Made by a program: the position numbers and the translations under genes
The notes under the pieces: generated by a model
The model's database searches: none
What the model saw: the letters and a program-made list of their open reading frames with translations, nothing else
Told to the model about the DNA's origin: nothing
DNA from: Calditrichia bacterium
GTDB taxonomy: Bacteria > Calditrichota > Calditrichia > JAJRVZ01
DNA length: 64,000 nt
Assembly (NCBI GenBank): GCA_963777955.1
Contig: CAVZSQ010000019.1
Span: 96,001-160,000 of the forward strand
Direction: 5' to 3'
In this document: positions 1-64,000 of the stretch, piece by piece
How positions within the stretch are numbered: the stretch's first letter is position 1
Layout: every line of letters starts with the position of its first letter

Positions 1-67
1 GTCTGACAAATAAGATGTCATATAAAAGAAATTGGCTGGAATGTCATACAAGTATATGGGTAACTAA

Positions 68-715
68 TTGAAGTTTAAATCGATTTTAGTACTGCTATTT
101 TTACCTGCATTATTGAGCGCCCAGGGGAAATATATAAAGAGCGAGAACAATGGAGTATGTTTAAGCGGGGGTTACGTTAAAGATGATTTCTCCGGTGCAT
201 TTAATTTAAAATTGGGATATTCATTTCATGGATTTACCGACATCGGTCTGGCTTATTCCAGAATATCTTTAGACGATGCCAGTAGTCTGGTTGGCAACTT
301 CTATGGTTTGAATTTAAATCTTCATTTGTTTAAGCAGCGCCCGGCATTACCTATTTCATTTTTAGTATCGACTTCCTATAGTCTGGGAGGATATTCAAGT
401 GAATTTTTAGAACATAATAACCCAGAAATTCAAGCCTCTGCTTTTAGTTTTGGTGGAACGATCTATGGTGTGTTGAGTCAGGGACATCAGATCGAAATAA
501 TGCCAGAATTAGGTCTTGGTTATACCATGGCATCTGCCCAGATCGTAAACAGTAATGCGTCCGTAGATAAGTCGGCTGCCAGTATGTATATGAGTATTTC
601 ATTGATTTTTTTTGAAAGTGACCGAAACCTTTTTGTGGTTACCCCTGGCATTACGGGTGCTGAAGGGAATATAGCATATTGGATTGAAGTAAATATAGTA
701 CGAATTCTAGATTGA
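68..715 (+). CDS. Secreted hypothetical protein, probable outer-membrane beta-barrel
   Basis: 215-aa ORF with TTG start, signal peptide ending LSA|Q, and alternating Gly/aromatic beta-strand pattern (LKLGYSF, LGLGYT). Confidence 0.5.
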   Translation: MKFKSILVLLFLPALLSAQGKYIKSENNGVCLSGGYVKDDFSGAFNLKLGYSFHGFTDIGLAYSRISLDDASSLVGNFYGLNLNLHLFKQRPALPISFLVSTSYSLGGYSSEFLEHNNPEIQASAFSFGGTIYGVLSQGHQIEIMPELGLGYTMASAQIVNSNASVDKSAASMYMSISLIFFESDRNLFVVTPGITGAEGNIAYWIEVNIVRILD

Positions 716-800
716 TGAAGATAATTAATTATTAATCCATATTACTTGTCTTCTGCTTCGTGTTAATTTCTGTTCATCACTTTAATACCCTGCAATTCAA

Positions 801-851
801 AATCAGCTGAACGCAGCATAAGTAAATTTACCTCTGCTGCGTCCAGCGATT
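801..851. terminator. Hairpin between convergent genes, probable terminator
   Basis: GCTGAACGCAGCA...TGCTGCGTCCAGC inverted repeat just beyond the stop codon at 860. Confidence 0.45.
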
Positions 852-859
852 CTTCTTCC

Positions 860-3800
860 CTACTTATTCAACAACATCTTGTGCACACCGTGAAAATCAC
901 CGGCAGTAATTCTGTAAAAATACGTGCCGCTGGCTAAATCCGCAGCATTGAACTGGTAAACATGCGCTCCGGCCTCCTGCTGTTCATTCACCAGCGTGCG
1001 AACTAACTGACCGAGTACATTATATACATCCAGTTTAACACGCGCGTTTTTAGGCAGATCATATTTTATAAAGGTAACCGGATTGAAGGGATTGGGATAA
1101 TTATTATAAATCTGAAATTTTTTCGGTACATAATCCTGGCTGAGCGGATTCTCTTCTATTCCCACCACCCCGGTTGAGTCGTATTCATCTGCACCTATGT
1201 CCGGATAAGTTGCATTCCTTAATTCACCGTCAATATCATAAAGCACCAGGGCCAGAGGAGTAGCGGAGCTGTCTACCAAGGCCGAAATTGCATGCAGGTC
1301 GGTTGCTGATTTATATCCTGGGTTTGTGGATATCGAATGCGCATCCATGCCACTGGCAGTTCTGAAATCTGCCAGGGTAGCCTGGTTGCTATTCCAGTAG
1401 CCTACGGTAGAACCATAAACAAAAAGATCATTATAATCACTGCTATTTATTGCCCCAGGCGAATAGGCATAATAGGAATATCCTGTACCTTTATTGACCA
1501 GCAGGTTGTTAACCACATTAATTCCGGAACCGGCATATATATATAGAGCAGACGCCTGGTTATAAGCTGCTGGTTACATTTACACTGTTGTAATACACAT
1601 CCTGGTTGGTATCGTTGTACAGGTACAAGCCCTGATTACTGCCCGTCCCCGTGGTGATGAAATTATTGGCGACCAGGCCGCGGGCCGTGCCGATTCCTGT
1701 GCCCCCCGTGCAACTGTACAGGTATATCCCGTAACTGGATCCGCTGACCCGGTTGGACGTTACCTCCAGAGCATCACTGCAACTCTGCAGATAAAATCCA
1801 TAGGACGGCGAGTTATTCACCACATTGTTCCTTACTTTCAAATCCTTCTCATACAGCAAATAAGCACCATAGGAATACTGGTTGTCAAACTGGTTACCCT
1901 CAATCAGCGTGCCGCTGTTTGGCTCACTGCCGCTCGCACCGCTCTGGCTTATTCCGTATGAACCGTAACTGAACAGGTTGCCCTGCAAACGACGCGATGA
2001 ACTGAGCGCGTTAGAAGCATAATACAATGTTGCATTGCCGCTGCTGCTGCTGGGACCGCTAAGTTTACAATCCACCAGGTAAAAATCCTGTACCCCGCCG
2101 GTCAGGTATAAACACGTACTGTAGGTGGCATTGTTGGCCGTATTCCCGGCAAAACCCAGTCATTTAAACGCACAAAATCCGCACCCTCTAAATATAAAAC
2201 ATAATTGTCCGAACTGCCCCCGGCCGTGTAATACAGCGTCACGTTATCGCGGTTGCCCGATTCCGAACGAAAAATAACCGGACGGTTGGCCGCGCTGCCC
2301 GGCACCGTGTATAATACCTCATGAACATTATATGTCCCGTTGCGGATCTCCAGTGATACCGAGTCCGAAATCCCCTTCAGCAACAGATCGTCAATGGCCT
2401 CACCAACCGTGGCATAATCCGGACTGCTGCCGCCCACCGTGTAGGTGCCGGCCAGCGGTGTGGTCGTCCCTACTGCCGGCGTGAATTCATCCGCACCGAT
2501 ATCCGGCGTGCTGGCATGCCGCGTCTCGCCGTCCAGATCCGTCGTTACCGAACCCACCGCATTACCTTTGCCGTTCAGCCAGGCACCTAATGTATGCAAA
2601 TCACTCTCAGACGTGAAATTCGGATATACCGATACCGAATGCGCTTCCATTCCGCTGGCCGTACGGTAGGACGCCAGATCATACTGGTTCACATTATTCC
2701 AGTTGCCCACATAATTCCCGTTGGAAAACAGATTGTTATAATCGCTGACGCTCAGCGCCGACGGTGAATAGATATACAGCGCATAGCCATAACCGCTGTG
2801 CATCAGATTATTGTTCCGCACATTATTGGTACCGCCGGCATAAAAATACATCGCCGAACTGCTGGTGGAGTTGGATTGAATGTGGATACTGTTGTAATAC
2901 ACATCCTGGTTGGTATCGTTGTACAGGTACAAACCCTGATTACTGCCCGTACCCGTGGTGATGAAATTATTGGCGACCAGGCCGCGGGCCGTGCCGATTC
3001 CCGTGCCACCCGTGCAACTGTACAGATATATTCCGTAATTGGATGCACTGACCCGGTTGGACGTTACCTCCAGAGCATCACTGCAACTCTGCAGGTATAA
3101 TCCATAGGACGGCGAGTTATTCACCACATTGTTCCTTACTTTCAAATCCTTCTCATACAGCAAATAAGCACCATAGGAATACTGGTTGTCAAACTGGTTG
3201 CCCTCAATCAGCGTGCCGCTGTTTGGCTCACTGCCGCTCGCACCGCTCTGGCTTATTCCGTATGAACCGTAACTGAACAGGTTGCCCTGCAAACGACGCG
3301 ATGAACTGAGCGCGTTAGAAGCATAATACAATGTTGCATTGCCGCTGCTGCTGCTGGGACCGCTAAGTTTACAATCCACCAGGTAAAAATCCTGTACCCC
3401 GCCGGTCAGGTATAAACACGTACTGTAGGTGGCATTGTTGGCCGTATTCCCGGCAAAACCCAGGTCATTTAAACGCACAAAATCCGCACCCTCTAAATAT
3501 AAAACATAATTGTCCGAACTGCCCCCGGCCGTGTAATACAGCGTCACGTTATCGCGGTTGCCCGATTCCGAACGAAAAATAACCGGACGGTTGGCCGCGC
3601 TGCCCGGCACCGTGTATAATACCTCATGAACATTATATGTCCCGTTGCGGATCTCCAGTGATACCGAGTCCGAAACCCCCTTCAACAACAGATCGTCAAT
3701 GGCCTCACCAACCGTGGCATAATCCGGACTGCTGCCGCCCACCGTGTAGGTGCCGGCCAGCGGTGTGGTCGTCCCTACTGCCGGCGTGAATTCATCCGCA

Positions 3801-6427
3801 CCGATATCCGGCGTGCTGGCATGCCGCGTCTCGCCGTCCAGATCCGTCGTTACCGAACCCAGCGCATTACCTTTGCCGTTCAGCCAGGCACCTAATGTAT
3901 GCAAATCACTCTCAGACGTGAAATTCGGATATACCGATACAGAATTCGCTTCCATTCCGCTGGCCGTACGGTAGGACGCCAGATCATACTGGTTCACATT
4001 ATTCCAGTTGCCCACATAATTCCCGTTGGAAAACAGATTGTTATAATCGCTGACGCTCAGCGCCGACGGTGAATAGATATACAGCGCATAGCCATAACCG
4101 CTGTGCAGCAGATTATTGTTCCGCACATTATTGGTACCGCCGGCATAAAAATACATCGCCGAACTGCTGGTGGAGTTGGATTGAATGTGGATACTGTTGT
4201 AATACACATCCTGGTTGGTATCGTTGTACAGGTACAACCCCTGATTACTGCCCGTACCCGTGGTGATGAAATTATTGGCGACCAGGCCGCGGGCCGTGCC
4301 GATTCCTGTGCCCCCCGTGCAACTGTACAGATATATTCCGTAATTGGATCCACTGACCCGGTTGGCCGTTACCTCCAGAGCATCACTGCAACTCTGCAGA
4401 TAAAATCCATAGGACGGCGAGTTATTCACCACATTGTTCCTTACTTTCAAATCCTTCTCATACAGCAAATAAGCACCATAGGAATACTGGTTGTCAAACT
4501 GGTTACCCTCAATCAGCGTGCCGCTGTTTGGCTCACTGCCGCTCGCACCGCTCTGGCTTATTCCGTATGAACCGTAACTGAACAGGTTGCCCTGCAAACG
4601 ACGCGATGAACTGAGCGCGTTAGAAGCATAATACAATGTTGCATTGCCGCTGCTGCTGCTGGGACCGCTAAGTTTACAATCCACCAGGTAAAAATCCTGT
4701 ACCCCGCCGGTCAGGTATAAACACGTACTGTAGGTGGCATTGTTGGCCGTATTCCCGGCAAAACCCAGGTCCTTTAAACGCACAAAATCCGCACCCTCTA
4801 AATATAAAACATAATTGTCCGAACTGCCCCCGGCCGTGTAATACAGCGTCACGTTATCGCGGTTGCCCGATTCCGAACGAAAAATAACCGGACGGTTGGC
4901 CGCGCTGCCCGGCACCGTGTATAATACCTCATGAACATTATATGTCCCGTTGCGGATCTCCAGTGATACCGAGTCCGAAACCCCCTTCAACAACAGATCG
5001 TCAATGGCCTCACCAACCGTGGCATAATCCGGACTGCTGCCGCCCACCGTGTAGGTGCCGGCCAGCGGTGTGGTCGTCCCTACTGCCGGCGTGAATTCAT
5101 CCGCACCGATATCCGGCGTGCTGGCATGCCGCGTCTCGCCGTCCAGATCCGTCGTTACCGAACCCAGCGCATTACCTTTGCCGTTCAGCCAGGCACCTAA
5201 TGTATGCAAATCACTCTCAGACGTGAAATTCGGATACACCGATACAGAATTCGCTTCCATTCCGCTGGCCGTACGGTAGGACGCCAGATCATACTGGTTC
5301 ACATTATTCCAGTTGCCCACATAATTCCCGTTGGAAAACAGATTGTTATAATCGCTGACGCTCAGCGCCGACGGTGAATAGATATACAGCGCATAGCCAT
5401 AACCGCTGTGCAGCAGATTATTGTTCCGCACATTATTGGTACCGCCGGCATAAAAATACATCGCCGAACTGCTGGTGGAGTTGGATTGAATGTGGATACT
5501 GTTGTAATACACATCCTGGTTGGTATCGTTGTACAGGTACAAGCCCTGATTACTGCCCGTACCCGTGGTGATGAAATTGTTGGCGATCAGGCCGCGGGCC
5601 GTGCCGATCCCCGTGCCCCCCGTGCAACTGTACAGGTATATTCCGTAACTGGATGCGCTGACCCGGTTGGACGTAATTTTCAATTCGTCATTACAATAAT
5701 AGAGATACATACCATAGCCGGGGGAGCCTGTTATTACATTTTGATTAATTACAGGCGAATCCTGGTAACTGAGGTAGATACTGTACGTACCTTGATTATT
5801 AAATGTACAATTTTGAACCTGGTTTGCATTGCTGAGACTGGTGGTATTGAGCCCCCCCAGATAAATTCCATAGTAACCGCTGTTCAGGGTAGAGTTCTGG
5901 ACTACAATATTATTTACTACGGTATTATATGAATAGACCAGGCTATGATTCGCACCGTTGGTTCCGCCGCCGTTCAAAACCGAATTGGTTATATTGATGT
6001 GCTGGCTGGAATTGGCCAGGTCAAAAACTATGCCGTAGGAAGTACCCAGAGCTGCCAGAGTGAGATTATTAAAATTAATATACGAAGCCCCATTTAACCG
6101 GACGACATAATTTGCCGGTGAAGTACTGGCCGAATAGGACAAGGTTACATTTGCCGCATTACCGGATTGAGCCTGGAAGGTAATGTTATTTGCTGCGCCG
6201 GCACCGCTGATCGCCGGAATTTCGATCTGTTCATTATAACTGCCTGTGATTACATTGAATGTAACTGCGCCGCTTACTCCTTGCGAGGACAAAGCACTGA
6301 CCGCGGCGGTGAAAGACGCATAACTCCCGCCGGAACCAATAGTATAGGCTCCGGATAACTGGGCCAGGGAACTACCAGACTGAAACATGATAAATACGGA
6401 AAGAAGTAACAGAAATAATCGATACAT
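860..6427 (-). CDS. Large secreted parallel beta-helix repeat protein (~1855 aa) with C-terminal T9SS/FlgD-like sorting domain
   Basis: Joins ORFs 2102..6427, 1560..2075 and 860..1516. Relative to the other repeat copies one G is missing at ~2159 (aaaacccagtc vs aaaacccaggtc), and an apparent extra base lies at ~1561. Signal peptide SLA|Q, Asn/Tyr-rich beta-helix repeats, DxDGExR..PDIGADE motifs, C-terminal NNYPNPFNPVT..KMLLNK. Confidence 0.85.
1584..5674. repeat. Intragenic tandem repeat, 1305-bp (435-aa) unit, ~3.1 near-identical copies
   Basis: Landmark acccggttgg recurs at 5661, 4356, 3051 and 1747; matching shadow ORFs at 2445/3750/5055. Confidence 0.97.
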
Positions 6428-6826
6428 TTTTTCCCCCTTTTAATACAATTGTTGAATTTTGTAAATTGTTGTTAATATTTGTGCAAACGAATTAGCCAAA
6501 AAAATATTCCCATCAACTTGACATTTGCCAGGTAAAGATTAATAATCAGAAAGAAAATCATCCGTGTGCAGTTAATCAGTTCACTGTTTTACAAGAATTG
6601 GATCATTGAAAATGAATTAATTAAAATACTTGCAAACAGAGTAATTAATTAGCAGATTAATAAAGTAGTATAAGTCCTTCCTTATTGCTTAAATAGAGTT
6701 ACAATCTTTCGATTTTGAAGTGCCGAACGAATATGCAGGAAAGTAAAAATCACTATCCTCGTCAGAAAGAAATTCAGTTCAATCAGGAAATGAAATAAAA
6801 TACAGATAATATTAAAATTCAGGAGG

Positions 6827-7547
6827 ATGTTTATGAAAAGGATTTATCTAATCGCTGTTCTTAGTATCCTGCTTATTTTCTTCTCATGCCAGGATAAAAA
6901 AGACCAGACCGCGCAAACCAAACCTGCTGAAGAAACCATCACTGCCAATATTCAGGTAAATGCCGTTTGCGTCTGGGATAAAGGTTCCCTGCGTGAAACA
7001 CCGGGTAGTGACGGCAAATGGCTGGGCTCGATGTCCTTAGCCGAAAAATTAATCTATACTGGTAACAGTAAAATTGACTCTTCGGGTAAACGACCCGTCA
7101 CTTTTTATCAGGTGAAATTGTCTGATGGAAAACCCGGCTGGGCTTCGGAATACACCGTTGAAATTAACGCCAGTCCGGCAATCGTAACGGAACGAACATA
7201 CCTGTACAAACGTCCTGATTTTTTGACCAAGTCCGACCTGGAGTTAGTACCGCTGGATTTTGTGGCCGCCAAGGCAGGAGAAAGACAACTGGGTGGAAGT
7301 TGTAGGAGCTGAAAAGAAAAAGAGCGGCTGGGTAAGCAAAAATTCACTATTGTTCTCTGAATTAAATATTGCCGTAGGGGTCCTGGGCCAGAAAGCCCTG
7401 AGCCAGCCCGACAGCAGTAAACGTATGGCTGAAATTAAGGCAATTATTGATAATCCGGCCTTTGGCAGTTCCATCTTTATAAATTATTTGAAAAATGAAT
7501 TGCCGGCCTACCAGGATAGTTCCCTGTATGATTCCGCAGGAGATTAA
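6827..7547 (+). CDS. Lipoprotein with SH3b-like domains (frameshift ~7270)
   Basis: Lipobox FFSC; two SH3-like segments (YQVKLSDGKPGWAS; WVEVVGAEKKKSGWV) split between ORFs 6827..7312 and 7260..7547. Confidence 0.6.
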
Positions 7548-7560
7548 ACAGAATACGGTT

Positions 7561-8307
7561 ATGAAGAAAATTCAAAATGAGAATAAGAAAATTCCCGGAC
7601 AGGAATCAAAATATACTGTTCTGATCACAGGTGCCAATCGTGGTCTCGGATTGGCCATGACCGCGGCCCTTCTTTTACAAGGACATCGGGTGGTGGCTAT
7701 CATCAGACACAACAATGACACGCTGCAGAATTTACTGGATAAACACAGCGACGCTTTATCTGTTTTCAATGCTGATGTGACCGATGAGGCAGCGGTTAAA
7801 AATGCAATAGCCGCAATATCAGATCGGATTAAGCACATCGATATTCTTATTAACAATGCCGCGGTCCATCTTGATCCGGAGCGACTGCTACTTGAACAGG
7901 TAGATTTCTCGGTATATTCCCGAACTTTTCTGGTAAATGCGATCTCTCCTCTCATAGTCATCAAATATGCCCTGCCGCTGGTTCGCCGGGGACAGAAAAA
8001 ATTGATTGTAAATGTTTCTTCTGAAGCAGGTTCCATTAGCCAGGCCTGGCGCAAAAGCGAATACGCTTATTGCATGTCCAAGAGCGCACTCAATATGGCC
8101 AGCCAGATCCTGCAAAATGATCTGCAGCGGGAGGGTATTAAAGTACTAGCGCTACACCCAGGCTGGTTCAGTTCGGATATGGGCGGGAAGGAAGCACCTA
8201 TTACTCCGGCCGCAGCTGCGGAACAGGTAGTATCCCTGTTATTGAAATCATTTGATCTTAAAGGCCCCATCTATTACGGACCTGCCGGCGAGGTACTGCC
8301 CTGGTGA
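7561..8307 (+). CDS. Short-chain dehydrogenase/reductase (C-factor/CsgA-like)
   Basis: TGANRGLG Rossmann motif, NNAA, YCMSK catalytic motif, HPGW. Confidence 0.9.
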   Translation: MKKIQNENKKIPGQESKYTVLITGANRGLGLAMTAALLLQGHRVVAIIRHNNDTLQNLLDKHSDALSVFNADVTDEAAVKNAIAAISDRIKHIDILINNAAVHLDPERLLLEQVDFSVYSRTFLVNAISPLIVIKYALPLVRRGQKKLIVNVSSEAGSISQAWRKSEYAYCMSKSALNMASQILQNDLQREGIKVLALHPGWFSSDMGGKEAPITPAAAAEQVVSLLLKSFDLKGPIYYGPAGEVLPW

Positions 8308-8416
8308 AATAATTTTGCCAGTGTCGGTGAGGAGTCTATAACTTTATGGATAAAATATGCACTACCACATGTTAAAGAATTCTGTACGATATCAGGCGAT
8401 ATATATAACCGCAAAA

Positions 8417-9042
8417 GTGAAATATATTCTGAAAACCGCCCTTTACATTTTTTCGATATCCATTTTACTCACATCATGTGCTCACAATTTTTACAATTTT
8501 GGCATATACGAATCGAATTTCGGCGACAGTTATCTTTCTGATGGTTTAACCTTTGCATATAAATACCACATTTTAAATGAAACATCCAATCCGAGTTATG
8601 CCACTAAAGAAGCGAGCAGTCCGATTAAATTACTGGCCGTGAAGATAACCAACCGGACTGCCCGGACGATCCGGATTAGTGACGATATTATATTTCTTAA
8701 AAATAATCAGATAATTCAACCCAGCACATCGGATTTATTTTTAAAGAATGTGGAACAAAATTCACCGATCTATATTTTATACCTGGCCCTGACTCCCCTT
8801 AAATTAACTCATGCTACCCATACTTCCATTCAGTCTTATCCGATCGGTTTAATTCTTGGACCCGCACTCGCCTTTGGCAATATATTTACCGCGTCCAATG
8901 CGAATTCAAAATTACTAAATACTATAAATCAATACGATGTACTTTCCAGATGGATATTCAGAGTGGTGAAACCATCGCCGGCCTGTTATGTATTCCATCT
9001 TACGACTATGGTCCTGTTACTATACAGCTGAGGGAAGATTGA
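8417..9042 (+). CDS. Hypothetical lipoprotein (frameshift ~8950)
   Basis: GTG start and LTSC lipobox; a shifted frame continues MDIQSGETIAGLLCIP..LRED to a stop at 9042. Confidence 0.5.
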
Positions 9043-9509
9043 TTTTTCGATGTAGCCAGATAAAATTCAATCTTCAGCCAGATTTCAGGCAGCAAACTGT
9101 CCTTTAGAAATATTAGCCATGTGTTAAAGTATTATCGCAGGTAATTATAGAGACGTCCTTTAAGAAATCACCCGACAGTCCGGAAAATGAAAGACTGACC
9201 CTGGAACAATATTATCAGAACATTTCGCTGGACGAAGTTGAATATCTTCACTTTGTTCCAGGTTTAAATCCGCCCACGGTTTATTTCAGGATAATCTTCG
9301 AAGGCGGCGAAGCAAAATTCGAACGTGACATCGACGACTGGAACTTCATCGAATCAAAACTAACCTGGATTGAATAGACAGCCTGTCCCGACCTGCCTGA
9401 AATATCTTTTCATTTTACTTGCTTGCAAATCCGATATTGCATAGGATATAATTATTATAATTTTTTGACCATTTTTGGATAGGTCGAATTAGCAAAAAGG
9501 ATATTTAGA

Positions 9510-10475
9510 ATGTATACACTGATCATAAGTATTTTTATTGTCCTGATCACCTCCTTCTTCTGTTCTATGACCGAAGCAATATTGTTAAGTTTAAATCCCC
9601 TGACGATCAATAAACTTAAAAAGAGGCAACCTCATGCTGCCGAAGCCTGGACGCGCATGAAAAGCAATATCGGCCGGCCGATCGCCGCCATTTTAATACT
9701 GAATACAATTGCCAATACCGGCGGGGCCTCGGTTGCCGGCGGTGCTTTCACCGAAATTTTCGGTAAAAATTCGCTATGGATTTTTTCCCTTTCGATCACC
9801 CTGACTATTTTACTGGGTACTGAAATTCTGCCGAAAATTATCGGCGTCACTTTCCGCGACAGGCTGGCCCCCCTGGTGGCTAAACCCCTGGAAACGATCA
9901 CCGGGATCTTGCGACCGATAATTTATATAATAGAAACCATGTTTCGGCGGCTCAGCCGCGATCGCGAAAGCGAACAAATAACCACTGCCGATATCATTAC
10001 CCTGGCTTCGATGGCCCGGCTGGGCAGGGTGATCGGTCTGGAACAGGAAAACATCATCATCAATGCCATACGTTTAAATCATACCACGGTCGACCGGGTG
10101 ATGATCCCCGCGGACAAGGTCAATTTTCTCCACCGCCACGATAATATTGACACTATCCTGGACCAGGCCATGAAAACCAGCCGCACCCGCTATCCTATAA
10201 CCTCAACCGATAAAAATTCAGATATCGATCACTTCATCAATATCAAAGGTTTATTACCGCTGATCAAGGGAGATTTAGCCAAACCGGAACTACTGCACCG
10301 GCCCCTGCTGAATGTCTTTGCCAATGATACCTTGTTAAGCGCCTTGCGAACCATGCTGGCCAACCGCCAGCACATGCTGGCCGTGGTTGGGAAAAACCGT
10401 AAATCTGTAGGAATCATAACCCTGGAGGATATCACCGCCGAATTGTTGGGTGCGGATATTGAAGAATTTAAATAG
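9510..10475 (+). CDS. CNNM/DUF21 + CBS domain protein (HlyC/CorC family)
   Basis: FFCSMTEAILLS, ILILNTIAN and GTEILPK motifs; C-terminal CBS pair ending GIITLEDI. Confidence 0.9.
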   Translation: MYTLIISIFIVLITSFFCSMTEAILLSLNPLTINKLKKRQPHAAEAWTRMKSNIGRPIAAILILNTIANTGGASVAGGAFTEIFGKNSLWIFSLSITLTILLGTEILPKIIGVTFRDRLAPLVAKPLETITGILRPIIYIIETMFRRLSRDRESEQITTADIITLASMARLGRVIGLEQENIIINAIRLNHTTVDRVMIPADKVNFLHRHDNIDTILDQAMKTSRTRYPITSTDKNSDIDHFINIKGLLPLIKGDLAKPELLHRPLLNVFANDTLLSALRTMLANRQHMLAVVGKNRKSVGIITLEDITAELLGADIEEFK

Positions 10476-10479
10476 AATT

Positions 10480-11695
10480 CTAAAACGATGCTGTTATGAT
10501 GGCCCGGGCGGCGAAATCATCCGGATCAGGATCCAAATTCTTAATCTGTTGATCCATATAACTTAACTTAAACAGGATATTCCTGCTGATTTTGTAACCA
10601 ATTGCCACACTGTAGCGCGTGACATTGTGATCCCATGGATTCATAAGTACTACCGGGCTGGCGGGCGGATGGCCGAATTTTTCGAAATTTAAAATATCAT
10701 AACTGACCGCCAGATAACTGCCGGTAATAAAAGGTGGCTCATATTTAAGATCAAGATAAGCACCATAGTTTTTCAATTCAAATTCGGCCAGATTTCCGGA
10801 TGATTCCAGCACATACTGCAGCTGAGTATAGGCAGGTACATTCCAGATGGAATAAGCAATTTCGCCGGATAATTCGAAATACGAATAGCCAATGACCAGG
10901 TCGGTACCAAATATCTTTTGATTAAACCTCTCCAGATTACTCCAACCTTGATTGTAAAGACTTTTCTGCATGAAACTACCGTATCCTGCTGAAATGCCCT
11001 GCTGCCAGAAGATCAGCGGTTGAAAACTGAACCTGCCGACCAGTCCAAAATTAGCCAGATTGGTATATTCGGCAGGCGAAGCCAAAGCCCCGTTGGTCAT
11101 TGCTATATCCAGGTTCATGATGTCCGGAATCAGGGACAGGCTGATCATACCGCCTGTACTATATCCTCCTAAATAAACCGTTGTTATACCCACATCGTCC
11201 GTACCATAGACACCCGTATTCCCTGCCAGGGGCCACAGACCGTGGGTTTCGGAAATGTTGATAAAATATCCGTACAGCAGAGGTGCCTGGCCAAAAAGAT
11301 TATCTGCAGCCAGTTGCCGGCGCGGATAAAGCCCGAACGGCATCATAAACCTGCCAATACTGAACGAGAAAGGTGAATTTGCAGCGGACCAATTAAGGAA
11401 GGCCAGGCTCAACCGCGTTTTGCCCAGCAGGCCGCTACCCCAGGTGTCCCATTGCAGACGGGCATTAAAGGAAAATTGCTGATCAATCTGTGCGAAAGCG
11501 AATATATTAAACTGAGCAATGGCCAAGTGCGCATTGCGAAAATCAGCAGCTAATTCATTGCCGACAAAACGTGAATCACGGCCTCCCTGAGCCACTTCGA
11601 AATCAACACTTCCGTTCCAGAGCAGTCTGAGCTTGCGTTACACCGGAAATTACCAGCATCATCATTACGGCCGAAATTATTATTTTAATTTTCAC
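10480..11695 (-). CDS. Outer-membrane beta-barrel (porin-like) protein (frameshift ~11620)
   Basis: Upstream GTG frame gives signal peptide MKIKIIISAVMMMLVISGVTQA|Q overlapping the cyclase stop; IGRFMMPFG motif, amphipathic strands, C-terminal Phe. Confidence 0.75.
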
Positions 11696-13382
11696 AGAAC
11701 ACCTCGACAACTTGAATTTTATCGGTAAATCCTTTAAAAGACATACTCTGCATATTGCAGATCTTATATTCTTTGTTTACCGTCTGCAATACCTGCTGTG
11801 GAATTAAAATTTGCCCGGGCCCTGCCGAGGCGCATAGACGCGCCCCCAGATTGACCGCTGATCCGATGACGGTATAATCCATTCTCTCTTTGGCGCCCAT
11901 GTTACCCAGAATCATGGATCCATAATTAATACCAATGCCGATTTGAATGGATTCGGTACTCTTTTCTTTATCCCGGAGCATTAGTCTTTGAATGGCCACG
12001 GCGCATTCCAATGCATTTTCCACAGAATTATTTCCGCCAAATAAAGCGACCATTTCATCACCGACAAATTTATCGACCGATCCTCCGTAAAGCGCAACTG
12101 TCTCTGCCTGCAAACCAAGGTAAGTATTCAACATTGATATGACTTCCTCCGGTGAACGATTTTCACTGTAGGAAGTGAATCCACGGATATCGGAGAATAA
12201 AACTGTAAGATTTCTTCTATCCCCGCCCAGAGCCACCTCGGAATTTGAAACATTTTTTATCATATCGATTGTATGGGAGCCGACATAGCGCATCAGGTGC
12301 AGGCGTTCACGCAAACCTACGATCATTTCATTGAAGGTCTGGGTCAATAATCCGATCTCATCCCTGGTACTTGCTTTTAAATTTACCTGCAGATCTCCCT
12401 GTTTGATCTTATTCATAGATTCCACCAGTTTCAGAATGGGACGGGAGAATGTTCTCCCTAACAGCAAAGCCAATATGATAGTCACCAATACTCCCACTCC
12501 CGCGGTACGCAGGATATTTGTCCGCACGGTATCCAGAATACGCAATTCGACGGCCTTGGGCACGGTTGCCAGATAAAATGCGGGCTCCCCTTTACCCAGC
12601 GGACTGATGAAAGCGTATGTATCCTGGCCGTTAAATTCCATGGTAAAGGCTGGACTCGACTCCTGACTATTCACCACGGCATCAACCAGCGGTTGTTTCT
12701 CCCTGACGAAATCCTGAAAAACCAGCCGCTGTGAAATATCCAGGGTATCGGTCAGCGTGGTGCCGATAATCCAGTCCTTATAAAACAAAGTTATATCAAC
12801 CTTCGACTCCCCTTTCAATTGCTCAGCTTCGTATTTAGTGATCATGGTTCCGAGCGAGATTGTACCGATCAGACGATCACTATAGTAGAGCGGAATCGTG
12901 GCCACCTGGAACAGATTACCATCCATTGCCCATAGTTCACCCCAGGTTGTCTCAACATCCGGTTCAATTCCACTCAAGGCCCGGGCGATGCTAGGGCGAA
13001 AAGACAGATCCTCTCCAGATTTATCCGGTTCACCAAACCGGGCCAGAACATGACCTTTCTTATCGGTAACGATAAATAGATCTACATTGGCAAAACCGGA
13101 AAATTCCTGGACACTGAAATACACAGTACCGGGATCCTGTAATTCGACATTAGCTTTGAAAGTCGAATTTTCACCGATCAGATAACTTGATTCTACCAAA
13201 CGATCATAGATAAGACTCTGCTGCCGGGAGAAAAAGGTCTTGGTTTTATTAAAATCTTCAATGACCTTTTGTTCTATTTGTATGGAAAAAGTCCTGTTAA
13301 TGACCAGTAAAACCCCTAAAACTATTACGGCCGTCAATCCGGCCAACAGGATGAATAATTTGGTTCGAATATTGATTCGCAT
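11685..13382 (-). CDS. Membrane class III adenylate cyclase with periplasmic Cache-like sensor and HAMP domain
   Basis: Two TM helices, HAMP (DEIGLLTQTFNEM), FSDIRGFT, DKFVGDEM and YTVIGSAVNLGARL catalytic motifs. Confidence 0.92.
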   Translation of the reverse strand: MRINIRTKLFILLAGLTAVIVLGVLLVINRTFSIQIEQKVIEDFNKTKTFFSRQQSLIYDRLVESSYLIGENSTFKANVELQDPGTVYFSVQEFSGFANVDLFIVTDKKGHVLARFGEPDKSGEDLSFRPSIARALSGIEPDVETTWGELWAMDGNLFQVATIPLYYSDRLIGTISLGTMITKYEAEQLKGESKVDITLFYKDWIIGTTLTDTLDISQRLVFQDFVREKQPLVDAVVNSQESSPAFTMEFNGQDTYAFISPLGKGEPAFYLATVPKAVELRILDTVRTNILRTAGVGVLVTIILALLLGRTFSRPILKLVESMNKIKQGDLQVNLKASTRDEIGLLTQTFNEMIVGLRERLHLMRYVGSHTIDMIKNVSNSEVALGGDRRNLTVLFSDIRGFTSYSENRSPEEVISMLNTYLGLQAETVALYGGSVDKFVGDEMVALFGGNNSVENALECAVAIQRLMLRDKEKSTESIQIGIGINYGSMILGNMGAKERMDYTVIGSAVNLGARLCASAGPGQILIPQQVLQTVNKEYKICNMQSMSFKGFTDKIQVVEVFCEN

Positions 13383-13385
13383 ATT

Positions 13386-14087
13386 TTACCTGCTCAGTAT
13401 AAAATCTTTCAGTGTGGTTTCTCCCGTCTTAATAATTACCACCTCGCTAATTTCCTGAAAATCGGGGTGGTAAACTCTGATGGTGTAAGTGCCGGCCGGT
13501 AAATTTCCCAGTTTGTACTCACCATTCGGTTCAACCCGGGTAAAATAGGGTGTATCCAGCGATAGAATTACAGCATTCATCTGCGCATGGATATCGCAGA
13601 ATATTTTAATTTCACCCAGTTTGGTTACCTTCTGACTTACCACGACATTAGTCGCCCGGCGTCCAATGTTGAAAGTCGCCCCCCGGGTGATACTGAAGAC
13701 ATTATGAAAAAATTTATCCTTGTTGATAAATTGAATCACCGTTCCGGGGGTCACCGGCACGACTCGGGGAATAAAAGATGCATCTTTTTGCAGGATTTTA
13801 ACATCCGCTAACGGTTCTAGCGCCGGTTTGAAATTCCGGGGATAGGCACTTATAATGACATCAATAAAATCTGATTTCAGAATTTCGCTGCTGCCGGTAA
13901 TTGTTTTAGTGCTGATCCTACGGTTACGGTACAGGTTTCCCCTGAACATGCGGATTTCTTTCTGCACTGCCGGCATACTAATCGTTCCGGATATTTCACC
14001 ATTCTGCGCTGCAGCCTTACCACCGATTATTAATAAACATATAAAAATGAAGTGTAAAATTGAATTCTTCTGCTTTTTATTTACCAT
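13386..14087 (-). CDS. Secreted cupredoxin-like protein with carboxypeptidase-regulatory-like C-terminal domain
   Basis: Signal peptide AAA|Q; HNVFS...CDIHAQM type-1 copper ligand pattern; YKLGNLPAGTYTIRVYHP beta-sandwich tail. Confidence 0.8.
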   Translation of the reverse strand: MVNKKQKNSILHFIFICLLIIGGKAAAQNGEISGTISMPAVQKEIRMFRGNLYRNRRISTKTITGSSEILKSDFIDVIISAYPRNFKPALEPLADVKILQKDASFIPRVVPVTPGTVIQFINKDKFFHNVFSITRGATFNIGRRATNVVVSQKVTKLGEIKIFCDIHAQMNAVILSLDTPYFTRVEPNGEYKLGNLPAGTYTIRVYHPDFQEISEVVIIKTGETTLKDFILSR

Positions 14088-14477
14088 ATTTTCCAGATCC
14101 TTTATTATCCAATTTTTCAGCAAGAATTCCACTGCTTCCAGGTGCATAACTTTCAAATTTCTCAAATTCCCAGATTTTACGATTCTCTCTTATCAGGATG
14201 GAAATAAATTAGTTCCTACATCACCACTATAAAGACAAAACTGTCTTAATATATTTCCGGTTGGGCAAATAATTTTTAAATTTAAACATACAGCTCATGA
14301 CCAGTCCGGAACGATGAGCAGAGAAAAAAAAATGAATTTCGCCTTGAAAATGAATCATATATTTATCATATTTTAGATAAGAAAAGCATTTTCTTCCCAA
14401 CCTTTACGAGACGTAGAATATCTTTAATGTGTACAATTGCCTGAAAGAGAGTGTTACTTAACATTTAAAGGGGAGGT

Positions 14478-16640
14478 ATGCTAATGCTTTATCATGACAT
14501 CAAATTGGATGATTTCGAATTTTTTTATCTGGTCGAATTGACCCGGCAGAAAATAAAACCGTTAAGCCGCTGGGAAAAACCACTGGCTAAAGAAACACAA
14601 CGCTGGCTGCAGCGTCAGGGCCTTTACGTGGCAAGCATTCCCCGTAAGACCTTATCCGGAAAGCGGATCGTCGAAACCGTATTCAGTACTTCTCAACGCT
14701 ATACCGATTTCTATCAGCACAAATTTCACAATGAACTCATCAATAAAAATCCGCAATTTCAATCCCTGGAAGGATTTTTATTCGGTTATCCATCCTGTTG
14801 TGTACAACAGTATATCCGCCGGCCTTACCTGTCGAATAACTTGAGCCATAAACGGCAAGCGGTACTGTTTCACTGGGCCTGTCCGGATTGCCGGGTGACA
14901 CCTGAATTGATTCCCTATTATCAGCCGATTCATGACCGCATCAGCGAATGGCATCGGCACACCTTCCCGCTGAAAAAACCTGATTTTATCCACCATAGAA
15001 TATTTCAAAAGGCGGCTGCCACGTTATTACTAACAACCGGCTTATTATCGGCTCAAACCGGCATTGACAGCACCCATTATATTCCGCTGGCCGGGCCGGA
15101 GGACCACAATGGACTTTATTACGCCGAGGAAGTCTATCTGGGTACTGATCTGCAGAGTTACAGTCTCGATAAATGCCAGGCCTATGCCAGATTTTTTAAA
15201 TCAATCATCGATACATTACTTTCCATTTCATTGCCGGCAGATACACTGCCCACTGATCGAACCTATAAAATAGATCACTATCTCAGAGGACTGGTTCAAT
15301 GTCCAAAATGTGGCCAGGATGTAAATATGGGTTATGTTTCCCTGATAAATCCTTTGCGCAACCTGCAACTGGATATTCCTTACCTGGGCATGCACTTCAT
15401 GGAATATGGATTCTTTACTTATGACACGATCGATGCTGCCCAGCGCGTGGATATCGATACATTGAAGAAAATATTGTACCCCTATGATCCCAAACACATG
15501 CTGCCGTTTAAAGGTGACAGCGACGGCGACGGATTAAGCGATGCCGAGGAGGACAGTCTGTGGCTGGATGGAAGCGTCGCCGCCGGCATTGCGGATATGG
15601 ACGGCGATGGTGTAATCGATGGTGCGCAAATTGCAGAAGAACTTACCCGCTTATTTCCAAAATTAAAACAGGAAACTGATCTTCTCCACAGTCATATTGA
15701 ATTTATGCCGGTGTGGGGATTGGAAAATTGCCAGGTCTGCGGTGAGATTCATAACATGGGACATATCAAAATAAGCAATCCCGAGAATAACCGGAGTTGC
15801 GAAATACCTTTTTTAAGCCTGCATGCCCTGGCTCACGGCAGTTTTGCCTATAACGGAACCGTACACCAGGATCAGCGCAGCGATGCCGTTGAACTGTACC
15901 GGGTGATGAAAACCCATGCCGTGATCATCAGCGCAGACAAGGACAACGATGGCTTGAAGGATGTTGAAGAAGAGTATTTTGGTTTTGATGCCGGCCAGGC
16001 CGATTCAGATCAGGACGGCATAGCCGACGGCATGGAATTGGCATTGGTGCTGGCCGACAGCATTAAAGCGCTGCCCAGCGAACCCCGCACCACAGCACCA
16101 TATATAGAGTATGTGGACATGGACGGGTTACAACTTTGTTCGGTATGCGGGGAGAGGATCCCCATGGGAGTAATGAGAATATTCAATCCCCTGATCAATA
16201 CGATTGAACCTTTCGAAATCAGCTATTATGCTTTTCATTTTATCTTGAAAGGAAGTTTTGCCTGTGAAGGGGCTTCAAACAAAAGGACCGATCCGGTAAA
16301 ATTAGCCCAGTACCTGGATTATCCCACCGGTATGGATTCCGATAAAACTCAAACCGTACCGGGTAATTTTGAGTTGCAGCAGAATTATCCCAATCCTTTC
16401 AATCCCGAAACAGTCATTGCTTATAATTTGACCAGCCAGACCGACGTAACGCTGAGAGTCTATGATCTCCGCGGGAAAGAAGTAAAAACGCTGGTCAAGG
16501 GAATACAGGGACCTGGAGTTAATTCGGTGATTTGGAACGGCACTGATAACTATAATCAGTCCGTTAGTTCGGGAATCTATATTTATCAATTATCAGCAGG
16601 CCATCAACAGCAAAGCCGGAAAATGTTGTTTTTAAGATGA
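14478..16640 (+). CDS. Secreted protein with N-terminal GYPxCC (DUF483-like) domain, three CxxC-containing repeats and T9SS/FlgD-like C-terminal domain
   Basis: GGGAGG RBS; GYPSCC and HWACPDC; CPKC, CQVC and CSVC repeats; DxDxDG motifs; QNYPNPFNPET..KMLFLR. Confidence 0.75.
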   Translation: MLMLYHDIKLDDFEFFYLVELTRQKIKPLSRWEKPLAKETQRWLQRQGLYVASIPRKTLSGKRIVETVFSTSQRYTDFYQHKFHNELINKNPQFQSLEGFLFGYPSCCVQQYIRRPYLSNNLSHKRQAVLFHWACPDCRVTPELIPYYQPIHDRISEWHRHTFPLKKPDFIHHRIFQKAAATLLLTTGLLSAQTGIDSTHYIPLAGPEDHNGLYYAEEVYLGTDLQSYSLDKCQAYARFFKSIIDTLLSISLPADTLPTDRTYKIDHYLRGLVQCPKCGQDVNMGYVSLINPLRNLQLDIPYLGMHFMEYGFFTYDTIDAAQRVDIDTLKKILYPYDPKHMLPFKGDSDGDGLSDAEEDSLWLDGSVAAGIADMDGDGVIDGAQIAEELTRLFPKLKQETDLLHSHIEFMPVWGLENCQVCGEIHNMGHIKISNPENNRSCEIPFLSLHALAHGSFAYNGTVHQDQRSDAVELYRVMKTHAVIISADKDNDGLKDVEEEYFGFDAGQADSDQDGIADGMELALVLADSIKALPSEPRTTAPYIEYVDMDGLQLCSVCGERIPMGVMRIFNPLINTIEPFEISYYAFHFILKGSFACEGASNKRTDPVKLAQYLDYPTGMDSDKTQTVPGNFELQQNYPNPFNPETVIAYNLTSQTDVTLRVYDLRGKEVKTLVKGIQGPGVNSVIWNGTDNYNQSVSSGIYIYQLSAGHQQQSRKMLFLR

Positions 16641-16645
16641 CAGCT

Positions 16646-17800
16646 CTATAGTTTTGAGACCCCGCGGACAATATCACAAACATAAGTATCGATTCGTTTT
16701 GACGTCTTACGGTTATACTGTTCCTGAATTTTTTTAATAAAAGAGTCTACTCTCTTATTTTGTACCAGGTTGATGGTACAACCGCCGAATCCGGCACCCA
16801 TCATGCGTGCCCCCATTACGCCCGGCAGTCTGGAGGCCAGTTCGACCAGTACATCCAGTTCAGGACAACTTACTTCGTAGTCATCCCGCAAACCGGCATG
16901 GGATTCAAACATACGCTGTCCGAAACTTTTAATATCTCCCGTTTCCAGATCAGCGCAACCCTGCAGTACTCTGAAATTTTCACCGATGACATAGGCACAG
17001 CGTTTATAAACAATCCCGGGCAAACCACGGTTATTTTCATCCAGAAAATTCATACTGACATCACGAAGATTTTGAATGCTGCTATCTATCTTGCGTAGAT
17101 GGCGAACTCCCTGTTCGCATTGCCTGCGGCGCAGATTATACTGGGAAGAAGCCAAAGCCCGGTGCACATGGGTGTCGCAGAGGACCACTTTAGTCTGATC
17201 GGCCGGGAAAGGAAATTCCACATAAGAGAGATAACGGCAATCGATGCGGAAAACTTTGGCTGCTTTGCCAAGTACATTGATGAATTGATCCATAATACCG
17301 CATTTGACACCTACGAACTCATGTTCGGTAGCCTGGCCAATCCGCACAAGTTCAACTTTTTCCACGTCAAGTTCATACAATTCATTCAGGGCAAATCCGA
17401 TTGCTCCCTCCAGGGCAGCCGAAGACGACAGGCCGGAACCGATCGGTATATTCCCGCCGAAAACACAATCAAAACCGGAAATCTTTTTTCCCCGCTTGAT
17501 CAGTTGTGCGGCAACTCCCAGCAAATAATTCGGCCAGCCTTTGGACGAGCGGCGCAGGTTGCGCAAATCACCTTTAAAACTTTGCCGCAGATCATAGGCA
17601 TAGATCCGGCATAAACTATCCCGGCGTCTGGCAATAGCCATTACGATCTCGCGATTGATCGCTCCCGGCAGTACAAACCCGTCATTGTAATCTGTATGTT
17701 CCCCGATAAGATTAATCCGCCCCGGAGAGCGGACCAATAAAGGAGCGGCTGCAAACTGATTTTTAAATTCGTTCCTGATCTGAGCGGCAAAAGGATGCAT
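16646..17800 (-). CDS. galK: Galactokinase
   Basis: PGRINLIGEHTDYN, PIGSGLSSSAA and GARMMGAGFGGC motifs. Confidence 0.96.
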   Translation of the reverse strand: MHPFAAQIRNEFKNQFAAAPLLVRSPGRINLIGEHTDYNDGFVLPGAINREIVMAIARRRDSLCRIYAYDLRQSFKGDLRNLRRSSKGWPNYLLGVAAQLIKRGKKISGFDCVFGGNIPIGSGLSSSAALEGAIGFALNELYELDVEKVELVRIGQATEHEFVGVKCGIMDQFINVLGKAAKVFRIDCRYLSYVEFPFPADQTKVVLCDTHVHRALASSQYNLRRRQCEQGVRHLRKIDSSIQNLRDVSMNFLDENNRGLPGIVYKRCAYVIGENFRVLQGCADLETGDIKSFGQRMFESHAGLRDDYEVSCPELDVLVELASRLPGVMGARMMGAGFGGCTINLVQNKRVDSFIKKIQEQYNRKTSKRIDTYVCDIVRGVSKL

Positions 17801-17814
17801 GGACGGTCCTATTT

Positions 17815-18036
17815 TCAGGAGATTGTTCGTTTCCTACTGCTGAGAAAAAAGATTACACCTACCACCAGCATGATCAAGCCCCACCACAGGGATGTATGCA
17901 GCTCGGCTAATACCGTGATACGGGCGGGAGGAGAGATCATATCCACAACACCGGCGATCAGCACCAATCCACCCATGGTGATTAAAACGAGTCCCACAAA
18001 ATACCAGATCGATTTCATCTCTTTTTGACCGGACAT
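17815..18036 (-). CDS. Small two-TM membrane protein accompanying the SSS transporter
   Basis: 73 aa with two hydrophobic helices, GGGAGG RBS, directly downstream of the symporter. Confidence 0.7.
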   Translation of the reverse strand: MSGQKEMKSIWYFVGLVLITMGGLVLIAGVVDMISPPARITVLAELHTSLWWGLIMLVVGVIFFLSSRKRTIS

Positions 18037-18051
18037 GGCACACCTCCCTTT

Positions 18052-19716
18052 CTACCAGAAATATATATTTAATAAAATAAAAATAATCAGTGAGACAACC
18101 GCATAAAATCCGGGCTTCTTGATAAATGAAAGCGTTCGCTCTTCCGACAGTTTATCGGTTAAATCGATTACCAGATCTTTTAATTCAGCGTCTGGTTTGC
18201 GTTTGGTGTGCAAACTGATCATGATGGTCGCGGCGAAGCAAATCAGCCAGGCCCACCAGGCCCGCCAGAAGTTTGCTGCCATATCGCTGCTGGTGGTTGA
18301 CAGGGTGATCAGATTCATAGTGATCCATTCATACTTCACGGCAAAAAACAGGACCACTGAAGAGCCCATACCGGCCAGCAATCCCCAGAAGGCACCGGCG
18401 GGTGTAATCCAGCGTACAAACATACCCAGGATCATGGTAGCGAACAACGGTGCATTCACCCAGGAAAAAATGGCCTGCATATAATCCATAATACTGGGAA
18501 AACTTTTAGCCCAATAAGCAGTGACGATACTTAATAAAACCCCTACTATCGTTGCTACACGACCCATCCAGACCAAATGTTCATCGGTAGCGTTTTTATT
18601 CAAAACAGATTTATAAATATCATAGGTCCATACCGTATTAAAGGCACTGATGTTACCGGCCTGACCGGCCATAAATCCGGCCAGTAATGCGGTGACACCC
18701 AGTCCGATCAGCCCGCTGGGATAATAACGTGCGATTAACAGGGGTAAGGCTGAATCGTAGTTAATCCGCCCTTCTTCCTGCAGCAAGGCATAATTAGCCT
18801 GAGGATCCGTGGAAAGACCGAGGGCAATCAGACCACCAATGATCACGATAAAAGGCATGGCCATTTTGAAGAATGAGGCAATTATGGGGGTCATACGCGC
18901 TGCCCGCAGATCTTTAGCTGAGAAGGCCCGCTGGACCACCAGAAAATCGGTTGTCCAGTAACCGAAAGATAATACAAAACCCAGCCCCAAAGCGATGCCG
19001 GCCCAGGTAATAAGCATGCCGTTTTCGGAAGGATCTATCGAGGTAGACCACAGTGCTGAAAACGATTCGGGAACCCGGCTGAATATTTCATTCAGACTCC
19101 CGATCTCGATAATACCGAAAATGGAAACCAGGAATAAACCAAACCAGATCAGAAAGAACTGGATGATTTCGGTAAATATAGCCGACATCAATCCGCTCAA
19201 AGTGACATAGATGGCCACGGTCGCTGCCGAAGCCAACATGCAGACATTCCAATCCCAGCCTAAAAATGTACGCATCACCAGGGCCATGGCATACAGGTTT
19301 ATGCCGGATACCAGCAAGGTCATGATCGCAAAAGCAAAAGCATTGAGTACCCGTGTTTTCTCGTCGAAGCGCAATTTAAGATATCCGGGAATGGATTTGA
19401 TTTTGCTGCTGTAGTAAAACGGCATCATATAGATGGCCAGGAACAACATGGCCGGAACGGCTCCGATCCAGTAAAAATGGGCCACGTACATGCCATACTT
19501 GAAAGTATTGCCGGTCATACCCAGTAATTCCAGGGCACCCAGGTTGGCTGAAAGAAAAGCCAGACCGGCCACCCAGGAACTGTTCTTTCTTCCGGCCAGG
19601 AAAAAATCATCACCGCTGGTGGTAAAACGTCTTAAATAAAAACCAATACCCAATACAAAGGCAAAGTACACTGCAATGATAATCCAGTCGATAAATCCCA
19701 AACTAATCATCTGCAT
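18052..19716 (-). CDS. Sodium:solute symporter (probable sugar transporter)
   Basis: DDFFLAGRK, YWTTDFLVVQRAFSAK and many TM helices; located between xylB and galK. Confidence 0.92.
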   Translation of the reverse strand: MQMISLGFIDWIIIAVYFAFVLGIGFYLRRFTTSGDDFFLAGRKNSSWVAGLAFLSANLGALELLGMTGNTFKYGMYVAHFYWIGAVPAMLFLAIYMMPFYYSSKIKSIPGYLKLRFDEKTRVLNAFAFAIMTLLVSGINLYAMALVMRTFLGWDWNVCMLASAATVAIYVTLSGLMSAIFTEIIQFFLIWFGLFLVSIFGIIEIGSLNEIFSRVPESFSALWSTSIDPSENGMLITWAGIALGLGFVLSFGYWTTDFLVVQRAFSAKDLRAARMTPIIASFFKMAMPFIVIIGGLIALGLSTDPQANYALLQEEGRINYDSALPLLIARYYPSGLIGLGVTALLAGFMAGQAGNISAFNTVWTYDIYKSVLNKNATDEHLVWMGRVATIVGVLLSIVTAYWAKSFPSIMDYMQAIFSWVNAPLFATMILGMFVRWITPAGAFWGLLAGMGSSVVLFFAVKYEWITMNLITLSTTSSDMAANFWRAWWAWLICFAATIMISLHTKRKPDAELKDLVIDLTDKLSEERTLSFIKKPGFYAVVSLIIFILLNIYFW

Positions 19717-19854
19717 AAAGACCTTCTCCTCCCCTGGTATGCGTATCAGCACCAGAACATTATAATTTATGATATTTATTTACCTGAACCTATCCCTACC
19801 TGCCTGTTTAAATTCCAGCTGCTGTGCTTAATACTTCCGCTAGATCATTTTTTG

Positions 19855-21396
19855 TCAGAATGGGTGCTTTCCGATGAAGCGCGCAGTTTGGGAATAGGTT
19901 TCCTTTAAAATTCCATACATCTGCCGGTATAACGAATAAGCGTCGCGGTAAATCGCGACATTTTTCTTGACCGGTAGGGTACGGCTTTCAATCTGTATAG
20001 TACTGGAGCACGCTGCAGCAACGTTTTTATAACATCGTGTCCCCACAGCGGCTAACAGGGCAGCTCCAAAGGGAGCACCTTCGGTTACCGACAGGGTCAG
20101 CAATTCCCGGTTAAAAATATCGGCAATGATCTGCCGCCACAGTACGCTGCGGGCACCTCCGCCGATAGTGCGTATCTCTCTGACCGGTGTACCGAGATCC
20201 TTGATCAACTGCAGGCAGTCCATCAAACTGAAGGCCACACCTTCCAGTACCGCCCGGGCAAAATGATCTTTGCCATGCCGTACAGTTATGCCATAAAAAA
20301 TACCACGGGCATTCGGATCAGGGTAGGGAGTACGTTCGCCGGTTAAATATGGTAAAAATATCAACCCTTCGGCCCCGGCAGGAACACCTGCCGCGCCCTC
20401 GGTAATGATCTCATATACATCCCTGTTTTCCCGGGCAGCCTGTTCTTTCTCCACACCGGCAAATGTATCGCGGTACCAGCGAAAAGAACCACCGGCGGAA
20501 AGTGTTACGCCCATTAAATGCCAGTTCCCGGGCACCGCATGACAAAAAGCGTGCAATCGTCCCTGTGGTTCAATGGTTAAACGATTGGTATGGGCAAATA
20601 CTACTCCTGAAGTTCCCAGGCAGACCGAAATTACACCGGCCTGAACCGTCCCGCTGCCCACGGCTCCGGCAGCCTGGTCGCCTGCTCCGGCTACGACAGG
20701 TGTACCGGCAACCAGTCCGGTATCCGCAGCCGATGCCGGCGTCACCTGGCCGATAATTTCCGCCGATTCGGTTACTTCCGGCAACCACTCCAGCGGAATT
20801 CCCAGCGCTGTGGTGATCTTTTCGGACCAGCGGCGCTGACCAACATCCAGCAACGAGGTACCTGCAGCATCCGAGACATCACTATTCAGGACTCCGGTTA
20901 AACGGTACTTGATATAATCCTTGGGCAACAGAATATGTTTGATCTGCTTGAATATTTTTGGTTCATTATCATGCACCCATTGAATTTTGGGCGCAGTAAA
21001 ACCTGGCAATACCGGATTGCCGGTTATGGACATCAGTTTTTTAAAACCAATTTTCCTGGTAATCGCGGCACATTGAGCCGAGGTGCGCTGATCATTCCAC
21101 ATGATGCAGGGACGCAGCACATTGCCCTCTTTGTCCAGGATCACCAATCCATGCATCTGGCCGGTCAGACCAATCCCTTTTATATCACCGGCCGGTACAG
21201 CACTTTTCGAAACAACGGCACGAAAAGCTTCGCAGGAAGCCCGCCACCAGTCCTGGGGATTCTGTTCGGTCCACAGGGGTTTGGGGGTAAACATCGGATA
21301 TTCGGAAGTATGTGTGGACAGTATTTTTCCCTGTTCATTAATCAGGATTGCTTTACTGCCGGTTGTACCGACATCCAGACCGATAAAGTACTGCAT
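19855..21396 (-). CDS. xylB: Xylulokinase (FGGY family)
   Basis: GLDVGTTGSK, GLTGQMHG, WNDQR, GAGDQAAG, PYLTGERTP. Confidence 0.93.
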   Translation of the reverse strand: MQYFIGLDVGTTGSKAILINEQGKILSTHTSEYPMFTPKPLWTEQNPQDWWRASCEAFRAVVSKSAVPAGDIKGIGLTGQMHGLVILDKEGNVLRPCIMWNDQRTSAQCAAITRKIGFKKLMSITGNPVLPGFTAPKIQWVHDNEPKIFKQIKHILLPKDYIKYRLTGVLNSDVSDAAGTSLLDVGQRRWSEKITTALGIPLEWLPEVTESAEIIGQVTPASAADTGLVAGTPVVAGAGDQAAGAVGSGTVQAGVISVCLGTSGVVFAHTNRLTIEPQGRLHAFCHAVPGNWHLMGVTLSAGGSFRWYRDTFAGVEKEQAARENRDVYEIITEGAAGVPAGAEGLIFLPYLTGERTPYPDPNARGIFYGITVRHGKDHFARAVLEGVAFSLMDCLQLIKDLGTPVREIRTIGGGARSVLWRQIIADIFNRELLTLSVTEGAPFGAALLAAVGTRCYKNVAAACSSTIQIESRTLPVKKNVAIYRDAYSLYRQMYGILKETYSQTARFIGKHPF

Positions 21397-21518
21397 AATA
21401 GCTCCGTCACCTTTTGTTAGTACATATCTGAATAAACAGTATTTAGCTCAATAATTGTCCGGTGGGTAAAAATATAAAAGCCATCAATACGATGCAATCG
21501 ATTTGTAATGATTGGAAA

Positions 21519-23095
21519 TTATATCATGAAAATGGAATCACAGAAGTTCTTTGATATTTCAGCAAATTGAGTCCGCAGCAGTTTAAGCGCACCCGGCAGA
21601 GCGGCCATAATATCACCGGCCACTAATCCATCTTCACCTGCCGAGCCAGCCGCCAGATCACCGGCCAGTCCGTGTGCAAAAACACCCATACGCAGCGCAT
21701 TTTCTGCTGAGAATCCCAATCCATACATGGCGGCAATAACGCCGGTCAGCACATCCCCGCTTCCGGCTGTAGCCATCCCGGCATTCCCGCTCAGATTGAT
21801 ATATACCCTGCCATCCGGAAAACCGATCAGGGAATGGGCTCCTTTCAAAACGATGACCGATTTCAATTCCCGTCCAGTTTTTTGAAGAATCTCTATCCGT
21901 TTGCTTTGCAGATCTTCCGGGTTTGTTTTGGCTAGACGGCACATTTCACCCGGGTGCGGGGTCAGAATTGTCGGAGCCTTTCTTCCTTTCAACACGGACA
22001 GATCTTCGGCCACTGCCGTAAGGCCGTCTCCGTCAATTACAATAGGCTTGCGGATAGCCGGCACTAAATCACGCACCAGTCGTTGTGTTTCCGGGTGTAA
22101 AGACAATCCCGGTCCGATTACCACCAGGTCGACTTGCCTGGAGTAGTCCAGCAGGAACTTTTTATTGTCCAGTGCAATACTCCCCTCAGCAGTCCCCTTT
22201 TGCGGCAGAAAAACAATTTCTCTGCCCTTTTTACCGATAGCCGGAATCACTTTTTCAGGAGTCGCCAGGAAAGAGAGACCACCGCCGCTTTTCAAAAAGG
22301 ACTGAGCGGCGAAGTATGGTGCGCCAAGATAACTTGCCGATCCGGCAATGAATAGTACTTTACCGCAGGCCCCTTTATGGGTGTCGCCTTTACGCGGCGG
22401 CAGTGCAAGCGGATTATTGGTTTCTACCCTTATGTCCTGACGGTTATACAATTCCGGCGGGAATGAAATATGGCTGCAATACAATTTCCCGCCATGGGCA
22501 TAACCGGGATACAGCAAATTCCCGGTCTTGGGCAGGCCGAAAGTTACGGTCATATTTGCCTGTACCGCAGCACCCAGTACCTGCCCGCTATCACCGTCGA
22601 TTCCGGAAGGGATATCCAGGCTAAGCACTGCTTTGCCGCTGGCATTGATTTTGTCAATAACTGTTTTGTAAACACCATCTATCCGGCGGGCCAGACCGGT
22701 ACCAAACAGGGCATCGACAACAATATCAGACTTGTCTGATCAAATTAGCTACGGTTTTTATCTTGTCATATTGGTAAATAGTAATTGGTAATTGTTGGAT
22801 GATATTATAATTTATTTTTGCCGGACCAGTAAATTTAGCAGGATCACCGAGGATTACAATCTGAACATCAAATTGCCGGGAATGTAATTTACGGGCCAGC
22901 ACCAGACCATCACCGCCATTATTGCCCGCACCGCAGCAGATCAGAATTTTTTTATTTTGCAGAGTCAAATTCCTGTCGCATAGCGAAAAAGGCAGCATCA
23001 CCGGCATTTTCCATCAGCAGTTCTGCCGTAATTCCATACTTGTTGCAAGCCTGTTGATCCATTTCCCGCATCTGCTGGACGTTGCTTATCTTCAT
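21519..23095 (-). CDS. nnr: Bifunctional NAD(P)H-hydrate epimerase/dehydratase (frameshifts ~22985 and ~22735)
   Basis: N-terminus [45 protein letters not shown] and AGSGDVL motifs across three frames. Confidence 0.9.
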
Positions 23096-23117
23096 GATAT
23101 CATCCCTAATGTTAAAT

Positions 23118-23711
23118 TTACTGTACGGTAAATCCGGCCGGAACTTTAAATTTATCCGGGGAGATTGTTACGTTCTCCTCAACCTTGACGGCGCGTTGAA
23201 TTGACTGTACACTGCTCGATTTCGTATCCTGGTATAATAAAATCTTATTCCAACCGCCGTACTTGGTTATGGTTCCCTCTCCGTCATTGTATTCAAACAC
23301 CTCGCAATTCTTACCGGCTACGGTCAGCGCTGCTAATTTTTTATATTTACCCGCTTGGCGGTCTGCTTCCGTACCAAACTCGGTCCACTCCACCCGCAAC
23401 TCGGTTCCGCGGGAGGCGGTTCCCTGTTTGAATGCTTTTTTTTGTTTATGCTTCAGCAGATATAAATCCTTGCCGTCACTCAGATAACTTTCCTCCAACT
23501 TCACTCCGGAATATGTATCTTTGCACTCTTTCATGCCGTATTCATCAAAATAAACAATGGTCTTTTGCTTGATCTCCATATCTCCCATTTTCATGATCAA
23601 ATCAAACGTAATGATACCGGTTTTAATATCATATTTTTTCACAGGAGTCTGGGCGGTAAATAAGAATGCCAATACGATGACAGCAAACAATACCGAACAT
23701 ATTCTTTTCAT
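23118..23711 (-). CDS. Secreted hypothetical protein (DUF4412-like)
   Basis: Signal peptide, VAGKNCEVF motif and C-terminal FKVPAGF; AGGAGG RBS. Confidence 0.6.
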   Translation of the reverse strand: MKRICSVLFAVIVLAFLFTAQTPVKKYDIKTGIITFDLIMKMGDMEIKQKTIVYFDEYGMKECKDTYSGVKLEESYLSDGKDLYLLKHKQKKAFKQGTASRGTELRVEWTEFGTEADRQAGKYKKLAALTVAGKNCEVFEYNDGEGTITKYGGWNKILLYQDTKSSSVQSIQRAVKVEENVTISPDKFKVPAGFTVQ

Positions 23712-23834
23712 TTTTGTCTTCCTCCTAATTTAAGCTGACTTAAATGATATTTTATTTACAGATAAATGATCCAGGTTATGTGCAAGTACAGACTTATTTG
23801 ATTGCCCTCAGATCTCATCACGAATATAATAAAT

Positions 23835-24248
23835 CTACAAGATGTATGGTATTTGAAAAACACAGAAATAGGCGAAGACTAAAAACGCAATTATCAGTCC
23901 GACTGCAAAGATCCAGTGTGGTTTTAGAATCTGTCGCGCTTCTTCGTTGAATAATTTCGGCATGACCACATAAAGCCTGATCATCCCCTCGCCGGTGCAA
24001 ACTGTATAACGCGCCCCGCTCATACCGATCCAGTATTTTAGGAATATGCCGATGAATACGGCCCAGATGATGGGGTTGCCCAGAATAGCACCGGTACGGG
24101 TGGCCAGGATCACTTCGCCTGAACCGATATATTCGGCACACCAGATAAAAGCAGGACCGACTAACGCAAGAATAGCCAGGCCTTTGGGCGGATATGCTAC
24201 ATCCAAATATTTACTCTTATGCCTGGTAATAAATATTCTCCCGATCAA
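23835..24248 (-). pseudogene. Nramp-like transporter remnant with large internal deletion
   Basis: GPAFIWCAEYIGSGE..RYTVCTGEG matches the Nramp-like N-terminus but is followed after one TM helix by a stop; only 137 aa. Confidence 0.65.
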
Positions 24249-26447
24249 TTACATTGAATTAACGCATCAATTAAGAAGAAAGCCATATCTTTTCCTCCTC
24301 TTAACTGAAGATTCTCTATAAGCAAACGTCCGTTTTTAATCTCGATTTCTTTCGAATCAGTCCATTCACCTGTCCAGGTATCGAATCGCTGCAGCAGATA
24401 TATCCCATCGGCGACAGCAGTGATCAACAGTTTTGCCTTATCCAGTGATTTTGTACTTTTATTACACATCCAGATATAAAACATTTTCCCGCCTGATTGG
24501 AGCCCAAGTGCTTCCACTCCGGGATTGTTACTTGAAACAGTCATTTCCTCCAGGGTATTCGCATTATATTTATCCATTAAGGCAATAAAATCGGCCAGTG
24601 GATTTAAAATGATAAAAATGCCTTTGTTCGAAATGCCACTGCCACCACCAGGTCATGGGCAGAATCGGCGTCGGCGAAAAAAATCCGCGCCACATGCCCA
24701 GGTGAAACTCGCCTTCATATAATTCAGCCGGATGGTCCTTGCCCGGACCCTTCCAACCTAAGGCAAACTCACCGACTACATCCGGTTTTTTGAACCTGCC
24801 GGTATATTCCAGGATACTTTGCTGCATATTATCAGTAGGACCGTAATTGTGATGCTGGGTGATATCCAGGTTCTTTATATCCCATAATCCCGGTATTTCC
24901 TGCCAGACCACACTGGTCGAGACGAGATGCTTATACGGATCGATCCGTTTCAGATAGTCGGCCATTTCCTGGTGCCAGCTGACTATATCCTGTTCCGGTA
25001 CCCCCTGCCCGGTTATAACGTTGTCGATTTCGTTCCAGAATTCCCATACCGCCAGGTTAGTGGAATATCCCCATCTGGCCACCATATACCTGAGCCGGTT
25101 TTTATACATCCTTCTGGCTTCGGGATTGGTAAAAAAATCGTGCGGAGTTTCACACGGTCCGCCATTAACCAAATTATAAGGATTCCTGCGCCAATTATCG
25201 TTAGAGCCCCAGCCGTCCAATGTTGGTTTGAAGACACCATGATAATCGAGTGTCAGCATCATATATACTTTTTTTTCCTGGCACAGCATTAACAGGGAAT
25301 CCAGTTGATCTGCCGTTTTTTGGTAGTATCTGCCCAGACCCGGAGCATCGAGTACATCCATCGGGCGATCATAACCGATCAAAATACCGGCCAGATGTGC
25401 TGCAACCGGTTGTGACCAGTTGAATTCAATTTTGATAAAATTGGTCCCGGCCGGCAATTCGCCTAAAGATGCAACGAAGATACGATGCCAGTCTTCATAG
25501 GTCTCCCAGGTCTGACTGAATTCCATATTGGTTACTAGACTATATTCTTGATTATCCTCCGAGTAATAACATTTAATATCATTTTCAGCAATTGAAGTCC
25601 GATAATACAGTTTCAGTTTAAAATTTTTAATTTCCTTTACGTTATAGATAATCGATTCAGCCGAGTTGGATGGAATAATAATCCTGTCCAGGTCGTCTTC
25701 GCTAAATTCTGTTTTACCCGAAGACAGAGTCAATCCCTCAGAATGTGAAAATGTTTTATCCCAATTCTGATAATCATCCATAAACTGGTGATAGGTCACG
25801 ACTTTTGTCCATTCCAGAGGAAGATTCCACGGACACATCCAGACCCTGAAAAAGTTCCCTCCGTTTGCCGCCAGTTCATCAAGAAAGGTTTTATAGGAAT
25901 AAAATTTTTCGTCACCCCACCTGGGTTCATATTCCCAGCAAAGGTTTAATCCCAGACCGCGGAAAGGTTTGCCCGAATCGAATAAAAAGGTGTAATTAGA
26001 GTTGGGATTCAGTCTTAAAAATCCATTGCGCTTTGACTCCGTCACATCCAACTGGTATGTCTTTGATTTTACTGTGTCCGACTCATCATCATGCTTGCTT
26101 ATCGTTTGAATATAATATAGATGTTGACCCGACTGCAGCGGAGTGTACCTGGCTTCCCAATGTGAATTTCCAAGCAGATCATCTTTATAATAAATAGGGA
26201 GTACCAAATTTTTATTATCCGGTTGCGTGATTATTGCATCCACCTGAATTTCTTGAGCGTTATAAGGATTAGTAAAAGGACTCTCCAGTTGTATGTCTAT
26301 AAAAAGTGTAGCAAACTTTTCTATGGTCTGAGCAGATGCGACAACTGATATGGCAGGTTTGAATATCTTACAAGCAGGTGTTACAAATATTAATACAGTT
26401 AATATTATTCTTAGAAATTTTGTGAGAATCTTATTCCATCTGGACAT
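24245..26447 (-). CDS. DUF5060-domain GH-A clan glycoside hydrolase, probable lipoprotein (frameshift ~24600)
   Basis: NPYNAQEI..WEARYTP (DUF5060-like), RYMVARWGYS, WEFWNE acid/base and VGEF nucleophile motifs; C-terminal domain in ORF 24245..24577. Confidence 0.8.
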
Positions 26448-26482
26448 AACAATTTCCTTGTAAATTGATAGCACAGGCATGG

Positions 26483-26689
26483 TCAGTGTACGATAAATTT
26501 TTGAAATATGATTTCGCCTTTGCTGGCAGCAATTTCGCTTCCCGCTTCAATGCTGGAAAGAAACCATTCTGGTTGCAGTGCCCCCTCACTGAGGGTATAA
26601 TCAAAATAATCTTTAAGGTTCAACTCACCTTGTTGTGGCATTTTGTCAGGCAAAAACGCGATGAAAATCCATTTGTTTAGTGCTATCAT
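26483..26689 (-). pseudogene. C-terminal fragment of a GH12-like glycosidase
   Basis: WIFIAF..LNLKDYFDY..FLSSIEAGSEI resembles the GH12 C-terminal catalytic-Glu region; no N-terminal part present. Confidence 0.5.
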
Positions 26690-26734
26690 TTTATACTTTT
26701 TGAGAATCTATCCGCTAAATCAATCATACTATAG

Positions 26735-28020
26735 TTATGTGATTTTAACCAGATTAATTTTTTGCTGTAAAAAAAACTTTCTTATGACTTAAGACCAATA
26801 TGAGTTACCTAAATCTCAGGTCCGAACCGGAGTTATAATCATGATAAATCCGGTGAACAATGCACAGTACGTAAAAATATTCAACAAGTCAGAAATTTAT
26901 ACACGATTTTTAAATATATATGGATAGATCAACTATCTGGTTCATACTCACTTAAGCGTAGCGTCATAATAACTTACTGATACTTTTGAAATCTTAATGA
27001 ACTCAATATCAGAGACTGCTTCCCCTTTTTATTGAAATTATCATTGAAGGTTGCAAAAAGCCGTGGGATAGCAATAATTCCCTGTAATTCTGAAGCGATA
27101 ACGAACAATAATCCCCCTGCTGCTATCCTACCTCCCATTTTTGTTGGTAGTATTAGTGTATCCTGAACCTGAATGCCTTCAGGACAATAGTTTAAATACA
27201 GATCTCCAATATAATTTGCTGCATTTTCTTTTATGGTAAGTTTTAATTTTGGAAGATCTACGACATAATCACTGTTTCCGTCCTTATCGATAAAAGTAAC
27301 TGCCTTTACTTGATATGTTCCAGGCGGGACACAAAATCCGAATTGTTCATCAGCTTTTAACAGGATTCTAGATGGCTTAACTTCGGGTTGGTTTTCTGGT
27401 TCTAATATCATTTGAATATTCAGAACTCTATAGAATTTTTTAGGAATTTTGCCATAAATGAGTTGCTTGTTTGAATCAATCACAGACTACAAGTTCTTTA
27501 AAAGGATAATATTTTTCTTCAGGATCAAAGAAGGCGCCTTCTGCTCTGGGATCGAAGGTAACACCATTTTCATCTTGTGCCTTGATTTTGCCATAGAAAA
27601 CATGCGGTGCTTTTTCGCTTCCTGTAATAATTGCCGGCGCTCCCCGATTCCATTGTGGATAAAAATAGTAATAACCTTCCACACTGCTATTACAGTCTGG
27701 TTCCTTGGCCAGAGTATGCAGGCTTGTACAGACTGCAGATCCAAGAAATGATTAAGAAAATAAACAATAAGGGTAAGTATCTCATAATTTATCCTCCCAT
27801 ATCTATTTTATAAGTGATACATGACCAGGTACCTGCCCTGACTTACACAATCTGCGGCTGAGACCAATCGATATCATATGATGCCCATTAATATTACGGT
27901 GTTCCGTACTATTTAATGATTGTATATATTACCAGCTAGGGATTATTATTTTACACTTTATGAGATACTAACTGCCTCATCCAATATACCAGTATTATTT
28001 GATTTTAATCAGATTAATTT
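26735..28020. repeat. 26-bp direct repeat pair (26735-26760 and 27995-28020)
   Basis: ttatgtgattttaaccagattaattt vs ttatttgattttaatcagattaattt (2 mismatches). Confidence 0.65.
26974..27785 (-). CDS. Hypothetical secreted protein or lipoprotein (two frameshifts)
   Basis: GGAGG RBS and MRYLPLLFIFLII signal at 27785; continues through ORFs 27476..27682 and 26974..27483. Confidence 0.5.
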
Positions 28021-28140
28021 ATTCGCGCCATAAAAAACATGCTCTGACCTGGCAACAGCAATTCCGGTCATAGGTTTTGTGAGTTACAGTCAACCGATTA
28101 AGTCTTTTAGTTAGTTTAGGCACCTATTGCTGATCCTGGT

Positions 28141-29031
28141 TCAATCCGAGTAAGGTAGATTGATATACAATTTACCCAGATCATTCAGATCTCCCGGACC
28201 GGCATTAAACAAATTGGTGTACCTATCCTCCGCCCCGCGTCCGATAAACCAGGCGTAGCGGAAAACATCGTCCCGGCTTTCACAGATAGAAACCATTTGC
28301 TGCATCTGCTGTGCCTGCTTTTCATAAGAATTGATCTGGGCATTCCAATTGGCCATCTCGGTGATCCAGATTTGCTTGCCGTATTTTTGCAGCCGGTCCA
28401 GTTGCGACTCCAGCCCATAGTCATACCAATGAAAAGCAAGGTAATCTATCCGGGGATCTCTTCCGCCATTGGCAGTGCGGTAGGCCTCATAAAATGCGTC
28501 AAGCCAGACTACCGGATCCGAATAGTTCGCCATGGTACCCCAGGTCATCGCCGGTCCGACCAGACTAACCGTTCGCTTTTGTGCAGCCAGATCGTTTATT
28601 ACCGTCTCGTATTTGATCCAATCCGCGGCAGCCTGGACCGGGGTGCGGTCAGCCTGATCGGTCAGATTGGGTTCATTCAGCACCAGCAGGTATTCAATTT
28701 CGGGATGGGCCAGGATAAAATTTTTCACTTTGATCATATCAGTTTCGCTGGTATTGCCGCCCCATAACATGGGAATAAATTCCATCTGATACCTGCTATA
28801 ATAGTCTGCTGCAGCACTGGTTTCAAAATACCAGTTGTACCACCAGCTGACTCCGGTTTTAAGCGAATCCAGATCGGCCGGCAGGGTCAGGTTGTAAGCC
28901 AGACCCCTTTTGAAACTTTTTTCAATCCGGTCGGGGGGATAATCATTTTGATCCGGTTCTGAACCATTATTGCAGGAGTAAAACGAAAAATACAGAATTG
29001 AAATTGCTGATAAAATGTACTGATTAACCAT
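28141..29031 (-). CDS. GH128-like (Glyco_hydro_cc) beta-1,3-glucanase lipoprotein
   Basis: KRGLAY, SWWYNW, FIPMLWG, LNEPN, AFHWY, IWITE and RYAWF motifs; FYSC lipobox. Confidence 0.88.
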   Translation of the reverse strand: MVNQYILSAISILYFSFYSCNNGSEPDQNDYPPDRIEKSFKRGLAYNLTLPADLDSLKTGVSWWYNWYFETSAAADYYSRYQMEFIPMLWGGNTSETDMIKVKNFILAHPEIEYLLVLNEPNLTDQADRTPVQAAADWIKYETVINDLAAQKRTVSLVGPAMTWGTMANYSDPVVWLDAFYEAYRTANGGRDPRIDYLAFHWYDYGLESQLDRLQKYGKQIWITEMANWNAQINSYEKQAQQMQQMVSICESRDDVFRYAWFIGRGAEDRYTNLFNAGPGDLNDLGKLYINLPYSD

Positions 29032-29083
29032 CTAGCCCTCAGCTATTTCCCATCTCCCAACCCTCTTGACACTTTTTTTCTAA

Positions 29084-30137
29084 TCAGAACATCCAATACA
29101 TTTGCGAGAGTTCATATGTTGGTACTATATATGTATTCTCAGATCCTATTAACTCCTGTTCTGAAAGATCATCCAGGCTTAGTTTGAAAATACCCATTCT
29201 AGGAGACGTATTCAAAGCATAGATTATAAAATTACCATCAAGTGTTATACACGGATGGTATATATTACTTACCCTGCTAAGCTTATAATTACTATAATGT
29301 AAGTCGGATAGATTGAGGATAGTAATATATGTGGACCATCGACTAAAGATAATCTTCTTACCATCCGGTGAGAATTCCGGGTTTTCTATAACGTAAGATT
29401 GAGAAAGTGAATCCTGGTTAATATCGAAGATGATTTTGGTTTCTGAACCGGTAAAATTTGTCAGATACAGACTTATGCGGGCGACCATAAGTTTGATATG
29501 CGACCTGCTGGTAATTTCTATCCATCGCATACTGGGCTACCATATCTATGCTATCAGGGGATATCCTGGTTAAATTTTCTCCTGATGGTGAAATTGAATA
29601 TAATATCCATTCAGATAAAAAAAATATTTTATCGGCCGAGGCATACTGTGGATCACTAATAGCCGCATCGTGAATAACACTCAGTCCGCTGCCATCTGAA
29701 TTGATCACAGCCAGCCCTTGTGGAAAAGGTGCCATGTCATTTAATTTGCCCAGGGCGATAGCGATTGACCGGCCATCCGGAGAAATTGAAGTCTTATTGA
29801 TATAATTGGTTTTACTCTTCCATACTGTATTAACCGAATTATCCAGAAAGTTGCAAATTTTAAGACTGGCAGAATCATAATTATTGAAGGAGTATAAAAA
29901 GTGCGTTCCACCCGGAAACCACTCCAGAGACCTACAATATCCCTTCTCCGAATATGGAATCATATCTATGGATTTATTTAGGCTCGACATACCAATCCTG
30001 AATACATCAGGCTCATCCTGGTTAAAAGTCCAATAGCAGAAAAGTTCCGTTTTCTGCGAGAAATCGGGTACTCCCGTCATATAGTCACAGTTCCAGAGTG
30101 TAAAAGTCAAAAGCAATAATGTGCATAAAACTTTCAT
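29084..30137 (-). CDS. TolB/PD40 beta-propeller lipoprotein (frameshift ~29500)
   Basis: LWNC lipobox; SPDGRSIA, FSPDGKKIIF and DGNFIIY repeats. Confidence 0.7.
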
Positions 30138-30385
30138 ACAATCCCCATGCTAATTATTGCTATAGAATATATCATTATTATATACATAATTATACAGAAT
30201 ATCCTATGCAATAATACAAGATTTTGTGATTAAAAGGTAACCGTTTTATTTTTTATATTGACCTTGCGTCTTTGTGCGTCGGATCTATGACCTTTTCCCT
30301 TTACCCTTTTCTCTAAACATATTAACTTATAATGGTAATTTGATTTACAGCTAGTTGCGCCAAGAATCAATAAATTGGAGAAGAT

Positions 30386-30772
30386 ATGCCGGACAAGCTT
30401 ACAGCCTTTCGTAGTTATCGCGCAAAAATGAATAAGCGTATCGCCGGAATTGAGCACCTGGGCATCAAACGTTTTTTTAACCTGGATACGATGGCTTATA
30501 AAAAAGGTGCACTTGACTCCCGGACTAAAGAGTTGCTCGGACTGGTTGCTTCCTGCGTCCTGCGCTGCAATGATTGTATTGATTACCATCTGATTCAATG
30601 TGTCGAGGCCGGCTGGAAGGATGAAGAACTGTACGATGCGCTGAATGTGGCTTTGATTGTCAGCGGAAGTATTTTCATTCCGCATCTGCGCCATGCCGTG
30701 GAAACGATAGACGAGTTAAGAAAAAGAAAGAAAAAAATAATTACACGGAGTTCCACGGAGAGAAAAATTTAG
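30386..30772 (+). CDS. Carboxymuconolactone decarboxylase / AhpD family protein
   Basis: GALDSRTKELLGLVAS..RCNDCIDYH motif. Confidence 0.9.
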   Translation: MPDKLTAFRSYRAKMNKRIAGIEHLGIKRFFNLDTMAYKKGALDSRTKELLGLVASCVLRCNDCIDYHLIQCVEAGWKDEELYDALNVALIVSGSIFIPHLRHAVETIDELRKRKKKIITRSSTERKI

Positions 30773-30779
30773 GGCTAAG

Positions 30780-30891
30780 TAATTTGTACTTTGGAATATG
30801 GTTATTGGTAATTGGAATTTGGAATTTGTTTAATTGTAATTTGTAATTAGTAATTGGTAACTTGATTTTGGAATTTGGAACTTGGAATTTT
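30780..30891. repeat. Degenerate heptamer microsatellite (TTGGAAT/TTGTAAT/TTGGTAA)
   Basis: Roughly 15 imperfect 7-bp units in the intergenic region. Confidence 0.75.
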
Positions 30892-30944
30892 TAATATAAT
30901 CTAATGATGAGAATACAAAATATATATTATTCCTGGAGGTTTTT

Positions 30945-33027
30945 ATGTTATTCCGTTTCCCATTCATTATACTGTTTTTTATGGTGGCATTAATGACGGC
31001 ATTTGCTAACGCACAGAGTCCGGAGTGGATGAACGGTTCTCAGTCAAAACTCGAGCAGGAACTTGTTTCCAAATACGGAGAGACTCAACACGAGCGGATC
31101 AGCAGTGGATTGAAACAGGTCAAAGATTTCTGGCGCAGCCAGGATGGTGATGCCGCGGTTTTCGAAGAGTTTATCCGTACCAATTTTGCCGGCGATCAGG
31201 CCACCCTCGATGCCATGTTCGTCCGTTTCGAAAATCTGCTGGAACAACTTTATGGACACATGAATGAAATCGGCCTGGAATTCCGCCGGCAAACCGATCT
31301 TGATCTGGGTACCGTTTATCCTTTTGACGAAATCTTCGCCGCCTATTCTCCGGATGCCCACATCACCGACTGATTTTTTTGCCAATAAACTGGCCTTCAT
31401 TGTTTTGTTGAACTTTCCGCTGACTACTCTGGAAGAACGGTTGAGCAAGGGAGCACAATGGTCACGTCGTCAGTGGGCAGAGGTGCGGCTGGCCCAGAGA
31501 TTTTCCAAGCGTATTCCGGCGGAAGTCAATCAGGCCGTGGCCGCCGCCACCGCCGTCGCCGACCAGTATATCGCGGATTACAATATCTATATGCATCATC
31601 TTATCGACGCAAAAGGTAACCGTCTTTTCCCGCCCAAAATGCGCCTGCTCTCGCACTGGAACCTGCGCGATGAACTGAAAGCAGACTATGGCGATCAAAC
31701 CAACGGCCTGGCCAAGCAAAAAATGATCGTCCAGGTCATGGAACGGATTGTGACCCAGACGATTCCGGCGGTCGTGGTCAATAATCCCAACATCGATTGG
31801 AATCCTTTTTCCAACGAAGTAAAAGCAACAACTGTGCAGGATGTTGAGGATAAAGGCAGGGCATCGCTCAAAGTCACGGCTGATCCTGAACCCGATACAC
31901 GTTATGCCACACTGCTGCAGACTTTTCTTGGAGCCAGGCAAGTCGATCCCTACTCCCCTACTGCCCCGACCCTGATTGCCCGCAGATTCGATGAAAACCG
32001 GGAAATTCCGGAAGCACGGGTCAAAGCCATGCTCGAAGCGGTGCTGAAATCACCCCTTGTACCGAAAGTCGCCGGGATCATCGAGCAACGCCTGGGCCGG
32101 AAACTTGAACCATTCGATATCTGGTACAACGGTTTCCGTCCCCGCGGAAAATATTCCGGAGCAGAACTCGACGCTATTGTCAGGAAAAAATATCCCACAG
32201 CGGATGCTTATAAAGGTGATATGGTCAATATGTTATTGAAACTTGGTTTTACACCGGAACGGGCAGAATTTTTAGCCGGAGGTATCCTGGTGGATCCCGC
32301 GCGGGGTTCCGGTCACGCCGCCGGGGCAGCCATGCGTTCGGCCAAAGCACATCTGCGTACACGCCTGGGCCAGGACGGTATGGATTATAAGGGATTTAAT
32401 ATCGCGGTTCATGAAATGGGGCACAACGTGGAACAGACTATCACGCTTAACGATGTCGACCATTACCTTCTGAATGGAGTGCCCAATACGGCATTTACCG
32501 AAGCAATAGCCTATGTATTTCAGACCCGTGATATGGACTTGCTAGGACTATCTGCCGCAGATACACAAGCCGAAGCGCTCAAAACACTGAACGAATTCTG
32601 GATGACTTATGAAATCGCCGGCGTCTCGCTGCTGGACATGGAAATATGGCACTGGATGTACGATCATCCCAACGCAACTCCGGCCGAGTTGAAGTCGGCG
32701 GTGTTGCAGATCGCCGGAGATATCTGGAATACCTATTATGCGCCTGTGTTCAAGAAAAAGGATGTCATTCTGTTAGCAGTCTACTCACATATCATTCATT
32801 CATTTCTTTACCTTCCCGATTATGCCATCGGCCATCTGATCTCGCACCAGATTGAAGAGTATCTGCAAGGAAAAGAGAATATCGGGGTTGAACTCGAGCG
32901 GATGCTGAAAATCGGCAGTGTCACACCCGATGTCTGGATGAAAAATGCCACCGGTTCAGCGGTCAGTGCCGAACCGTTGCTGCAGGCTACGGAGCGTGCT
33001 GTCAAGGAATATAAGCAGAATAATTAA
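30945..33027 (+). CDS. Secreted gluzincin (M3/M2-like) metallopeptidase (frameshift ~31370)
   Basis: Signal peptide ANA|Q; AVHEMGH zinc motif plus downstream FTEA third ligand. Confidence 0.7.
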
Positions 33028-33041
33028 CCATAAATCAGATC

Positions 33042-33143
33042 GTCCCACAGGGACAAGTGAGAATAGCCCGGCAATTTATTGCCGGGCTTAAAAAGCAGGA
33101 ACACATTACATTCATCCCTGCAGGGATGAATGTGATTTCTGCT
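33042..33143. repeat. Cluster of three REP-like hairpins
   Basis: GTCCCacaGGGAC, AGCCCGGCAATttATTGCCGGGCT and ACATTCATCCCTGCAGGGATGAATGT. Confidence 0.7.
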
Positions 33144-33855
33144 TATTTTCCTTTTAATAATTTTATACAAAGATCCTTTATGACCCTGATTTTTCAGAGG
33201 GATTATATTTTGAATCTTTATTAGTATTATAGTTTGACCAAATCACCTTCTTTGATTTTGTTTCAATCATGAAAATCCGTAACTGCAGCCCTGACCATTG
33301 AAAGTCATAGATATAAGGACGATCATAGAATAATTTAAAAGTCTCTGCCTGTAATCAGATCAAATCGTTTTGAATTTTCAGTAGTCCCAAAAGCAATAGC
33401 CTTCAATAAAAATGAAATGTCTGGATTTTACTTGATCGACCAACAGTTGCAGCTCGGGAGTTAAAGGAAATATTCGTTCTTCATTTTTTGATCTTTGGAG
33501 TGAATCAATAATTCGGTGGTAATTCTTTGTCGAGTTGACAAAATGTTTACTTAGCCAGTCATTTATGAATTTTGAGTCACACATATTAATTGCTGATTTG
33601 GATATAAAATTCCCCTCATTGATTGCTTCTTTTAAAACAGCAGCGACATTTATTGATGTTAACATACCGAAGGCATTATTTATTGTCCTGGTTTCACCAT
33701 TTATTATAGTATATTCAACATGAGGCAATATTATTGAGACCGTGTCAATATCAGATTTAATAGCATTAAAATTATTTTGTAAGCCATAACCTCTGGGTGA
33801 CAGCCTGAAAGCAGAGTGGCAAGTAAAAATAGTATAATAATATTTTTTTATTCAT
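33143..33855 (-). pseudogene. AT-rich hypothetical lipoprotein gene broken by several frameshifts
   Basis: LLSGC lipobox upstream of ORF 33378..33728 in another frame; coding-like continuation to ~33143. Confidence 0.4.
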
Positions 33856-33940
33856 ATTCAGAACCCGATTTATAACACATAAATGATTTATTTTGGGATT
33901 ATAAATACATTATTAATTACAATGTATATTTAGCCTTACT

Positions 33941-34260
33941 TTAATTTTGATCACTAGTTAAAAAAGGAACAGCCTCTTTAAAGAATTATCCGGTGCTTCA
34001 ACAAAAGCCCAGTGACCACAGTTTTTCAGAACAACTAACCTGGAATTGACTATACCTTTCTGCAGCAAATCTGAACCAATACTTGATAAAAGGGAAGCAT
34101 CACGTCAGGGCCAACCGCAATGAGGGTTGGAACCTTTATATTCCCAAGATCATCTCTGATGTCATAAGTAGTATATTCATGCTGTTCAAAATATTGTGGT
34201 GGCTTGGCTGATACGATGATATGGTCCAATATCTTATCGAAATTTTCTACTGCATTTGAA
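33941..34260 (-). pseudogene. C-terminal fragment of an alpha/beta hydrolase
   Basis: YDIRDDLGNIKVPTLIAVG, then in a shifted frame SRLVVLKNCGHWAFVEAPD followed by a stop; no N-terminus. Confidence 0.65.
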
Positions 34261-34328
34261 TAATTGTTTCAAATGAAAAAACCGATGATCAATGCATCGA
34301 GTCGCTGAGTATTGCAGCGACTGGCTCT

Positions 34329-34401
34329 CCGCAACTCAAGAGTTGCGGCTACCAATCAGTAATCACCAGAATAAACTGCGTAACCTAAAGGTTACGACTA
34401 C
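34329..34401 (-). repeat. Two GTAG-type REP palindromes
   Basis: Minus strand GTAG-CCGCAACTCttGAGTTGCGG and GTAG-TCGTAACCTttAGGTTACG. Confidence 0.75.
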
Positions 34402-34478
34402 CAAATTATTTTGACCTCGAAGGTGATCTTTTGCCTCTGTGCCTTTTGCCCTATTTCTTTAATCTTTAATCTTATTTC

Positions 34479-35157
34479 TTATCCACTCCTCGGCCCAAAC
34501 AAAATCGTCCCCAATCTGATCATATTAGCCCCTTCTTCGATGGCGATTTTGATAACTGTCGCTCATACCCATGGATAGATATCGCATCTGCACTTGCGGA
34601 TGATTGATCCTGGCTAACTGTTCAAAAATTAATCGCGTCTCTTTGAAACAGGGCCGCAAGGCTGCGGGATCGTCCAGGAACGGTCCCATGGTCATCAGTC
34701 CCTGTATTTGCAAATTTGGCAGCGGGAGAATCTGTTCGACAACCTCCTGCACTTTCTCTGGAAACAACCCGGTTTTATTTTCTTCACGGCCGCTGTTTAT
34801 TTCAATTAATACCGGCATTTTTATTTTTGCTGCGGCACATTCTGCGTTTAACGCTTCCGCCAGCACTAACGAATCCAGCGTTTGGATCATATCAAACAAG
34901 CGCACAGCTTTCTTAATTTTGTTTTTCTGCAGATGTCCGATCAGGTGCCATTGTACTTCCCGACCGATCACATTCTGCCTTTGCTCCGTTTCCTGTACAT
35001 AATTATATCCAAGGATCTTAATGCCGGCTTTAATAGCCGCCTGCACTTCTTCCACTGTTCTGGTCTTGGCCGCTGCGACCAGAATTACTCCGGCCGGAAG
35101 TGACTTGATAATACCTTCAATTCGGGTTTCGATATTTACATGATTCGAATTCATCAT
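34479..35157 (-). CDS. yggS: YggS/PLPBP pyridoxal phosphate homeostasis protein (frameshift ~34550)
   Basis: LVAAAKT, NYVQE, WHLIGHLQKNK, GLMTM, LSMGMS; shifted tail AIEEGANMIRLGTILFG. Confidence 0.93.
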
Positions 35158-35244
35158 TATTATTTTAAAATTAATTTCTTTAATAGTATAACCGTCATGT
35201 TACAATATATCAATATTTTTCTCGAATTGATTTCTACAAATTGG

Positions 35245-35315
35245 CCGCAACTCAAGAGTTGCGGCTACCAATACGTTACTTCCATATTTCCCCGCGATCT
35301 GATGATCGCGGCTAC
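35245..35315 (-). repeat. Two GTAG-type REP palindromes
   Basis: Copy at 35245 is identical over 28 nt to the one at 34329; second is GTAG-CCGCGATCatcaGATCGCGG. Confidence 0.75.
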
Positions 35316-35419
35316 CAATTTTGTTGCGCTCCGGCATTATGAAACTTCTTTGGGGACTCTTTTCCCCTTACCCTTTGCCCCTTACCCTTATCCCTTTGTC
35401 CCTTTGTCCCTCTTTAATA

Positions 35420-35448
35420 TTGACTACAGAAACAGGTGTGGTTAAATT
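35420..35448 (+). promoter_or_regulatory. sigma70-type promoter for tRNA-Ala/SRP RNA
   Basis: TTGACT-N17-TAAATT ending 12 nt upstream of the tRNA. Confidence 0.65.
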
Positions 35449-35460
35449 GATATTACTAAC

Positions 35461-35536
35461 GGGGCTGTAGCTCAGCTGGGAGAGCGGTACGTTCGCAACG
35501 TACAGGTCAGCGGTTCGATCCCGCTCAGCTCCACCA
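35461..35536 (+). tRNA. tRNA-Ala (anticodon CGC)
   Basis: GGGGCTG acceptor stem with G3:U70, anticodon arm GTACG-TTCGCAA-CGTAC, GTTCGA T-loop, encoded CCA; 76 nt. Confidence 0.97.
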
Positions 35537-35631
35537 GCCAGGTCCCACGCAATAATACTTCACCCAACCCCGCCAGGTCCGGAAGGAAGCAACGGTCAGT
35601 GAATGCATTATGTGCCGTGGGTTAACCTGGC
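35537..35631 (+). ncRNA. ffs: Signal recognition particle RNA (small bacterial 4.5S type)
   Basis: CAGGTCCGGAAGGAAGCA domain IV motif; terminal helix GCCAGG...CCTGGC followed by a T-run; upstream of dnaX. Confidence 0.93.
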
Positions 35632-35777
35632 TTTTTATTTACCATAAATTTATAAAGATATTAATGAAATTTTTTGTATATTTCTACAATATGAAAAACA
35701 TGCAAACTGACAACAGCAAAATGAAGCGATTCTTTTGTCTTTTGTCTTTTGTCTTTAATCTTTAATCTTAACTTGAT

Positions 35778-37412
35778 ATGACCTACATAGTTTTAGCGCG
35801 CCGCTGGCGTCCACAGCAATTCAACGAACTCATCGGTCAGGAACATGTTTCCAAAACGCTGGCCAATGCCATTGAAACCGGCCGTATTGCTCATTCTTAT
35901 ATCTTTGCCGGACCGCGCGGTATCGGGAAAACCACCACCGCCCGCATCCTGGCCAAAGCCCTGAACTGTGAAAAGGGGCCGACTCCCACTCCGTGCGACG
36001 CTTGCAGTCCCTGCCAGTCTATTATCAAAGGAAATTCACTGGATGTGCTGGAAATCGACGGCGCCTCCAATCGCGGTATAGATGAAATACGAAACCTGCG
36101 CGAGAATATACGTTTCACCCCCAGCCAGGGCAAATACCGGATTTATATAATCGATGAAGTGCACATGCTGACCAAGGAAGCGTTTAATGCCCTGCTTAAA
36201 ACGCTGGAAGAACCACCCAAACATGCCATTTTTATTTTTGCCACGACCGAAATCTTCCGTGTACCGGCTACCATCCTGTCACGCTGTCAGCGCTTTGATT
36301 TTAAACGCATTGCCATAAACACCATAATTGATCAATTGCAACGTATTTGCGCTGCAGAAAATATCCAGGTCGAAGCCGACGCTTTGTTACAAATTGCCAA
36401 AAAGGCCGATGGCTCGATGCGCGATGCGCAGAGTATTCTGGATCAGATCATCTCCTATTCCGGTGAACAGATCAGCAGCGCCCAGGTCAGTACCGCCCTG
36501 GGAATTATTAACCAGGAACTCTATTTCAAGTTCACCGAGAAAATACGCCAGCGCGATATCAATGCCCTGCTGCTGCTTTGCCAGCAGGTCAATAGCGAAG
36601 GGTATGATCTGGGAGAATTCCTGGCCGGCTTCGAAGAACACTTTCGTAATTTGCTGGTTGCCAAATCGCTGCGCAGTATGGAACTGATCCACGTAGCCGA
36701 GCATTATCACCAGCAATATCTGCAGGAAAGCCAGAATTTTGATATTTCCGATCTGTTGATGTATTTACAGATTATCGCTGAAATGCAGAAAGATCTCAAA
36801 TGGACTATACAACCGTACCTGAAATTCGAATTAGGTATGCTCAAGATGGCTCAATCACCATCTACCCTGGACATAGAAAAACTGCTGGATAAATTAAATC
36901 TGCTCAAAAAAAAAGCTGATCCACCCAAATCTGCTGGCCACAATGTATCCCCAACCACGGTTTCGGTCCCGGTCCCCCCTGCTGGGCTGAAAGCGGAGGA
37001 ACCTGTCTCTTTTAATTTTTCGTTGGCCGGTATTCAACAGGTCTGGCCGCAATTGGTCGACAAATTTCGCCTGACCAAGGTGAATTTAGGGACTGCCCTG
37101 GAATTCGGTACACCGGATAAGCTGGAGGATTCAATTCTGACGGTACGCTATGACCGTATCGATTCCTTTCACCATACCTGGTTAAATAAGAACAAGAAGC
37201 ATGTGGAAGATGCGCTGGGCAATATTTTTAAACAATCTGTCCATATCGAAACCCAGCTGCAGAATAATCCTGAAGCACAACCCAGAAAATCTGCGACGGC
37301 GATAAACGAAGATAAAAAAGATCTGCATAAGTTGATGAAAGAAGACGAGTTGCTGAATAAATTGATCAATGATCTGGGACTCGAACTAACCCGGGGAGGA
37401 AATAATTCGTGA
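35778..37412 (+). CDS. dnaX: DNA polymerase III subunit gamma/tau
   Basis: LARRWRPQQF, GPRGIGKTT, zinc Cys cluster, IIDEVHML, SRCQ. Confidence 0.97.
   Translation: MTYIVLARRWRPQQFNELIGQEHVSKTLANAIETGRIAHSYIFAGPRGIGKTTTARILAKALNCEKGPTPTPCDACSPCQSIIKGNSLDVLEIDGASNRGIDEIRNLRENIRFTPSQGKYRIYIIDEVHMLTKEAFNALLKTLEEPPKHAIFIFATTEIFRVPATILSRCQRFDFKRIAINTIIDQLQRICAAENIQVEADALLQIAKKADGSMRDAQSILDQIISYSGEQISSAQVSTALGIINQELYFKFTEKIRQRDINALLLLCQQVNSEGYDLGEFLAGFEEHFRNLLVAKSLRSMELIHVAEHYHQQYLQESQNFDISDLLMYLQIIAEMQKDLKWTIQPYLKFELGMLKMAQSPSTLDIEKLLDKLNLLKKKADPPKSAGHNVSPTTVSVPVPPAGLKAEEPVSFNFSLAGIQQVWPQLVDKFRLTKVNLGTALEFGTPDKLEDSILTVRYDRIDSFHHTWLNKNKKHVEDALGNIFKQSVHIETQLQNNPEAQPRKSATAINEDKKDLHKLMKEDELLNKLINDLGLELTRGGNNS
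36906..36919 (+). other. Putative programmed frameshift/slippage site in dnaX
   Basis: A9 run (36906-36914) followed by GC TGA, a stop in the -1 frame, at the end of domain III. Confidence 0.7.
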
Positions 37413-37750
37413 AACCAAATATGAGCGCGATCTTGAAACAGGCCCAGAAAGTCCAGGAAGAAATGCAGAAGGCACAGGAGAATCTTGAAAATATTACAGT
37501 CGAAGGCAGCGCCGGCGGAGGCATGGTCAAGGTTGTGATCAATTGTAAATATCGCATTCAATCAATCAGCATCGATCCGGAAGTAATCAAGGTTGACGAT
37601 AAAGAAATGCTGGAGGATCTGGTTGTAGCCGCCGTTAATCAGGCCATTTCCATAGCCCAGCAAAAATCCAATGAAGAAATGGAAAAAATCACCGGCGGTC
37701 TGCTGGGGGGAATGAATTTACCGGGTGGTATGAAATTTCCGGGATTATAA
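37409..37750 (+). CDS. ybaB: YbaB/EbfC nucleoid-associated protein
   Basis: KQAQKVQ, GSAGGGMVKV and EDLVVAAVN motifs; dnaX-ybaB-recR synteny. Confidence 0.95.
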   Translation: MKPNMSAILKQAQKVQEEMQKAQENLENITVEGSAGGGMVKVVINCKYRIQSISIDPEVIKVDDKEMLEDLVVAAVNQAISIAQQKSNEEMEKITGGLLGGMNLPGGMKFPGL

Positions 37751-37754
37751 AGTT

Positions 37755-38357
37755 ATGGCCAACACCATTTCCCCTGCCCTGGAAAATCTGATTAATCAAT
37801 TACATCAGTTGCCCGGAATTGGCCGTAAAACGGCACAACGCCTGGCTATATTTCTTTTACGCAGCCCGCAAGAATACAGTTATGAGCTGGCCACAGCTAT
37901 CACCCGCGTAAAAAAAGAGATTAAGTTTTGTGGAACATGTTTTAATATCACCGAAACTGAATTATGCAGTATCTGCTCCGATCCCCGGCGTGAGACCTCC
38001 ACCATTTGTGTGGTGGAAGATATTGTTGACATCATGGCTATTGAAAAGAGTAATGAATATCGCGGACAGTATCATGTCCTGGGGGGTGTGATTTCTCCGC
38101 TGGCCGGTATTTCGGCCGAAGATTTGAAGATCAGGGAATTGCTGCGGCGGACCGACAACGAGTCCGTCAAAGAAATCGTACTGGCCCTCAATCCCAGTAC
38201 CGAGGGCGAAGCGACCATGATTTATTTATCCAAACTGCTGAAACCCCTTGGCAAAACTATAACCCGCATTGCCTCCGGTATCCCGCTGGGCTCCCACCTG
38301 GAATTCATCGACGATGCCACCATCGGCCGCGCAATTTTAAGTCGCCGCGAATTATAA
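37755..38357 (+). CDS. recR: Recombination mediator RecR
   Basis: LPGIGRKTAQR HhH, C4 zinc finger, YHVLGG, EGEAT Toprim motif. Confidence 0.97.
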   Translation: MANTISPALENLINQLHQLPGIGRKTAQRLAIFLLRSPQEYSYELATAITRVKKEIKFCGTCFNITETELCSICSDPRRETSTICVVEDIVDIMAIEKSNEYRGQYHVLGGVISPLAGISAEDLKIRELLRRTDNESVKEIVLALNPSTEGEATMIYLSKLLKPLGKTITRIASGIPLGSHLEFIDDATIGRAILSRREL

Positions 38358-39050
38358 GTTCACCGATTCTTCCACCGCTTTTTCAATTAAACGCTGAGAT
38401 TCATCTTCTCCCAGGAACCGGTCAATCAGATTATGTCCCAGGTAAATCAACGGTGTTAACAATACTGCGATTAAAAATTTGTAGGAATAATTGGTTGCTG
38501 CCACTGTAATGAAATCCTGCGTCTGTATCTTACCCGGCAGCCAGAAGGCGATGGCAATGATAACAAAACTATCGATAAATTGAGATACAGCCGTACTGCC
38601 GGTGGCCCGCAACCAGAGCATGCGTCCCTGTGTCTTCGCCCGGAATATCCAGAAAATAACCACATCAACCAGTTGACTGATCATGAAGGCGGTCAGACTG
38701 CCGACGATGATCCACAGCGATTGACCGAACACGGCTCTAAACTGTTCATTATTCACCGGAGAAAAATCCGCTGCCGGTATCTGGATAGCCACATAAAGCA
38801 GAGCAAAAGCATAAACAATCAGGATCGCGGTCAGGAAAGTCAGCCGGCGTACACCGTTGCGGCCGAAATATTCATTGATCAGATCGGTGGTGATAAATAC
38901 AACCGGCCAGGGAATTACTCCCATACTCATGGCAAATGGTCCCAGCTGGATAAGTTTCCCGCCGATCAATTCACCCAGGATGGCATTGGCCACAAAAATC
39001 CCACCCAGTACTATAAATACTATTTCACGTTTGGAAAAAGACTTTAGCAT
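38352..39050 (-). CDS. yhhQ: Queuosine precursor transporter (VUT/YhhQ family)
   Basis: TDLINEYFG, SQLVDV and WLRATGSTAVSQFIDS motifs. Confidence 0.9.
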   Translation of the reverse strand: MLKSFSKREIVFIVLGGIFVANAILGELIGGKLIQLGPFAMSMGVIPWPVVFITTDLINEYFGRNGVRRLTFLTAILIVYAFALLYVAIQIPAADFSPVNNEQFRAVFGQSLWIIVGSLTAFMISQLVDVVIFWIFRAKTQGRMLWLRATGSTAVSQFIDSFVIIAIAFWLPGKIQTQDFITVAATNYSYKFLIAVLLTPLIYLGHNLIDRFLGEDESQRLIEKAVEESVNL

Positions 39051-39175
39051 GTCTGTTTAAGTCCTACCGTTAAAACAATGGGAATATAAACATTTTTTTT
39101 ATTCATTAATTCCAATATTTTATTTTCATCAACTATTTACCTATCCCCTATTGGGCTTTTTTAAAAGTGTTGATT

Positions 39176-39274
39176 TGTCATTCCTCATCCCGATTCTTGG
39201 GATGAGGAATCATTTTTTTAAAATAAATATAGATTTTTCCTCGTCCGGCAACAACCGGACTCATCAGGATGACA
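39176..39274. repeat. TGTCA-type bipartite palindromic element (REP/MITE-like)
   Basis: TGTCATTCCTCATCCC..GGGATGAGGAATC, spacer, second hairpin, ending GGATGACA. Confidence 0.65.
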
Positions 39275-39298
39275 CTTTGGGTACAGATTCTGAGGAGA

Positions 39299-40332
39299 CT
39301 AAAATAAGAAGCAATTTATTTCGTAACTGAGTTCTGATAAATAATATACCAGTGCCGACATGGCCGCCGAAGCCGGTATAGTCAATATCCAGGCGGTTAC
39401 TATTTTACCGGCTATACCCCAGCGTACAGCCGAAAGCCGGCGGGTTGCCCCGACCCCCATGATTGCCCCGGCAATGGTATGGGTAGTACTGACCGGAATA
39501 CCAAATAGTGCAGTACCCAGTAATACTATCGAACCGCCGGTTTCAGCACAAAAACCACCGATGGGTTTTAAATGGGTTAATTTCACCCAAGCGTATGAAT
39601 GACCCGCCAGCCGCCAGTGAGCGTTCCCAGACCGATAGCCGAATAGGCCGCCATTACCACCCACCAGGGAATATAGAAACCGAGCGATTTGTCATAGAAC
39701 CACTTGGGCAGATCGATATTACTGGAGAACAATAAAATTGCAATAATGCCCATTGTTTTCTGGGCATCATTAGTACCATGCCCCAGACTGTAGCATGCCG
39801 AAGAGAATAACTGGCCGATCCGGAAGACACGGTCAACCTTGCGGTTCGTCCAGGAACGGAAAATCCACATTACCGCAATCATTAATATAAAAGATATAAT
39901 CAGGCCGACTAGCAGGTGATAAAACATATAAATATCGATACTTTTAACAATCCTGTCCAGATCAGAGACTCTGTTCCTGCTTTTACCAGTGCGGCTCCCA
40001 CCAAGCCACCGATTAAAGAATGGGATACACTGATTGGCAAACCATAATGGGTGCACAGATATGTCCAGATGATTGCTCCGAAACAATGCGGCAAAAATTA
40101 ATTGTTGGTTGACGATACTCGGATCAATAATTCCCTTACCGATGGTCGTGGCCACGGCTAAACCAAAAATAAAAGCCGCCGCAAAATTAAAGAAAGCAGC
40201 CCACAAAACAGCCAGGCGCGGAGTAAGTACACGGGTAGAAACAACAGTGGCAATGGCATTGGCGGCATCATTCATGCCATTTAAAAAATCAAAGAGTAAT
40301 GCAACCAGGACAAGGATCAGGATTATTGCCAT
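39299..40332 (-). CDS. pit: PiT-family inorganic phosphate transporter, downstream copy (about three frameshifts)
   Basis: NGMNDAANAIAT, GLPISVSH, HGTNDAQKTMG and PVSTTH motifs over ORFs 39583..40332, 39909..40094 and 39299..39664. Confidence 0.88.
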
Positions 40333-40432
40333 GATTCTTTCTCCTGCAATTCCCGAGTGTGAGTTTAGTCGTGGTATTAGTAAATTCCTGCTTAATATTC
40401 CTGTTAAAAAATTATTCGGTGGTTACCAGTTA

Positions 40433-40486
40433 ATTATAGCAATACCTGGTTAAAGATATGTTAAGATTATGTTAAGATTTTGTGAA
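40433..40486 (-). promoter_or_regulatory. Pho-box-like array (4 x 11-bp repeats) plus TATAAT -10 upstream of the downstream pit
   Basis: Minus strand TTCACA-aaatc-TTAACA-taatc-TTAACA-tatct-TTAACC, then 9 nt, then TATAAT. Confidence 0.75.
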
Positions 40487-40605
40487 ATTAATGATCCATC
40501 CCCCTGATCCCTTTCCCCGGTGCCCCATACGCTTGTGCAGAGTATTACAGATGCAAGTCGAAAGAATAAAGCCAGGGGACTAATGGAGGAATGGTTCGGA
40601 TGAAT

Positions 40606-41623
40606 CTTATTTACGTAAAATAGTTCTGTTATGTAATAAATTAGCGCAGCAAAAGCGGCAGAAACAGGCAGTGTTAATACCCAGGCGGCTACAATTTTGC
40701 CGGCAATTCCCCAGCGGACTGCTGATAAACGGCGGGTAGCCCCGACACCCATAATGGCCCCGGCAATGGTGTGCGTGGTACTGACGGGAATTCCCATTAA
40801 TGCAGTACTGATCAGGACGATTGACCCCCCGGTCTCGGCGCAGAATCCGCCCATCGGTTTAAGATGAGTCAACTTCATGCCCATGGTACGGATGACATTC
40901 CATCCCCCCAGTCATGGTTCCCAGACTGATCGCGCCGTAGGCGGTTAAAATGACCCAAATGGGGATATAAAATCCCTGTGACTTGTCATACATCCACGGG
41001 GGTATATCGACCGTGCTGGTAAACATCAGGATAACCATGATACCCATTGTTTTCTGGGCGTCGTTCGTTCCATGTCCAAGACTGTACAAAGCCGATGAGA
41101 CCAACTGGCCAATCCTGAAAACATGGTCGACCTTTTTATTTGACCAATCCCTGAACAACCAATTCACCATTATCATCAACAGTAAGGCCAGCACCAGGCC
41201 GAGTGCCGGTGATAAGAAAATAAAAATGACTGTTTTATATATACCGCTCATAATCAGGGATTCACTGCCAGTTTTTATCAGAGCAGCCCCGATTAAGCCC
41301 CCGATCAGCGCATGAGATACGCTGATCGGCATACCGTACTGCGTGCATAGATGCGTCCAGATTATAGCACTGAGCAGCGCCGAAAAAATCAGGGTATTGG
41401 AAACCACTTTAGGGTCGACGATTCCTTTACCGATTGTAGTGGCCACGGCATATCCGAATAAAAAGGCCGCAATAAAATTGAACATGGCTGACCACAGCAC
41501 GGCCTTTTTAGGCGTTAATACTCTGGTCGATACGACCGTGGCAATCGCATTGGCGGCATCATTCATACCATTAAGAAAATTAAACAGCAGGGCTATAAAG
41601 AGAAGGATCAGGATGATAGTCAT
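40606..41623 (-). CDS. pit: PiT-family inorganic phosphate transporter, upstream copy (frameshift ~40900; 3' end approximate)
   Basis: Same PiT signature motifs in ORFs 40859..41623 and 40450..40884; similarity to the paralogue ends near 40610. Confidence 0.88.
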
Positions 41624-41650
41624 ACTTTTCCCGGAACCAGTACCGATACC

Positions 41651-42298
41651 TCAGGCATTTTTAATCAAGATTGATTCAAGAACGTTTGATGCATCTTCAC
41701 ACTTGTCGGTTGCAGTTTCCAGACTGACGTATATCTCCTTTAATTTAATGAGCGTGATTGGATCGGTAACTTTATTGAATAAATCAGCAATAGCCCGGTC
41801 AAATATCTGGTCAGCCTGGTCTTCGTAGTCATTCACCCGTTTTAATACTTCAGTAAAAGATTCAAGATCATGTAAATCCCTCAACAATTTGACTCCCTTA
41901 GCCAGCTCGATGATTGACTTGCAGATAACATCTATCAGTGCAACCATGTTGCCCGGAATATGATCGACATGGTACAAGGAAAACCGGCCGGTGCTGGAAT
42001 TGATATAATCAAGCACATCATCCAGCGCGGAAGCCAGGTAATGGATGTCCTCCCGGTCGAACGGGGTTACAAAAGTAATATTGAGTTCATGGAATATCCG
42101 ATGGGTGATGGAATCGCCCTTGTGCTCCAGGTCTTTGATCTCCTCTACGATCGGTTCCAGTTCCTCCATATTCATCGTTGATGAAATTTTTTTCAGAACT
42201 TCCCCAACTTTAATCAGGTTTTGCGCAGATTCTTCCATCAACCGGTAAAACTTGTCGTCCTTGGGCATTAACTTTCTGATAAACTGGTCAATTTTCAT
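41651..42298 (-). CDS. DUF47 / PhoU-like PiT accessory protein
   Basis: LEHKGD, FVTPFDREDI, LETATDKCED; adjacent to pit. Confidence 0.92.
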   Translation of the reverse strand: MKIDQFIRKLMPKDDKFYRLMEESAQNLIKVGEVLKKISSTMNMEELEPIVEEIKDLEHKGDSITHRIFHELNITFVTPFDREDIHYLASALDDVLDYINSSTGRFSLYHVDHIPGNMVALIDVICKSIIELAKGVKLLRDLHDLESFTEVLKRVNDYEDQADQIFDRAIADLFNKVTDPITLIKLKEIYVSLETATDKCEDASNVLESILIKNA

Positions 42299-42403
42299 AA
42301 TTATTTAATTCTATTTAAGTTATATTTTTGGTTATCAACTTTCAGGCAAAATAAAGTTAATACAAAATATTTTAAAATACCAATGCATCTTTTCTTTTTC
42401 GAC

Positions 42404-43231
42404 TTAAAACTCGAAGCGGATACCCAGTTGTAAAATCCGGCCGCCGGATGCAGGATTCAGCGATACATTTCTCTTCGAATTGCGATGCAGTAACGGAATC
42501 ACATAACCAATAGTACTACCCACCAGCGCACCGGCCAGGATATCGGTCGGAAAATGTTTACCGCTCTCAAAACGCAGGAAACCTATGGTTGAAGCCACCA
42601 GCAGCGTACCGCTCCACAGATAAGGTTTCCATCTGGATTTGGGGAAATAATCACCGTACACGGTCGAAAGAAATACAGCTGTGGCAAAAGCAGTGGAAGT
42701 ATGACCTGAAAAAAATGAACGGCGGGCCTCTGCGCTGATCTTGTCCTGCCAGGGCGCCTGTGGATTATAAACATACGGCCGGATTCGCTGCACCCGGCCT
42801 TTCACCAGCCTGGGTAAAGCTGTTACCCATAGGGCGGTTTCCAGGGACATGATACCTACCGTGCGCCAGTCCTCCCGGATTTTCGTGGGGAGGAGTAATA
42901 GTAAACCCGCAGCACTGGTTACCTGCAGTCCGACCAGTACATCACTGATCTGTGAAATCGATTTTGAATAATTATAGGTAGCCGCTCTATCGAAAGCATT
43001 CACCTCGCGCCGGGATAGTGTGCTTATTTCCTGTTCGCTTAATGGATTTATGGAGTGCTCGGTCACTAAGGCACTGATGGCCAGGACACCACCGCTGCCG
43101 ATGATCCAGCCATCGGTGGACCAGCATGTCTGGTAAGGATTTTGTGCTGCACTTGGTAAGGCTATCCCCAGAATAATCGAACATCGCAACAATATTGTCT
43201 TTAGCCGGACCATGGGGGATATCGTGTACAT
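42404..43231 (-). CDS. PAP2-family phosphatase
   Basis: K..VQRIRP, SFFSGH and R..SGKHFPTD motifs. Confidence 0.88.
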   Translation of the reverse strand: MYTISPMVRLKTILLRCSIILGIALPSAAQNPYQTCWSTDGWIIGSGGVLAISALVTEHSINPLSEQEISTLSRREVNAFDRAATYNYSKSISQISDVLVGLQVTSAAGLLLLLPTKIREDWRTVGIMSLETALWVTALPRLVKGRVQRIRPYVYNPQAPWQDKISAEARRSFFSGHTSTAFATAVFLSTVYGDYFPKSRWKPYLWSGTLLVASTIGFLRFESGKHFPTDILAGALVGSTIGYVIPLLHRNSKRNVSLNPASGGRILQLGIRFEF

Positions 43232-43334
43232 CTTTTATTTTGCCGGGTTAATATCTTGTCGACACTTCAGTTGCAGAAAATTTAATGTTTCTTTCGAAAA
43301 TCCTGCAAACTCCGGGATGTTCAGATTTATCATT

Positions 43335-44330
43335 TTATTCCAATTCACCGTCTGTTTTGGCCGAACTCTGGTTAAGCGATTCCCTGTAATCAACGACCAG
43401 GGAGACGATAATGCCCGTACCCAGAATGACGACAATTACTAAGAGCGAGATCGGCGTGGGAATGGTAAAATAATGTGAAAGTATCATTTTAGTGCCCACA
43501 TAGGCCAGCACGAATACCAGGCTGAATTTTAAATACCGGAATTTGTTGATCATGGCCACCAGGGCAAAATAGAGCGAGCGTAATCCCAGGATGGCAAATA
43601 TATTGGAAGTGAAAACAATAAACGGATCGGTAGTTACCGCAAAAATCGCCGGAATTGAATCTATGGCAAACAGGACATCCGTACTTTCAATGACCAGCAG
43701 CACCAGGAATAAAGGGGTGATAGCCCGCCTGGTGCCGATGCGGGTAAAAAATTTTGAGCCTTCATAATCACTGGTAACCGGATAAAACTTCCTGACCAGC
43801 CGGACTAAAAAATTTTTACCCGGTTCCATCTCTTCCTGTTTGGTAAACAGCATACGCAGTGCAGTCAGTATTAACAGTCCGCCAAAAACATAAATCATCC
43901 AGGAGAAACGGTGAATCAGGGCGGTACCGGCGCCGATCATGATTCCGCGCATAATCTGGGCCCCGACAATACCCCAGAACAGCACCCGGTGTTGGTGCAA
44001 TTGAGGCACCTTGAAATAGGAAAAAATAATAGCGATAACGAATATATTATCCAGGCTCAGCGACTCTTCAATTATATAACCGGTAAAATACTCCAGAGCC
44101 GCATCAGCCCCTGATTTTATTTCTGCCTGATGTAAGCCGATGCCCAGCCAGTGATGCTCATAGGCAAAATATATAAATAGATTGAATAGTAAGGATAGGC
44201 CAATCCAGAAAGCGGTCCACAAAAGCGCTTCTCTGGGCCCGATAATGTGTTCCTTACGGTGGAAAACACCCAGGTCCAGAGACAGCAGGACCAGGATCAA
44301 TAGAATAAATGCTACCCAGAATACTGCCAT
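43335..44330 (-). CDS. terC: TerC/Alx family membrane protein
   Basis: ESLSLDNIFV, QHRVLFWG, DVLFAIDSIPA and FAILGLRSLYF motifs. Confidence 0.92.
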   Translation of the reverse strand: MAVFWVAFILLILVLLSLDLGVFHRKEHIIGPREALLWTAFWIGLSLLFNLFIYFAYEHHWLGIGLHQAEIKSGADAALEYFTGYIIEESLSLDNIFVIAIIFSYFKVPQLHQHRVLFWGIVGAQIMRGIMIGAGTALIHRFSWMIYVFGGLLILTALRMLFTKQEEMEPGKNFLVRLVRKFYPVTSDYEGSKFFTRIGTRRAITPLFLVLLVIESTDVLFAIDSIPAIFAVTTDPFIVFTSNIFAILGLRSLYFALVAMINKFRYLKFSLVFVLAYVGTKMILSHYFTIPTPISLLVIVVILGTGIIVSLVVDYRESLNQSSAKTDGELE

Positions 44331-44337
44331 TACCTGC

Positions 44338-45249
44338 TTATAACTTCCACTCCCAGCTCTCGGTAGCCAGTTCGGTAGCTGGAAAGATTCCCTTGGCCTG
44401 TTTTTCGATCCGCAATAATGCTTCATCGTCATTATTCGGATCATGATGGAACAACAGCAGTTTTTTAGCTTTGGCTTTTAAGGCTAACTGACAGGCCATT
44501 TCAAAATTACTGTGTCCGAAACCCTGAACTTTCAAATATTGTTCCAGATCATACTGGGCATCATGGATCAGGACATCACACCCCTCGGCAAACTTCATCA
44601 GGCGCTGGTCGCTGCCCGCATATTGTTCGACGTCCGTGGCAAAAACCAGCGAATGACCGTTCCATTCAATACGGTAGTTATAACTGCCGTCTTTGGGATG
44701 AAAATAATATTTCATCGTACTGATTACCAGTTCGGCACCATCCGTATTGGTTCTGTTGACCGTACCCAGATGCGGCAGATGATCATCTTCGACAAAATAG
44801 ATGATCATATTTTCATTCACATTATAAAAATCTTTCTCGCTTCTGAATTCGTCCATTGATACCGGGAAATACTGCGGCTCGACTAATGTTCTTAAAATAT
44901 CTTCAAAATCCACCCCCAGGGTGGCCGGGCCGATTAAATGCAAATGAACATTGGGCATATACAAGGGAGCAAAAAATGGAAAACCCAGCAGATGGTCATT
45001 ATGCGTGTGGGTAAAAATGAGGGTGATATTGAGGGGTTCTTTGGATTTCTTGCCGTGTTCCAGTATCTCAGGTACCAACTGCCGCCCTGCTTCAATAATC
45101 CCTGAACCCGCATCAAAAAAAATGATCTGTCGTTTTGTTCTGACCATTAAACAGGTTGTATTACCCCCGATACGTGTACCCTCGCGCGGTGCTATCGGAT
45201 AACTGCCACGGACACCATATAATTTTGCCAGAAAACGATAATCCTTCAT
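44338..45249 (-). CDS. MBL-fold metallo-hydrolase
   Basis: GVRGS, GGNTTC, DAGSG, THTHNDH, GHS and FHHDP motifs. Confidence 0.9.
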   Translation of the reverse strand: MKDYRFLAKLYGVRGSYPIAPREGTRIGGNTTCLMVRTKRQIIFFDAGSGIIEAGRQLVPEILEHGKKSKEPLNITLIFTHTHNDHLLGFPFFAPLYMPNVHLHLIGPATLGVDFEDILRTLVEPQYFPVSMDEFRSEKDFYNVNENMIIYFVEDDHLPHLGTVNRTNTDGAELVISTMKYYFHPKDGSYNYRIEWNGHSLVFATDVEQYAGSDQRLMKFAEGCDVLIHDAQYDLEQYLKVQGFGHSNFEMACQLALKAKAKKLLLFHHDPNNDDEALLRIEKQAKGIFPATELATESWEWKL

Positions 45250-45343
45250 AATCCCTCAAATATATGTCGTTGACCTAAAACTATATTATATGCTGGACCT
45301 GTAGTCAGTAGCCTGACCAAGAATTTCAAATTCAAGCAATGAA

Positions 45344-45895
45344 TCAAGATCCGGTTTCTATCCTTCTGATCTCATCCCGCAATTCTGCAGCCTTTTCATA
45401 TTCTTCATCTTCGACCGCTTTTTGAAGATCTTTCTTCAATTTATCCACTTTGCTGGTAGCAGTATTCAGAGGATGCTGTTTGTCTTCTTTTTCCAAATGG
45501 GTCGGATCAAAAGCGCCCATATTCATAACCTCTTCTTCGACAAAAATCGGAATCATCCCGCGTACCGCCATGGCAATTGCATCGCTGGGCCGGGCATCGA
45601 TATCCCAGCTTTCCAGGTTTTTGCGTAAACGGATAATGGCATAATAAGTATTATTCTTTAATTCGGTAATCAACACGCTGTCAATTTTAATACCCACGCT
45701 ATCTAAAATATTCATGGCCAGATCGTGGGTGATCGGCCGGGGAGGTTTTATATTTTCCAGACCTAATGCAATCGACTGGGCTTCATATTCACCAATGACT
45801 ATGGGCAGAGTACGATCCCCGTTTTTTTCTTTCAGGATAATACCGCTCGCTTGTGACTGTGTCAAAAATATACCGTTAACACTAACTTCAATCAT
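45344..45895 (-). CDS. Bifunctional nuclease (DUF151) with C-terminal UVR domain
   Basis: LPIVIG, RPITHDL, DARPSDAIA; EEYEKAAELRDEI. Confidence 0.92.
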   Translation of the reverse strand: MIEVSVNGIFLTQSQASGIILKEKNGDRTLPIVIGEYEAQSIALGLENIKPPRPITHDLAMNILDSVGIKIDSVLITELKNNTYYAIIRLRKNLESWDIDARPSDAIAMAVRGMIPIFVEEEVMNMGAFDPTHLEKEDKQHPLNTATSKVDKLKKDLQKAVEDEEYEKAAELRDEIRRIETGS

Positions 45896-45918
45896 GACAC
45901 ACACAACCCCGCTTCAAA

Positions 45919-46140
45919 TTAGACCGCTTCAACAGAAGATACTTCCGGTACCTGTGTTTTAATGATTCGCTCAATTCCCTGCTGCAGCGTTATTTTAGAC
46001 ATCGGGCAATCCCCGCAGGTTCCGGTCAGCCGCAGCAATACTTTACCGTTTGCATCAATTTCTACCAATTCAACATCGCCACCATCCGCCTGTAATCCCG
46101 GCCGTACACTTTCCAGTGCCCGCAGAATTCTATCCTTCAT
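45919..46140 (-). CDS. NifU C-terminal (Nfu) Fe-S carrier
   Basis: VRPGLQADGGDVEL and GTCGDCPMS motifs. Confidence 0.92.
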   Translation of the reverse strand: MKDRILRALESVRPGLQADGGDVELVEIDANGKVLLRLTGTCGDCPMSKITLQQGIERIIKTQVPEVSSVEAV

Positions 46141-46458
46141 TCAAAAGCCTCTTTTCCTTATATACATAACTATATGAAAATTAAAAATTTTTACCTTAAA
46201 GTCAATGCATTTTTTAATATAAAATCGGTACTTCAAAACCGCCGGACAAATCACCAATTACCAAACTTCCATATTCCAGCTTTTGACTACACATTAAAAC
46301 TGAATTATATCATTTTTCCTTCCCCGGAGCTGATTCCCTCTTCTGATCATGTTAACTAAAATCATTATTGAACTGTATTTACATCACCTATAAATTATTG
46401 GCCGGAATTCTGAATGACTTTGAATTGTCTGGATTTATGAACAAAACGGAAATGTCCC

Positions 46459-47830
46459 ATGATTAATCCGCATATTTTTCGTGAATACGATATTCGCGGC
46501 GTGGTAGACCGTGATTTGAACGATGAAGTGGTCTACCAATTAGCACAGGGATTCGGTACCTACCTGCGGCAGCAGCAATTAAAAAAAATCTCGCTGGGCG
46601 GTGATGTCCGCCTTTCCACGGAACGGTTTCGCGGCATACTGATCAAAGGATTCAGGCAGGTCGGCATCGATGTGATCGACATCGGTATCGTGCCGACTCC
46701 GGTGCAGTATTACAGTATGTATAATTTGCCGGTTGACGGCGGCCTGATGATCACCGGCAGCCATAATCCGGCAGAATATAATGGTTTTAAATTGACGGTT
46801 CAGAATGCTCCTGTTTACGGGGCTGAAATTCAGAAAATTAAACTGATTATCGAGGCGGGAAAATTTGCCTCCGGCCAGGGCACAGTCGAAAAGACAAATC
46901 TGATCCCGGCCTATATCGAGCATATAAAAAAAGATATAAAGATAAAAAAGAAACTAAAAGTCGTACTGGACTCGGGGAATGGTGCCGCGGCTCTGGTGGC
47001 CCACCGCTTATTCAAAGAACTGGGAGTGGAAACTGTTGACCTGTTCGACACACCTGACGGCCGTTTCCCCAATCATCACCCTGATCCGACTGTGCTGGAA
47101 TACCTGCATGACTTGATCGAATCCGTTCGAGCAGACCCACGCCGATCTGGGCATCGCTTATGACGGTGACGGCGACCGTCTGGGAGTTATCGATGAACAC
47201 AGCCAGGTGATCTGGGGCGACCGCCTGTTGATCATTTTTAGCCGCGATATTATCCGGCGTCAGCCCGGAGCAAAAGTTATCTTTGAAGTAAAATGCTCGC
47301 AGGCCTTGCCGGAAATGATTGAAAAATTTGGGGGTCAACCAATCATGTGGAAAACCGGTCATTCCCTGCTGAAGAAAAAAATGAAAGAGACCGGAGCACC
47401 CCTGGCCGGGGAGATGAGCGGACATTTATTTTTTGCCGACCGTTATTATGGTTATGATGATGCTATTTATGCGTCAGCCCGACTGGTAGAGTTGCTCTCC
47501 CATGGTTCCAATCCATTATCCGCCCTGCTCTCGGATGTTCCGCAATATTTTTCGACTCCGGAAATCAGGGTGGACACGGTCAATGATGAAGAGAAATTCA
47601 AAATAGCGCAACAGGCCAGGGATTATTTTTCAACCCGCTATGAGGTTATTGCTATAGATGGAGTACGCATTCTGTTTGGCGATGGCTGGGGACTGGTACG
47701 GGCTTCCAATACGCAGCCGGTACTGGTTTTACGGTTTGAAGCAAGGTCAGCTCAACGCCTGGAAGAGATTAAAAATATGGTCATATCCAAACTAAAAGAA
47801 TTTGGCAAAATAGAGATCAAGAAGTCATGA
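46459..47830 (+). CDS. Phosphomannomutase/phosphoglucomutase (frameshift ~47130)
   Basis: FREYDIRG, TGSHNP, YDGDGDR (shifted frame), GEMSGH, RASNTQP. Confidence 0.93.
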
Positions 47831-48621
47831 TCGAAATCGCTAAACAGGCTGCCCTGTCCGCAGTGACCATACTTATGGAAAATTTCAGGAAGATCACTGC
47901 CGATCACATCCGCGTCAAAAGAAAAAACGACTTTTTGACCCATGTGGATGAAAGTTCCGAGCATGAGATTATCCGCATCCTGCATCAGGCTTTTCCGGAT
48001 CATGCCATCCTGGCCGAAGAGAGCGGTTTAAAAGATATCGCCGGCGAATACCGCTGGATCATCGATCCTCTGGACGGTACCAAGAATTATATTTCCGGGA
48101 TACCGGTTTTTTCTATCTCTATTGCCCTGCAATTTAAAAAACAGGTCATCCTGGGAGTAGTGTACGATCCCATTCATCAGGAACTTTTTTCGGCGGAAAG
48201 AAACAAGGGAGCCTGCCTGAACGGCCAACCCATACAGGTCAGTCAGACCGGTCATCTGGAGGATTGCTTATTCGCCACCGGTTTTCCGTTCAAATTTAAA
48301 AGTTTTCTGCCGGCATATATGGATTGTTTCGAAGACCTGTTCCGGCACATTACCAGTGCCAGAAGAATGGGCAGTGCCGCCATCGATCTGGCCTATGTTG
48401 CAGCCGGCCGTTTCGAAGCCTTTTGGGAACTCGGCCTCAATCCCTGGGATTGTGCGGCAGGATCGCTGCTGGTCGAAGAAGCAGGTGGAACGGTAACCGA
48501 TTTCTGGGGTCATGAACATTTCTTAGAAAATTCTTATATTGTTGCCAGTAATGGCAGGATTCACGCAGCTGCCCTGGCTATTATTCAGAAACATTTTCCC
48601 GGATATAAAAAAGTAGAATAA
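47827..48621 (+). CDS. suhB: Inositol monophosphatase
   Basis: WIIDPLDGT, GSAAIDL and PWDCAAG motifs. Confidence 0.92.
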   Translation: MIEIAKQAALSAVTILMENFRKITADHIRVKRKNDFLTHVDESSEHEIIRILHQAFPDHAILAEESGLKDIAGEYRWIIDPLDGTKNYISGIPVFSISIALQFKKQVILGVVYDPIHQELFSAERNKGACLNGQPIQVSQTGHLEDCLFATGFPFKFKSFLPAYMDCFEDLFRHITSARRMGSAAIDLAYVAAGRFEAFWELGLNPWDCAAGSLLVEEAGGTVTDFWGHEHFLENSYIVASNGRIHAAALAIIQKHFPGYKKVE

Positions 48622-48632
48622 AGGAAACACTG

Positions 48633-49679
48633 ATGAAAACAACCCGTCTCAATAATACCGGCCAAACCAGAGGTGAATTATGCCTGATGAGTTGTGCCTC
48701 CGGATTACCGCTGGCCCGGCGGATTCTGAATAATCTGAACAAGATTATGAAGCAGGAAAAACAATCGGGTGGATTGGAAATCATACGGTCCGAAGAGATA
48801 ACCTTCGCTAACGGAGAAATAAAAACCATTATTAAAGATAACATCCGCGGTGCGGATCTGTATATTGTACAGGCCATCGACGATCCACAATCCCCTAAAA
48901 GTATCAATGATAATTTACTGGCCCTGCTGACGGCCATCAACGCAGCTTACCAGTCCGACGCCGATTCGATCACCGTGATCAGTCCGCAATTCCCTTATTC
49001 CCGGCAGGAACGGAAAAAAACCAGGGAAGGTATCACCGCCAAACAAATTGCTGCCTTCATGGAGATGTCGGGAGCCAACCGCGTGATCACTCTGGATATT
49101 CATGCCGAAGCCATTCAGGGTTTTTTCAACCGCACCCGGCTGGAAGATCTGCATGCTTCCAATCCCCTGATTGGTTATATCCGCAAGCATTTCCCCACAA
49201 ATAACATGGTGGTGGCTGCCGCCGATGTCGGCAGTGCCGAAAAAGCACGCTATTATTCCCAGCGCCTACAGACCGATTTTGCTATTGTCGATAAAGCCCG
49301 CGATTACTCTAAAAGCAGCGTCATCGAGAGCATGCGGCTGGTGGGGAATGTGCGCGATAAGGATATACTTATCCCCGATGACATGATCGGTACAGGCGGG
49401 ACCATTGTCAATGCCGCCAAACTGCTGCGACTTCATCACGCCCGGGATATCTATGCTGCCTGCAGCCTGCCCTTTTTCAATCCCCCGGCCCTGGATGTGC
49501 TGCAGGAAGCCTTCGGCAGAGGAGAGATTAAACGTGTAATCGGAACTGATGCGGTATTCTGGGGTGACGACTTTATCAAAAAAACGCCGTGGTATGTTGA
49601 GGTATCTATTGCGCCGCTGTTCGCTCAGGTGATTTATAATATTAATACCAAGAGGTCGGTGTCGGCGTTATTAAAGTAG
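48633..49679 (+). CDS. prs: Ribose-phosphate pyrophosphokinase
   Basis: FANGE, PYSRQER, LDIHA and DDMIGTGGT motifs. Confidence 0.92.
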   Translation: MKTTRLNNTGQTRGELCLMSCASGLPLARRILNNLNKIMKQEKQSGGLEIIRSEEITFANGEIKTIIKDNIRGADLYIVQAIDDPQSPKSINDNLLALLTAINAAYQSDADSITVISPQFPYSRQERKKTREGITAKQIAAFMEMSGANRVITLDIHAEAIQGFFNRTRLEDLHASNPLIGYIRKHFPTNNMVVAAADVGSAEKARYYSQRLQTDFAIVDKARDYSKSSVIESMRLVGNVRDKDILIPDDMIGTGGTIVNAAKLLRLHHARDIYAACSLPFFNPPALDVLQEAFGRGEIKRVIGTDAVFWGDDFIKKTPWYVEVSIAPLFAQVIYNINTKRSVSALLK

Positions 49680-49729
49680 GGGCAGGTCGCGACCTGCCCC
49701 TACAAAGTGGCGATTCATGAATCGCCACT
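49676..49729. repeat. Two GTAG-type REP palindromes between convergent genes
   Basis: Perfect 28-bp palindrome GTAGGGGCAGGTCGCGACCTGCCCCTAC overlapping the prs stop codon, then AGTGGCGATTCATGAATCGCCACT. Confidence 0.8.
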
Positions 49730-49730
49730 G

Positions 49731-50576
49731 CTAATTCAAATCTATATACCCATTAATATGCTTACTCTTATCGATAATGTGATTATCCGCGTCAACGACA
49801 GCACCATGACAGTTATTGCAACTTGCTTCGACATCGATGTGCCCCATCGGCGGCAGTAAATGGCAACTACCGCAGACCGCCTGACCTGATCCGGCTTGTG
49901 TCCAGTCCATTTCCTGATTATTGCCCAGCATAGCATCGGTTTCATAGAAATCCGGATTGGCACTGGCTGATTTTCTAAAGATAAAATTCCCATGACAATA
50001 GGTATTACTGCAGGATGCCGTAGCATGATCCCAGCGCGGGGATATCTTGCCCTGCCAGCTGGCCATTCCGCCAAATTGTACGTTAATCCCTTCCTGTTTA
50101 TCAATATGATCAGGATCATCAAAACCGGTGAGTGTGGATGACACAGATCACAAGTTCCGGGTGTAGGCTGTGCTCCAGGTATCGCCGCTGAGGTGAATCT
50201 GATGTGCACCCACACCGATTGCCGTTGTAACCGTATCCCCCATCAAATCCTGCGGAGGAGCCCAGGAAGTGAGGGCCAAAACCGAGGCATTACTATTACC
50301 GTGACAGAGGTTGCATGCTTCCATGCCAGCCGTTTCGCTGTGACAGGCATAACAGGAAGCACCGCTGGAACCACCCCGGTAATCGCTGCCATGGCAGGTG
50401 ATACAGGATTCATAGCCGGCGGCCTTGACTTTATTGCCATGGAATTCCGCTGAACTGAGCGTATTCCAGTCCGCCGGATGAGTGACACTGGGGGGGGGTG
50501 TTATTTCTTCGGTACAGGACCAGATCAGTACCACTAAGAAAAGACTGGCAAAAATAATTAATGCTTTCACAGTCAA
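49731..50576 (-). CDS. Lipoprotein multiheme cytochrome c, 7 motifs including CxxxxCH
   Basis: IWSC lipobox; CITCH, CYACH, CNLCH, CDLCH (restored by two compensating indels at ~50140-50152), CSNTYCH, CGSCH, CNNCH. Confidence 0.85.
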
Positions 50577-50669
50577 ACCTCGCTTATATAATTTAATGAT
50601 TTTGAATTATTTTCAAAAAAATTCAAAAGATAACCTCACAAACTTTGATTGCGATCTTTATCATTCTGC

Positions 50670-52583
50670 TCAGTTTGTTTTTGTATAAGCCGTATATTCT
50701 TCCGGATGATGATGCCGGAGATCTTCCTCGCTGATTTTACCGTCCAGCCAGGTCAGGTTCATGGGATATTTTTCCGGATGATAAATTACAAAGAACCAGT
50801 GCCAGATAAATATAGCCAGGGTGGCCAGCCAGGCTTCGAAATAATGGATAACTTCGGATGTTTCAAACATCCAGGTCGGCAGATAGTTCATAAAAAATTC
50901 AGGAAACCATAATACCAGACCGGTGAAGGCCATCACCGCAGTACCCCAGATCAAAGCCAGATATTCTGCTTTTTCGGTATAATCCCAGCGGCCGAAGCGG
51001 GGACGGTGCTCAGAGAAACCCAGATAATATTTCATATTCTGCCAGAATCCGGTAACATCGGAAATTTGCGGACGTAAGGCCGATATTTCCTTTCTGCCCT
51101 GGCGATGAAATAAGAAATAAACCAGTTGAATCAGCGATATACTTATCAGTATAACCGCGCCGATCCGGTGCAGTACTGAGCGCAGAGACTCGGTCATTCC
51201 GGCAGAAACCAGTAAACGTACCCAACCGGCATCAGGAAATTTTAGGGCAAAACCTGTTATCACCAGAATAAAAAAACTGAAGATCAGTAAAAAATGCTGG
51301 TACACTTCAAAAGAGCGAAAACGCTGGTATAAACGGTCCTGTTTGCGGGCCTGCCGTTTTTTACGTATATAACTTACCAGGATAATCAGGTTATGCAGAA
51401 CCATGCTGCCGACAATGACAATAATCAGCCACATATAGACGGTTCGTGCATAAAAAGTTACCGGATTACGTTCGGCCAGATTCTTGGGATGTACAGCAAT
51501 ACTGCTGAATTCCTGGCTGATGTTATCATGACACTTGCTGCAGGTTTTTTTCAGATTAGCCGGATTCACACTCGACTCAACCGAGGATTGCTCGCGGATC
51601 GCATGGGTCTCATGGCAACTGGTGCAGTTGGCGGCATCGACAGATCCTTTTAATATAGCCAGACCGTGATAGGTCCGGTTATAGGAAGCGAAGCGCTCGG
51701 CATCTAATCCGAAGCGCGCCATCATTGCCGGCGAAGAATGACATTTGGCGCAGATCTGCGAGGATAAATTCAGACGGTTGGTAATCGCGTCAATTTCCTG
51801 AGGCGACTGAATTTTATGTTCCCCGTGGCAATCATTGCAGGTGGGCGATTCAAAATGACCGCGTTGTACGGCCCGCCAGTGGATACTCTGCAAATATTCC
51901 GCCTTCACCTGCTGATGACAATGACCGCAGGTTTCGCTGCGGTTTAATTTGTTAAAACTGGAGCGCGGATCGGACATTATATAAATGGCGTGAGAACCAT
52001 GACAGTTGGTACAAGTGGGTGCGCCGCGGGCTGGATCTTCGCGCAGGATCCTGGCATGCACACTCTGCTGATAACCGGCCACCGGTCCATCCCCCTGGTA
52101 ACCCAGATATTCAATTACCCGCGGATCCAGATGGCATTTACCGCAGGTAACAGCCATGTTCAGGGGATAGATTGTGGATGCAGAATCAGCAGCCGGCAGC
52201 ATATAATGACTGCCGTGGCAATCCTTGCACTGGGCCGGAGATATATTTTTTCCCCCTGCCGAAGTAGCATGGATACTCCCGGCATATACTTGTTGTACAT
52301 CCTCATGACAACTGCTGCAGTTGACCGGGGGTAATTCCGATTCATGTTCGGGACTCTTGACAGTACTGTGGCAATCCACACAATTGAATCCGCCATGAAT
52401 CGATTTTTCGTATTTGCCCTGATCTACATATAAGGAGATTTCGGTACTATCATCGATACTTTTAGACAGACCCGAGTCGGCATGACATTGTAAACAATCT
52501 TCAACTGATTGGCCGTAGACAAATGCCGTTGAGAATAATCCGCAAATAAATATGAACCGCTTGATTTTTAACCTCCTAATCAT
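50670..52583 (-). CDS. cbcL: CbcL-like protein: periplasmic 11-heme cytochrome c fused to an FdnI/HydC-type cytochrome b
   Basis: 11 CxxCH motifs, then TM domain with QH..LVITGF, LHRIGA, EKAEYLALIWG..TGLVLWFP, IHYFEAWLA..IWH. Symbol denotes homology, not proven orthology. Confidence 0.85.
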   Translation of the reverse strand: MIRRLKIKRFIFICGLFSTAFVYGQSVEDCLQCHADSGLSKSIDDSTEISLYVDQGKYEKSIHGGFNCVDCHSTVKSPEHESELPPVNCSSCHEDVQQVYAGSIHATSAGGKNISPAQCKDCHGSHYMLPAADSASTIYPLNMAVTCGKCHLDPRVIEYLGYQGDGPVAGYQQSVHARILREDPARGAPTCTNCHGSHAIYIMSDPRSSFNKLNRSETCGHCHQQVKAEYLQSIHWRAVQRGHFESPTCNDCHGEHKIQSPQEIDAITNRLNLSSQICAKCHSSPAMMARFGLDAERFASYNRTYHGLAILKGSVDAANCTSCHETHAIREQSSVESSVNPANLKKTCSKCHDNISQEFSSIAVHPKNLAERNPVTFYARTVYMWLIIVIVGSMVLHNLIILVSYIRKKRQARKQDRLYQRFRSFEVYQHFLLIFSFFILVITGFALKFPDAGWVRLLVSAGMTESLRSVLHRIGAVILISISLIQLVYFLFHRQGRKEISALRPQISDVTGFWQNMKYYLGFSEHRPRFGRWDYTEKAEYLALIWGTAVMAFTGLVLWFPEFFMNYLPTWMFETSEVIHYFEAWLATLAIFIWHWFFVIYHPEKYPMNLTWLDGKISEEDLRHHHPEEYTAYTKTN

Positions 52584-53478
52584 CAACACTGTGCTGGTGG
52601 CATTCAATACAGACATTGCGGGCATAGGCATCGTTATGACAACTCAGACAATAATCCAGATCCCCTTCAGCCTGACGTTTGTGCAATCCGCCATTCCGGG
52701 GATTGGTCCAATTGGCATAGGCATGATTGCGCGGCATGACCATTTCACGCTGATGACACTCAATACAGAATGCGCCTTCCTGATGACAGGTAAGGCAATT
52801 ATCCTTATTGGTCCGGACATCGATTCCATGATTATTTTTATAATTCAGCGGATGAGTCAAGCGGTCCAGATTATCCCCTTCATGACAATCGGTACAGTAG
52901 GAATTCTGATGACAGTGTACACAAGCTTCTTTATTCAGCTGTGCGGTCGGTCCATGATCCTTATTCCAGCCGGTACGGTGATCCGCAGGTTTAAACGGAT
53001 GGTCCTGTTCATGGCAGACCAGGCACTTTGCCTTATCTTCATTATAATCCATACTGCCATGACATTCGCGGCATTTATTTTCGGCAGGAATTTGTCCGAC
53101 GCCGGCCGGGGATTCCCGCAATTCAATCCCGGCATGACAGACCTTACAATCCTGATCCGATTTAACATGTAGCTGGTGAGCAAATTTCGCCCGCAACTGG
53201 ACTATCCGCGGTACCTCTTGTGCCGCGTCCGGATCAGTATGACACACCTTGCATTCGGTATCTTTTTCATCGTGGCAATTGTAGCAGGTCTGCATCGCAG
53301 GCAGCAGATTGTCCTGGGGTGATTGACTGGCGGATACCGGCTGATGACAATCGGCACATTTGGCGCCGGCTTGCTGCAGGTGGAATTTATGCGAAAAGAT
53401 CAGATCTGCTTGCTGGGAAAAACCCGATAAGATCCAGCAGGCCAAACAAACTATAACGAGAATTAGCAGTCTTTTCAT
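52576..53478 (-). CDS. Periplasmic 12-heme cytochrome c (c3/c7-like)
   Basis: Signal peptide MKRLLILV..GFS|Q; FSHKFH; 12 CxxCH motifs in ~300 aa. Confidence 0.92.
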   Translation of the reverse strand: MKRLLILVIVCLACWILSGFSQQADLIFSHKFHLQQAGAKCADCHQPVSASQSPQDNLLPAMQTCYNCHDEKDTECKVCHTDPDAAQEVPRIVQLRAKFAHQLHVKSDQDCKVCHAGIELRESPAGVGQIPAENKCRECHGSMDYNEDKAKCLVCHEQDHPFKPADHRTGWNKDHGPTAQLNKEACVHCHQNSYCTDCHEGDNLDRLTHPLNYKNNHGIDVRTNKDNCLTCHQEGAFCIECHQREMVMPRNHAYANWTNPRNGGLHKRQAEGDLDYCLSCHNDAYARNVCIECHQHSVDD

Positions 53479-53497
53479 AGTGGTACACCTTCTCATT

Positions 53498-54688
53498 TTA
53501 CCAGATAAAATGAATATGATTTAAAAGACGATTATCGGAGTCCGCAAAGCGGTTATTCAACCACTGGTACTCCAGATCTGCCTTCCAGTGTTTGGTGAAG
53601 TTGTAATGCAACCGGACCGTGTTGGCTAACTGGTTTTCATATTCATAGATTTCTTCAAAACGGTAGCGGGTATAGTTCACACCAACCGAAGCAATCAGGT
53701 TCTTCCAGATTTCATAGCCATAATCGAACATCACCCCGACCTGATCGCCAAGGTCTCCGGTCTCATAAAGCAGATTGATCGCGCCGCGATTGTCATTAAC
53801 TCCCAGCATCAAACGCTGTCCCGAGGCCTCTTCCAGAGAGATATACTGGACTCCGGCCGATAAACCATAGTCGGCGGTCAAAGCATAATTCGTATTCAGA
53901 CCGGCCTGGGTATATGGTTCGATCTCAAAGATTTTGAAATAAGAATCGGCATAAATTTGTGGAGTCTGTTGTTTGGCAAAAACACTGACAGCCAGCTTAT
54001 TGGAGGGGGCGTACCTGGCCGAGGCATACAGACGATGCAGGGTCGAGTTCAAAATATCATAATGTGTCTGCAGGATGAATTGGATCTTTTTAAGTGAATA
54101 ATTATTCAGATTCAAACCCACAATCTGCCATTGGTTCTCATTTTCCCTTAACCTCTGCAGGTAAGCCAGCTGCACATTAGTGTTGTAAAAATGACGATAG
54201 GTCAACGCTGAACCATAAACCGTGGCAGCATCGAATTCGTATACTTTCATTTCACGGAACAGATTGGATTCCACGCCGCCGAAGATCTGCCAGCTGAGAT
54301 CGGCCACTGGTTTCAGGGTCAGGTTTACACCATCCAGGCTACCAAAGGGAATTCCGGCATGCAGGAACTGTCGGCCGATTTCGAAATCCAGCAAATTATC
54401 AAAAAGATTACTGGCTGAGACCGACATCCGGTAAGCCCGCCAGGGCAGCTGACCCGGTTGCGGCTGGCTCAGCCAGCGCATGGAAACATTCAGGTTCAGA
54501 TTGTTCCAATTTTCGGCCAGGGCAGAGAAACGCAGGAATTGATAAACATTGAGAGCCGACTTTGATCCTTCCTGTTCATAGACGTACAGGGAGGAAGTAT
54601 AGCGGCCGCTCGTTTCAATGGTTTGCGCTGTAATACTATGAATACAGAGCAACGTGGCGATGAGTGAAATCAGATAATTTTTCTTCAT
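53498..54688 (-). CDS. Outer-membrane beta-barrel of a putative porin-cytochrome conduit
   Basis: Signal peptide ITA|Q, IGRQF..LDG motif, amphipathic strands, C-terminal Trp; first gene of the cytochrome operon. Confidence 0.8.
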   Translation of the reverse strand: MKKNYLISLIATLLCIHSITAQTIETSGRYTSSLYVYEQEGSKSALNVYQFLRFSALAENWNNLNLNVSMRWLSQPQPGQLPWRAYRMSVSASNLFDNLLDFEIGRQFLHAGIPFGSLDGVNLTLKPVADLSWQIFGGVESNLFREMKVYEFDAATVYGSALTYRHFYNTNVQLAYLQRLRENENQWQIVGLNLNNYSLKKIQFILQTHYDILNSTLHRLYASARYAPSNKLAVSVFAKQQTPQIYADSYFKIFEIEPYTQAGLNTNYALTADYGLSAGVQYISLEEASGQRLMLGVNDNRGAINLLYETGDLGDQVGVMFDYGYEIWKNLIASVGVNYTRYRFEEIYEYENQLANTVRLHYNFTKHWKADLEYQWLNNRFADSDNRLLNHIHFIW

Positions 54689-54744
54689 AGGCAAAACCTA
54701 TTGTTAATTAAAGTTATTGAGGCATTTAAAACTCTCTATAAAAC

Positions 54745-54760
54745 GTCAAATATCATGCCA
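54745..54760 (-). promoter_or_regulatory. sigma54 promoter (GA variant at -12) of the porin-cytochrome operon
   Basis: TGGCATGATATTTGAC = GG-N10-GA, ~55 bp upstream of the porin start. Confidence 0.6.
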
Positions 54761-54913
54761 AATTATAGTTTTTAATCGGTTTATTATAATCACGACTTTT
54801 AGCCGGAATTCGGTAATAAACCGGGCCAATTGAACTAAATTTATTAAAACTTAACAAATTATCGAATATTTATTTGTTTTAACTGGAATCACTTTTACAT
54901 GTTAGAAAAAATA

Positions 54914-54952
54914 TGAGACATGAAAGCGACACTGTGAGAATTTCAGGTCTCA
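54914..54952. promoter_or_regulatory. Putative enhancer (bEBP upstream activating sequence)
   Basis: TGAGACATGAAAGCGACA matches 57441-57458 at 15/18 nt; TGAGAC..GTCTCA inverted pair. Confidence 0.5.
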
Positions 54953-55031
54953 AAATAAAACAGCCGAGATAGATAGGGAAATAAAATCGTTCGTATTGAT
55001 GTGATATTAAATCAGAATTTGAGTATTAAAT

Positions 55032-55079
55032 AAAAAAAAGACCTTCCGGAATAATTCTCCCCCAGCTCCGGAAGGTCTT
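55032..55079 (-). terminator. Rho-independent terminator after the 9-heme lipoprotein gene
   Basis: AAGACCTTCCGGA...TCCGGAAGGTCTT stem followed on the minus strand by a T-run. Confidence 0.85.
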
Positions 55080-55111
55080 CGATCAGAGTATAATATATTT
55101 ATACTCTTTTC

Positions 55112-56824
55112 TTACCAGTTACTGGCTACAGCTTTCCGATCCGAAGTCAGAATGGCAGCACCGGGAACTTTATTATCCATCAAATGCAAATAACTCTGCT
55201 GTAATAATTGTACAGCATAATCGGGATTATGAACACCATGACTGCCGTCCTCCTCGACGAATATTAAATTCCATCCTGCTTCCCGCTGGATGTAGGTGGA
55301 ATTGTTCGTATCGCCCAGAGCCTCAGCCAAGGATATACCGCCGGTAGTGTCCAGGCCGGTAGTGATCAAGGCATCTTCCAGCATAGTCATCAAGCCGGCA
55401 ACTTCGTCCTGAACCCCTTCTACCTGGTTATCGCCATCAAAATCTTCCAGGGCCATAATATCTTTAAACGATGATATAGTACCATGGCAATTGGAGCATG
55501 CTAACACAGTGGGTTCAAAGGTATGACCGGTCTTGGCCGGTTCCGTTTCGCTCACATATTCAACCCGGTTTAAATGGCAGGTTTTGCAACTATTCTGGAC
55601 ATACAGATGGGAAGGTTGTGCCCAGACAAAATCTTCCGCGGCAACAGCCTGGTAGCCGGTTTTGGCAGCCATCATATCCCCCTGCACGCTGCCATGAGGT
55701 CCAAAGTTAGACCGGCCAATGGCAATTTGCGATTCGCCTCCGCGACGGGCATGGTGACATTGCATACAAAGTTTGCCGACACCACCGTCAGTGATCAATG
55801 GAGATTCGCCATTAGCAGTCACCAGCTGAACATCAGCAATGGTCCGTAGCTGCGCCGGATTAGTTGCGTCGTGGGAATCATGACAGGTAGTGCAGCCCAT
55901 CGATTGAAAAGGCGCCACGGTAGTATCCGGTCTGGCGCTTACCGCCCCGCTGCCATAGAATGTACTCAGATCTCCGGATAAACGAACACCCGCGGCAACC
56001 CCTTCATGACAACCCTGGCAAGATACCGCATCGGCTTCGGCCATAGAACTATGAGCAGATTCCTCCCATTCCGAATAATAAGGATGGTGGGTGCCTTCAT
56101 GACATTTCGCACAATTCTCAGCCGACCAGTCAACAGTGTTACCGCCGCCGGTAAGGTGACCTGAAGCGGCACCGTGGCAGTTTTCGCACTGGACGTTTTC
56201 GAACTTGGCAATCGGTGCTTCGTCATAGCCGCTGTTACCCAAAGGTCCCTCATACCCCACGGCATGGCAGGGATTGCAGTAGGAAGCCGGATGACCGCTG
56301 CCCTGCAGAGTTGCCCAGGCACCGGCATGACCGGTTTCAGACCAATCGTTATATTCACTGGAATGGCAACCCGAACAGGCTGAGGAACCCACGTAATAAG
56401 GCGTCTGGTATGGTGCATACATCCCGACACCCATAGTACGCAGACCCAGACCTATAAGTTGTCCCCCGACCACATGTACACTCACTTCATAAGCCCCGGC
56501 GTCATCCGGTGCTTTCCAGACAACTGTATCCCCAGTGGCACTGTTAAAAGTACCGCCGGTGGCGAACCAGTTATAAACCAGCGTTCCAACCTGATATCCG
56601 GTTGGAATCGTGATGTCTGCGGTAAATGTTACTTTACCCCCCTGGGCTACAGAATCATTGCCGCTGACATTAATGATCTCGACTGCGATCGTATCGTGGA
56701 CGACTTTCTCGACTTCCACGATCTTCTCTTTTTCCGATTCGCAGGATGCCAGCAACATCAATCCCAGCAAGGCTACCGGAACGATCAGCGCCAGTAATTT
56801 GTGCATAATAGAGTTTTTATGCAT
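55112..56824 (-). CDS. Lipoprotein multiheme cytochrome c, 9 hemes, with N-terminal Ig-like domain (OmcB-like C-terminus)
   Basis: LASC lipobox; CSGCH, CNPCH, CENCH, CAKCH, CQGCH, CTTCH, CMQCH, CKTCH, CSNCH; DGSHGVHNPDY tail. Confidence 0.9.
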   Translation of the reverse strand: MHKNSIMHKLLALIVPVALLGLMLLASCESEKEKIVEVEKVVHDTIAVEIINVSGNDSVAQGGKVTFTADITIPTGYQVGTLVYNWFATGGTFNSATGDTVVWKAPDDAGAYEVSVHVVGGQLIGLGLRTMGVGMYAPYQTPYYVGSSACSGCHSSEYNDWSETGHAGAWATLQGSGHPASYCNPCHAVGYEGPLGNSGYDEAPIAKFENVQCENCHGAASGHLTGGGNTVDWSAENCAKCHEGTHHPYYSEWEESAHSSMAEADAVSCQGCHEGVAAGVRLSGDLSTFYGSGAVSARPDTTVAPFQSMGCTTCHDSHDATNPAQLRTIADVQLVTANGESPLITDGGVGKLCMQCHHARRGGESQIAIGRSNFGPHGSVQGDMMAAKTGYQAVAAEDFVWAQPSHLYVQNSCKTCHLNRVEYVSETEPAKTGHTFEPTVLACSNCHGTISSFKDIMALEDFDGDNQVEGVQDEVAGLMTMLEDALITTGLDTTGGISLAEALGDTNNSTYIQREAGWNLIFVEEDGSHGVHNPDYAVQLLQQSYLHLMDNKVPGAAILTSDRKAVASNW

Positions 56825-56866
56825 TCATTCACCCCCATTGTTAAAAGATTAGTCATTTGTTCCTGT

Positions 56867-57251
56867 TTAATAAATTCTTTTTGCAATCAATTCAATTACT
56901 GAGTTTAGCGAATCGGTCAGCTCCGATTCTGCTATAGGTTTAATAGCATAATATTGAATTCCCAGCTGACTGATCTCTTTACCCAGACTCTATGCCGGTA
57001 TCCGACGTGGCGAAAAAAATATCCACATGCTGGTTAATCTTACGGACCGAACGCAGAATATGTGCTGAATAAGGGCTCAGAAAATCGTCATCAACAATGA
57101 TCAGAGAAGGATTCTGGGCACAGATGGTCGACATGACATCCAGTGGATCTGCAGATCCATCGTAAATCATCAGAGCATTTTTTTGCCTGGGAATTGCGTT
57201 CCCGACCATCTGATTAAGATTTTGATCCCTGGATATTAACATTATTTTCAT
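56867..57251 (-). CDS. Stand-alone atypical receiver-domain protein (frameshifts ~56950-56990)
   Basis: MKIMLISRD, PSLIIVDDD; shifted frame YAIKPIAESELTDSL. Confidence 0.7.
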
Positions 57252-57264
57252 TGCAGGCATCCTG

Positions 57265-57280
57265 TGCAATTGATATGCCA
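57265..57280 (-). promoter_or_regulatory. sigma54 promoter of the receiver + 9-heme cytochrome transcript
   Basis: TGGCATATCAATTGCA, canonical GG-N10-GC. Confidence 0.8.
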
Positions 57281-57371
57281 AATACTCTGAAAAATACCCT
57301 TATAAATTAAAAATTATGTGTAATATTATATAAATATGTATAATATTTACTAATATTGTATATGATATAAT

Positions 57372-57458
57372 AGGGACAATGGAGCACACTGGCCATTAAT
57401 GTCCCTGATCAGTTCTTAAAGTGAGCGTACCTTGTCGCAGTGGGACATGAATGTGACA
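57372..57458. promoter_or_regulatory. Putative enhancer sites (bEBP UAS)
   Basis: AGGGACA..TGTCCCT inverted pair; TGTCGCA..TGTGACA; TGGGACATGAATGTGACA matching 54914. Confidence 0.5.
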
Positions 57459-57503
57459 AATCCCTTATTTAATCTTACCAGCTTTTTGCTTATATTTGTC
57501 ATT

Positions 57504-58979
57504 ATGTTCAGGACCATCAACAGTAAATTTATTTTCTTCACTATCATCTTTATCATGCTAAGTGTTGGTCTGCCCACTACTTTTTTGATCCGCCAGTTCA
57601 GGGCTAATTTTGAACAACGTACCAGCGCCTTGCTGGAAACCACCATGGAAGTGGTTCATGGCGACGTAGTCAACGTAATGTTGAAATATGATCACAAAAG
57701 GGTTCAGGACATTATCGATAAAATAATGCGCTATAAAATCATCCGGCATCTGCGTTTTTTCGATACGGTGGGCAATATACGATTTGCTACCGATACCACC
57801 GAGATCGGTAGAAACATCGATGATGTAGATAAGGGACACGTCCAGATCGGCGAAATAGATCACAAGGTTATCCTGTTACTGGAAAATAAAAAAGTATACA
57901 CCTCCACCCGTGCTATTGTAAATCTGCCGGAGTGTCAATCCTGTCACGGGATTAATCCGGTCATAGGTTATCTGGATATCGATGTTAATCTGACCCGGGC
58001 CGAGAGATATTTTTATACCGGCTCATTTCATATCATCTTTCTGGCTATCGCTATAGTGCTGTTGTTATTTTTCGGATTTTATTACCTGTTCAACCGCTTC
58101 ATCAGAAAACCGCTGGACCGTTTAACCCTGGCGCTTAACCAGGTGGATGAGGGACAGCTGGATACCCGCCTGCCGGCAAAAAAAGCAGATGAAATCGGCA
58201 TTCTGGAACGACAGTTCAACACCATGGTTTCCAACCTGCAGGCTTCCCAGCAGAAGATCGAAGAACTGCACTTCGAACAACTGCAGCGGGCGGATAAACT
58301 GGTAACCCTGGGTGAATTGGCCGCCGAAATGGCTCATGAGATCAACAACCCTGCCGGTATTGTCATGTCCCGCGCTGATTATCTGCACATCAAGGCTGAT
58401 GAGAATTTGGCCTTAAAAAAATACCAGGATGACCTGCAGGTGATCATCAATCAGGTCAATAAAATATCGCGGATTACCGGTAATATTTTAAAGTACAGCA
58501 AAAAATTACCCAAGCAATTTCATACTGTGGATTTAAAGCAGGTTCTTGAAGAAAGTCTCAATGTACTGGAACCGCGCCTGGCTATGAAAAAAATTGATCT
58601 GCACAAAGAATTCAAAGATAATGATTGTCAGATTTCAGGCGATGCCCAGCAACTGGAACAGGTTTTTACCAATTTGATCAACAATGCCGTTGACGCGATG
58701 TCCCAGGGCGGATTTTTAACCTTAAGCCTGGAGCGCAATGAACAGCATCAAATTCAAATTAAAATCAGCGACAGCGGTAGCGGTATCAGTGCGGATCTGC
58801 TGGACCAGATCTTTACTCCATTCTATACCACCAAGCCCCCCGATAAAGGTACGGGTCTGGGACTGTATATTGTCAAAAATATCTGCAAAAACCATAATGC
58901 CGATATTCATTGTACCAGTTCACCCGGCCTGGGGACTACTTTTACGGTAACTTTCAGAGGGAATGATTTGAAAAAATGA
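57504..58979 (+). CDS. Sensor histidine kinase with periplasmic CxxCH motif and HAMP domain
   Basis: CQSCH between two TM helices; AHEINNP H-box, NLINNA, FTPFYTTK, GTGLGL. Confidence 0.93.
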   Translation: MFRTINSKFIFFTIIFIMLSVGLPTTFLIRQFRANFEQRTSALLETTMEVVHGDVVNVMLKYDHKRVQDIIDKIMRYKIIRHLRFFDTVGNIRFATDTTEIGRNIDDVDKGHVQIGEIDHKVILLLENKKVYTSTRAIVNLPECQSCHGINPVIGYLDIDVNLTRAERYFYTGSFHIIFLAIAIVLLLFFGFYYLFNRFIRKPLDRLTLALNQVDEGQLDTRLPAKKADEIGILERQFNTMVSNLQASQQKIEELHFEQLQRADKLVTLGELAAEMAHEINNPAGIVMSRADYLHIKADENLALKKYQDDLQVIINQVNKISRITGNILKYSKKLPKQFHTVDLKQVLEESLNVLEPRLAMKKIDLHKEFKDNDCQISGDAQQLEQVFTNLINNAVDAMSQGGFLTLSLERNEQHQIQIKISDSGSGISADLLDQIFTPFYTTKPPDKGTGLGLYIVKNICKNHNADIHCTSSPGLGTTFTVTFRGNDLKK

Positions 58980-60346
58980 AAAAGATCTTGATCGTTGACG
59001 ACGAAGAAGATATGCTGCAAAGTTTACGCAAAATTTTATTGCAGCGGCAGTCCTACCAGGTAACGACCATAAAGGACAGCAGGCAGGCTTTACAACTGGC
59101 CGGTCATGAAAAATTTGATCTGATTATAACCGATTTCAAAATGGGCGATATTTCCGGAATCGATATATTAAAAGCGGCCTCCGGTAAATTTCCCGATGCC
59201 AAGGTGATCATGATCTCCGGGTACGGCACAATCGAAGCCAGCGTGCAGGCGATGCAGGAAGGCGCCTTCGATTTTATCGAAAAACCATTTACCTCTAAAA
59301 AATTATTCGCCTGCATTGACCGCGTATTCGGACCGCAGCTTGAAGCAAAAACCTTCGGCAGTGATGCCGGGGGGAAGGTGGTCGAACTGCCGGGTATTAT
59401 CTTTAAAAGCAAACAGATGTCCGAGATAATAACTCTGGTCGGCAAAATTTCTTCCGGAGATTTAAATATACTGCTTACCGGTGAAAGCGGCACCGGCAAG
59501 GAATTAATAGCACGGGCAATCCATAATCTGAGCAAGCGCAGTATCCATCCCTTCGTGCCGGTGAACTGCGGTGCCCTGCCGGAGAATCTGTTTGAAAGTG
59601 AATTATTCGGCCACGAGAAAGGGGCTTTTACCGGTGCCATCAAGACCAAACCGGGATTGCTGGAATTTGCCAACCAGGGTACTTTTTTCTTTGACGAGAT
59701 CGGCGATCTCAGTTTGACCCTGCAGGTAAAACTATTACGCATGCTGGAACAACGCCAGATCCGGCGGGTCGGCGGCCAGAAAGAAATTGATATTGATGTA
59801 AGGATTATTGCCGCCACCAATAAGCAACTGGCCGAAGCCGTCAAAGAAAACAAATTTCGTGAAGATCTGTATTATCGTCTGAATACCATGCAGATCGAGA
59901 TTCCACCCTTGCGCGAACGGACTGATGATATTCTGCCGCTGGCCAATAATTTTCTCGCCGAGTTATGCCGCAAGAATGAAAAAATCGTTACCCGCTACTC
60001 CTCCGAAGCGGAAGAATCCCTCAAATTATATAACTGGCCGGGAAATGTCCGGGAGTTGCAGAATATGATAAGCCGGGCTTATTTTCTCACCTCCTCCCGG
60101 GTAATTCAAAAAGCAGATTTACCGCTGCCGGTCAGCGAGAAAACTTTTTATATCGATCAGCAGATGTTTGATCTATCCTATAAGCAGGCCAAAGATGCGG
60201 TCCTGGAAAAATTTGAAATCGAATATCTGACCGGCCAGTTGCGTAAATATAAAGGTAATATTTCCATAACTGCTGCCAAATGCGGAATTGACCGGCGTTC
60301 GATTCATCGCTTAATTAAAAAATACAACATTATGTATAAAGACTAG
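58976..60346 (+). CDS. sigma54-dependent (NtrC-family) response regulator
   Basis: Receiver domain, GESGTGKE, GAFTGA, WPGNVREL, Fis-type HTH. Confidence 0.95.
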   Translation: MKKILIVDDEEDMLQSLRKILLQRQSYQVTTIKDSRQALQLAGHEKFDLIITDFKMGDISGIDILKAASGKFPDAKVIMISGYGTIEASVQAMQEGAFDFIEKPFTSKKLFACIDRVFGPQLEAKTFGSDAGGKVVELPGIIFKSKQMSEIITLVGKISSGDLNILLTGESGTGKELIARAIHNLSKRSIHPFVPVNCGALPENLFESELFGHEKGAFTGAIKTKPGLLEFANQGTFFFDEIGDLSLTLQVKLLRMLEQRQIRRVGGQKEIDIDVRIIAATNKQLAEAVKENKFREDLYYRLNTMQIEIPPLRERTDDILPLANNFLAELCRKNEKIVTRYSSEAEESLKLYNWPGNVRELQNMISRAYFLTSSRVIQKADLPLPVSEKTFYIDQQMFDLSYKQAKDAVLEKFEIEYLTGQLRKYKGNISITAAKCGIDRRSIHRLIKKYNIMYKD

Positions 60347-60356
60347 GGGGTGGATT

Positions 60357-61865
60357 ATGAAACTTAAGATTCCTGCTTCCATGCGAAATTGGATTTCATT
60401 AATCGGCACTATGATTGCGCTGATCTGCTTTTTTATGATCGTTTTCCTCTTCTTTATCACCATGATCCTGGGTCAGGGCGGCTCTTATATCGGCCTGGTA
60501 ATTTATGTGCTGTTACCGGCGGTGATGATTATGGGATTATTGTTAGTCCCCATAGGTATGTATTTCCAGCTGCACCGTCGAAAAAAATCGGGACAAATTC
60601 AGGAGCTGACCTGGCCGCGGCTAGATTTAAATGACTTGAAACAACGCCGCTTCTTCTTCAACTTTGCCATTGTAACTACTATTTTTCTGTTTATCTCGGC
60701 TGTAGGCAGTTATGAAGCTTTTCATTTTACCGAGTCGGTCCCCTTCTGCGGTACCATTTGTCATGAAGTCATGAAACCCGAATATACGGCGTACCAGCAT
60801 TCGGCCCATGCCCGCGTGGCTTGCGTCGACTGCCATGTAGGTGAAGGAGCAAACTGGTACATGCGGTCGAAATTATCCGGATTGTACCAGATTTACGCCG
60901 TGACCACCAACATCTTCCCCCGGCCCATTCCGACTCCGGTTAAAAACCTGCGCCCGGCCCGCGAAACCTGCGAACGCTGCCACTGGCCGCAGAAGTTTTA
61001 TGCCCAGAAATTCAGGGCCGAACGGCATTACCTGAATGACGAGCAGAATACCGAATGGGATTATCAGCTGATTATGAAAATCGGTGCAGAATATTCAGCC
61101 CTCGGACTGGTCGAAGGTATTCACTGGCATATCAATCCCGATGTGAAGATCGAATACCTGGCCAATAATGAAAAAAATCTGGAGATACCGTGGGTACGCT
61201 ATACCGATCAAAAAAATAACCGGGTGATCACTTATCTTAACGAAGAAAATCCCATCGATCCCGACACGGTCAAAAACCAAAACATACGCACCATGGATTG
61301 CATGGATTGTCATAACCGGCCATCGCACAGTTACAAACCGCCTGCATTTTTCGTCAATGAGGCGCTGACTTCCGGTTTAATTCCCAAAGAATTACCCCAG
61401 ATCAAATCACTGAGTATGCAGATCTGTGCCATTGAGTTCAATCAGACCGATTCCGCCCGGCAGTACATTCAAAAATCTGTCAGCGAGTTCTACCAGAGTA
61501 ATTATCCGCAAATTTATCAGGAGAAAATGCAGCTGGTTGAGAAAGCCTGGACTGGCTTACAGGAAGCGTATCTGCAAAACATCTTTCCGGAAATGAAAGT
61601 GCGCTGGAATGCTTATCCCAACCATATCGGACATGTAGAATTTCAGGGATGTTTCCGCTGCCATGATGATAAACATAAAAGCTCTGACGGGTATACAATC
61701 GCCAAGGACTGCAATCAGTGTCATCATATCATTGCCCAGGGTAGTCCCGGCCAGATGTCTATTTCAACTCTGGATAAACCCCTGGAGTTTAAGCATCCGG
61801 TTGATGTGGGCGATGCCTGGCGGGAAGGATACTGTACCGATTGTCATACAGGCTTAAATCCCTGA
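60357..61865 (+). CDS. imcH: ImcH-like NapC/NirT-family inner-membrane 7-heme cytochrome c
   Basis: Three N-terminal TM helices; CGTICH, CVDCH, CERCH, CMDCH, CFRCH, CNQCH, CTDCH; NLRPARETCE and GIHWH motifs. Symbol denotes homology. Confidence 0.85.
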   Translation: MKLKIPASMRNWISLIGTMIALICFFMIVFLFFITMILGQGGSYIGLVIYVLLPAVMIMGLLLVPIGMYFQLHRRKKSGQIQELTWPRLDLNDLKQRRFFFNFAIVTTIFLFISAVGSYEAFHFTESVPFCGTICHEVMKPEYTAYQHSAHARVACVDCHVGEGANWYMRSKLSGLYQIYAVTTNIFPRPIPTPVKNLRPARETCERCHWPQKFYAQKFRAERHYLNDEQNTEWDYQLIMKIGAEYSALGLVEGIHWHINPDVKIEYLANNEKNLEIPWVRYTDQKNNRVITYLNEENPIDPDTVKNQNIRTMDCMDCHNRPSHSYKPPAFFVNEALTSGLIPKELPQIKSLSMQICAIEFNQTDSARQYIQKSVSEFYQSNYPQIYQEKMQLVEKAWTGLQEAYLQNIFPEMKVRWNAYPNHIGHVEFQGCFRCHDDKHKSSDGYTIAKDCNQCHHIIAQGSPGQMSISTLDKPLEFKHPVDVGDAWREGYCTDCHTGLNP

Positions 61866-61971
61866 TCCCCGCCTGCACTATATTCAAGCGAGGCGCCCCC
61901 TGTGCGGGGATGACTGCTAATGTCATACCCGATTGATAAAGTACGAGCATGATCGTATGTAATCGGGTATC
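61864..61971. repeat. TGTCA/GATGAC-type palindromic elements between convergent genes
   Basis: GATCCCCGC..GCGGGGATGAC and TGTCATACCCGATT..AATCGGGTATC. Confidence 0.65.
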
Positions 61972-61975
61972 TGCT

Positions 61976-62500
61976 TCATCGCAAATTAATTTGGTCTGAA
62001 CAGACGGTACAAAAACTATCCCCTTTCACATCCAGATCGTCGACCGTATTGGAACTGGCCATGACGCATTTATAATTATGACAATGGCGCAGATTCTGTA
62101 AATGGCCATATTCATGAATGGTTTCTTTGACTAAGCGCCCGATCAGTTTATGTTCATCGGCCGGCAATCCGTAAAATTCATTGATCAACCGGCAACTGGA
62201 TACGATTGCCGCGCTGCCCCCCAGACCGGCCAGACCGAAGACAAAGGTCAAAACGGGGATATATAAATCCAGGCTGGTATAGATTATGACTTTATTTTGC
62301 TGTGTGGAAGGTCTGCTGACCTTTTTAATAATTTTTATCGCATCGTATTGTTCCCGGTTCTGATCGTAACAATCCTGAACCGTTAGTTCCGTATCGTAGC
62401 GGGCAGCTATTAAACCGCTGCGCTCACACAGCAGGGAGATCAGATTATCGAGCAGATTATTATGATTGAATTGGACGGTAATAATTTCGAGTTCAGGCAT
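61976..62500 (-). CDS. Archaemetzincin (peptidase M54) zinc metalloprotease
   Basis: DLYIPVLTFVFG, HEYGHLQNLRHC, CVM Met-turn, FCTVC. Confidence 0.9.
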   Translation of the reverse strand: MPELEIITVQFNHNNLLDNLISLLCERSGLIAARYDTELTVQDCYDQNREQYDAIKIIKKVSRPSTQQNKVIIYTSLDLYIPVLTFVFGLAGLGGSAAIVSSCRLINEFYGLPADEHKLIGRLVKETIHEYGHLQNLRHCHNYKCVMASSNTVDDLDVKGDSFCTVCSDQINLR

Positions 62501-63851
62501 TTTCCGGGCGTTTTATTCCGTACTTCTGCAATTTTTTATAGATGGTAACCCGATCTATGTCCAGTACTCGGGCAGCATTAGAAATATTCCAGTTATTTTT
62601 TTCCAGTACACTGATAATATGCGCTTTTTCAACATCGTCCAGTGACAGGGTGGTTTTAAACGAAGTCTGCAATTCAACATGGTTAAGCAGGAAATCTGCG
62701 CCGTTCAGAACATCGTCCTGTGTTACCACCATAGCCCTTTCGATGGCGTTTTCCAGTTCCCGCACATTCCCTTTCCAGGGATATTTCATCAGCATTTGCA
62801 AAGCAGCAGGGGCAATGCCTTCCACCGCTTTGTTCATTTTGGCGCGGTAATGGGCGATAAAATGCTCAACTAATTCAGGAATGTCTTCCGGCCGCTCACG
62901 TAAAGGTTTAATGTTGATCGTATACACCTGTAAGCGGTAATACAGATCTTCGCGGAATTTTCCATCCTTCACGAATTCTTCCAGATTGGTATTGGTAGCC
63001 GAAATCACCCTGAAATCCGATTGAATGATTTCATTGCCGCCCAGACGGGTGAATTCCCTGGTTTCGATTGCCCGCAGCAAATCCACCTGCGTTTTGGGTC
63101 CGATAGTACCGATCTCATCCAGGAATAAAGTTCCGCCGTTGGCAATTTCTAGTTTCCCTTTGCGCCGGTACATAGCCCCGGTAAAGGCTCCTTTTTCATG
63201 TCCGAATAATTCACTCTCCAGCAGGGTTTCGGTCATCGCCCCGCAATTAACCGTAACGATGGGAAAGAAACGTCGATCGCTCTGGGCATGAATGGCCTGG
63301 GCTACCAGTTCTTTGCCGGTGCCGCTTTCGCCGCGGATCATCACCGTTGTCGAAGTCTTAGCCACGGTTTCGATCAGTTTCTTGACCTCGGCAATATAAC
63401 GGCTTTTGCCGATTATCTCCGGCGGCCGGGTCAACTCTTCCAGACTTCCTTTCAAACCGATGTTCTCAATGGTCAGGCGCCGCTGTTTTTCCGCATTACG
63501 GACCAGATGACTTAAACTATCGGGATCGAACGGCTTGGTGATATAATCAAAAGCCCCTTCTTTTAAAGCCTGTACGGCAGTATCTACCGCTGCGTAGGCC
63601 GTGATCATGATTACCACGGCATCTTTGTCAATTTCTCTGATGCGCCGGTGCAATTCCATGCCATCCATTCCCGGCATTTTAATATCGATAAAATAAATAT
63701 CCCAGCGGGTCGTACTCATTTTGTTCAGGGCTTCTACCGCATCCCGCGCTGTATCGACCTGATAACCATCTTCCGTAAACCAGCCGGACAATGACTCGCG
63801 GACGATTTCTTCATCATCCACTATCAGTATTTTTACATCATTCTTAGCCAT
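62493..63851 (-). CDS. sigma54-dependent (NtrC/AtoC-family) response regulator
   Basis: Receiver DIKMPGMDG, GESGTGKE, GAFTGA, WKGNVREL, Fis HTH. Confidence 0.95.
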   Translation of the reverse strand: MAKNDVKILIVDDEEIVRESLSGWFTEDGYQVDTARDAVEALNKMSTTRWDIYFIDIKMPGMDGMELHRRIREIDKDAVVIMITAYAAVDTAVQALKEGAFDYITKPFDPDSLSHLVRNAEKQRRLTIENIGLKGSLEELTRPPEIIGKSRYIAEVKKLIETVAKTSTTVMIRGESGTGKELVAQAIHAQSDRRFFPIVTVNCGAMTETLLESELFGHEKGAFTGAMYRRKGKLEIANGGTLFLDEIGTIGPKTQVDLLRAIETREFTRLGGNEIIQSDFRVISATNTNLEEFVKDGKFREDLYYRLQVYTINIKPLRERPEDIPELVEHFIAHYRAKMNKAVEGIAPAALQMLMKYPWKGNVRELENAIERAMVVTQDDVLNGADFLLNHVELQTSFKTTLSLDDVEKAHIISVLEKNNWNISNAARVLDIDRVTIYKKLQKYGIKRPENA

Positions 63852-63853
63852 AC

Positions 63854-64000
63854 TCAGGACGCCTTTAATTGTTTAACCGGAATTTTGATGATAAAGGTAG
63901 AACCTTGATTAACTGCTGATTCGACCCAGATTTCTCCGCGGTGCCGTTGCACGATGGCATATACCGCCGAAAGTCCCAGACCCACCCCCTTAACTGCATT
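63854..64000 (-). CDS. Sensor histidine kinase, C-terminal fragment (continues beyond window)
   Basis: KGVGLGLSAVYAIVQRHRGEIWVESAVNQGSTFIIKIP HATPase_c tail. Confidence 0.9.
   Translation of the reverse strand, partial: NAVKGVGLGLSAVYAIVQRHRGEIWVESAVNQGSTFIIKIPVKQLKAS

Follow-up and report, generated by a model that had tools for sequence, protein, structure and literature searches.

Does a compact group of multihaem cytochrome genes in a Calditrichia bacterium encode a route by which electrons cross the outer membrane, and, if so, is this route a self-contained island, as a preliminary description of the locus had proposed, or a regular part of such genomes? The window (the whole 64-kb stretch of DNA analysed) has a distribution of CxxCH words that is far from random, with 46 of the 51 words found in six frames lying in its last 16 kb.

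Many parts of such a route are already in print. Porin-cytochrome (Pcc) clusters were described with 18-22 predicted strands in the porin, 5-14 haems in the cytochrome and a CX3-15CH motif in the lipoprotein, and in that of I. album the periplasmic cytochrome has 14 haems in 400 aa and the cytochrome of the outer membrane bears an atypical motif (PMC4245776). The mtoABCD and mtrH clusters are published examples of conduits encoded at one locus together with an inner-membrane partner, and one CbcL and one ImcH homologue were listed for Calditrichaeota (PMC6295460). A pcc-like extracellular electron transfer system was reported in a Caldithrix MAG, and C. abyssi was reported to have a homologue of the pcc porin together with cytochromes (PMC6137239). 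These three papers, and PMC9769843 below, are cited from excerpts. With such parts in print, the earlier claim of novelty was too strong. A literature search yielded no demonstration of metal or electrode respiration in any Calditrichota, and the terms "extracellular electron", "ferrihydrite" and "iron reduction" are absent from the C. abyssi genome paper.

Results

Gene content and haem motifs

All genes named in the preliminary description are present at the coordinates it gave, and a receiver-like gene (F), absent from its list, was located upstream of E. The features are given below with their in-frame haem-c motifs.

49731..50576, minus strand: gene A, multihaem lipoprotein cytochrome carrying a CxxxxCH/CxxCH domain; 5 CxxCH and 1 CxxxxCH
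50670..52631, minus strand: gene B, CbcL/MtrH/MtoC-type protein in which an 11-haem cytochrome c is fused to a membrane cytochrome b; 11 motifs
52576..53496, minus strand: gene C, secreted, putatively periplasmic cytochrome with 12 haems that is predicted to run through the barrel; 12 motifs
53498..54694, minus strand: gene D, 22-strand plug-less outer-membrane beta-barrel (AF2 model)
54746..54760, minus strand: weak candidate site for sigma-54, TGGCAT-N5-TTGA, some 60 nt upstream of gene D
55030..55075, minus strand: intrinsic terminator following gene E, made up of a long GC-rich hairpin and a T run
55112..56824, minus strand: gene E, lipoprotein whose N-terminal domain is a beta-sandwich and whose haem domain is OcwA/MccA/NrfA-like; 9 motifs
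56861..57251 (approximate), minus strand: gene F, small receiver-like protein
57266..57280, minus strand: sigma-54-type -24/-12 promoter, TGGCAT-N5-TTGC, ending 14 nt before the ATG of F
57432..58979, plus strand: gene G, sensor histidine kinase whose periplasmic loop contains a single CxxCH; 1 motif
58976..60346, plus strand: gene H, NtrC-type sigma-54-dependent response regulator that overlaps the stop of G at its start
60357..61865, plus strand: gene I, ImcH-type (NapC/NirT-type) seven-haem inner-membrane cytochrome, 11 nt 3' of H; 6 CxxCH and 1 CxxxCH

Counted gene by gene, the cluster holds 46 in-frame motifs. The total of 47 given previously stands for all but one, a CDLCH that falls in the +1 reading frame of gene A, which is out of frame because a +1/-1 indel pair and a TGA interrupt this gene in the assembly. 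Gene A had been taken for one open frame; an in-frame TGA (50148-50150) was found in it, within a frame-shifted stretch of about 22 nt, together with a surplus base near 50157 and a missing base near 50134/50135. Its relatives are intact and have a CxxCH exactly at the position of the break (16/16 for both). Public contigs 95-99% alike, from runs X1 and X2, both possess the base missing from the window, and that of X2 is also free of the surplus base. Gene F is frameshifted in the assembly at a GGG run near 56985; its intact relatives have 127-129 aa, and the C-terminal part in the window (...QYYAIKP...) continues in another frame. The 100-aa ORF of F gave no Pfam match at E 0.01. If the breaks in A and F are real, the strain would be without one outer cytochrome.

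A barrel predicted to enclose a 12-haem cytochrome

Gene D probably starts at the ATG at 54688 and encodes 398 aa with no family match in Pfam (MtrB_PioB included) or NCBIfam. Its AF2 model (mean pLDDT 88.6) has a signal helix, 22 strands, short loops, no plug and a C-terminal ...HFIW. The best structural matches were plug-less 22-strand barrels of TonB-dependent transporters (Z 19.5, 334 residues, rmsd 4.4); MtrB (6r2q_B) aligned over 325 residues with Z 15.9 and rmsd 6.3. The lumen of a plug-less barrel, if D folds as modelled, has to be filled by something.

The product of gene C carries its 12 CxxCH within 306 aa. Its 19 relatives have a Sec signal, about 284-306 aa and 10-12 motifs (12 in eight, 11 in ten and 10 in one), and EGDNLDRxTHPLNY is nearly invariant among them. 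Predicted as a complex, D and C reached ipSAE values of 0.68, 0.67 and 0.65 over three runs, while the best of three controls had 0.00; the partner had a pLDDT of 70, and at least 75% of the contacts agreed between runs. In the calibration, 116 of the 157 solved complexes and 2 of the 215 mismatched pairs attain the mark applied; these counts are only rough here because the alignments were our own. The barrel residues in contact are drawn from the entire circumference (35 to 391) and ring residues 167-243 of the cytochrome, with the tightest contacts at the conserved THPLNY motif. The prediction that C is threaded through D therefore passes, on a score that is the model's own confidence and to which resemblance to a solved porin-cytochrome complex (6R2Q) may have contributed. 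The earlier supposition that the barrel can hold the cytochrome is supported in this form, by a plug-less model and a complex that are both predictions.

The lipoprotein cytochromes A and E

For the C-terminal half of A, TIGR01904 scored 53.1 bits (cut-off 27) and PF09698 scored 33.6 bits (cut-off 21.7); matches to MtrC-like domains stayed below the cut-off (16.4 bits vs 30). Protein E matches PF13435, and its residues 400-547 match PF02335 (the NrfA family). The best solved relative of E is OcwA of Thermincola potens (6i5b, E 4.5e-15), followed by MccA (4rkm, E 2.5e-7). Like OcwA, it has nine CxxCH and an NrfA-like C-terminal region, and neither a CxxCK nor a long atypical haem motif was found in it; unlike OcwA, it appears to be a diderm lipoprotein with an extra N-terminal beta-sandwich domain. 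The similarity is patchy (five short stretches), and the likeness in fold is drawn from sequence, the model of E (pLDDT 38.8) being confident only at residues ~44-133.

In A, a conserved Cys after the signal peptide is followed by acidic residues, with D or E at +3 in 16/16 relatives. The lipobox Cys of E is followed by E-S-E-K-E, and its relatives likewise have acidic residues there, with a C-E/K-x-E/D start in 7/7. These residues resemble the surface-export signal of Bacteroidota (PMC5080379), a motif defined in another phylum, and so give a hint, by analogy, of where A and E might be located; their placement on the surface has no other basis.

The putative inner-membrane cytochromes B and I

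Gene B probably starts at the ATG at 52583. Its residues 438-620 match PF01292 (Ni_hydr_CYTB, E 1e-12) and residues 437-649 match FdnI (1kqf_C, E 2.2e-6); TIGR01583 (formate-DH gamma) is also matched (E 4.9e-14), and a crude hydropathy scan gave five hydrophobic helices. An N-terminal multihaem c part joined to a HydC/FdnI-like b domain is the structure printed for CbcL/MtrH/MtoC (PMC6295460, excerpts) and is what the sequence of B predicts, although CbcL of Geobacter sulfurreducens has 9 haem motifs vs 11 in B.

Protein I matches PF03264 (NapC/NirT, E 8.5e-10), NrfH TIGR03153 (E 2e-15) and 2j7a_C (E 1.1e-4). Every structural feature printed for ImcH of G. sulfurreducens in the excerpts of PMC6295460 is predicted for it: three N-terminal hydrophobic helices (by hydropathy scan) and, within 502 aa, one CX3CH (CGTICH, at residue 131) and six CX2CH. 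Among the homologues listed were those of Calditrichia, Melioribacteraceae, Acidobacteriota and Bacteroidota at 61-64% identity. The excerpts of that paper report no mtrAB or mtoAB adjoining imcH. In Geobacter, imcH and cbcL are located away from the pcc clusters; in the window, their counterparts share the same 12 kb.

Regulators, promoters and terminator

Protein G has HAMP, HisKA and HATPase_c domains and hydrophobic helices at residues 8-26, 34-52 and 201-219; CQSCH lies between them at residue 168, and all eight relatives have one CxxCH in the same region. Protein H combines Response_reg, Sigma54_activat (E 1.1e-70), an AAA lid and HTH_8. The -24/-12 element before F occurs at the same place in five of the six loci with an F homologue (the window, L032, L033, L034 and L048), the sole exception being L039. 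The site upstream of D is tentative because the -12 GC is missing; it is common to the window and L032, and further genes precede the barrel elsewhere. Across the window the sigma-54 pattern is not enriched (2 found vs 4.3 expected). Past gene E, a terminator-like site was located at 55065-55046, and the full stem judged by eye is AGACCTTCCGGA...TCCGGAAGGTCT, followed by T8. A sensor kinase, a sigma-54 activator and a conserved promoter support the earlier proposal that the locus has its own regulator.

Conservation and genomic context

The barrel family is present in 61 of 86 Calditrichota genomes. In all 20 Calditrichota loci examined the barrel gene is followed at once by the 12-haem gene, and the gene A domain comes next in 18; E is upstream of the barrel in seven, directly in six and at ~3.4 kb in L033. 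The same three genes recur in 5/5 Ignavibacteria-like contigs examined in detail (13 found), and in such contigs with barrel homologues the cytochrome has 14 haems in about 410 aa. In the three same-family loci fetched, the cluster adjoins the same prs and suhB as in the window (3/3). Its GC content (0.45-0.49) falls inside the range of the window (0.36-0.52), and composition thus shows no sign of an island. Elsewhere, the genome holds CcmF-like and CcmC-like frames (cytochrome c maturation) and 20- and 25-haem cytochromes with MtrC/MtrF-like domains.

Two checks suggested beforehand, conservation in relatives and the presence of cytochrome c maturation genes, came out in favour of the conduit reading. 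The term "island" did not survive: a barrel family this widespread, with its neighbours kept, argues from sequence that the cluster is a core, vertically inherited Pcc-type conduit. "Self-contained" is doubtful as well, because of the 20- and 25-haem cytochromes.

Discussion

The reading that we favour, with a probability of roughly 0.55, is that the cluster encodes a Pcc-type (Geobacter/Ignavibacterium-type) pathway exporting respiratory electrons. The model of D, its predicted complex with C and their strict adjacency support the earlier view of barrel, 12-haem cytochrome and lipoproteins as one porin-cytochrome conduit. For protein locations, flow, acceptor and regulatory logic we infer the following scheme. 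The ImcH-like I and CbcL-like B would take electrons from membrane quinol and pass them to the periplasmic end of C, predicted to be threaded through D. The outer end of C would hand them to the surface lipoproteins A and E, which may reduce extracellular or insoluble acceptors, for instance oxides of Fe(III) or Mn(IV), humics or a partner cell. Kinase G would sense the periplasmic redox state via its own c-haem and phosphorylate H, which would switch on the promoter of F-E and probably the weaker one before D-C-B-A.

Printed description and gene order liken the cluster to the Pcc of Geobacter (OmbB-OmaB-OmcB) and of I. album (IALB_1837, IALB_1838 and a porin-like gene; PMC4245776). The I. album order of barrel, secreted cytochrome and atypical-motif lipoprotein is the same, the 14 haems printed for IALB_1838 are matched in the Ignavibacteria-like contigs, and 22 strands and 12 haems fall within the printed Pcc ranges. 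Unlike in I. album, the periplasmic cytochrome of the window is shorter. Unlike in both, a CbcL-like gene lies inside the operon in this family, and the window adds an OcwA-like lipoprotein, an ImcH-like gene, a haem-sensor kinase and a sigma-54 activator alongside. The predicted arrangement, a barrel-sheathed multihaem cytochrome with a surface lipoprotein cytochrome, is shared with MtrCAB of Shewanella (6R2Q) and with MtoAB/PioAB; in MtrCAB, however, the cytochrome has 10 haems, the lipoproteins belong to other families than A and E, and the barrel, MtrB, has 26 strands. ExtABCD of G. sulfurreducens unites in a single cluster a periplasmic cytochrome with 12 haems, a barrel and a pair of lipoprotein cytochromes, and resembles ours in this general composition, although the Ext lipoproteins are pentahaem (vs 7 and 9 haems for A and E).

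Flow is most likely outward. Since direction cannot be read from sequence alone, the same conduit might run inward in the manner of Mto/Pio, with Fe(II), a cathode-like mineral or a partner cell at the surface as the electron source and the quinone pool or periplasmic reductases as the destination. CbcL/MtrH/MtoC homologues occur in Fe(II) oxidisers and Fe(III) reducers alike (PMC6295460), and Calditrichota MAGs have Cyc2 homologues (PMC9769843). We consider inward flow unlikely, as ImcH homologues are so far reported only from Fe(III) reducers (PMC6295460, excerpts), and there are two large putative surface lipoprotein cytochromes here, which the mto-type iron-oxidising clusters in the excerpts of PMC4245776 and PMC6137239 usually do not have.

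Equally improbable in our judgement is a conduit feeding a catalytic surface enzyme, with E reducing a soluble or colloidal substrate such as nitrite, hydroxylamine, sulfite, polysulfide or elemental sulfur outside the outer membrane, much as a porin-cytochrome serves extracellular DMSO respiration. OcwA has been demonstrated to be a terminal reductase at the cell surface; it has open-coordination haems, also reduces nitrite and hydroxylamine, and is kin to MccA, NrfA and HAO (PMC6703420); E, with its matches to OcwA, MccA and PF02335, could therefore be an enzyme for soluble substrates, and Pcc clusters are known from sulfur and selenium respirers (PMC4245776, excerpts). Nonetheless, OcwA turns nitrite over very slowly (kcat 1 per min; PMC6703420), E has CxxCH motifs throughout, and its association with the barrel (7/20 loci) is far looser than that of C or of the A domain.

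That D is an ordinary porin merely neighbouring the cytochromes of periplasmic reductases is very improbable, since, although D has no family annotation and its top Foldseek matches include OprD/Occ porins (query-normalised TM-scores 0.30-0.55), 22 strands without a plug or long constricting loops are not a general-porin design, the barrel-cytochrome gene pair is constant (20/20 loci and 5/5 Ignavibacteria-like contigs), and the complex prediction passes against controls.

Electron export through a Pcc-type conduit thus remains the preferred reading. Related bacteria are already known to have such conduits, and the cluster of Calditrichota is real and shared across the phylum.

Composition of the cytochrome cluster

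The gene set of the preliminary description was borne out, with corrections, by an ORF list and a motif count, and reads as follows (window positions):

49731-50576, minus strand: A, lipoprotein cytochrome, in frame 5 CxxCH and 1 CxxxxCH
50670-52631, minus strand: B, 653 aa, 11 CxxCH and a membrane domain
52576-53496, minus strand: C, cytochrome of 306 aa, 12 CxxCH
53498-54694, minus strand: D, barrel of 398 aa, no haem motif
55112-56824, minus strand: E, lipoprotein cytochrome of 570 aa upstream of D, 9 CxxCH
56861-57251, minus strand: F, small receiver-like protein
57432-58979, plus strand: G, kinase, 1 CxxCH
58976-60346, plus strand: H, NtrC-type sigma-54 activator
60357-61865, plus strand: I, inner-membrane cytochrome, 1 CxxxCH and 6 CxxCH

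Of the 47 haem-c motifs originally claimed, 46 lie in frame, and the remaining one, CDLCH, is encoded in the +1 frame of A. The window holds 51 CxxCH words in six frames, 46 of them within its last 16 kb, and the genome as a whole has 17 ORFs with at least three CxxCH, six of which have at least eight; three of these six belong to the cluster. Gene C begins 2 nt past the end of D, and a hairpin-plus-T8 terminator separates E from D. Genes G, H, and I, which either overlap or lie almost end to end, are probably carried on one transcript.

Two of these genes are broken in the window's assembly. Gene A is interrupted by an in-frame TGA at 50148-50150, exactly where all 16 aligned homologous ORFs of related loci have a CxxCH, and the window still encodes CDLCH there, one frame over. 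Low-depth contigs from two public sequencing runs (X1 and X2; 95-99% alike) carry one extra base at 50134/50135, and that of X2 also lacks one base at 50157; because of these base counts, A reads as continuous in close relatives, with seven predicted haem sites. Gene F has a frameshift at a GGG run and is intact in relatives (127-129 aa). Two such breaks inside 8 kb of a 27-contig assembly suggest that both are indel errors of the assembly. Selenocysteine at the TGA of A was considered and rejected, the relatives' CxxCH at that point corresponding to the window's +1 frame. Elsewhere in the window (46459-47830, plus strand), adjoining ORFs of 234 and 207 aa look, by eye, like a single phosphohexomutase split into its N- and C-terminal halves, and may represent a further frameshift in the assembly.

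A plugless barrel and its predicted complex with the 12-haem cytochrome

Gene D matched no family in Pfam (E 0.01) and none in NCBIfam; in particular, MtrB_PioB, the Pfam profile of the MtrB/PioB porin family, did not recognize it. Its AlphaFold2 model, built with 41 homologues (pLDDT 88.6), begins with a signal helix, after which come 22 strands joined by short loops, and a plug is absent. The top structural matches in an unbiased VIA wide search were the 22-strand barrel parts of TonB-dependent transporters (FyuA, Z 19.5, rmsd 4.4, 334 residues aligned), and MtrB of the solved Mtr complex aligned with Z 15.9 and rmsd 6.3 over 325 residues; Foldseek against the PDB returned generic barrels only, with query-normalised TM-scores of 0.30-0.55. 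A 22-strand lumen without a plug of its own must be filled by something.

Modelling of the barrel with the 12-haem cytochrome, part of a check proposed at the outset, came out in favor of a complex. Three runs gave ipSAE values of 0.68, 0.67, and 0.65 versus 0.00 for the best of three controls, with a partner pLDDT of 70 and at least 75% of contacts agreeing between runs. In the calibration of the tool, 116 of 157 solved complexes attained this mark, as did 2 of 215 mismatched pairs; these counts apply only roughly here because the alignments were our own (42 barrel rows and 19 cytochrome rows). The score is the model's own confidence, and the pass may partly reflect likeness, as a solved porin-cytochrome complex exists. 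We know of no solved structure of a Pcc-type (porin-cytochrome) conduit.

In the predicted complex, contact residues of D run from 35 to 391, over nearly all strands, and ring residues 167-243 of C; the tightest contacts involve C residues 216-225, inside the nearly invariant EGDNLDRxTHPLNY of the cytochrome family. Such a predicted geometry is the one expected of a sheathed wire. If C is placed as MtrA is, its six N-terminal haems would extend into the periplasm and its last two would reach the surface. In our own estimate, it is quite likely that D and C make up some conduit across the outer membrane.

The arrangement also resembles the Pcc systems as set out in PMC4245776, where the printed ranges are 18-22 strands for the barrel and 5-14 haems for the adjacent secreted multihaem cytochrome. 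With its 22 strands (and barrels of that size as top matches), D falls within the first range, and C, with 12 CxxCH, within the second. The third Pcc component, an outer-membrane lipoprotein cytochrome often bearing an atypical CX3-15CH motif, has its counterpart in the lipobox Cys and CxxxxCH of A, a gene that is broken in the window's assembly.

Putative outer lipoproteins A and E

Gene A belongs to the CxxxxCH/CxxCH family, scoring 53.1 bits against TIGR01904 (cut-off, 27) and 33.6 bits against PF09698 (cut-off, 21.7). For gene E, the best solved relative is 6I5B (6i5b_A; E 4.5e-15, five stretches), followed by MccA. By the account of PMC6703420, 6I5B represents OcwA, a nine-haem terminal reductase at the cell surface of Thermincola potens that slowly turns over nitrite and hydroxylamine and folds into a globular haem domain with a C-terminal three-helix bundle. 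The nine CxxCH of E and its sequence relation to 6I5B agree with this protein. PF02335 matches E residues 400-547; the AlphaFold2 model of E (7-row alignment; mean pLDDT 38.8) is usable only at residues 44-133, an N-terminal beta-sandwich.

From the lipid-anchor Cys onward, the sequence is C-T-E-E in A and C-E-S-E-K-E in E. All 16 relatives of A have D or E at position +3, and all seven relatives of E start with C-E/K-x-E/D, with acidic residues within +2 to +4. In PMC5080379, the lipoprotein surface-export signal (LES) of Bacteroidota is given as a polar residue followed by acidic ones over positions +2 to +6, counted from this Cys. The acidic stretches of A and E resemble it and hint at a similar signal, the LES having been defined experimentally only in Bacteroidota.

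Another locus of the same genome (L067, G000:C18:46000-62000) contains ORFs at 5174-6916 and 8787-10682 for cytochromes with 20 and 25 CxxCH, with an asparagine synthase gene between them; they are two of the six ORFs with at least eight motifs. Against an MtrC/MtrF-like domain II/IV profile with a 30-bit cut-off, one passes at 43.4 bits and the other falls marginally short at 29.1 bits. The two are possibly additional outer cytochromes. With such proteins encoded on another contig, the wire may not be self-contained, and that part of the original claim is doubtful.

Predicted inner-membrane proteins

Gene I (502 aa) shares the features that PMC6295460 gives for ImcH homologues, namely, a CX3CH next to the membrane domain (CGTICH at residue 131, beside the membrane helices), six CX2CH, and a length of ~495-519 aa. 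The three N-terminal helices expected of ImcH appear as hydropathy peaks at 20-38, 50-68, and 99-117 in a crude Kyte-Doolittle scan, and the NapC/NirT-like region as a PF03264 match at residues 101-185 (E 8.5e-10). The protein scored E 2e-15 against NrfH TIGR03153, below the cut-off, and E 1.1e-4 against 2j7a_C. Its family is unusually conserved: among the matches listed, those bearing the names Calditrichia, Melioribacteraceae, Acidobacteriota, and Bacteroidota share 61-64% identity with gene I (62% for a Melioribacteraceae-named one), and every one of the 8000 candidates scored had E<=1e-20, giving at least 8000 homologues. The same paper names M. roseus as an ImcH holder and describes ImcH as reported only from Fe(III) reducers.

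Gene B appears to follow the CbcL/MtrH/MtoC design, in which PMC6295460 places an N-terminal c domain with 3-23 CX2CH before a C-terminal HydC/FdnI-like cytochrome b of about six helices. Its 11 haem-c motifs lie between residues 46 and 368, and a cytochrome b of the FdnI/HydC type is recognized by PF01292 (E 1e-12), TIGR01583 (E 4.9e-14), and 1kqf_C (FdnI; E 2.2e-6), although the crude scan detected only five helices. The cytochrome b part alone had no match among solved structures, though the whole protein matches FdnI.

Regulation, maturation, and neighboring genes

The sensor kinase G has a HAMP-HisKA-HATPase core and one CxxCH in a predicted periplasmic loop between helices, which is kept in 8/8 relatives. 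A -24/-12 element, TGGCAT-N5-TTGC, stops 14 nt short of the start codon (ATG) of F (56861-57281, minus strand) and is found at the same place in five of the six loci with F; this spacing implies a nearly leaderless sigma-54 transcript of F, as predicted from the element. A weaker TGGCAT-N5-TTGA precedes the barrel in the window and in one related locus (L032). Over the whole window, the sigma-54 pattern is not enriched (2 matches vs 4.3 expected), and the argument therefore rests on conserved position. Between G and F (57340-57400), ~90 nt upstream of the -24/-12 element, a GGGACA...TGTCCC inverted repeat with a spacer of ~21 nt was noticed by eye; it could be an activator binding site.

Cytochrome c maturation genes, whose presence had been put forward as a check, were found as CcmF-like and CcmC-like frames; ResB of the System II pathway had no match in the 92%-complete genome. 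Directly after the cluster (61976-63851, minus strand) are genes for an archaemetzincin-family metalloprotease (NF033823, 152.7 bits, above the cut-off) and for a second NtrC-type sigma-54 response regulator with no adjoining kinase.

Conservation within and beyond the phylum

The barrel profile matched 61 of 86 genomes of the phylum, corresponding to 40/53 high-quality genomes and 38/55 genera. Of the 60 other positive genomes, 20 that span seven of eight families were compared for synteny, in 20-kb stretches on long contigs. The barrel is immediately followed by the homologue of C in all 20 loci. The CxxxxCH domain of A lies downstream in 18/20, the remaining two (L035 and L036) having only a partial N-terminal-like match. 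Other genes recur less often: an E homologue (at least 53% identity) lies upstream of the barrel in seven loci (directly in six, ~3.4 kb off in L033), a kinase in eight, a kinase followed by the activator in seven, and an ImcH-like gene inside the 20-kb stretch in seven. CbcL-like genes are present in most of the 20 loci at variable positions.

Several relatives have two additional genes between E and the barrel, for a haem-free lipoprotein (~250-345 aa) and a 10-haem cytochrome (~370-390 aa) with nine CxxCH and one atypical motif, located as follows in the related loci:

L032: 7035-8920
L033: 10957-13432
L034: 11091-13244
L035: 10732-13194
L036: 10684-13224

Another -24/-12 element, TGG(C/T)AC-N5-TTGC, precedes the pair in L033, L035, and L036. 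The window has no such gene pair.

The cluster is a core module inherited vertically, with accessories that vary, and the "island" of the preliminary description falls away: the barrel family occurs in those 61 of 86 genomes, the prs and suhB genes flank the cluster in three same-family loci as in the window, and the GC content of the cluster is nothing unusual within the window.

Among 1.84 billion representatives, the barrel profile retrieved 858 proteins at E<=1e-3, of which 187 reach E<=1e-30. Four of 20 looked-up clusters were organism-named (Ignavibacteriaceae, Ignavibacteria, Zixibacteria, and Marinimicrobia), and the family includes a protein named by its source as Caldithrix abyssi. 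Thirteen metagenome loci were gathered around the Ignavibacteriaceae member; all five examined in detail encode a 4-haem cytochrome, a barrel (423 aa), a 14-haem cytochrome (~410 aa), and a lipoprotein with CxxxxCH motifs, and two of the five have 16- and 19-haem CbcL-like genes in front. Compared by description, these Ignavibacteria-like loci match the pcc cluster of Ignavibacterium album printed in PMC4245776, with periplasmic IALB_1838 (14 haems, 400 aa) and outer-membrane IALB_1837 (atypical motif), and they agree with the Pcc ranges for strands and haems given there. An atlas search gave a similar barrel cluster, commonest in Thermodesulfobacteriota, as a lead only.

Discussion

Calditrichota have until now been interpreted as bacteria that ferment and reduce nitrate. 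In our judgment, extracellular electron transfer (EET) is the best explanation of the cluster, and we give outward flow a probability of 0.55. The preliminary observation stands, with corrections, and its claims of an island and of novelty fail. In PMC6137239, a Caldithrix MAG is credited with a pcc-like EET system and Caldithrix abyssi with a pcc-porin homologue, and PMC6295460 had already recorded a single homologue each of CbcL and ImcH in Calditrichaeota. Caldithrix iron reduction was, according to PMC6137239, never explicitly tested. The C. abyssi genome paper contains none of the EET terms looked for, and in the literature on Calditrichota (including Calorithrix insularis), species descriptions apart, we found no demonstration of electroactivity.

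A more far-reaching scheme, which we put forward tentatively and regard as rather unlikely to hold in all its parts jointly, would make the Calditrichota overlooked mineral or electrode respirers, with this way of life ancestral to the phylum. The conduit would be unusually compact, with the 12-haem wire inside a 22-strand barrel of ~375 residues. As terminal reductase, the Calditrichota would use an OcwA-type nine-haem protein, tethered by a lipid anchor and delivered by a surface-lipoprotein export route of the FCB type; to our knowledge, such a reductase has so far been known from a Gram-positive bacterium. A periplasmic c-haem redox-sensing kinase would switch the whole pathway through sigma-54.

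The value of the cluster lies in its breadth across the phylum, in a compact pair of barrel and wire whose complex prediction passes, and in an OcwA-like lipoprotein in a diderm. The compact 22-strand barrel and its 12-haem partner offer a handy minimal system in which the structure of Pcc-type conduits can be studied, and the barrel family, with 858 representative clusters (E<=1e-3) and no Pfam or NCBIfam name, merits a profile of its own. The claim is directly testable in a cultured species, as the family includes a Caldithrix abyssi-named protein; if the joint scheme were true, cultured C. abyssi would be an overlooked iron reducer. If the pathway works as proposed, the Calditrichota would be a second FCB-group phylum, besides Ignavibacteria, to respire extracellular minerals.

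Follow-up and report, generated by a model that had tools for sequence, protein, structure and literature searches.

The window, a stretch of 64,000 nucleotides from a Calditrichia bacterium of sediment, carries what we consider, with somewhat better than even confidence, to be a sensor-controlled porin-cytochrome island of the Geobacter type with interchangeable quinol oxidases. A heme-bearing sensor kinase and a sigma54-dependent activator would likely turn on a 9-heme lipoprotein and an outer-membrane conduit, the activator binding TGTCNCA repeats and firing both sigma54 promoters. Within the conduit operon, an 11-heme relative of CbcL is the predicted quinol-oxidizing entry, and ImcH is likely made at a basal level along with the sensor. 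Electrons would pass from menaquinol to ImcH or the CbcL relative, then to a 12-heme cytochrome, the porin, and the surface lipoproteins. The sensor heme (predicted His/His) would report the reduction state of the periplasm; hence, the conduit would be built when electrons back up. It counts against this reading that Fe(III) reduction is not known from Caldithrix. For the redox-dependent building of electron conduits, a candidate sensor, activator, operator, and two-promoter regulon are given here. Calditrichia, which are not known metal reducers, appear to carry a full membrane-to-surface path at this locus.

The conduit operon and its lipoproteins

The porin operon lies on the reverse strand and begins with a 398-aa ORF (53498..54694) coding for an OmbB/OmbC (Pcc) family porin, predicted to be an unplugged outer-membrane beta-barrel. 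AlphaFold2, run on an alignment of 138 sequences, gave 22 beta strands (pLDDT 97.2), and the best fold matches were 22-strand barrels. MtrB (6r2q_B) ranked 14th (Z 16.8, rmsd 4.4, 326 residues aligned), no solved OmbB-type chain was listed among the fold matches, and Foldseek/VIA gave generic barrels only. A porin profile matched the two identical porins of genome G098 at E 4.3e-75 (pairwise identity, 22%), while the OmaB/OmaC-like periplasmic cytochrome encoded next (52576..53496, with 12 CxxCH motifs) matched the 8-heme proteins adjoining those porins (phmmer E 3.7e-16). The porin and the 12-heme protein are OmbB and OmaB homologs. Searches with Pfam and NCBIfam found no model that names ImcH, CbcL, or the porin.

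The last gene of the operon (49731..50576, reverse strand) codes for a CxxxxCH/CxxCH multiheme lipoprotein (TIGR01904/PF09698) and is split by two nearby single-base indels. These look like assembly errors: near-identical contigs differ from the window by indels at 50134/5 and 50157, and G001, from the same genus, has an intact 280-aa ortholog. A second operon on the same strand codes for a small stand-alone receiver domain (56868..57252; PF00072, E 1.1e-6) and a 9-heme lipoprotein with a c552-type C terminus (55112..56824). The receiver gene is broken by one extra base, likely another assembly error, as its orthologs are 127 aa long and a near-identical contig omits one base at 56987. We rejected NrfA as the identity of the 9-heme lipoprotein because it has no CxxCK motif; its likeness to a 744-aa 12-heme OmcB-type protein is weak (pairwise E 7e-07). 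Two multiheme proteins of the locus carry a lipobox-like Cys, and their surface location is predicted. Between the two operons there is a terminator-like hairpin followed by a U tract (55030..55080, reverse strand; -23.8 kcal/mol, z -3.54, with none of 200 shuffles equally stable).

A closely related arrangement is the Pcc cluster OmbB-OmaB-OmcB (Shi 2014, PMC4245776), which also combines a homologous porin and periplasmic cytochrome with flanking multiheme lipoproteins; a Pcc homolog of C. abyssi has been noted as well (PMC6137239). However, the locus described here has a 12-heme periplasmic partner, an inner-membrane oxidoreductase within the operon, and small CxxxxCH and 9-heme lipoproteins in place of a clear OmcB.

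The two predicted quinol oxidases

A CbcL-like gene with 11 CxxCH motifs had been placed inside the porin operon by a preliminary description of this DNA. Its heme count and position hold, and it also codes for a cytochrome b561-type membrane domain, but the protein is not a CbcL ortholog. The gene (50670..52583, reverse strand) encodes a fusion of an 11-heme cytochrome c with a five-helix cytochrome b (PF01292 and FdnI matches) that keeps the five membrane His residues (308/354/397/515/530), and on this sequence evidence it is a member of the broad CbcL/MtrH/MtoC family. The N-terminal multiheme c domain, the FdnI-like cytochrome b, and the five His are shared with CbcL GSU0274 and with MtrH/MtoC (Zhong and Shi 2018, PMC6295460), the genes of the latter also being found within porin clusters. 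Unlike CbcL, with which it has 32% global identity (GSU0274-matching protein), the window protein has 11 hemes instead of 9 and five helices instead of six, the 29 residues past its last motif containing no hydrophobic window for the sixth C-terminal helix that the 19-heme paralogs retain. It also has altered gating residues (V205->E, whose alignment column is less certain, and F525->A). Column 525 is A in 39/39 rows of its subfamily, which we call clade B, and F in all 16 full-length 18/19-heme rows of clade A.

The phylogeny with GSU0274 that had been proposed as a check gave no shared clade. GSU0274 and the 19-heme paralogs formed a clade with support of 100/99, and the grouping of clade B with Geobacter CbcL was rejected at p-AU 0.043, a value from 25 of 72 rows with a long-branch warning. 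There was one quick tree and a careful one on those 25 rows, both built from sequences other than MtrH/MtoC. The 11-heme protein is thus best placed in a sister subfamily of CbcL rather than among its orthologs. Since the sixth helix and the gating residues are absent and Geobacter CbcL groups elsewhere, a low-potential role cannot be transferred to it. The published Calditrichota member of the CbcL family is a 920-aa 19-heme paralog, which was not found in the window genome. Genome "cbcL" calls blend two subfamilies. The residue associated with gating at low potential is retained in just one of them, so ratios of ImcH to CbcL are unusable as redox markers unless the calls are sorted.

Whether this gene overlaps that of the 12-heme cytochrome, as had been stated, depends on its start: there is an overlap of 56 nt from the ATG at 52631 or 8 nt from the ATG at 52583, but none from an ATC at 52565. 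An AGGAGG shared unchanged with G001 precedes the ATC by 6 nt; G001 has no ATG at 52583, and the ATC may be the actual translation start.

The second oxidase gene, imcH (60357..61865, forward strand), starts 10 bp 3' of the sigma54 regulator and on the same strand as the kinase-regulator pair. The description of its product as having three membrane helices and seven hemes (one CX3CH and six CX2CH) was accurate. Its hydropathy helices (16-34, 44-62, and 99-117) match those of the G098 protein, and its heme motifs (131, 156, 205, 315, 432, 452, and 493) follow the spacing of the GSU3259-matching protein (132, 157, 206, 312, 429, 449, and 487), with 43% identity across the whole length. At the heme-1/quinol site, E127, H137, K173, and Q179, among the key residues given in 10.1101/2023.05.03.539133, are identical to those of Geobacter sulfurreducens ImcH (GSU3259), whereas Y188 is replaced by F, a variant present in 22/136 ImcH homologs. 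The window gene also differs from GSU3259 in adjoining a conduit and in following a sensor/regulator pair. In a FastTree phylogeny of 138 rows, with just two NrfH-like outgroups on a long branch, the protein grouped with ImcH and apart from NrfH/NapC. By alignment and tree, it is a true member of the ImcH family.

Sensor, activator, and predicted enhancer

The sensor histidine kinase (57504..58979, forward strand; alternative start, 57432) has a putative periplasmic single-heme domain of the sCache_heme (PF21563-like) type. Its match to PF21563 is below the cut-off (E 0.0014); the top matches in an atlas scored 0.93-0.94, with PF21563 on 15-37% of members. The CxxCH motif and a His 32 residues upstream are invariant in 10/10 aligned orthologs. 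As in the sCache_heme sensors GSU0582/GSU0935 (PMC12889525), a predicted Cache-like domain in the periplasm, whose CxxCH lies between a pair of helices, is followed by HAMP, but the window sensor has a kinase output and the extra conserved His. The gene downstream (58976..60346, forward strand) encodes a sigma54-dependent response regulator (receiver-AAA-HTH), with a conserved recognition helix, DRR(S/T)I(H/Q)R, and a C terminus matched in 47/61 genomes.

The receiver-lipoprotein operon has a canonical sigma54 promoter (57266..57280, reverse strand; TGGCA-N6-TTGC), present in 6/6 relatives examined. The porin operon, which had been called sigma54 driven, does have a -24/-12 motif (54746..54760, reverse strand; TGGCA-N6-TTGA), identical in G001, but its -12 element is TTGA and not TTGC. 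This promoter is credible because TTGA is the common form in the window genome, according to a motif count that used an approximate ORF mask (not strand aware). With rpoN present, the genome has all the elements of sigma54 control at the motif level: the -24/-12 motif, an upstream enhancer, RpoN, and an activator.

A predicted, conserved enhancer before both sigma54 promoters, consisting of TGTCNCA half-sites, is new here. The porin operon's copy (54914..54931) lies 160-170 bp upstream of its promoter and pairs one exact with one degenerate half-site at a period of 11 bp; in G001, the double site is exact. The other (57433..57458) has three half-sites 159-178 bp upstream of the receiver-lipoprotein promoter and also closely precedes the predicted promoter of the kinase operon, ending ~10 bp before its -35. 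We counted 26 half-sites in 26 promoter regions versus a mean of 2.3 and a maximum of 7 in 500 shuffles, for a motif first spotted in the window and in related genomes that are not independent. By class, they precede 7/7 receiver-lipoprotein, 5/7 porin, 0/4 imcH, and 1/8 other promoters. Among eight further loci outside the motif definition, the enhancer precedes the receiver/lipoprotein promoters of G005, G029, G037, G039, and G048, with two spaced half-sites in G036, and none of three imcH promoters, giving 0/7 for the sigma54 promoters of imcH in relatives. In the genome, the double motif occurs at three sites, these two promoters and one inside a coding region. Paired sites were found in 13/16 stretches with the activator (that of G007, missed by the search pattern, was placed by hand) versus 4/20 without it, and those four adjoin the same type of heme kinase. 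This co-occurrence suggests that the activator binds the repeats. Its most conserved predicted target is the 9-heme lipoprotein. Control of the conduit is not universal, since in G002 and G007 the porin promoter does not have the motif, nor do the imcH-porin operons of G005, G029, and G037.

For the kinase operon, a candidate sigma70 -10 box, TATATT (57491..57496, forward strand), lies 7 nt before the ATG at 57504; the same hexamer, read by eye, is 7-9 nt ahead of the kinase ATG in G002, G006, G007, and G009. An extended -10 at 57363-57371 was dropped because the relatives do not keep it there. A sigma70/terminator scan was close to chance (35 versus 28.4 and 21 versus 14.6) and was set aside. 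The genes for the CbcL sister and ImcH are on opposite strands, as reported, and the separate transcripts proposed for them are consistent with strand, gene spacing, promoter motifs, and the hairpin, from which the transcripts are predicted. In G000 and G001, imcH lies 10-12 bp downstream of the regulator with no promoter motif between.

Gene order in relatives and competing explanations

The preliminary description had proposed a redox-potential switch modeled on Geobacter, with ImcH expressed alongside the sensor and the CbcL route induced on demand. In G. sulfurreducens, acceptors higher than about -0.1 V require ImcH, and CbcL works at lower potentials only. Differential control is plausible in the window genome, because the enhancer marks the porin/CbcL-like operon and not imcH. 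Other parts of that proposal fared worse. G. sulfurreducens expresses both imcH and cbcL constitutively and switches posttranslationally, through a gate on the CbcL protein itself; CbcBA is the oxidase that sigma54 induces in that species (10.1101/2021.04.15.440034). Joint expression of the two oxidases had been named as the opposing case, and arrangements of that kind were found: of 61 genomes, 12 have imcH next to a cbcL-like gene in the same orientation (6 have the two divergent), and in 3 (G005, G029, and G037) imcH is the first gene of the porin operon; a clade-B gene shares one operon with imcH in 7 relatives. In a wider set, a cbcL-like gene is within 10 kb in only 10/80 imcH loci (8/42 of those with long flanks), so the linkage is mostly a trait of Calditrichia/Ignavibacteria. 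In Calditrichia, the oxidases occupy movable positions in this island and do not form a conserved selector between high and low potential. The regulator seems to conserve its lipoprotein/conduit target and not a choice between ImcH and CbcL. Considering that relatives shuffle these genes freely, a regulated electron-export island is likely, rather than a fixed high/low-voltage switch.

Two other readings concern what is sensed and what is carried. A reading in which the sensor responds to nitric oxide (or another gas) and not to redox potential, so that the island would belong to a nitrogen-oxide/anoxia response of a bacterium that ammonifies nitrite, is rather improbable. The sensor resembles the GSU0582/GSU0935-type domain, signaling-fused members are reported as NO sensors (the sole tested signaling-type sCache_heme protein is a binder of NO and not a sensor of potential, which counts against the redox-sensing reading), and two pairs of NrfH and a CxxCK cytochrome are encoded in the window genome. 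However, the invariant His could take the sixth position, whereas the NO sensor on record is five-coordinate/labile, and the regulated genes form a conduit whose lipoprotein is without CxxCK. We also see only a slim chance that the conduit serves sulfur species (S0/polysulfide as acceptor) or inward flow, the CbcL sister being an MtoC-like quinone reductase; ImcH and the conduit would then be controlled separately because they serve different reactions. CbcL/MtrH/MtoC proteins do occur in Fe(III) reducers and Fe(II) oxidizers alike, Pcc clusters are found in S0 reducers, and the porin operon of G007 opens with a double-rhodanese gene and a 9-heme cytochrome, with same-sized genes at that place in G013, G015, G025, and G031. 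Against this, the rhodanese module is absent from the window locus and lacks a close homolog in the window genome, a 2014 survey knew no pcc cluster from Fe(II) oxidizers, and ImcH, described solely as an oxidase, heads the porin operon in three relatives.

The strongest competitor to the sensor-controlled export island, although unlikely, is a reciprocal transcriptional switch in which, when the potential is low, the phosphorylated activator induces the conduit together with the CbcL sister and lowers kinase-regulator-imcH, transcription standing in for the protein-level gate absent from the CbcL sister. The lowering would follow from the enhancer abutting the promoter of the activator's own operon; autorepression is known from other enhancer-binding proteins and is assumed for this one. 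The position of that enhancer, the tight imcH-regulator spacing, the bare imcH promoters, and the missing gating residues all agree with such a toggle. If true, it would be a genetic switch between two quinol oxidases, with an ungated five-helix CbcL sister in the induced conduit, and extracellular electron transfer in Calditrichota would gain its first named sensor, operator, and regulon. However, nothing links clade B to low potential, and the operons joining imcH to the clade-B gene or to the porin speak against it.

The layout also parallels bccR/cbcBA of G. sulfurreducens (10.1101/2021.04.15.440034), with a divergent sigma54 activator, a sigma54 promoter, a heme-c kinase nearby, a small receiver standing alone near the start of the target operon, and a bc-type oxidase under inducible control, but the target here is the conduit and the CbcL sister instead of CbcBA. 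The activator was rejected as a BccR ortholog, with a different recognition helix and BccR as top match by 1 bit only; likewise, the TGTCNCA motif is absent upstream of cbcBA, and the receiver did not match GSU0596. A CbcB-like gene is present on another contig of the window genome.

Divergent blocks and the porin-cytochrome conduit

Judging from ORFs and motif counts, the locus consists of two divergent blocks; named relatives put the organism in Calditrichota. The minus-strand block begins with a small receiver (57252-56868) and a 9-heme lipoprotein (56824-55112) and continues, after a terminator-like hairpin (z -3.54), with a 398-aa protein, a 12-heme cytochrome, and a fusion of an 11-heme cytochrome c to a cytochrome b; a CxxxxCH lipoprotein comes last. 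On the plus strand, a sensor kinase is followed by a sigma54 response regulator (58976-60346) and, 10 bp behind it, by the start of a 502-aa ImcH-like gene. The receiver and the last minus-block cytochrome are broken, probably by assembly errors, since near-identical, low-depth contigs show single-base differences at 56987, 50157, and 50134/5 and the cytochrome is intact (280 aa) in the same-genus relative G001. Frameshifts splitting a phosphomannomutase and two tandem phosphate-transporter genes (46459-47830 and 39299-41623) also fit indel errors in the assembly. At 52563-52577 (-), AGGAGG overlaps the 12-heme stop codon and an in-frame ATC comes 6 nt later, identically in G001, where the upstream ATG is missing; this ATC may be a non-canonical, translationally coupled start. 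Two perfect palindromes lie side by side 3' of the operon (49680-49730, minus strand; -39 kcal/mol, z -7.3), the second opening with GTAG, as in REP elements.

The 398-aa protein was modelled as a 22-strand barrel with a pLDDT of 97.2 (AlphaFold2 on the query plus 138 of the 1282 relatives found with a profile built from 22 homologs). This profile matches (E 4.3e-75) two identical 403-aa porins in G098, the genome that also encodes a protein matching GSU3259. Each is followed by an 8-heme gene and then a 12-heme gene, and the 12-heme protein of the window matches the 8-heme proteins (E 3.7e-16). The heme counts in PMC4245776 identify the two porins as ombB/ombC. For Caldithrix abyssi, the available sections of PMC6137239 already note a Pcc-like porin, with no Fe(III) reduction known. 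A candidate second conduit in the genome holding the window (G000, C18:50304-58712, plus strand) comprises 20-heme and 25-heme cytochromes adjoining a distant second profile match (E 8.4e-13) and a membrane protein. In five compared loci (L071:13956-16431, L080, L082, L083, and L090), the porin operon is headed by a double-rhodanese gene and a 9-heme cytochrome; these operons sit behind another repeated motif, TGAAACA/TGTTTCA, recognized by eye, and often adjoin a receiver-less sigma54 activator.

ImcH and a sister of CbcL

The preliminary identification of the 502-aa product as ImcH-like was borne out. A 507-aa G098 protein agrees in motif positions with the GSU3259 row in the supplement of PMC6295460 (seen in part), and the window protein is 43% identical to it end to end. 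The key residues E127, H137, K173, and Q179, as given in the accessible text of 10.1101/2023.05.03.539133, are all kept, and each is conserved in 135-136 of 136 homologs. By these sequence characters the protein is ImcH; full-length orthologs (at least 51% identity) were found in 46 of the 61 genomes searched. Some deltaproteobacterial genomes (L203, L204, L202, and L181) carry an ImcH of 49-55% identity that falls within the Calditrichia-type clade, which would reflect either transfer or binning; two of the cases also have a Geobacter-type copy at another place in the genome.

The CbcL assignment held at the level of the family. The window protein is 32% identical to the 619-aa protein matching GSU0274 and keeps its five membrane histidines, but it is without the sixth helix and has E at V205 and A at F525, positions at which changes abolish CbcL shut-off (10.1101/2022.08.31.506072, in the part available). 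Two CbcL-family subfamilies occur in Calditrichia: one has 18/19 hemes, six helices, 43-51% identity to GSU0274 in the membrane part, and F525 in 16/16 members, and the other, including the window protein, has 11 to 18 hemes, five helices, 23-36% identity, and A in place of F525 in 39/39. Geobacter CbcL clusters with the six-helix subfamily (support 100/99), and a tree forcing it with the five-helix one was rejected (p-AU 0.043), a modest result given 25/72 rows and long branches. MtrH and MtoC each combine 9 hemes with six helices, and the only C. abyssi entry of the family in the published survey is a 920-aa, 19-heme protein (PMC6295460 supplement, as far as accessible). Both subfamilies stand in tandem in G002, G004, G006, and G007; the 19-heme gene is absent from the locus in G001 and the window, and was not found elsewhere in the 92%-complete G000. 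At G000 C27:14680-18660 (-), a 7-heme cytochrome, a cytochrome b of CbcB type (30% identical to its G098 counterpart), and two YeeE/YedE-like genes form a cbcBA-like cluster, which may bring the quinol-oxidase types in this genome to three.

Arrangement among relatives

The preliminary description proposed a redox-potential switch, with ImcH made with the sensor and the CbcL/porin route induced from a separate transcript. This layout is one of several arrangements, because those of the relatives vary and the Geobacter genes are both constitutive. Among 61 genomes, many too fragmented to show linkage, imcH lies within 25 kb of a cbcL-family gene in 18. The two are divergent in 6 (G000, G002, G004, G006, G007, and G049). 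In the other 12 they are same-strand neighbours with gaps of -20 to 633 bp; 6 of these are ordered sensor and/or regulator, cbcL-like, imcH, and in G023, also of the 12, a single sigma54 motif precedes imcH-cbcL. The first gene of the porin operon is imcH in G005, G029, and G037, and the genes are unlinked in two single-contig genomes (G013 and G036). The regulator directly precedes imcH in 8 genomes, in two of which, G004 and G007, imcH has a sigma54 motif to itself. Both imcH and cbcL are constitutive in Geobacter (PMC4251993 among the sources), where cbcBA, induced by BccR, is the sole induced oxidase set.

Quinol oxidoreductases within porin clusters (mtrH, mtoC, Dester_0351) and the presence of ImcH and CbcL in one genome, Calditrichota included, are already published in the accessible text of PMC6295460, whose Figures 5 and 7 may show related clusters. 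A literature search covering neither figures, bioRxiv supplements, nor most subscription papers returned no published account of the locus, the enhancer, or the five-helix subfamily; the locus is likewise not described in the available parts of PMC5317091, PMC9769843, and PMC7399161.

Promoters, enhancer, and regulation

Outside long ORFs, G000, which has rpoN, contains 40 copies of TGGCAY-N5-TTG, versus about 12 in shuffles. The following base at -12 is A in 20, T in 16, and C in 2, so the TTGA of the porin promoter is typical for this genome; in the loci of relatives it is T in 15, C in 13, and A in 5. The window has sigma54-like motifs at 54760 and 57280, and the prevalence of TTGA/TTGT over TTGC in G000 may mean that RpoN of Calditrichia has an altered specificity. 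One such motif lies upstream of rpoN itself (C19:294530).

TGTCNCA half-sites, often with an 11-bp period, lie upstream of sigma54 promoters: 26 over 26 promoter regions, against a shuffled mean of 2.3 and a maximum of 7 in 500 shuffles, counts that overstate significance, since the window is where the motif was first noticed and related genomes are not independent of one another. Half-sites are present before 7/7 receiver-lipoprotein, 5/7 porin, 0/4 imcH, and 1/8 other promoters, and 8 further loci again have the motif before receiver/lipoprotein promoters and before 0/3 imcH promoters. This positional constancy is strong. The double form is found at three places in G000 (the porin and receiver-lipoprotein promoters and one coding site), and the motif tracks the recognition helix of the activator (13/16 stretches with the activator versus 4/20 lacking it).

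We lean toward a reading in which the sensor and activator would have the lipoprotein and conduit built on demand, the CbcL sister would serve the conduit as its dedicated quinol oxidoreductase, and ImcH would stay at a basal level; the electron direction, signal, and potentials are likewise inferred. A reciprocal toggle seems unlikely. The enhancer at 57433-57458 stops immediately short of the predicted kinase-operon promoter, so autorepression of that operon, imcH included, is possible. The kinase carries a CxxCH on the periplasmic side and a His that is invariant in 10/10 aligned orthologs, and its sensor domain resembles sCache_heme domains, signalling members of which are reported as NO-binding in the accessible part of PMC12889525; NO sensing is quite improbable, and a sulfur conduit or one running inward is slightly more so.

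In L091, L096, and L108 (genomes G026, G028, and G044), the activator is about 343 aa, without receiver domain or kinase, and the enhancer region is kept, which suggests versions that are constitutive or respond to another signal. The region covering window 61976-64000 and G000 C19:159854-165275 (-) contains a second heme-c sensor kinase with a sigma54 regulator and an archaemetzincin. This second set stands behind a sigma54 motif (C19:165331), downstream of genes whose translations look like an NrfD-type membrane protein, a 4Fe-4S protein, and a pair of glycine-cleavage-H-like proteins, and is likewise adjacent in G001, G002, and G004.
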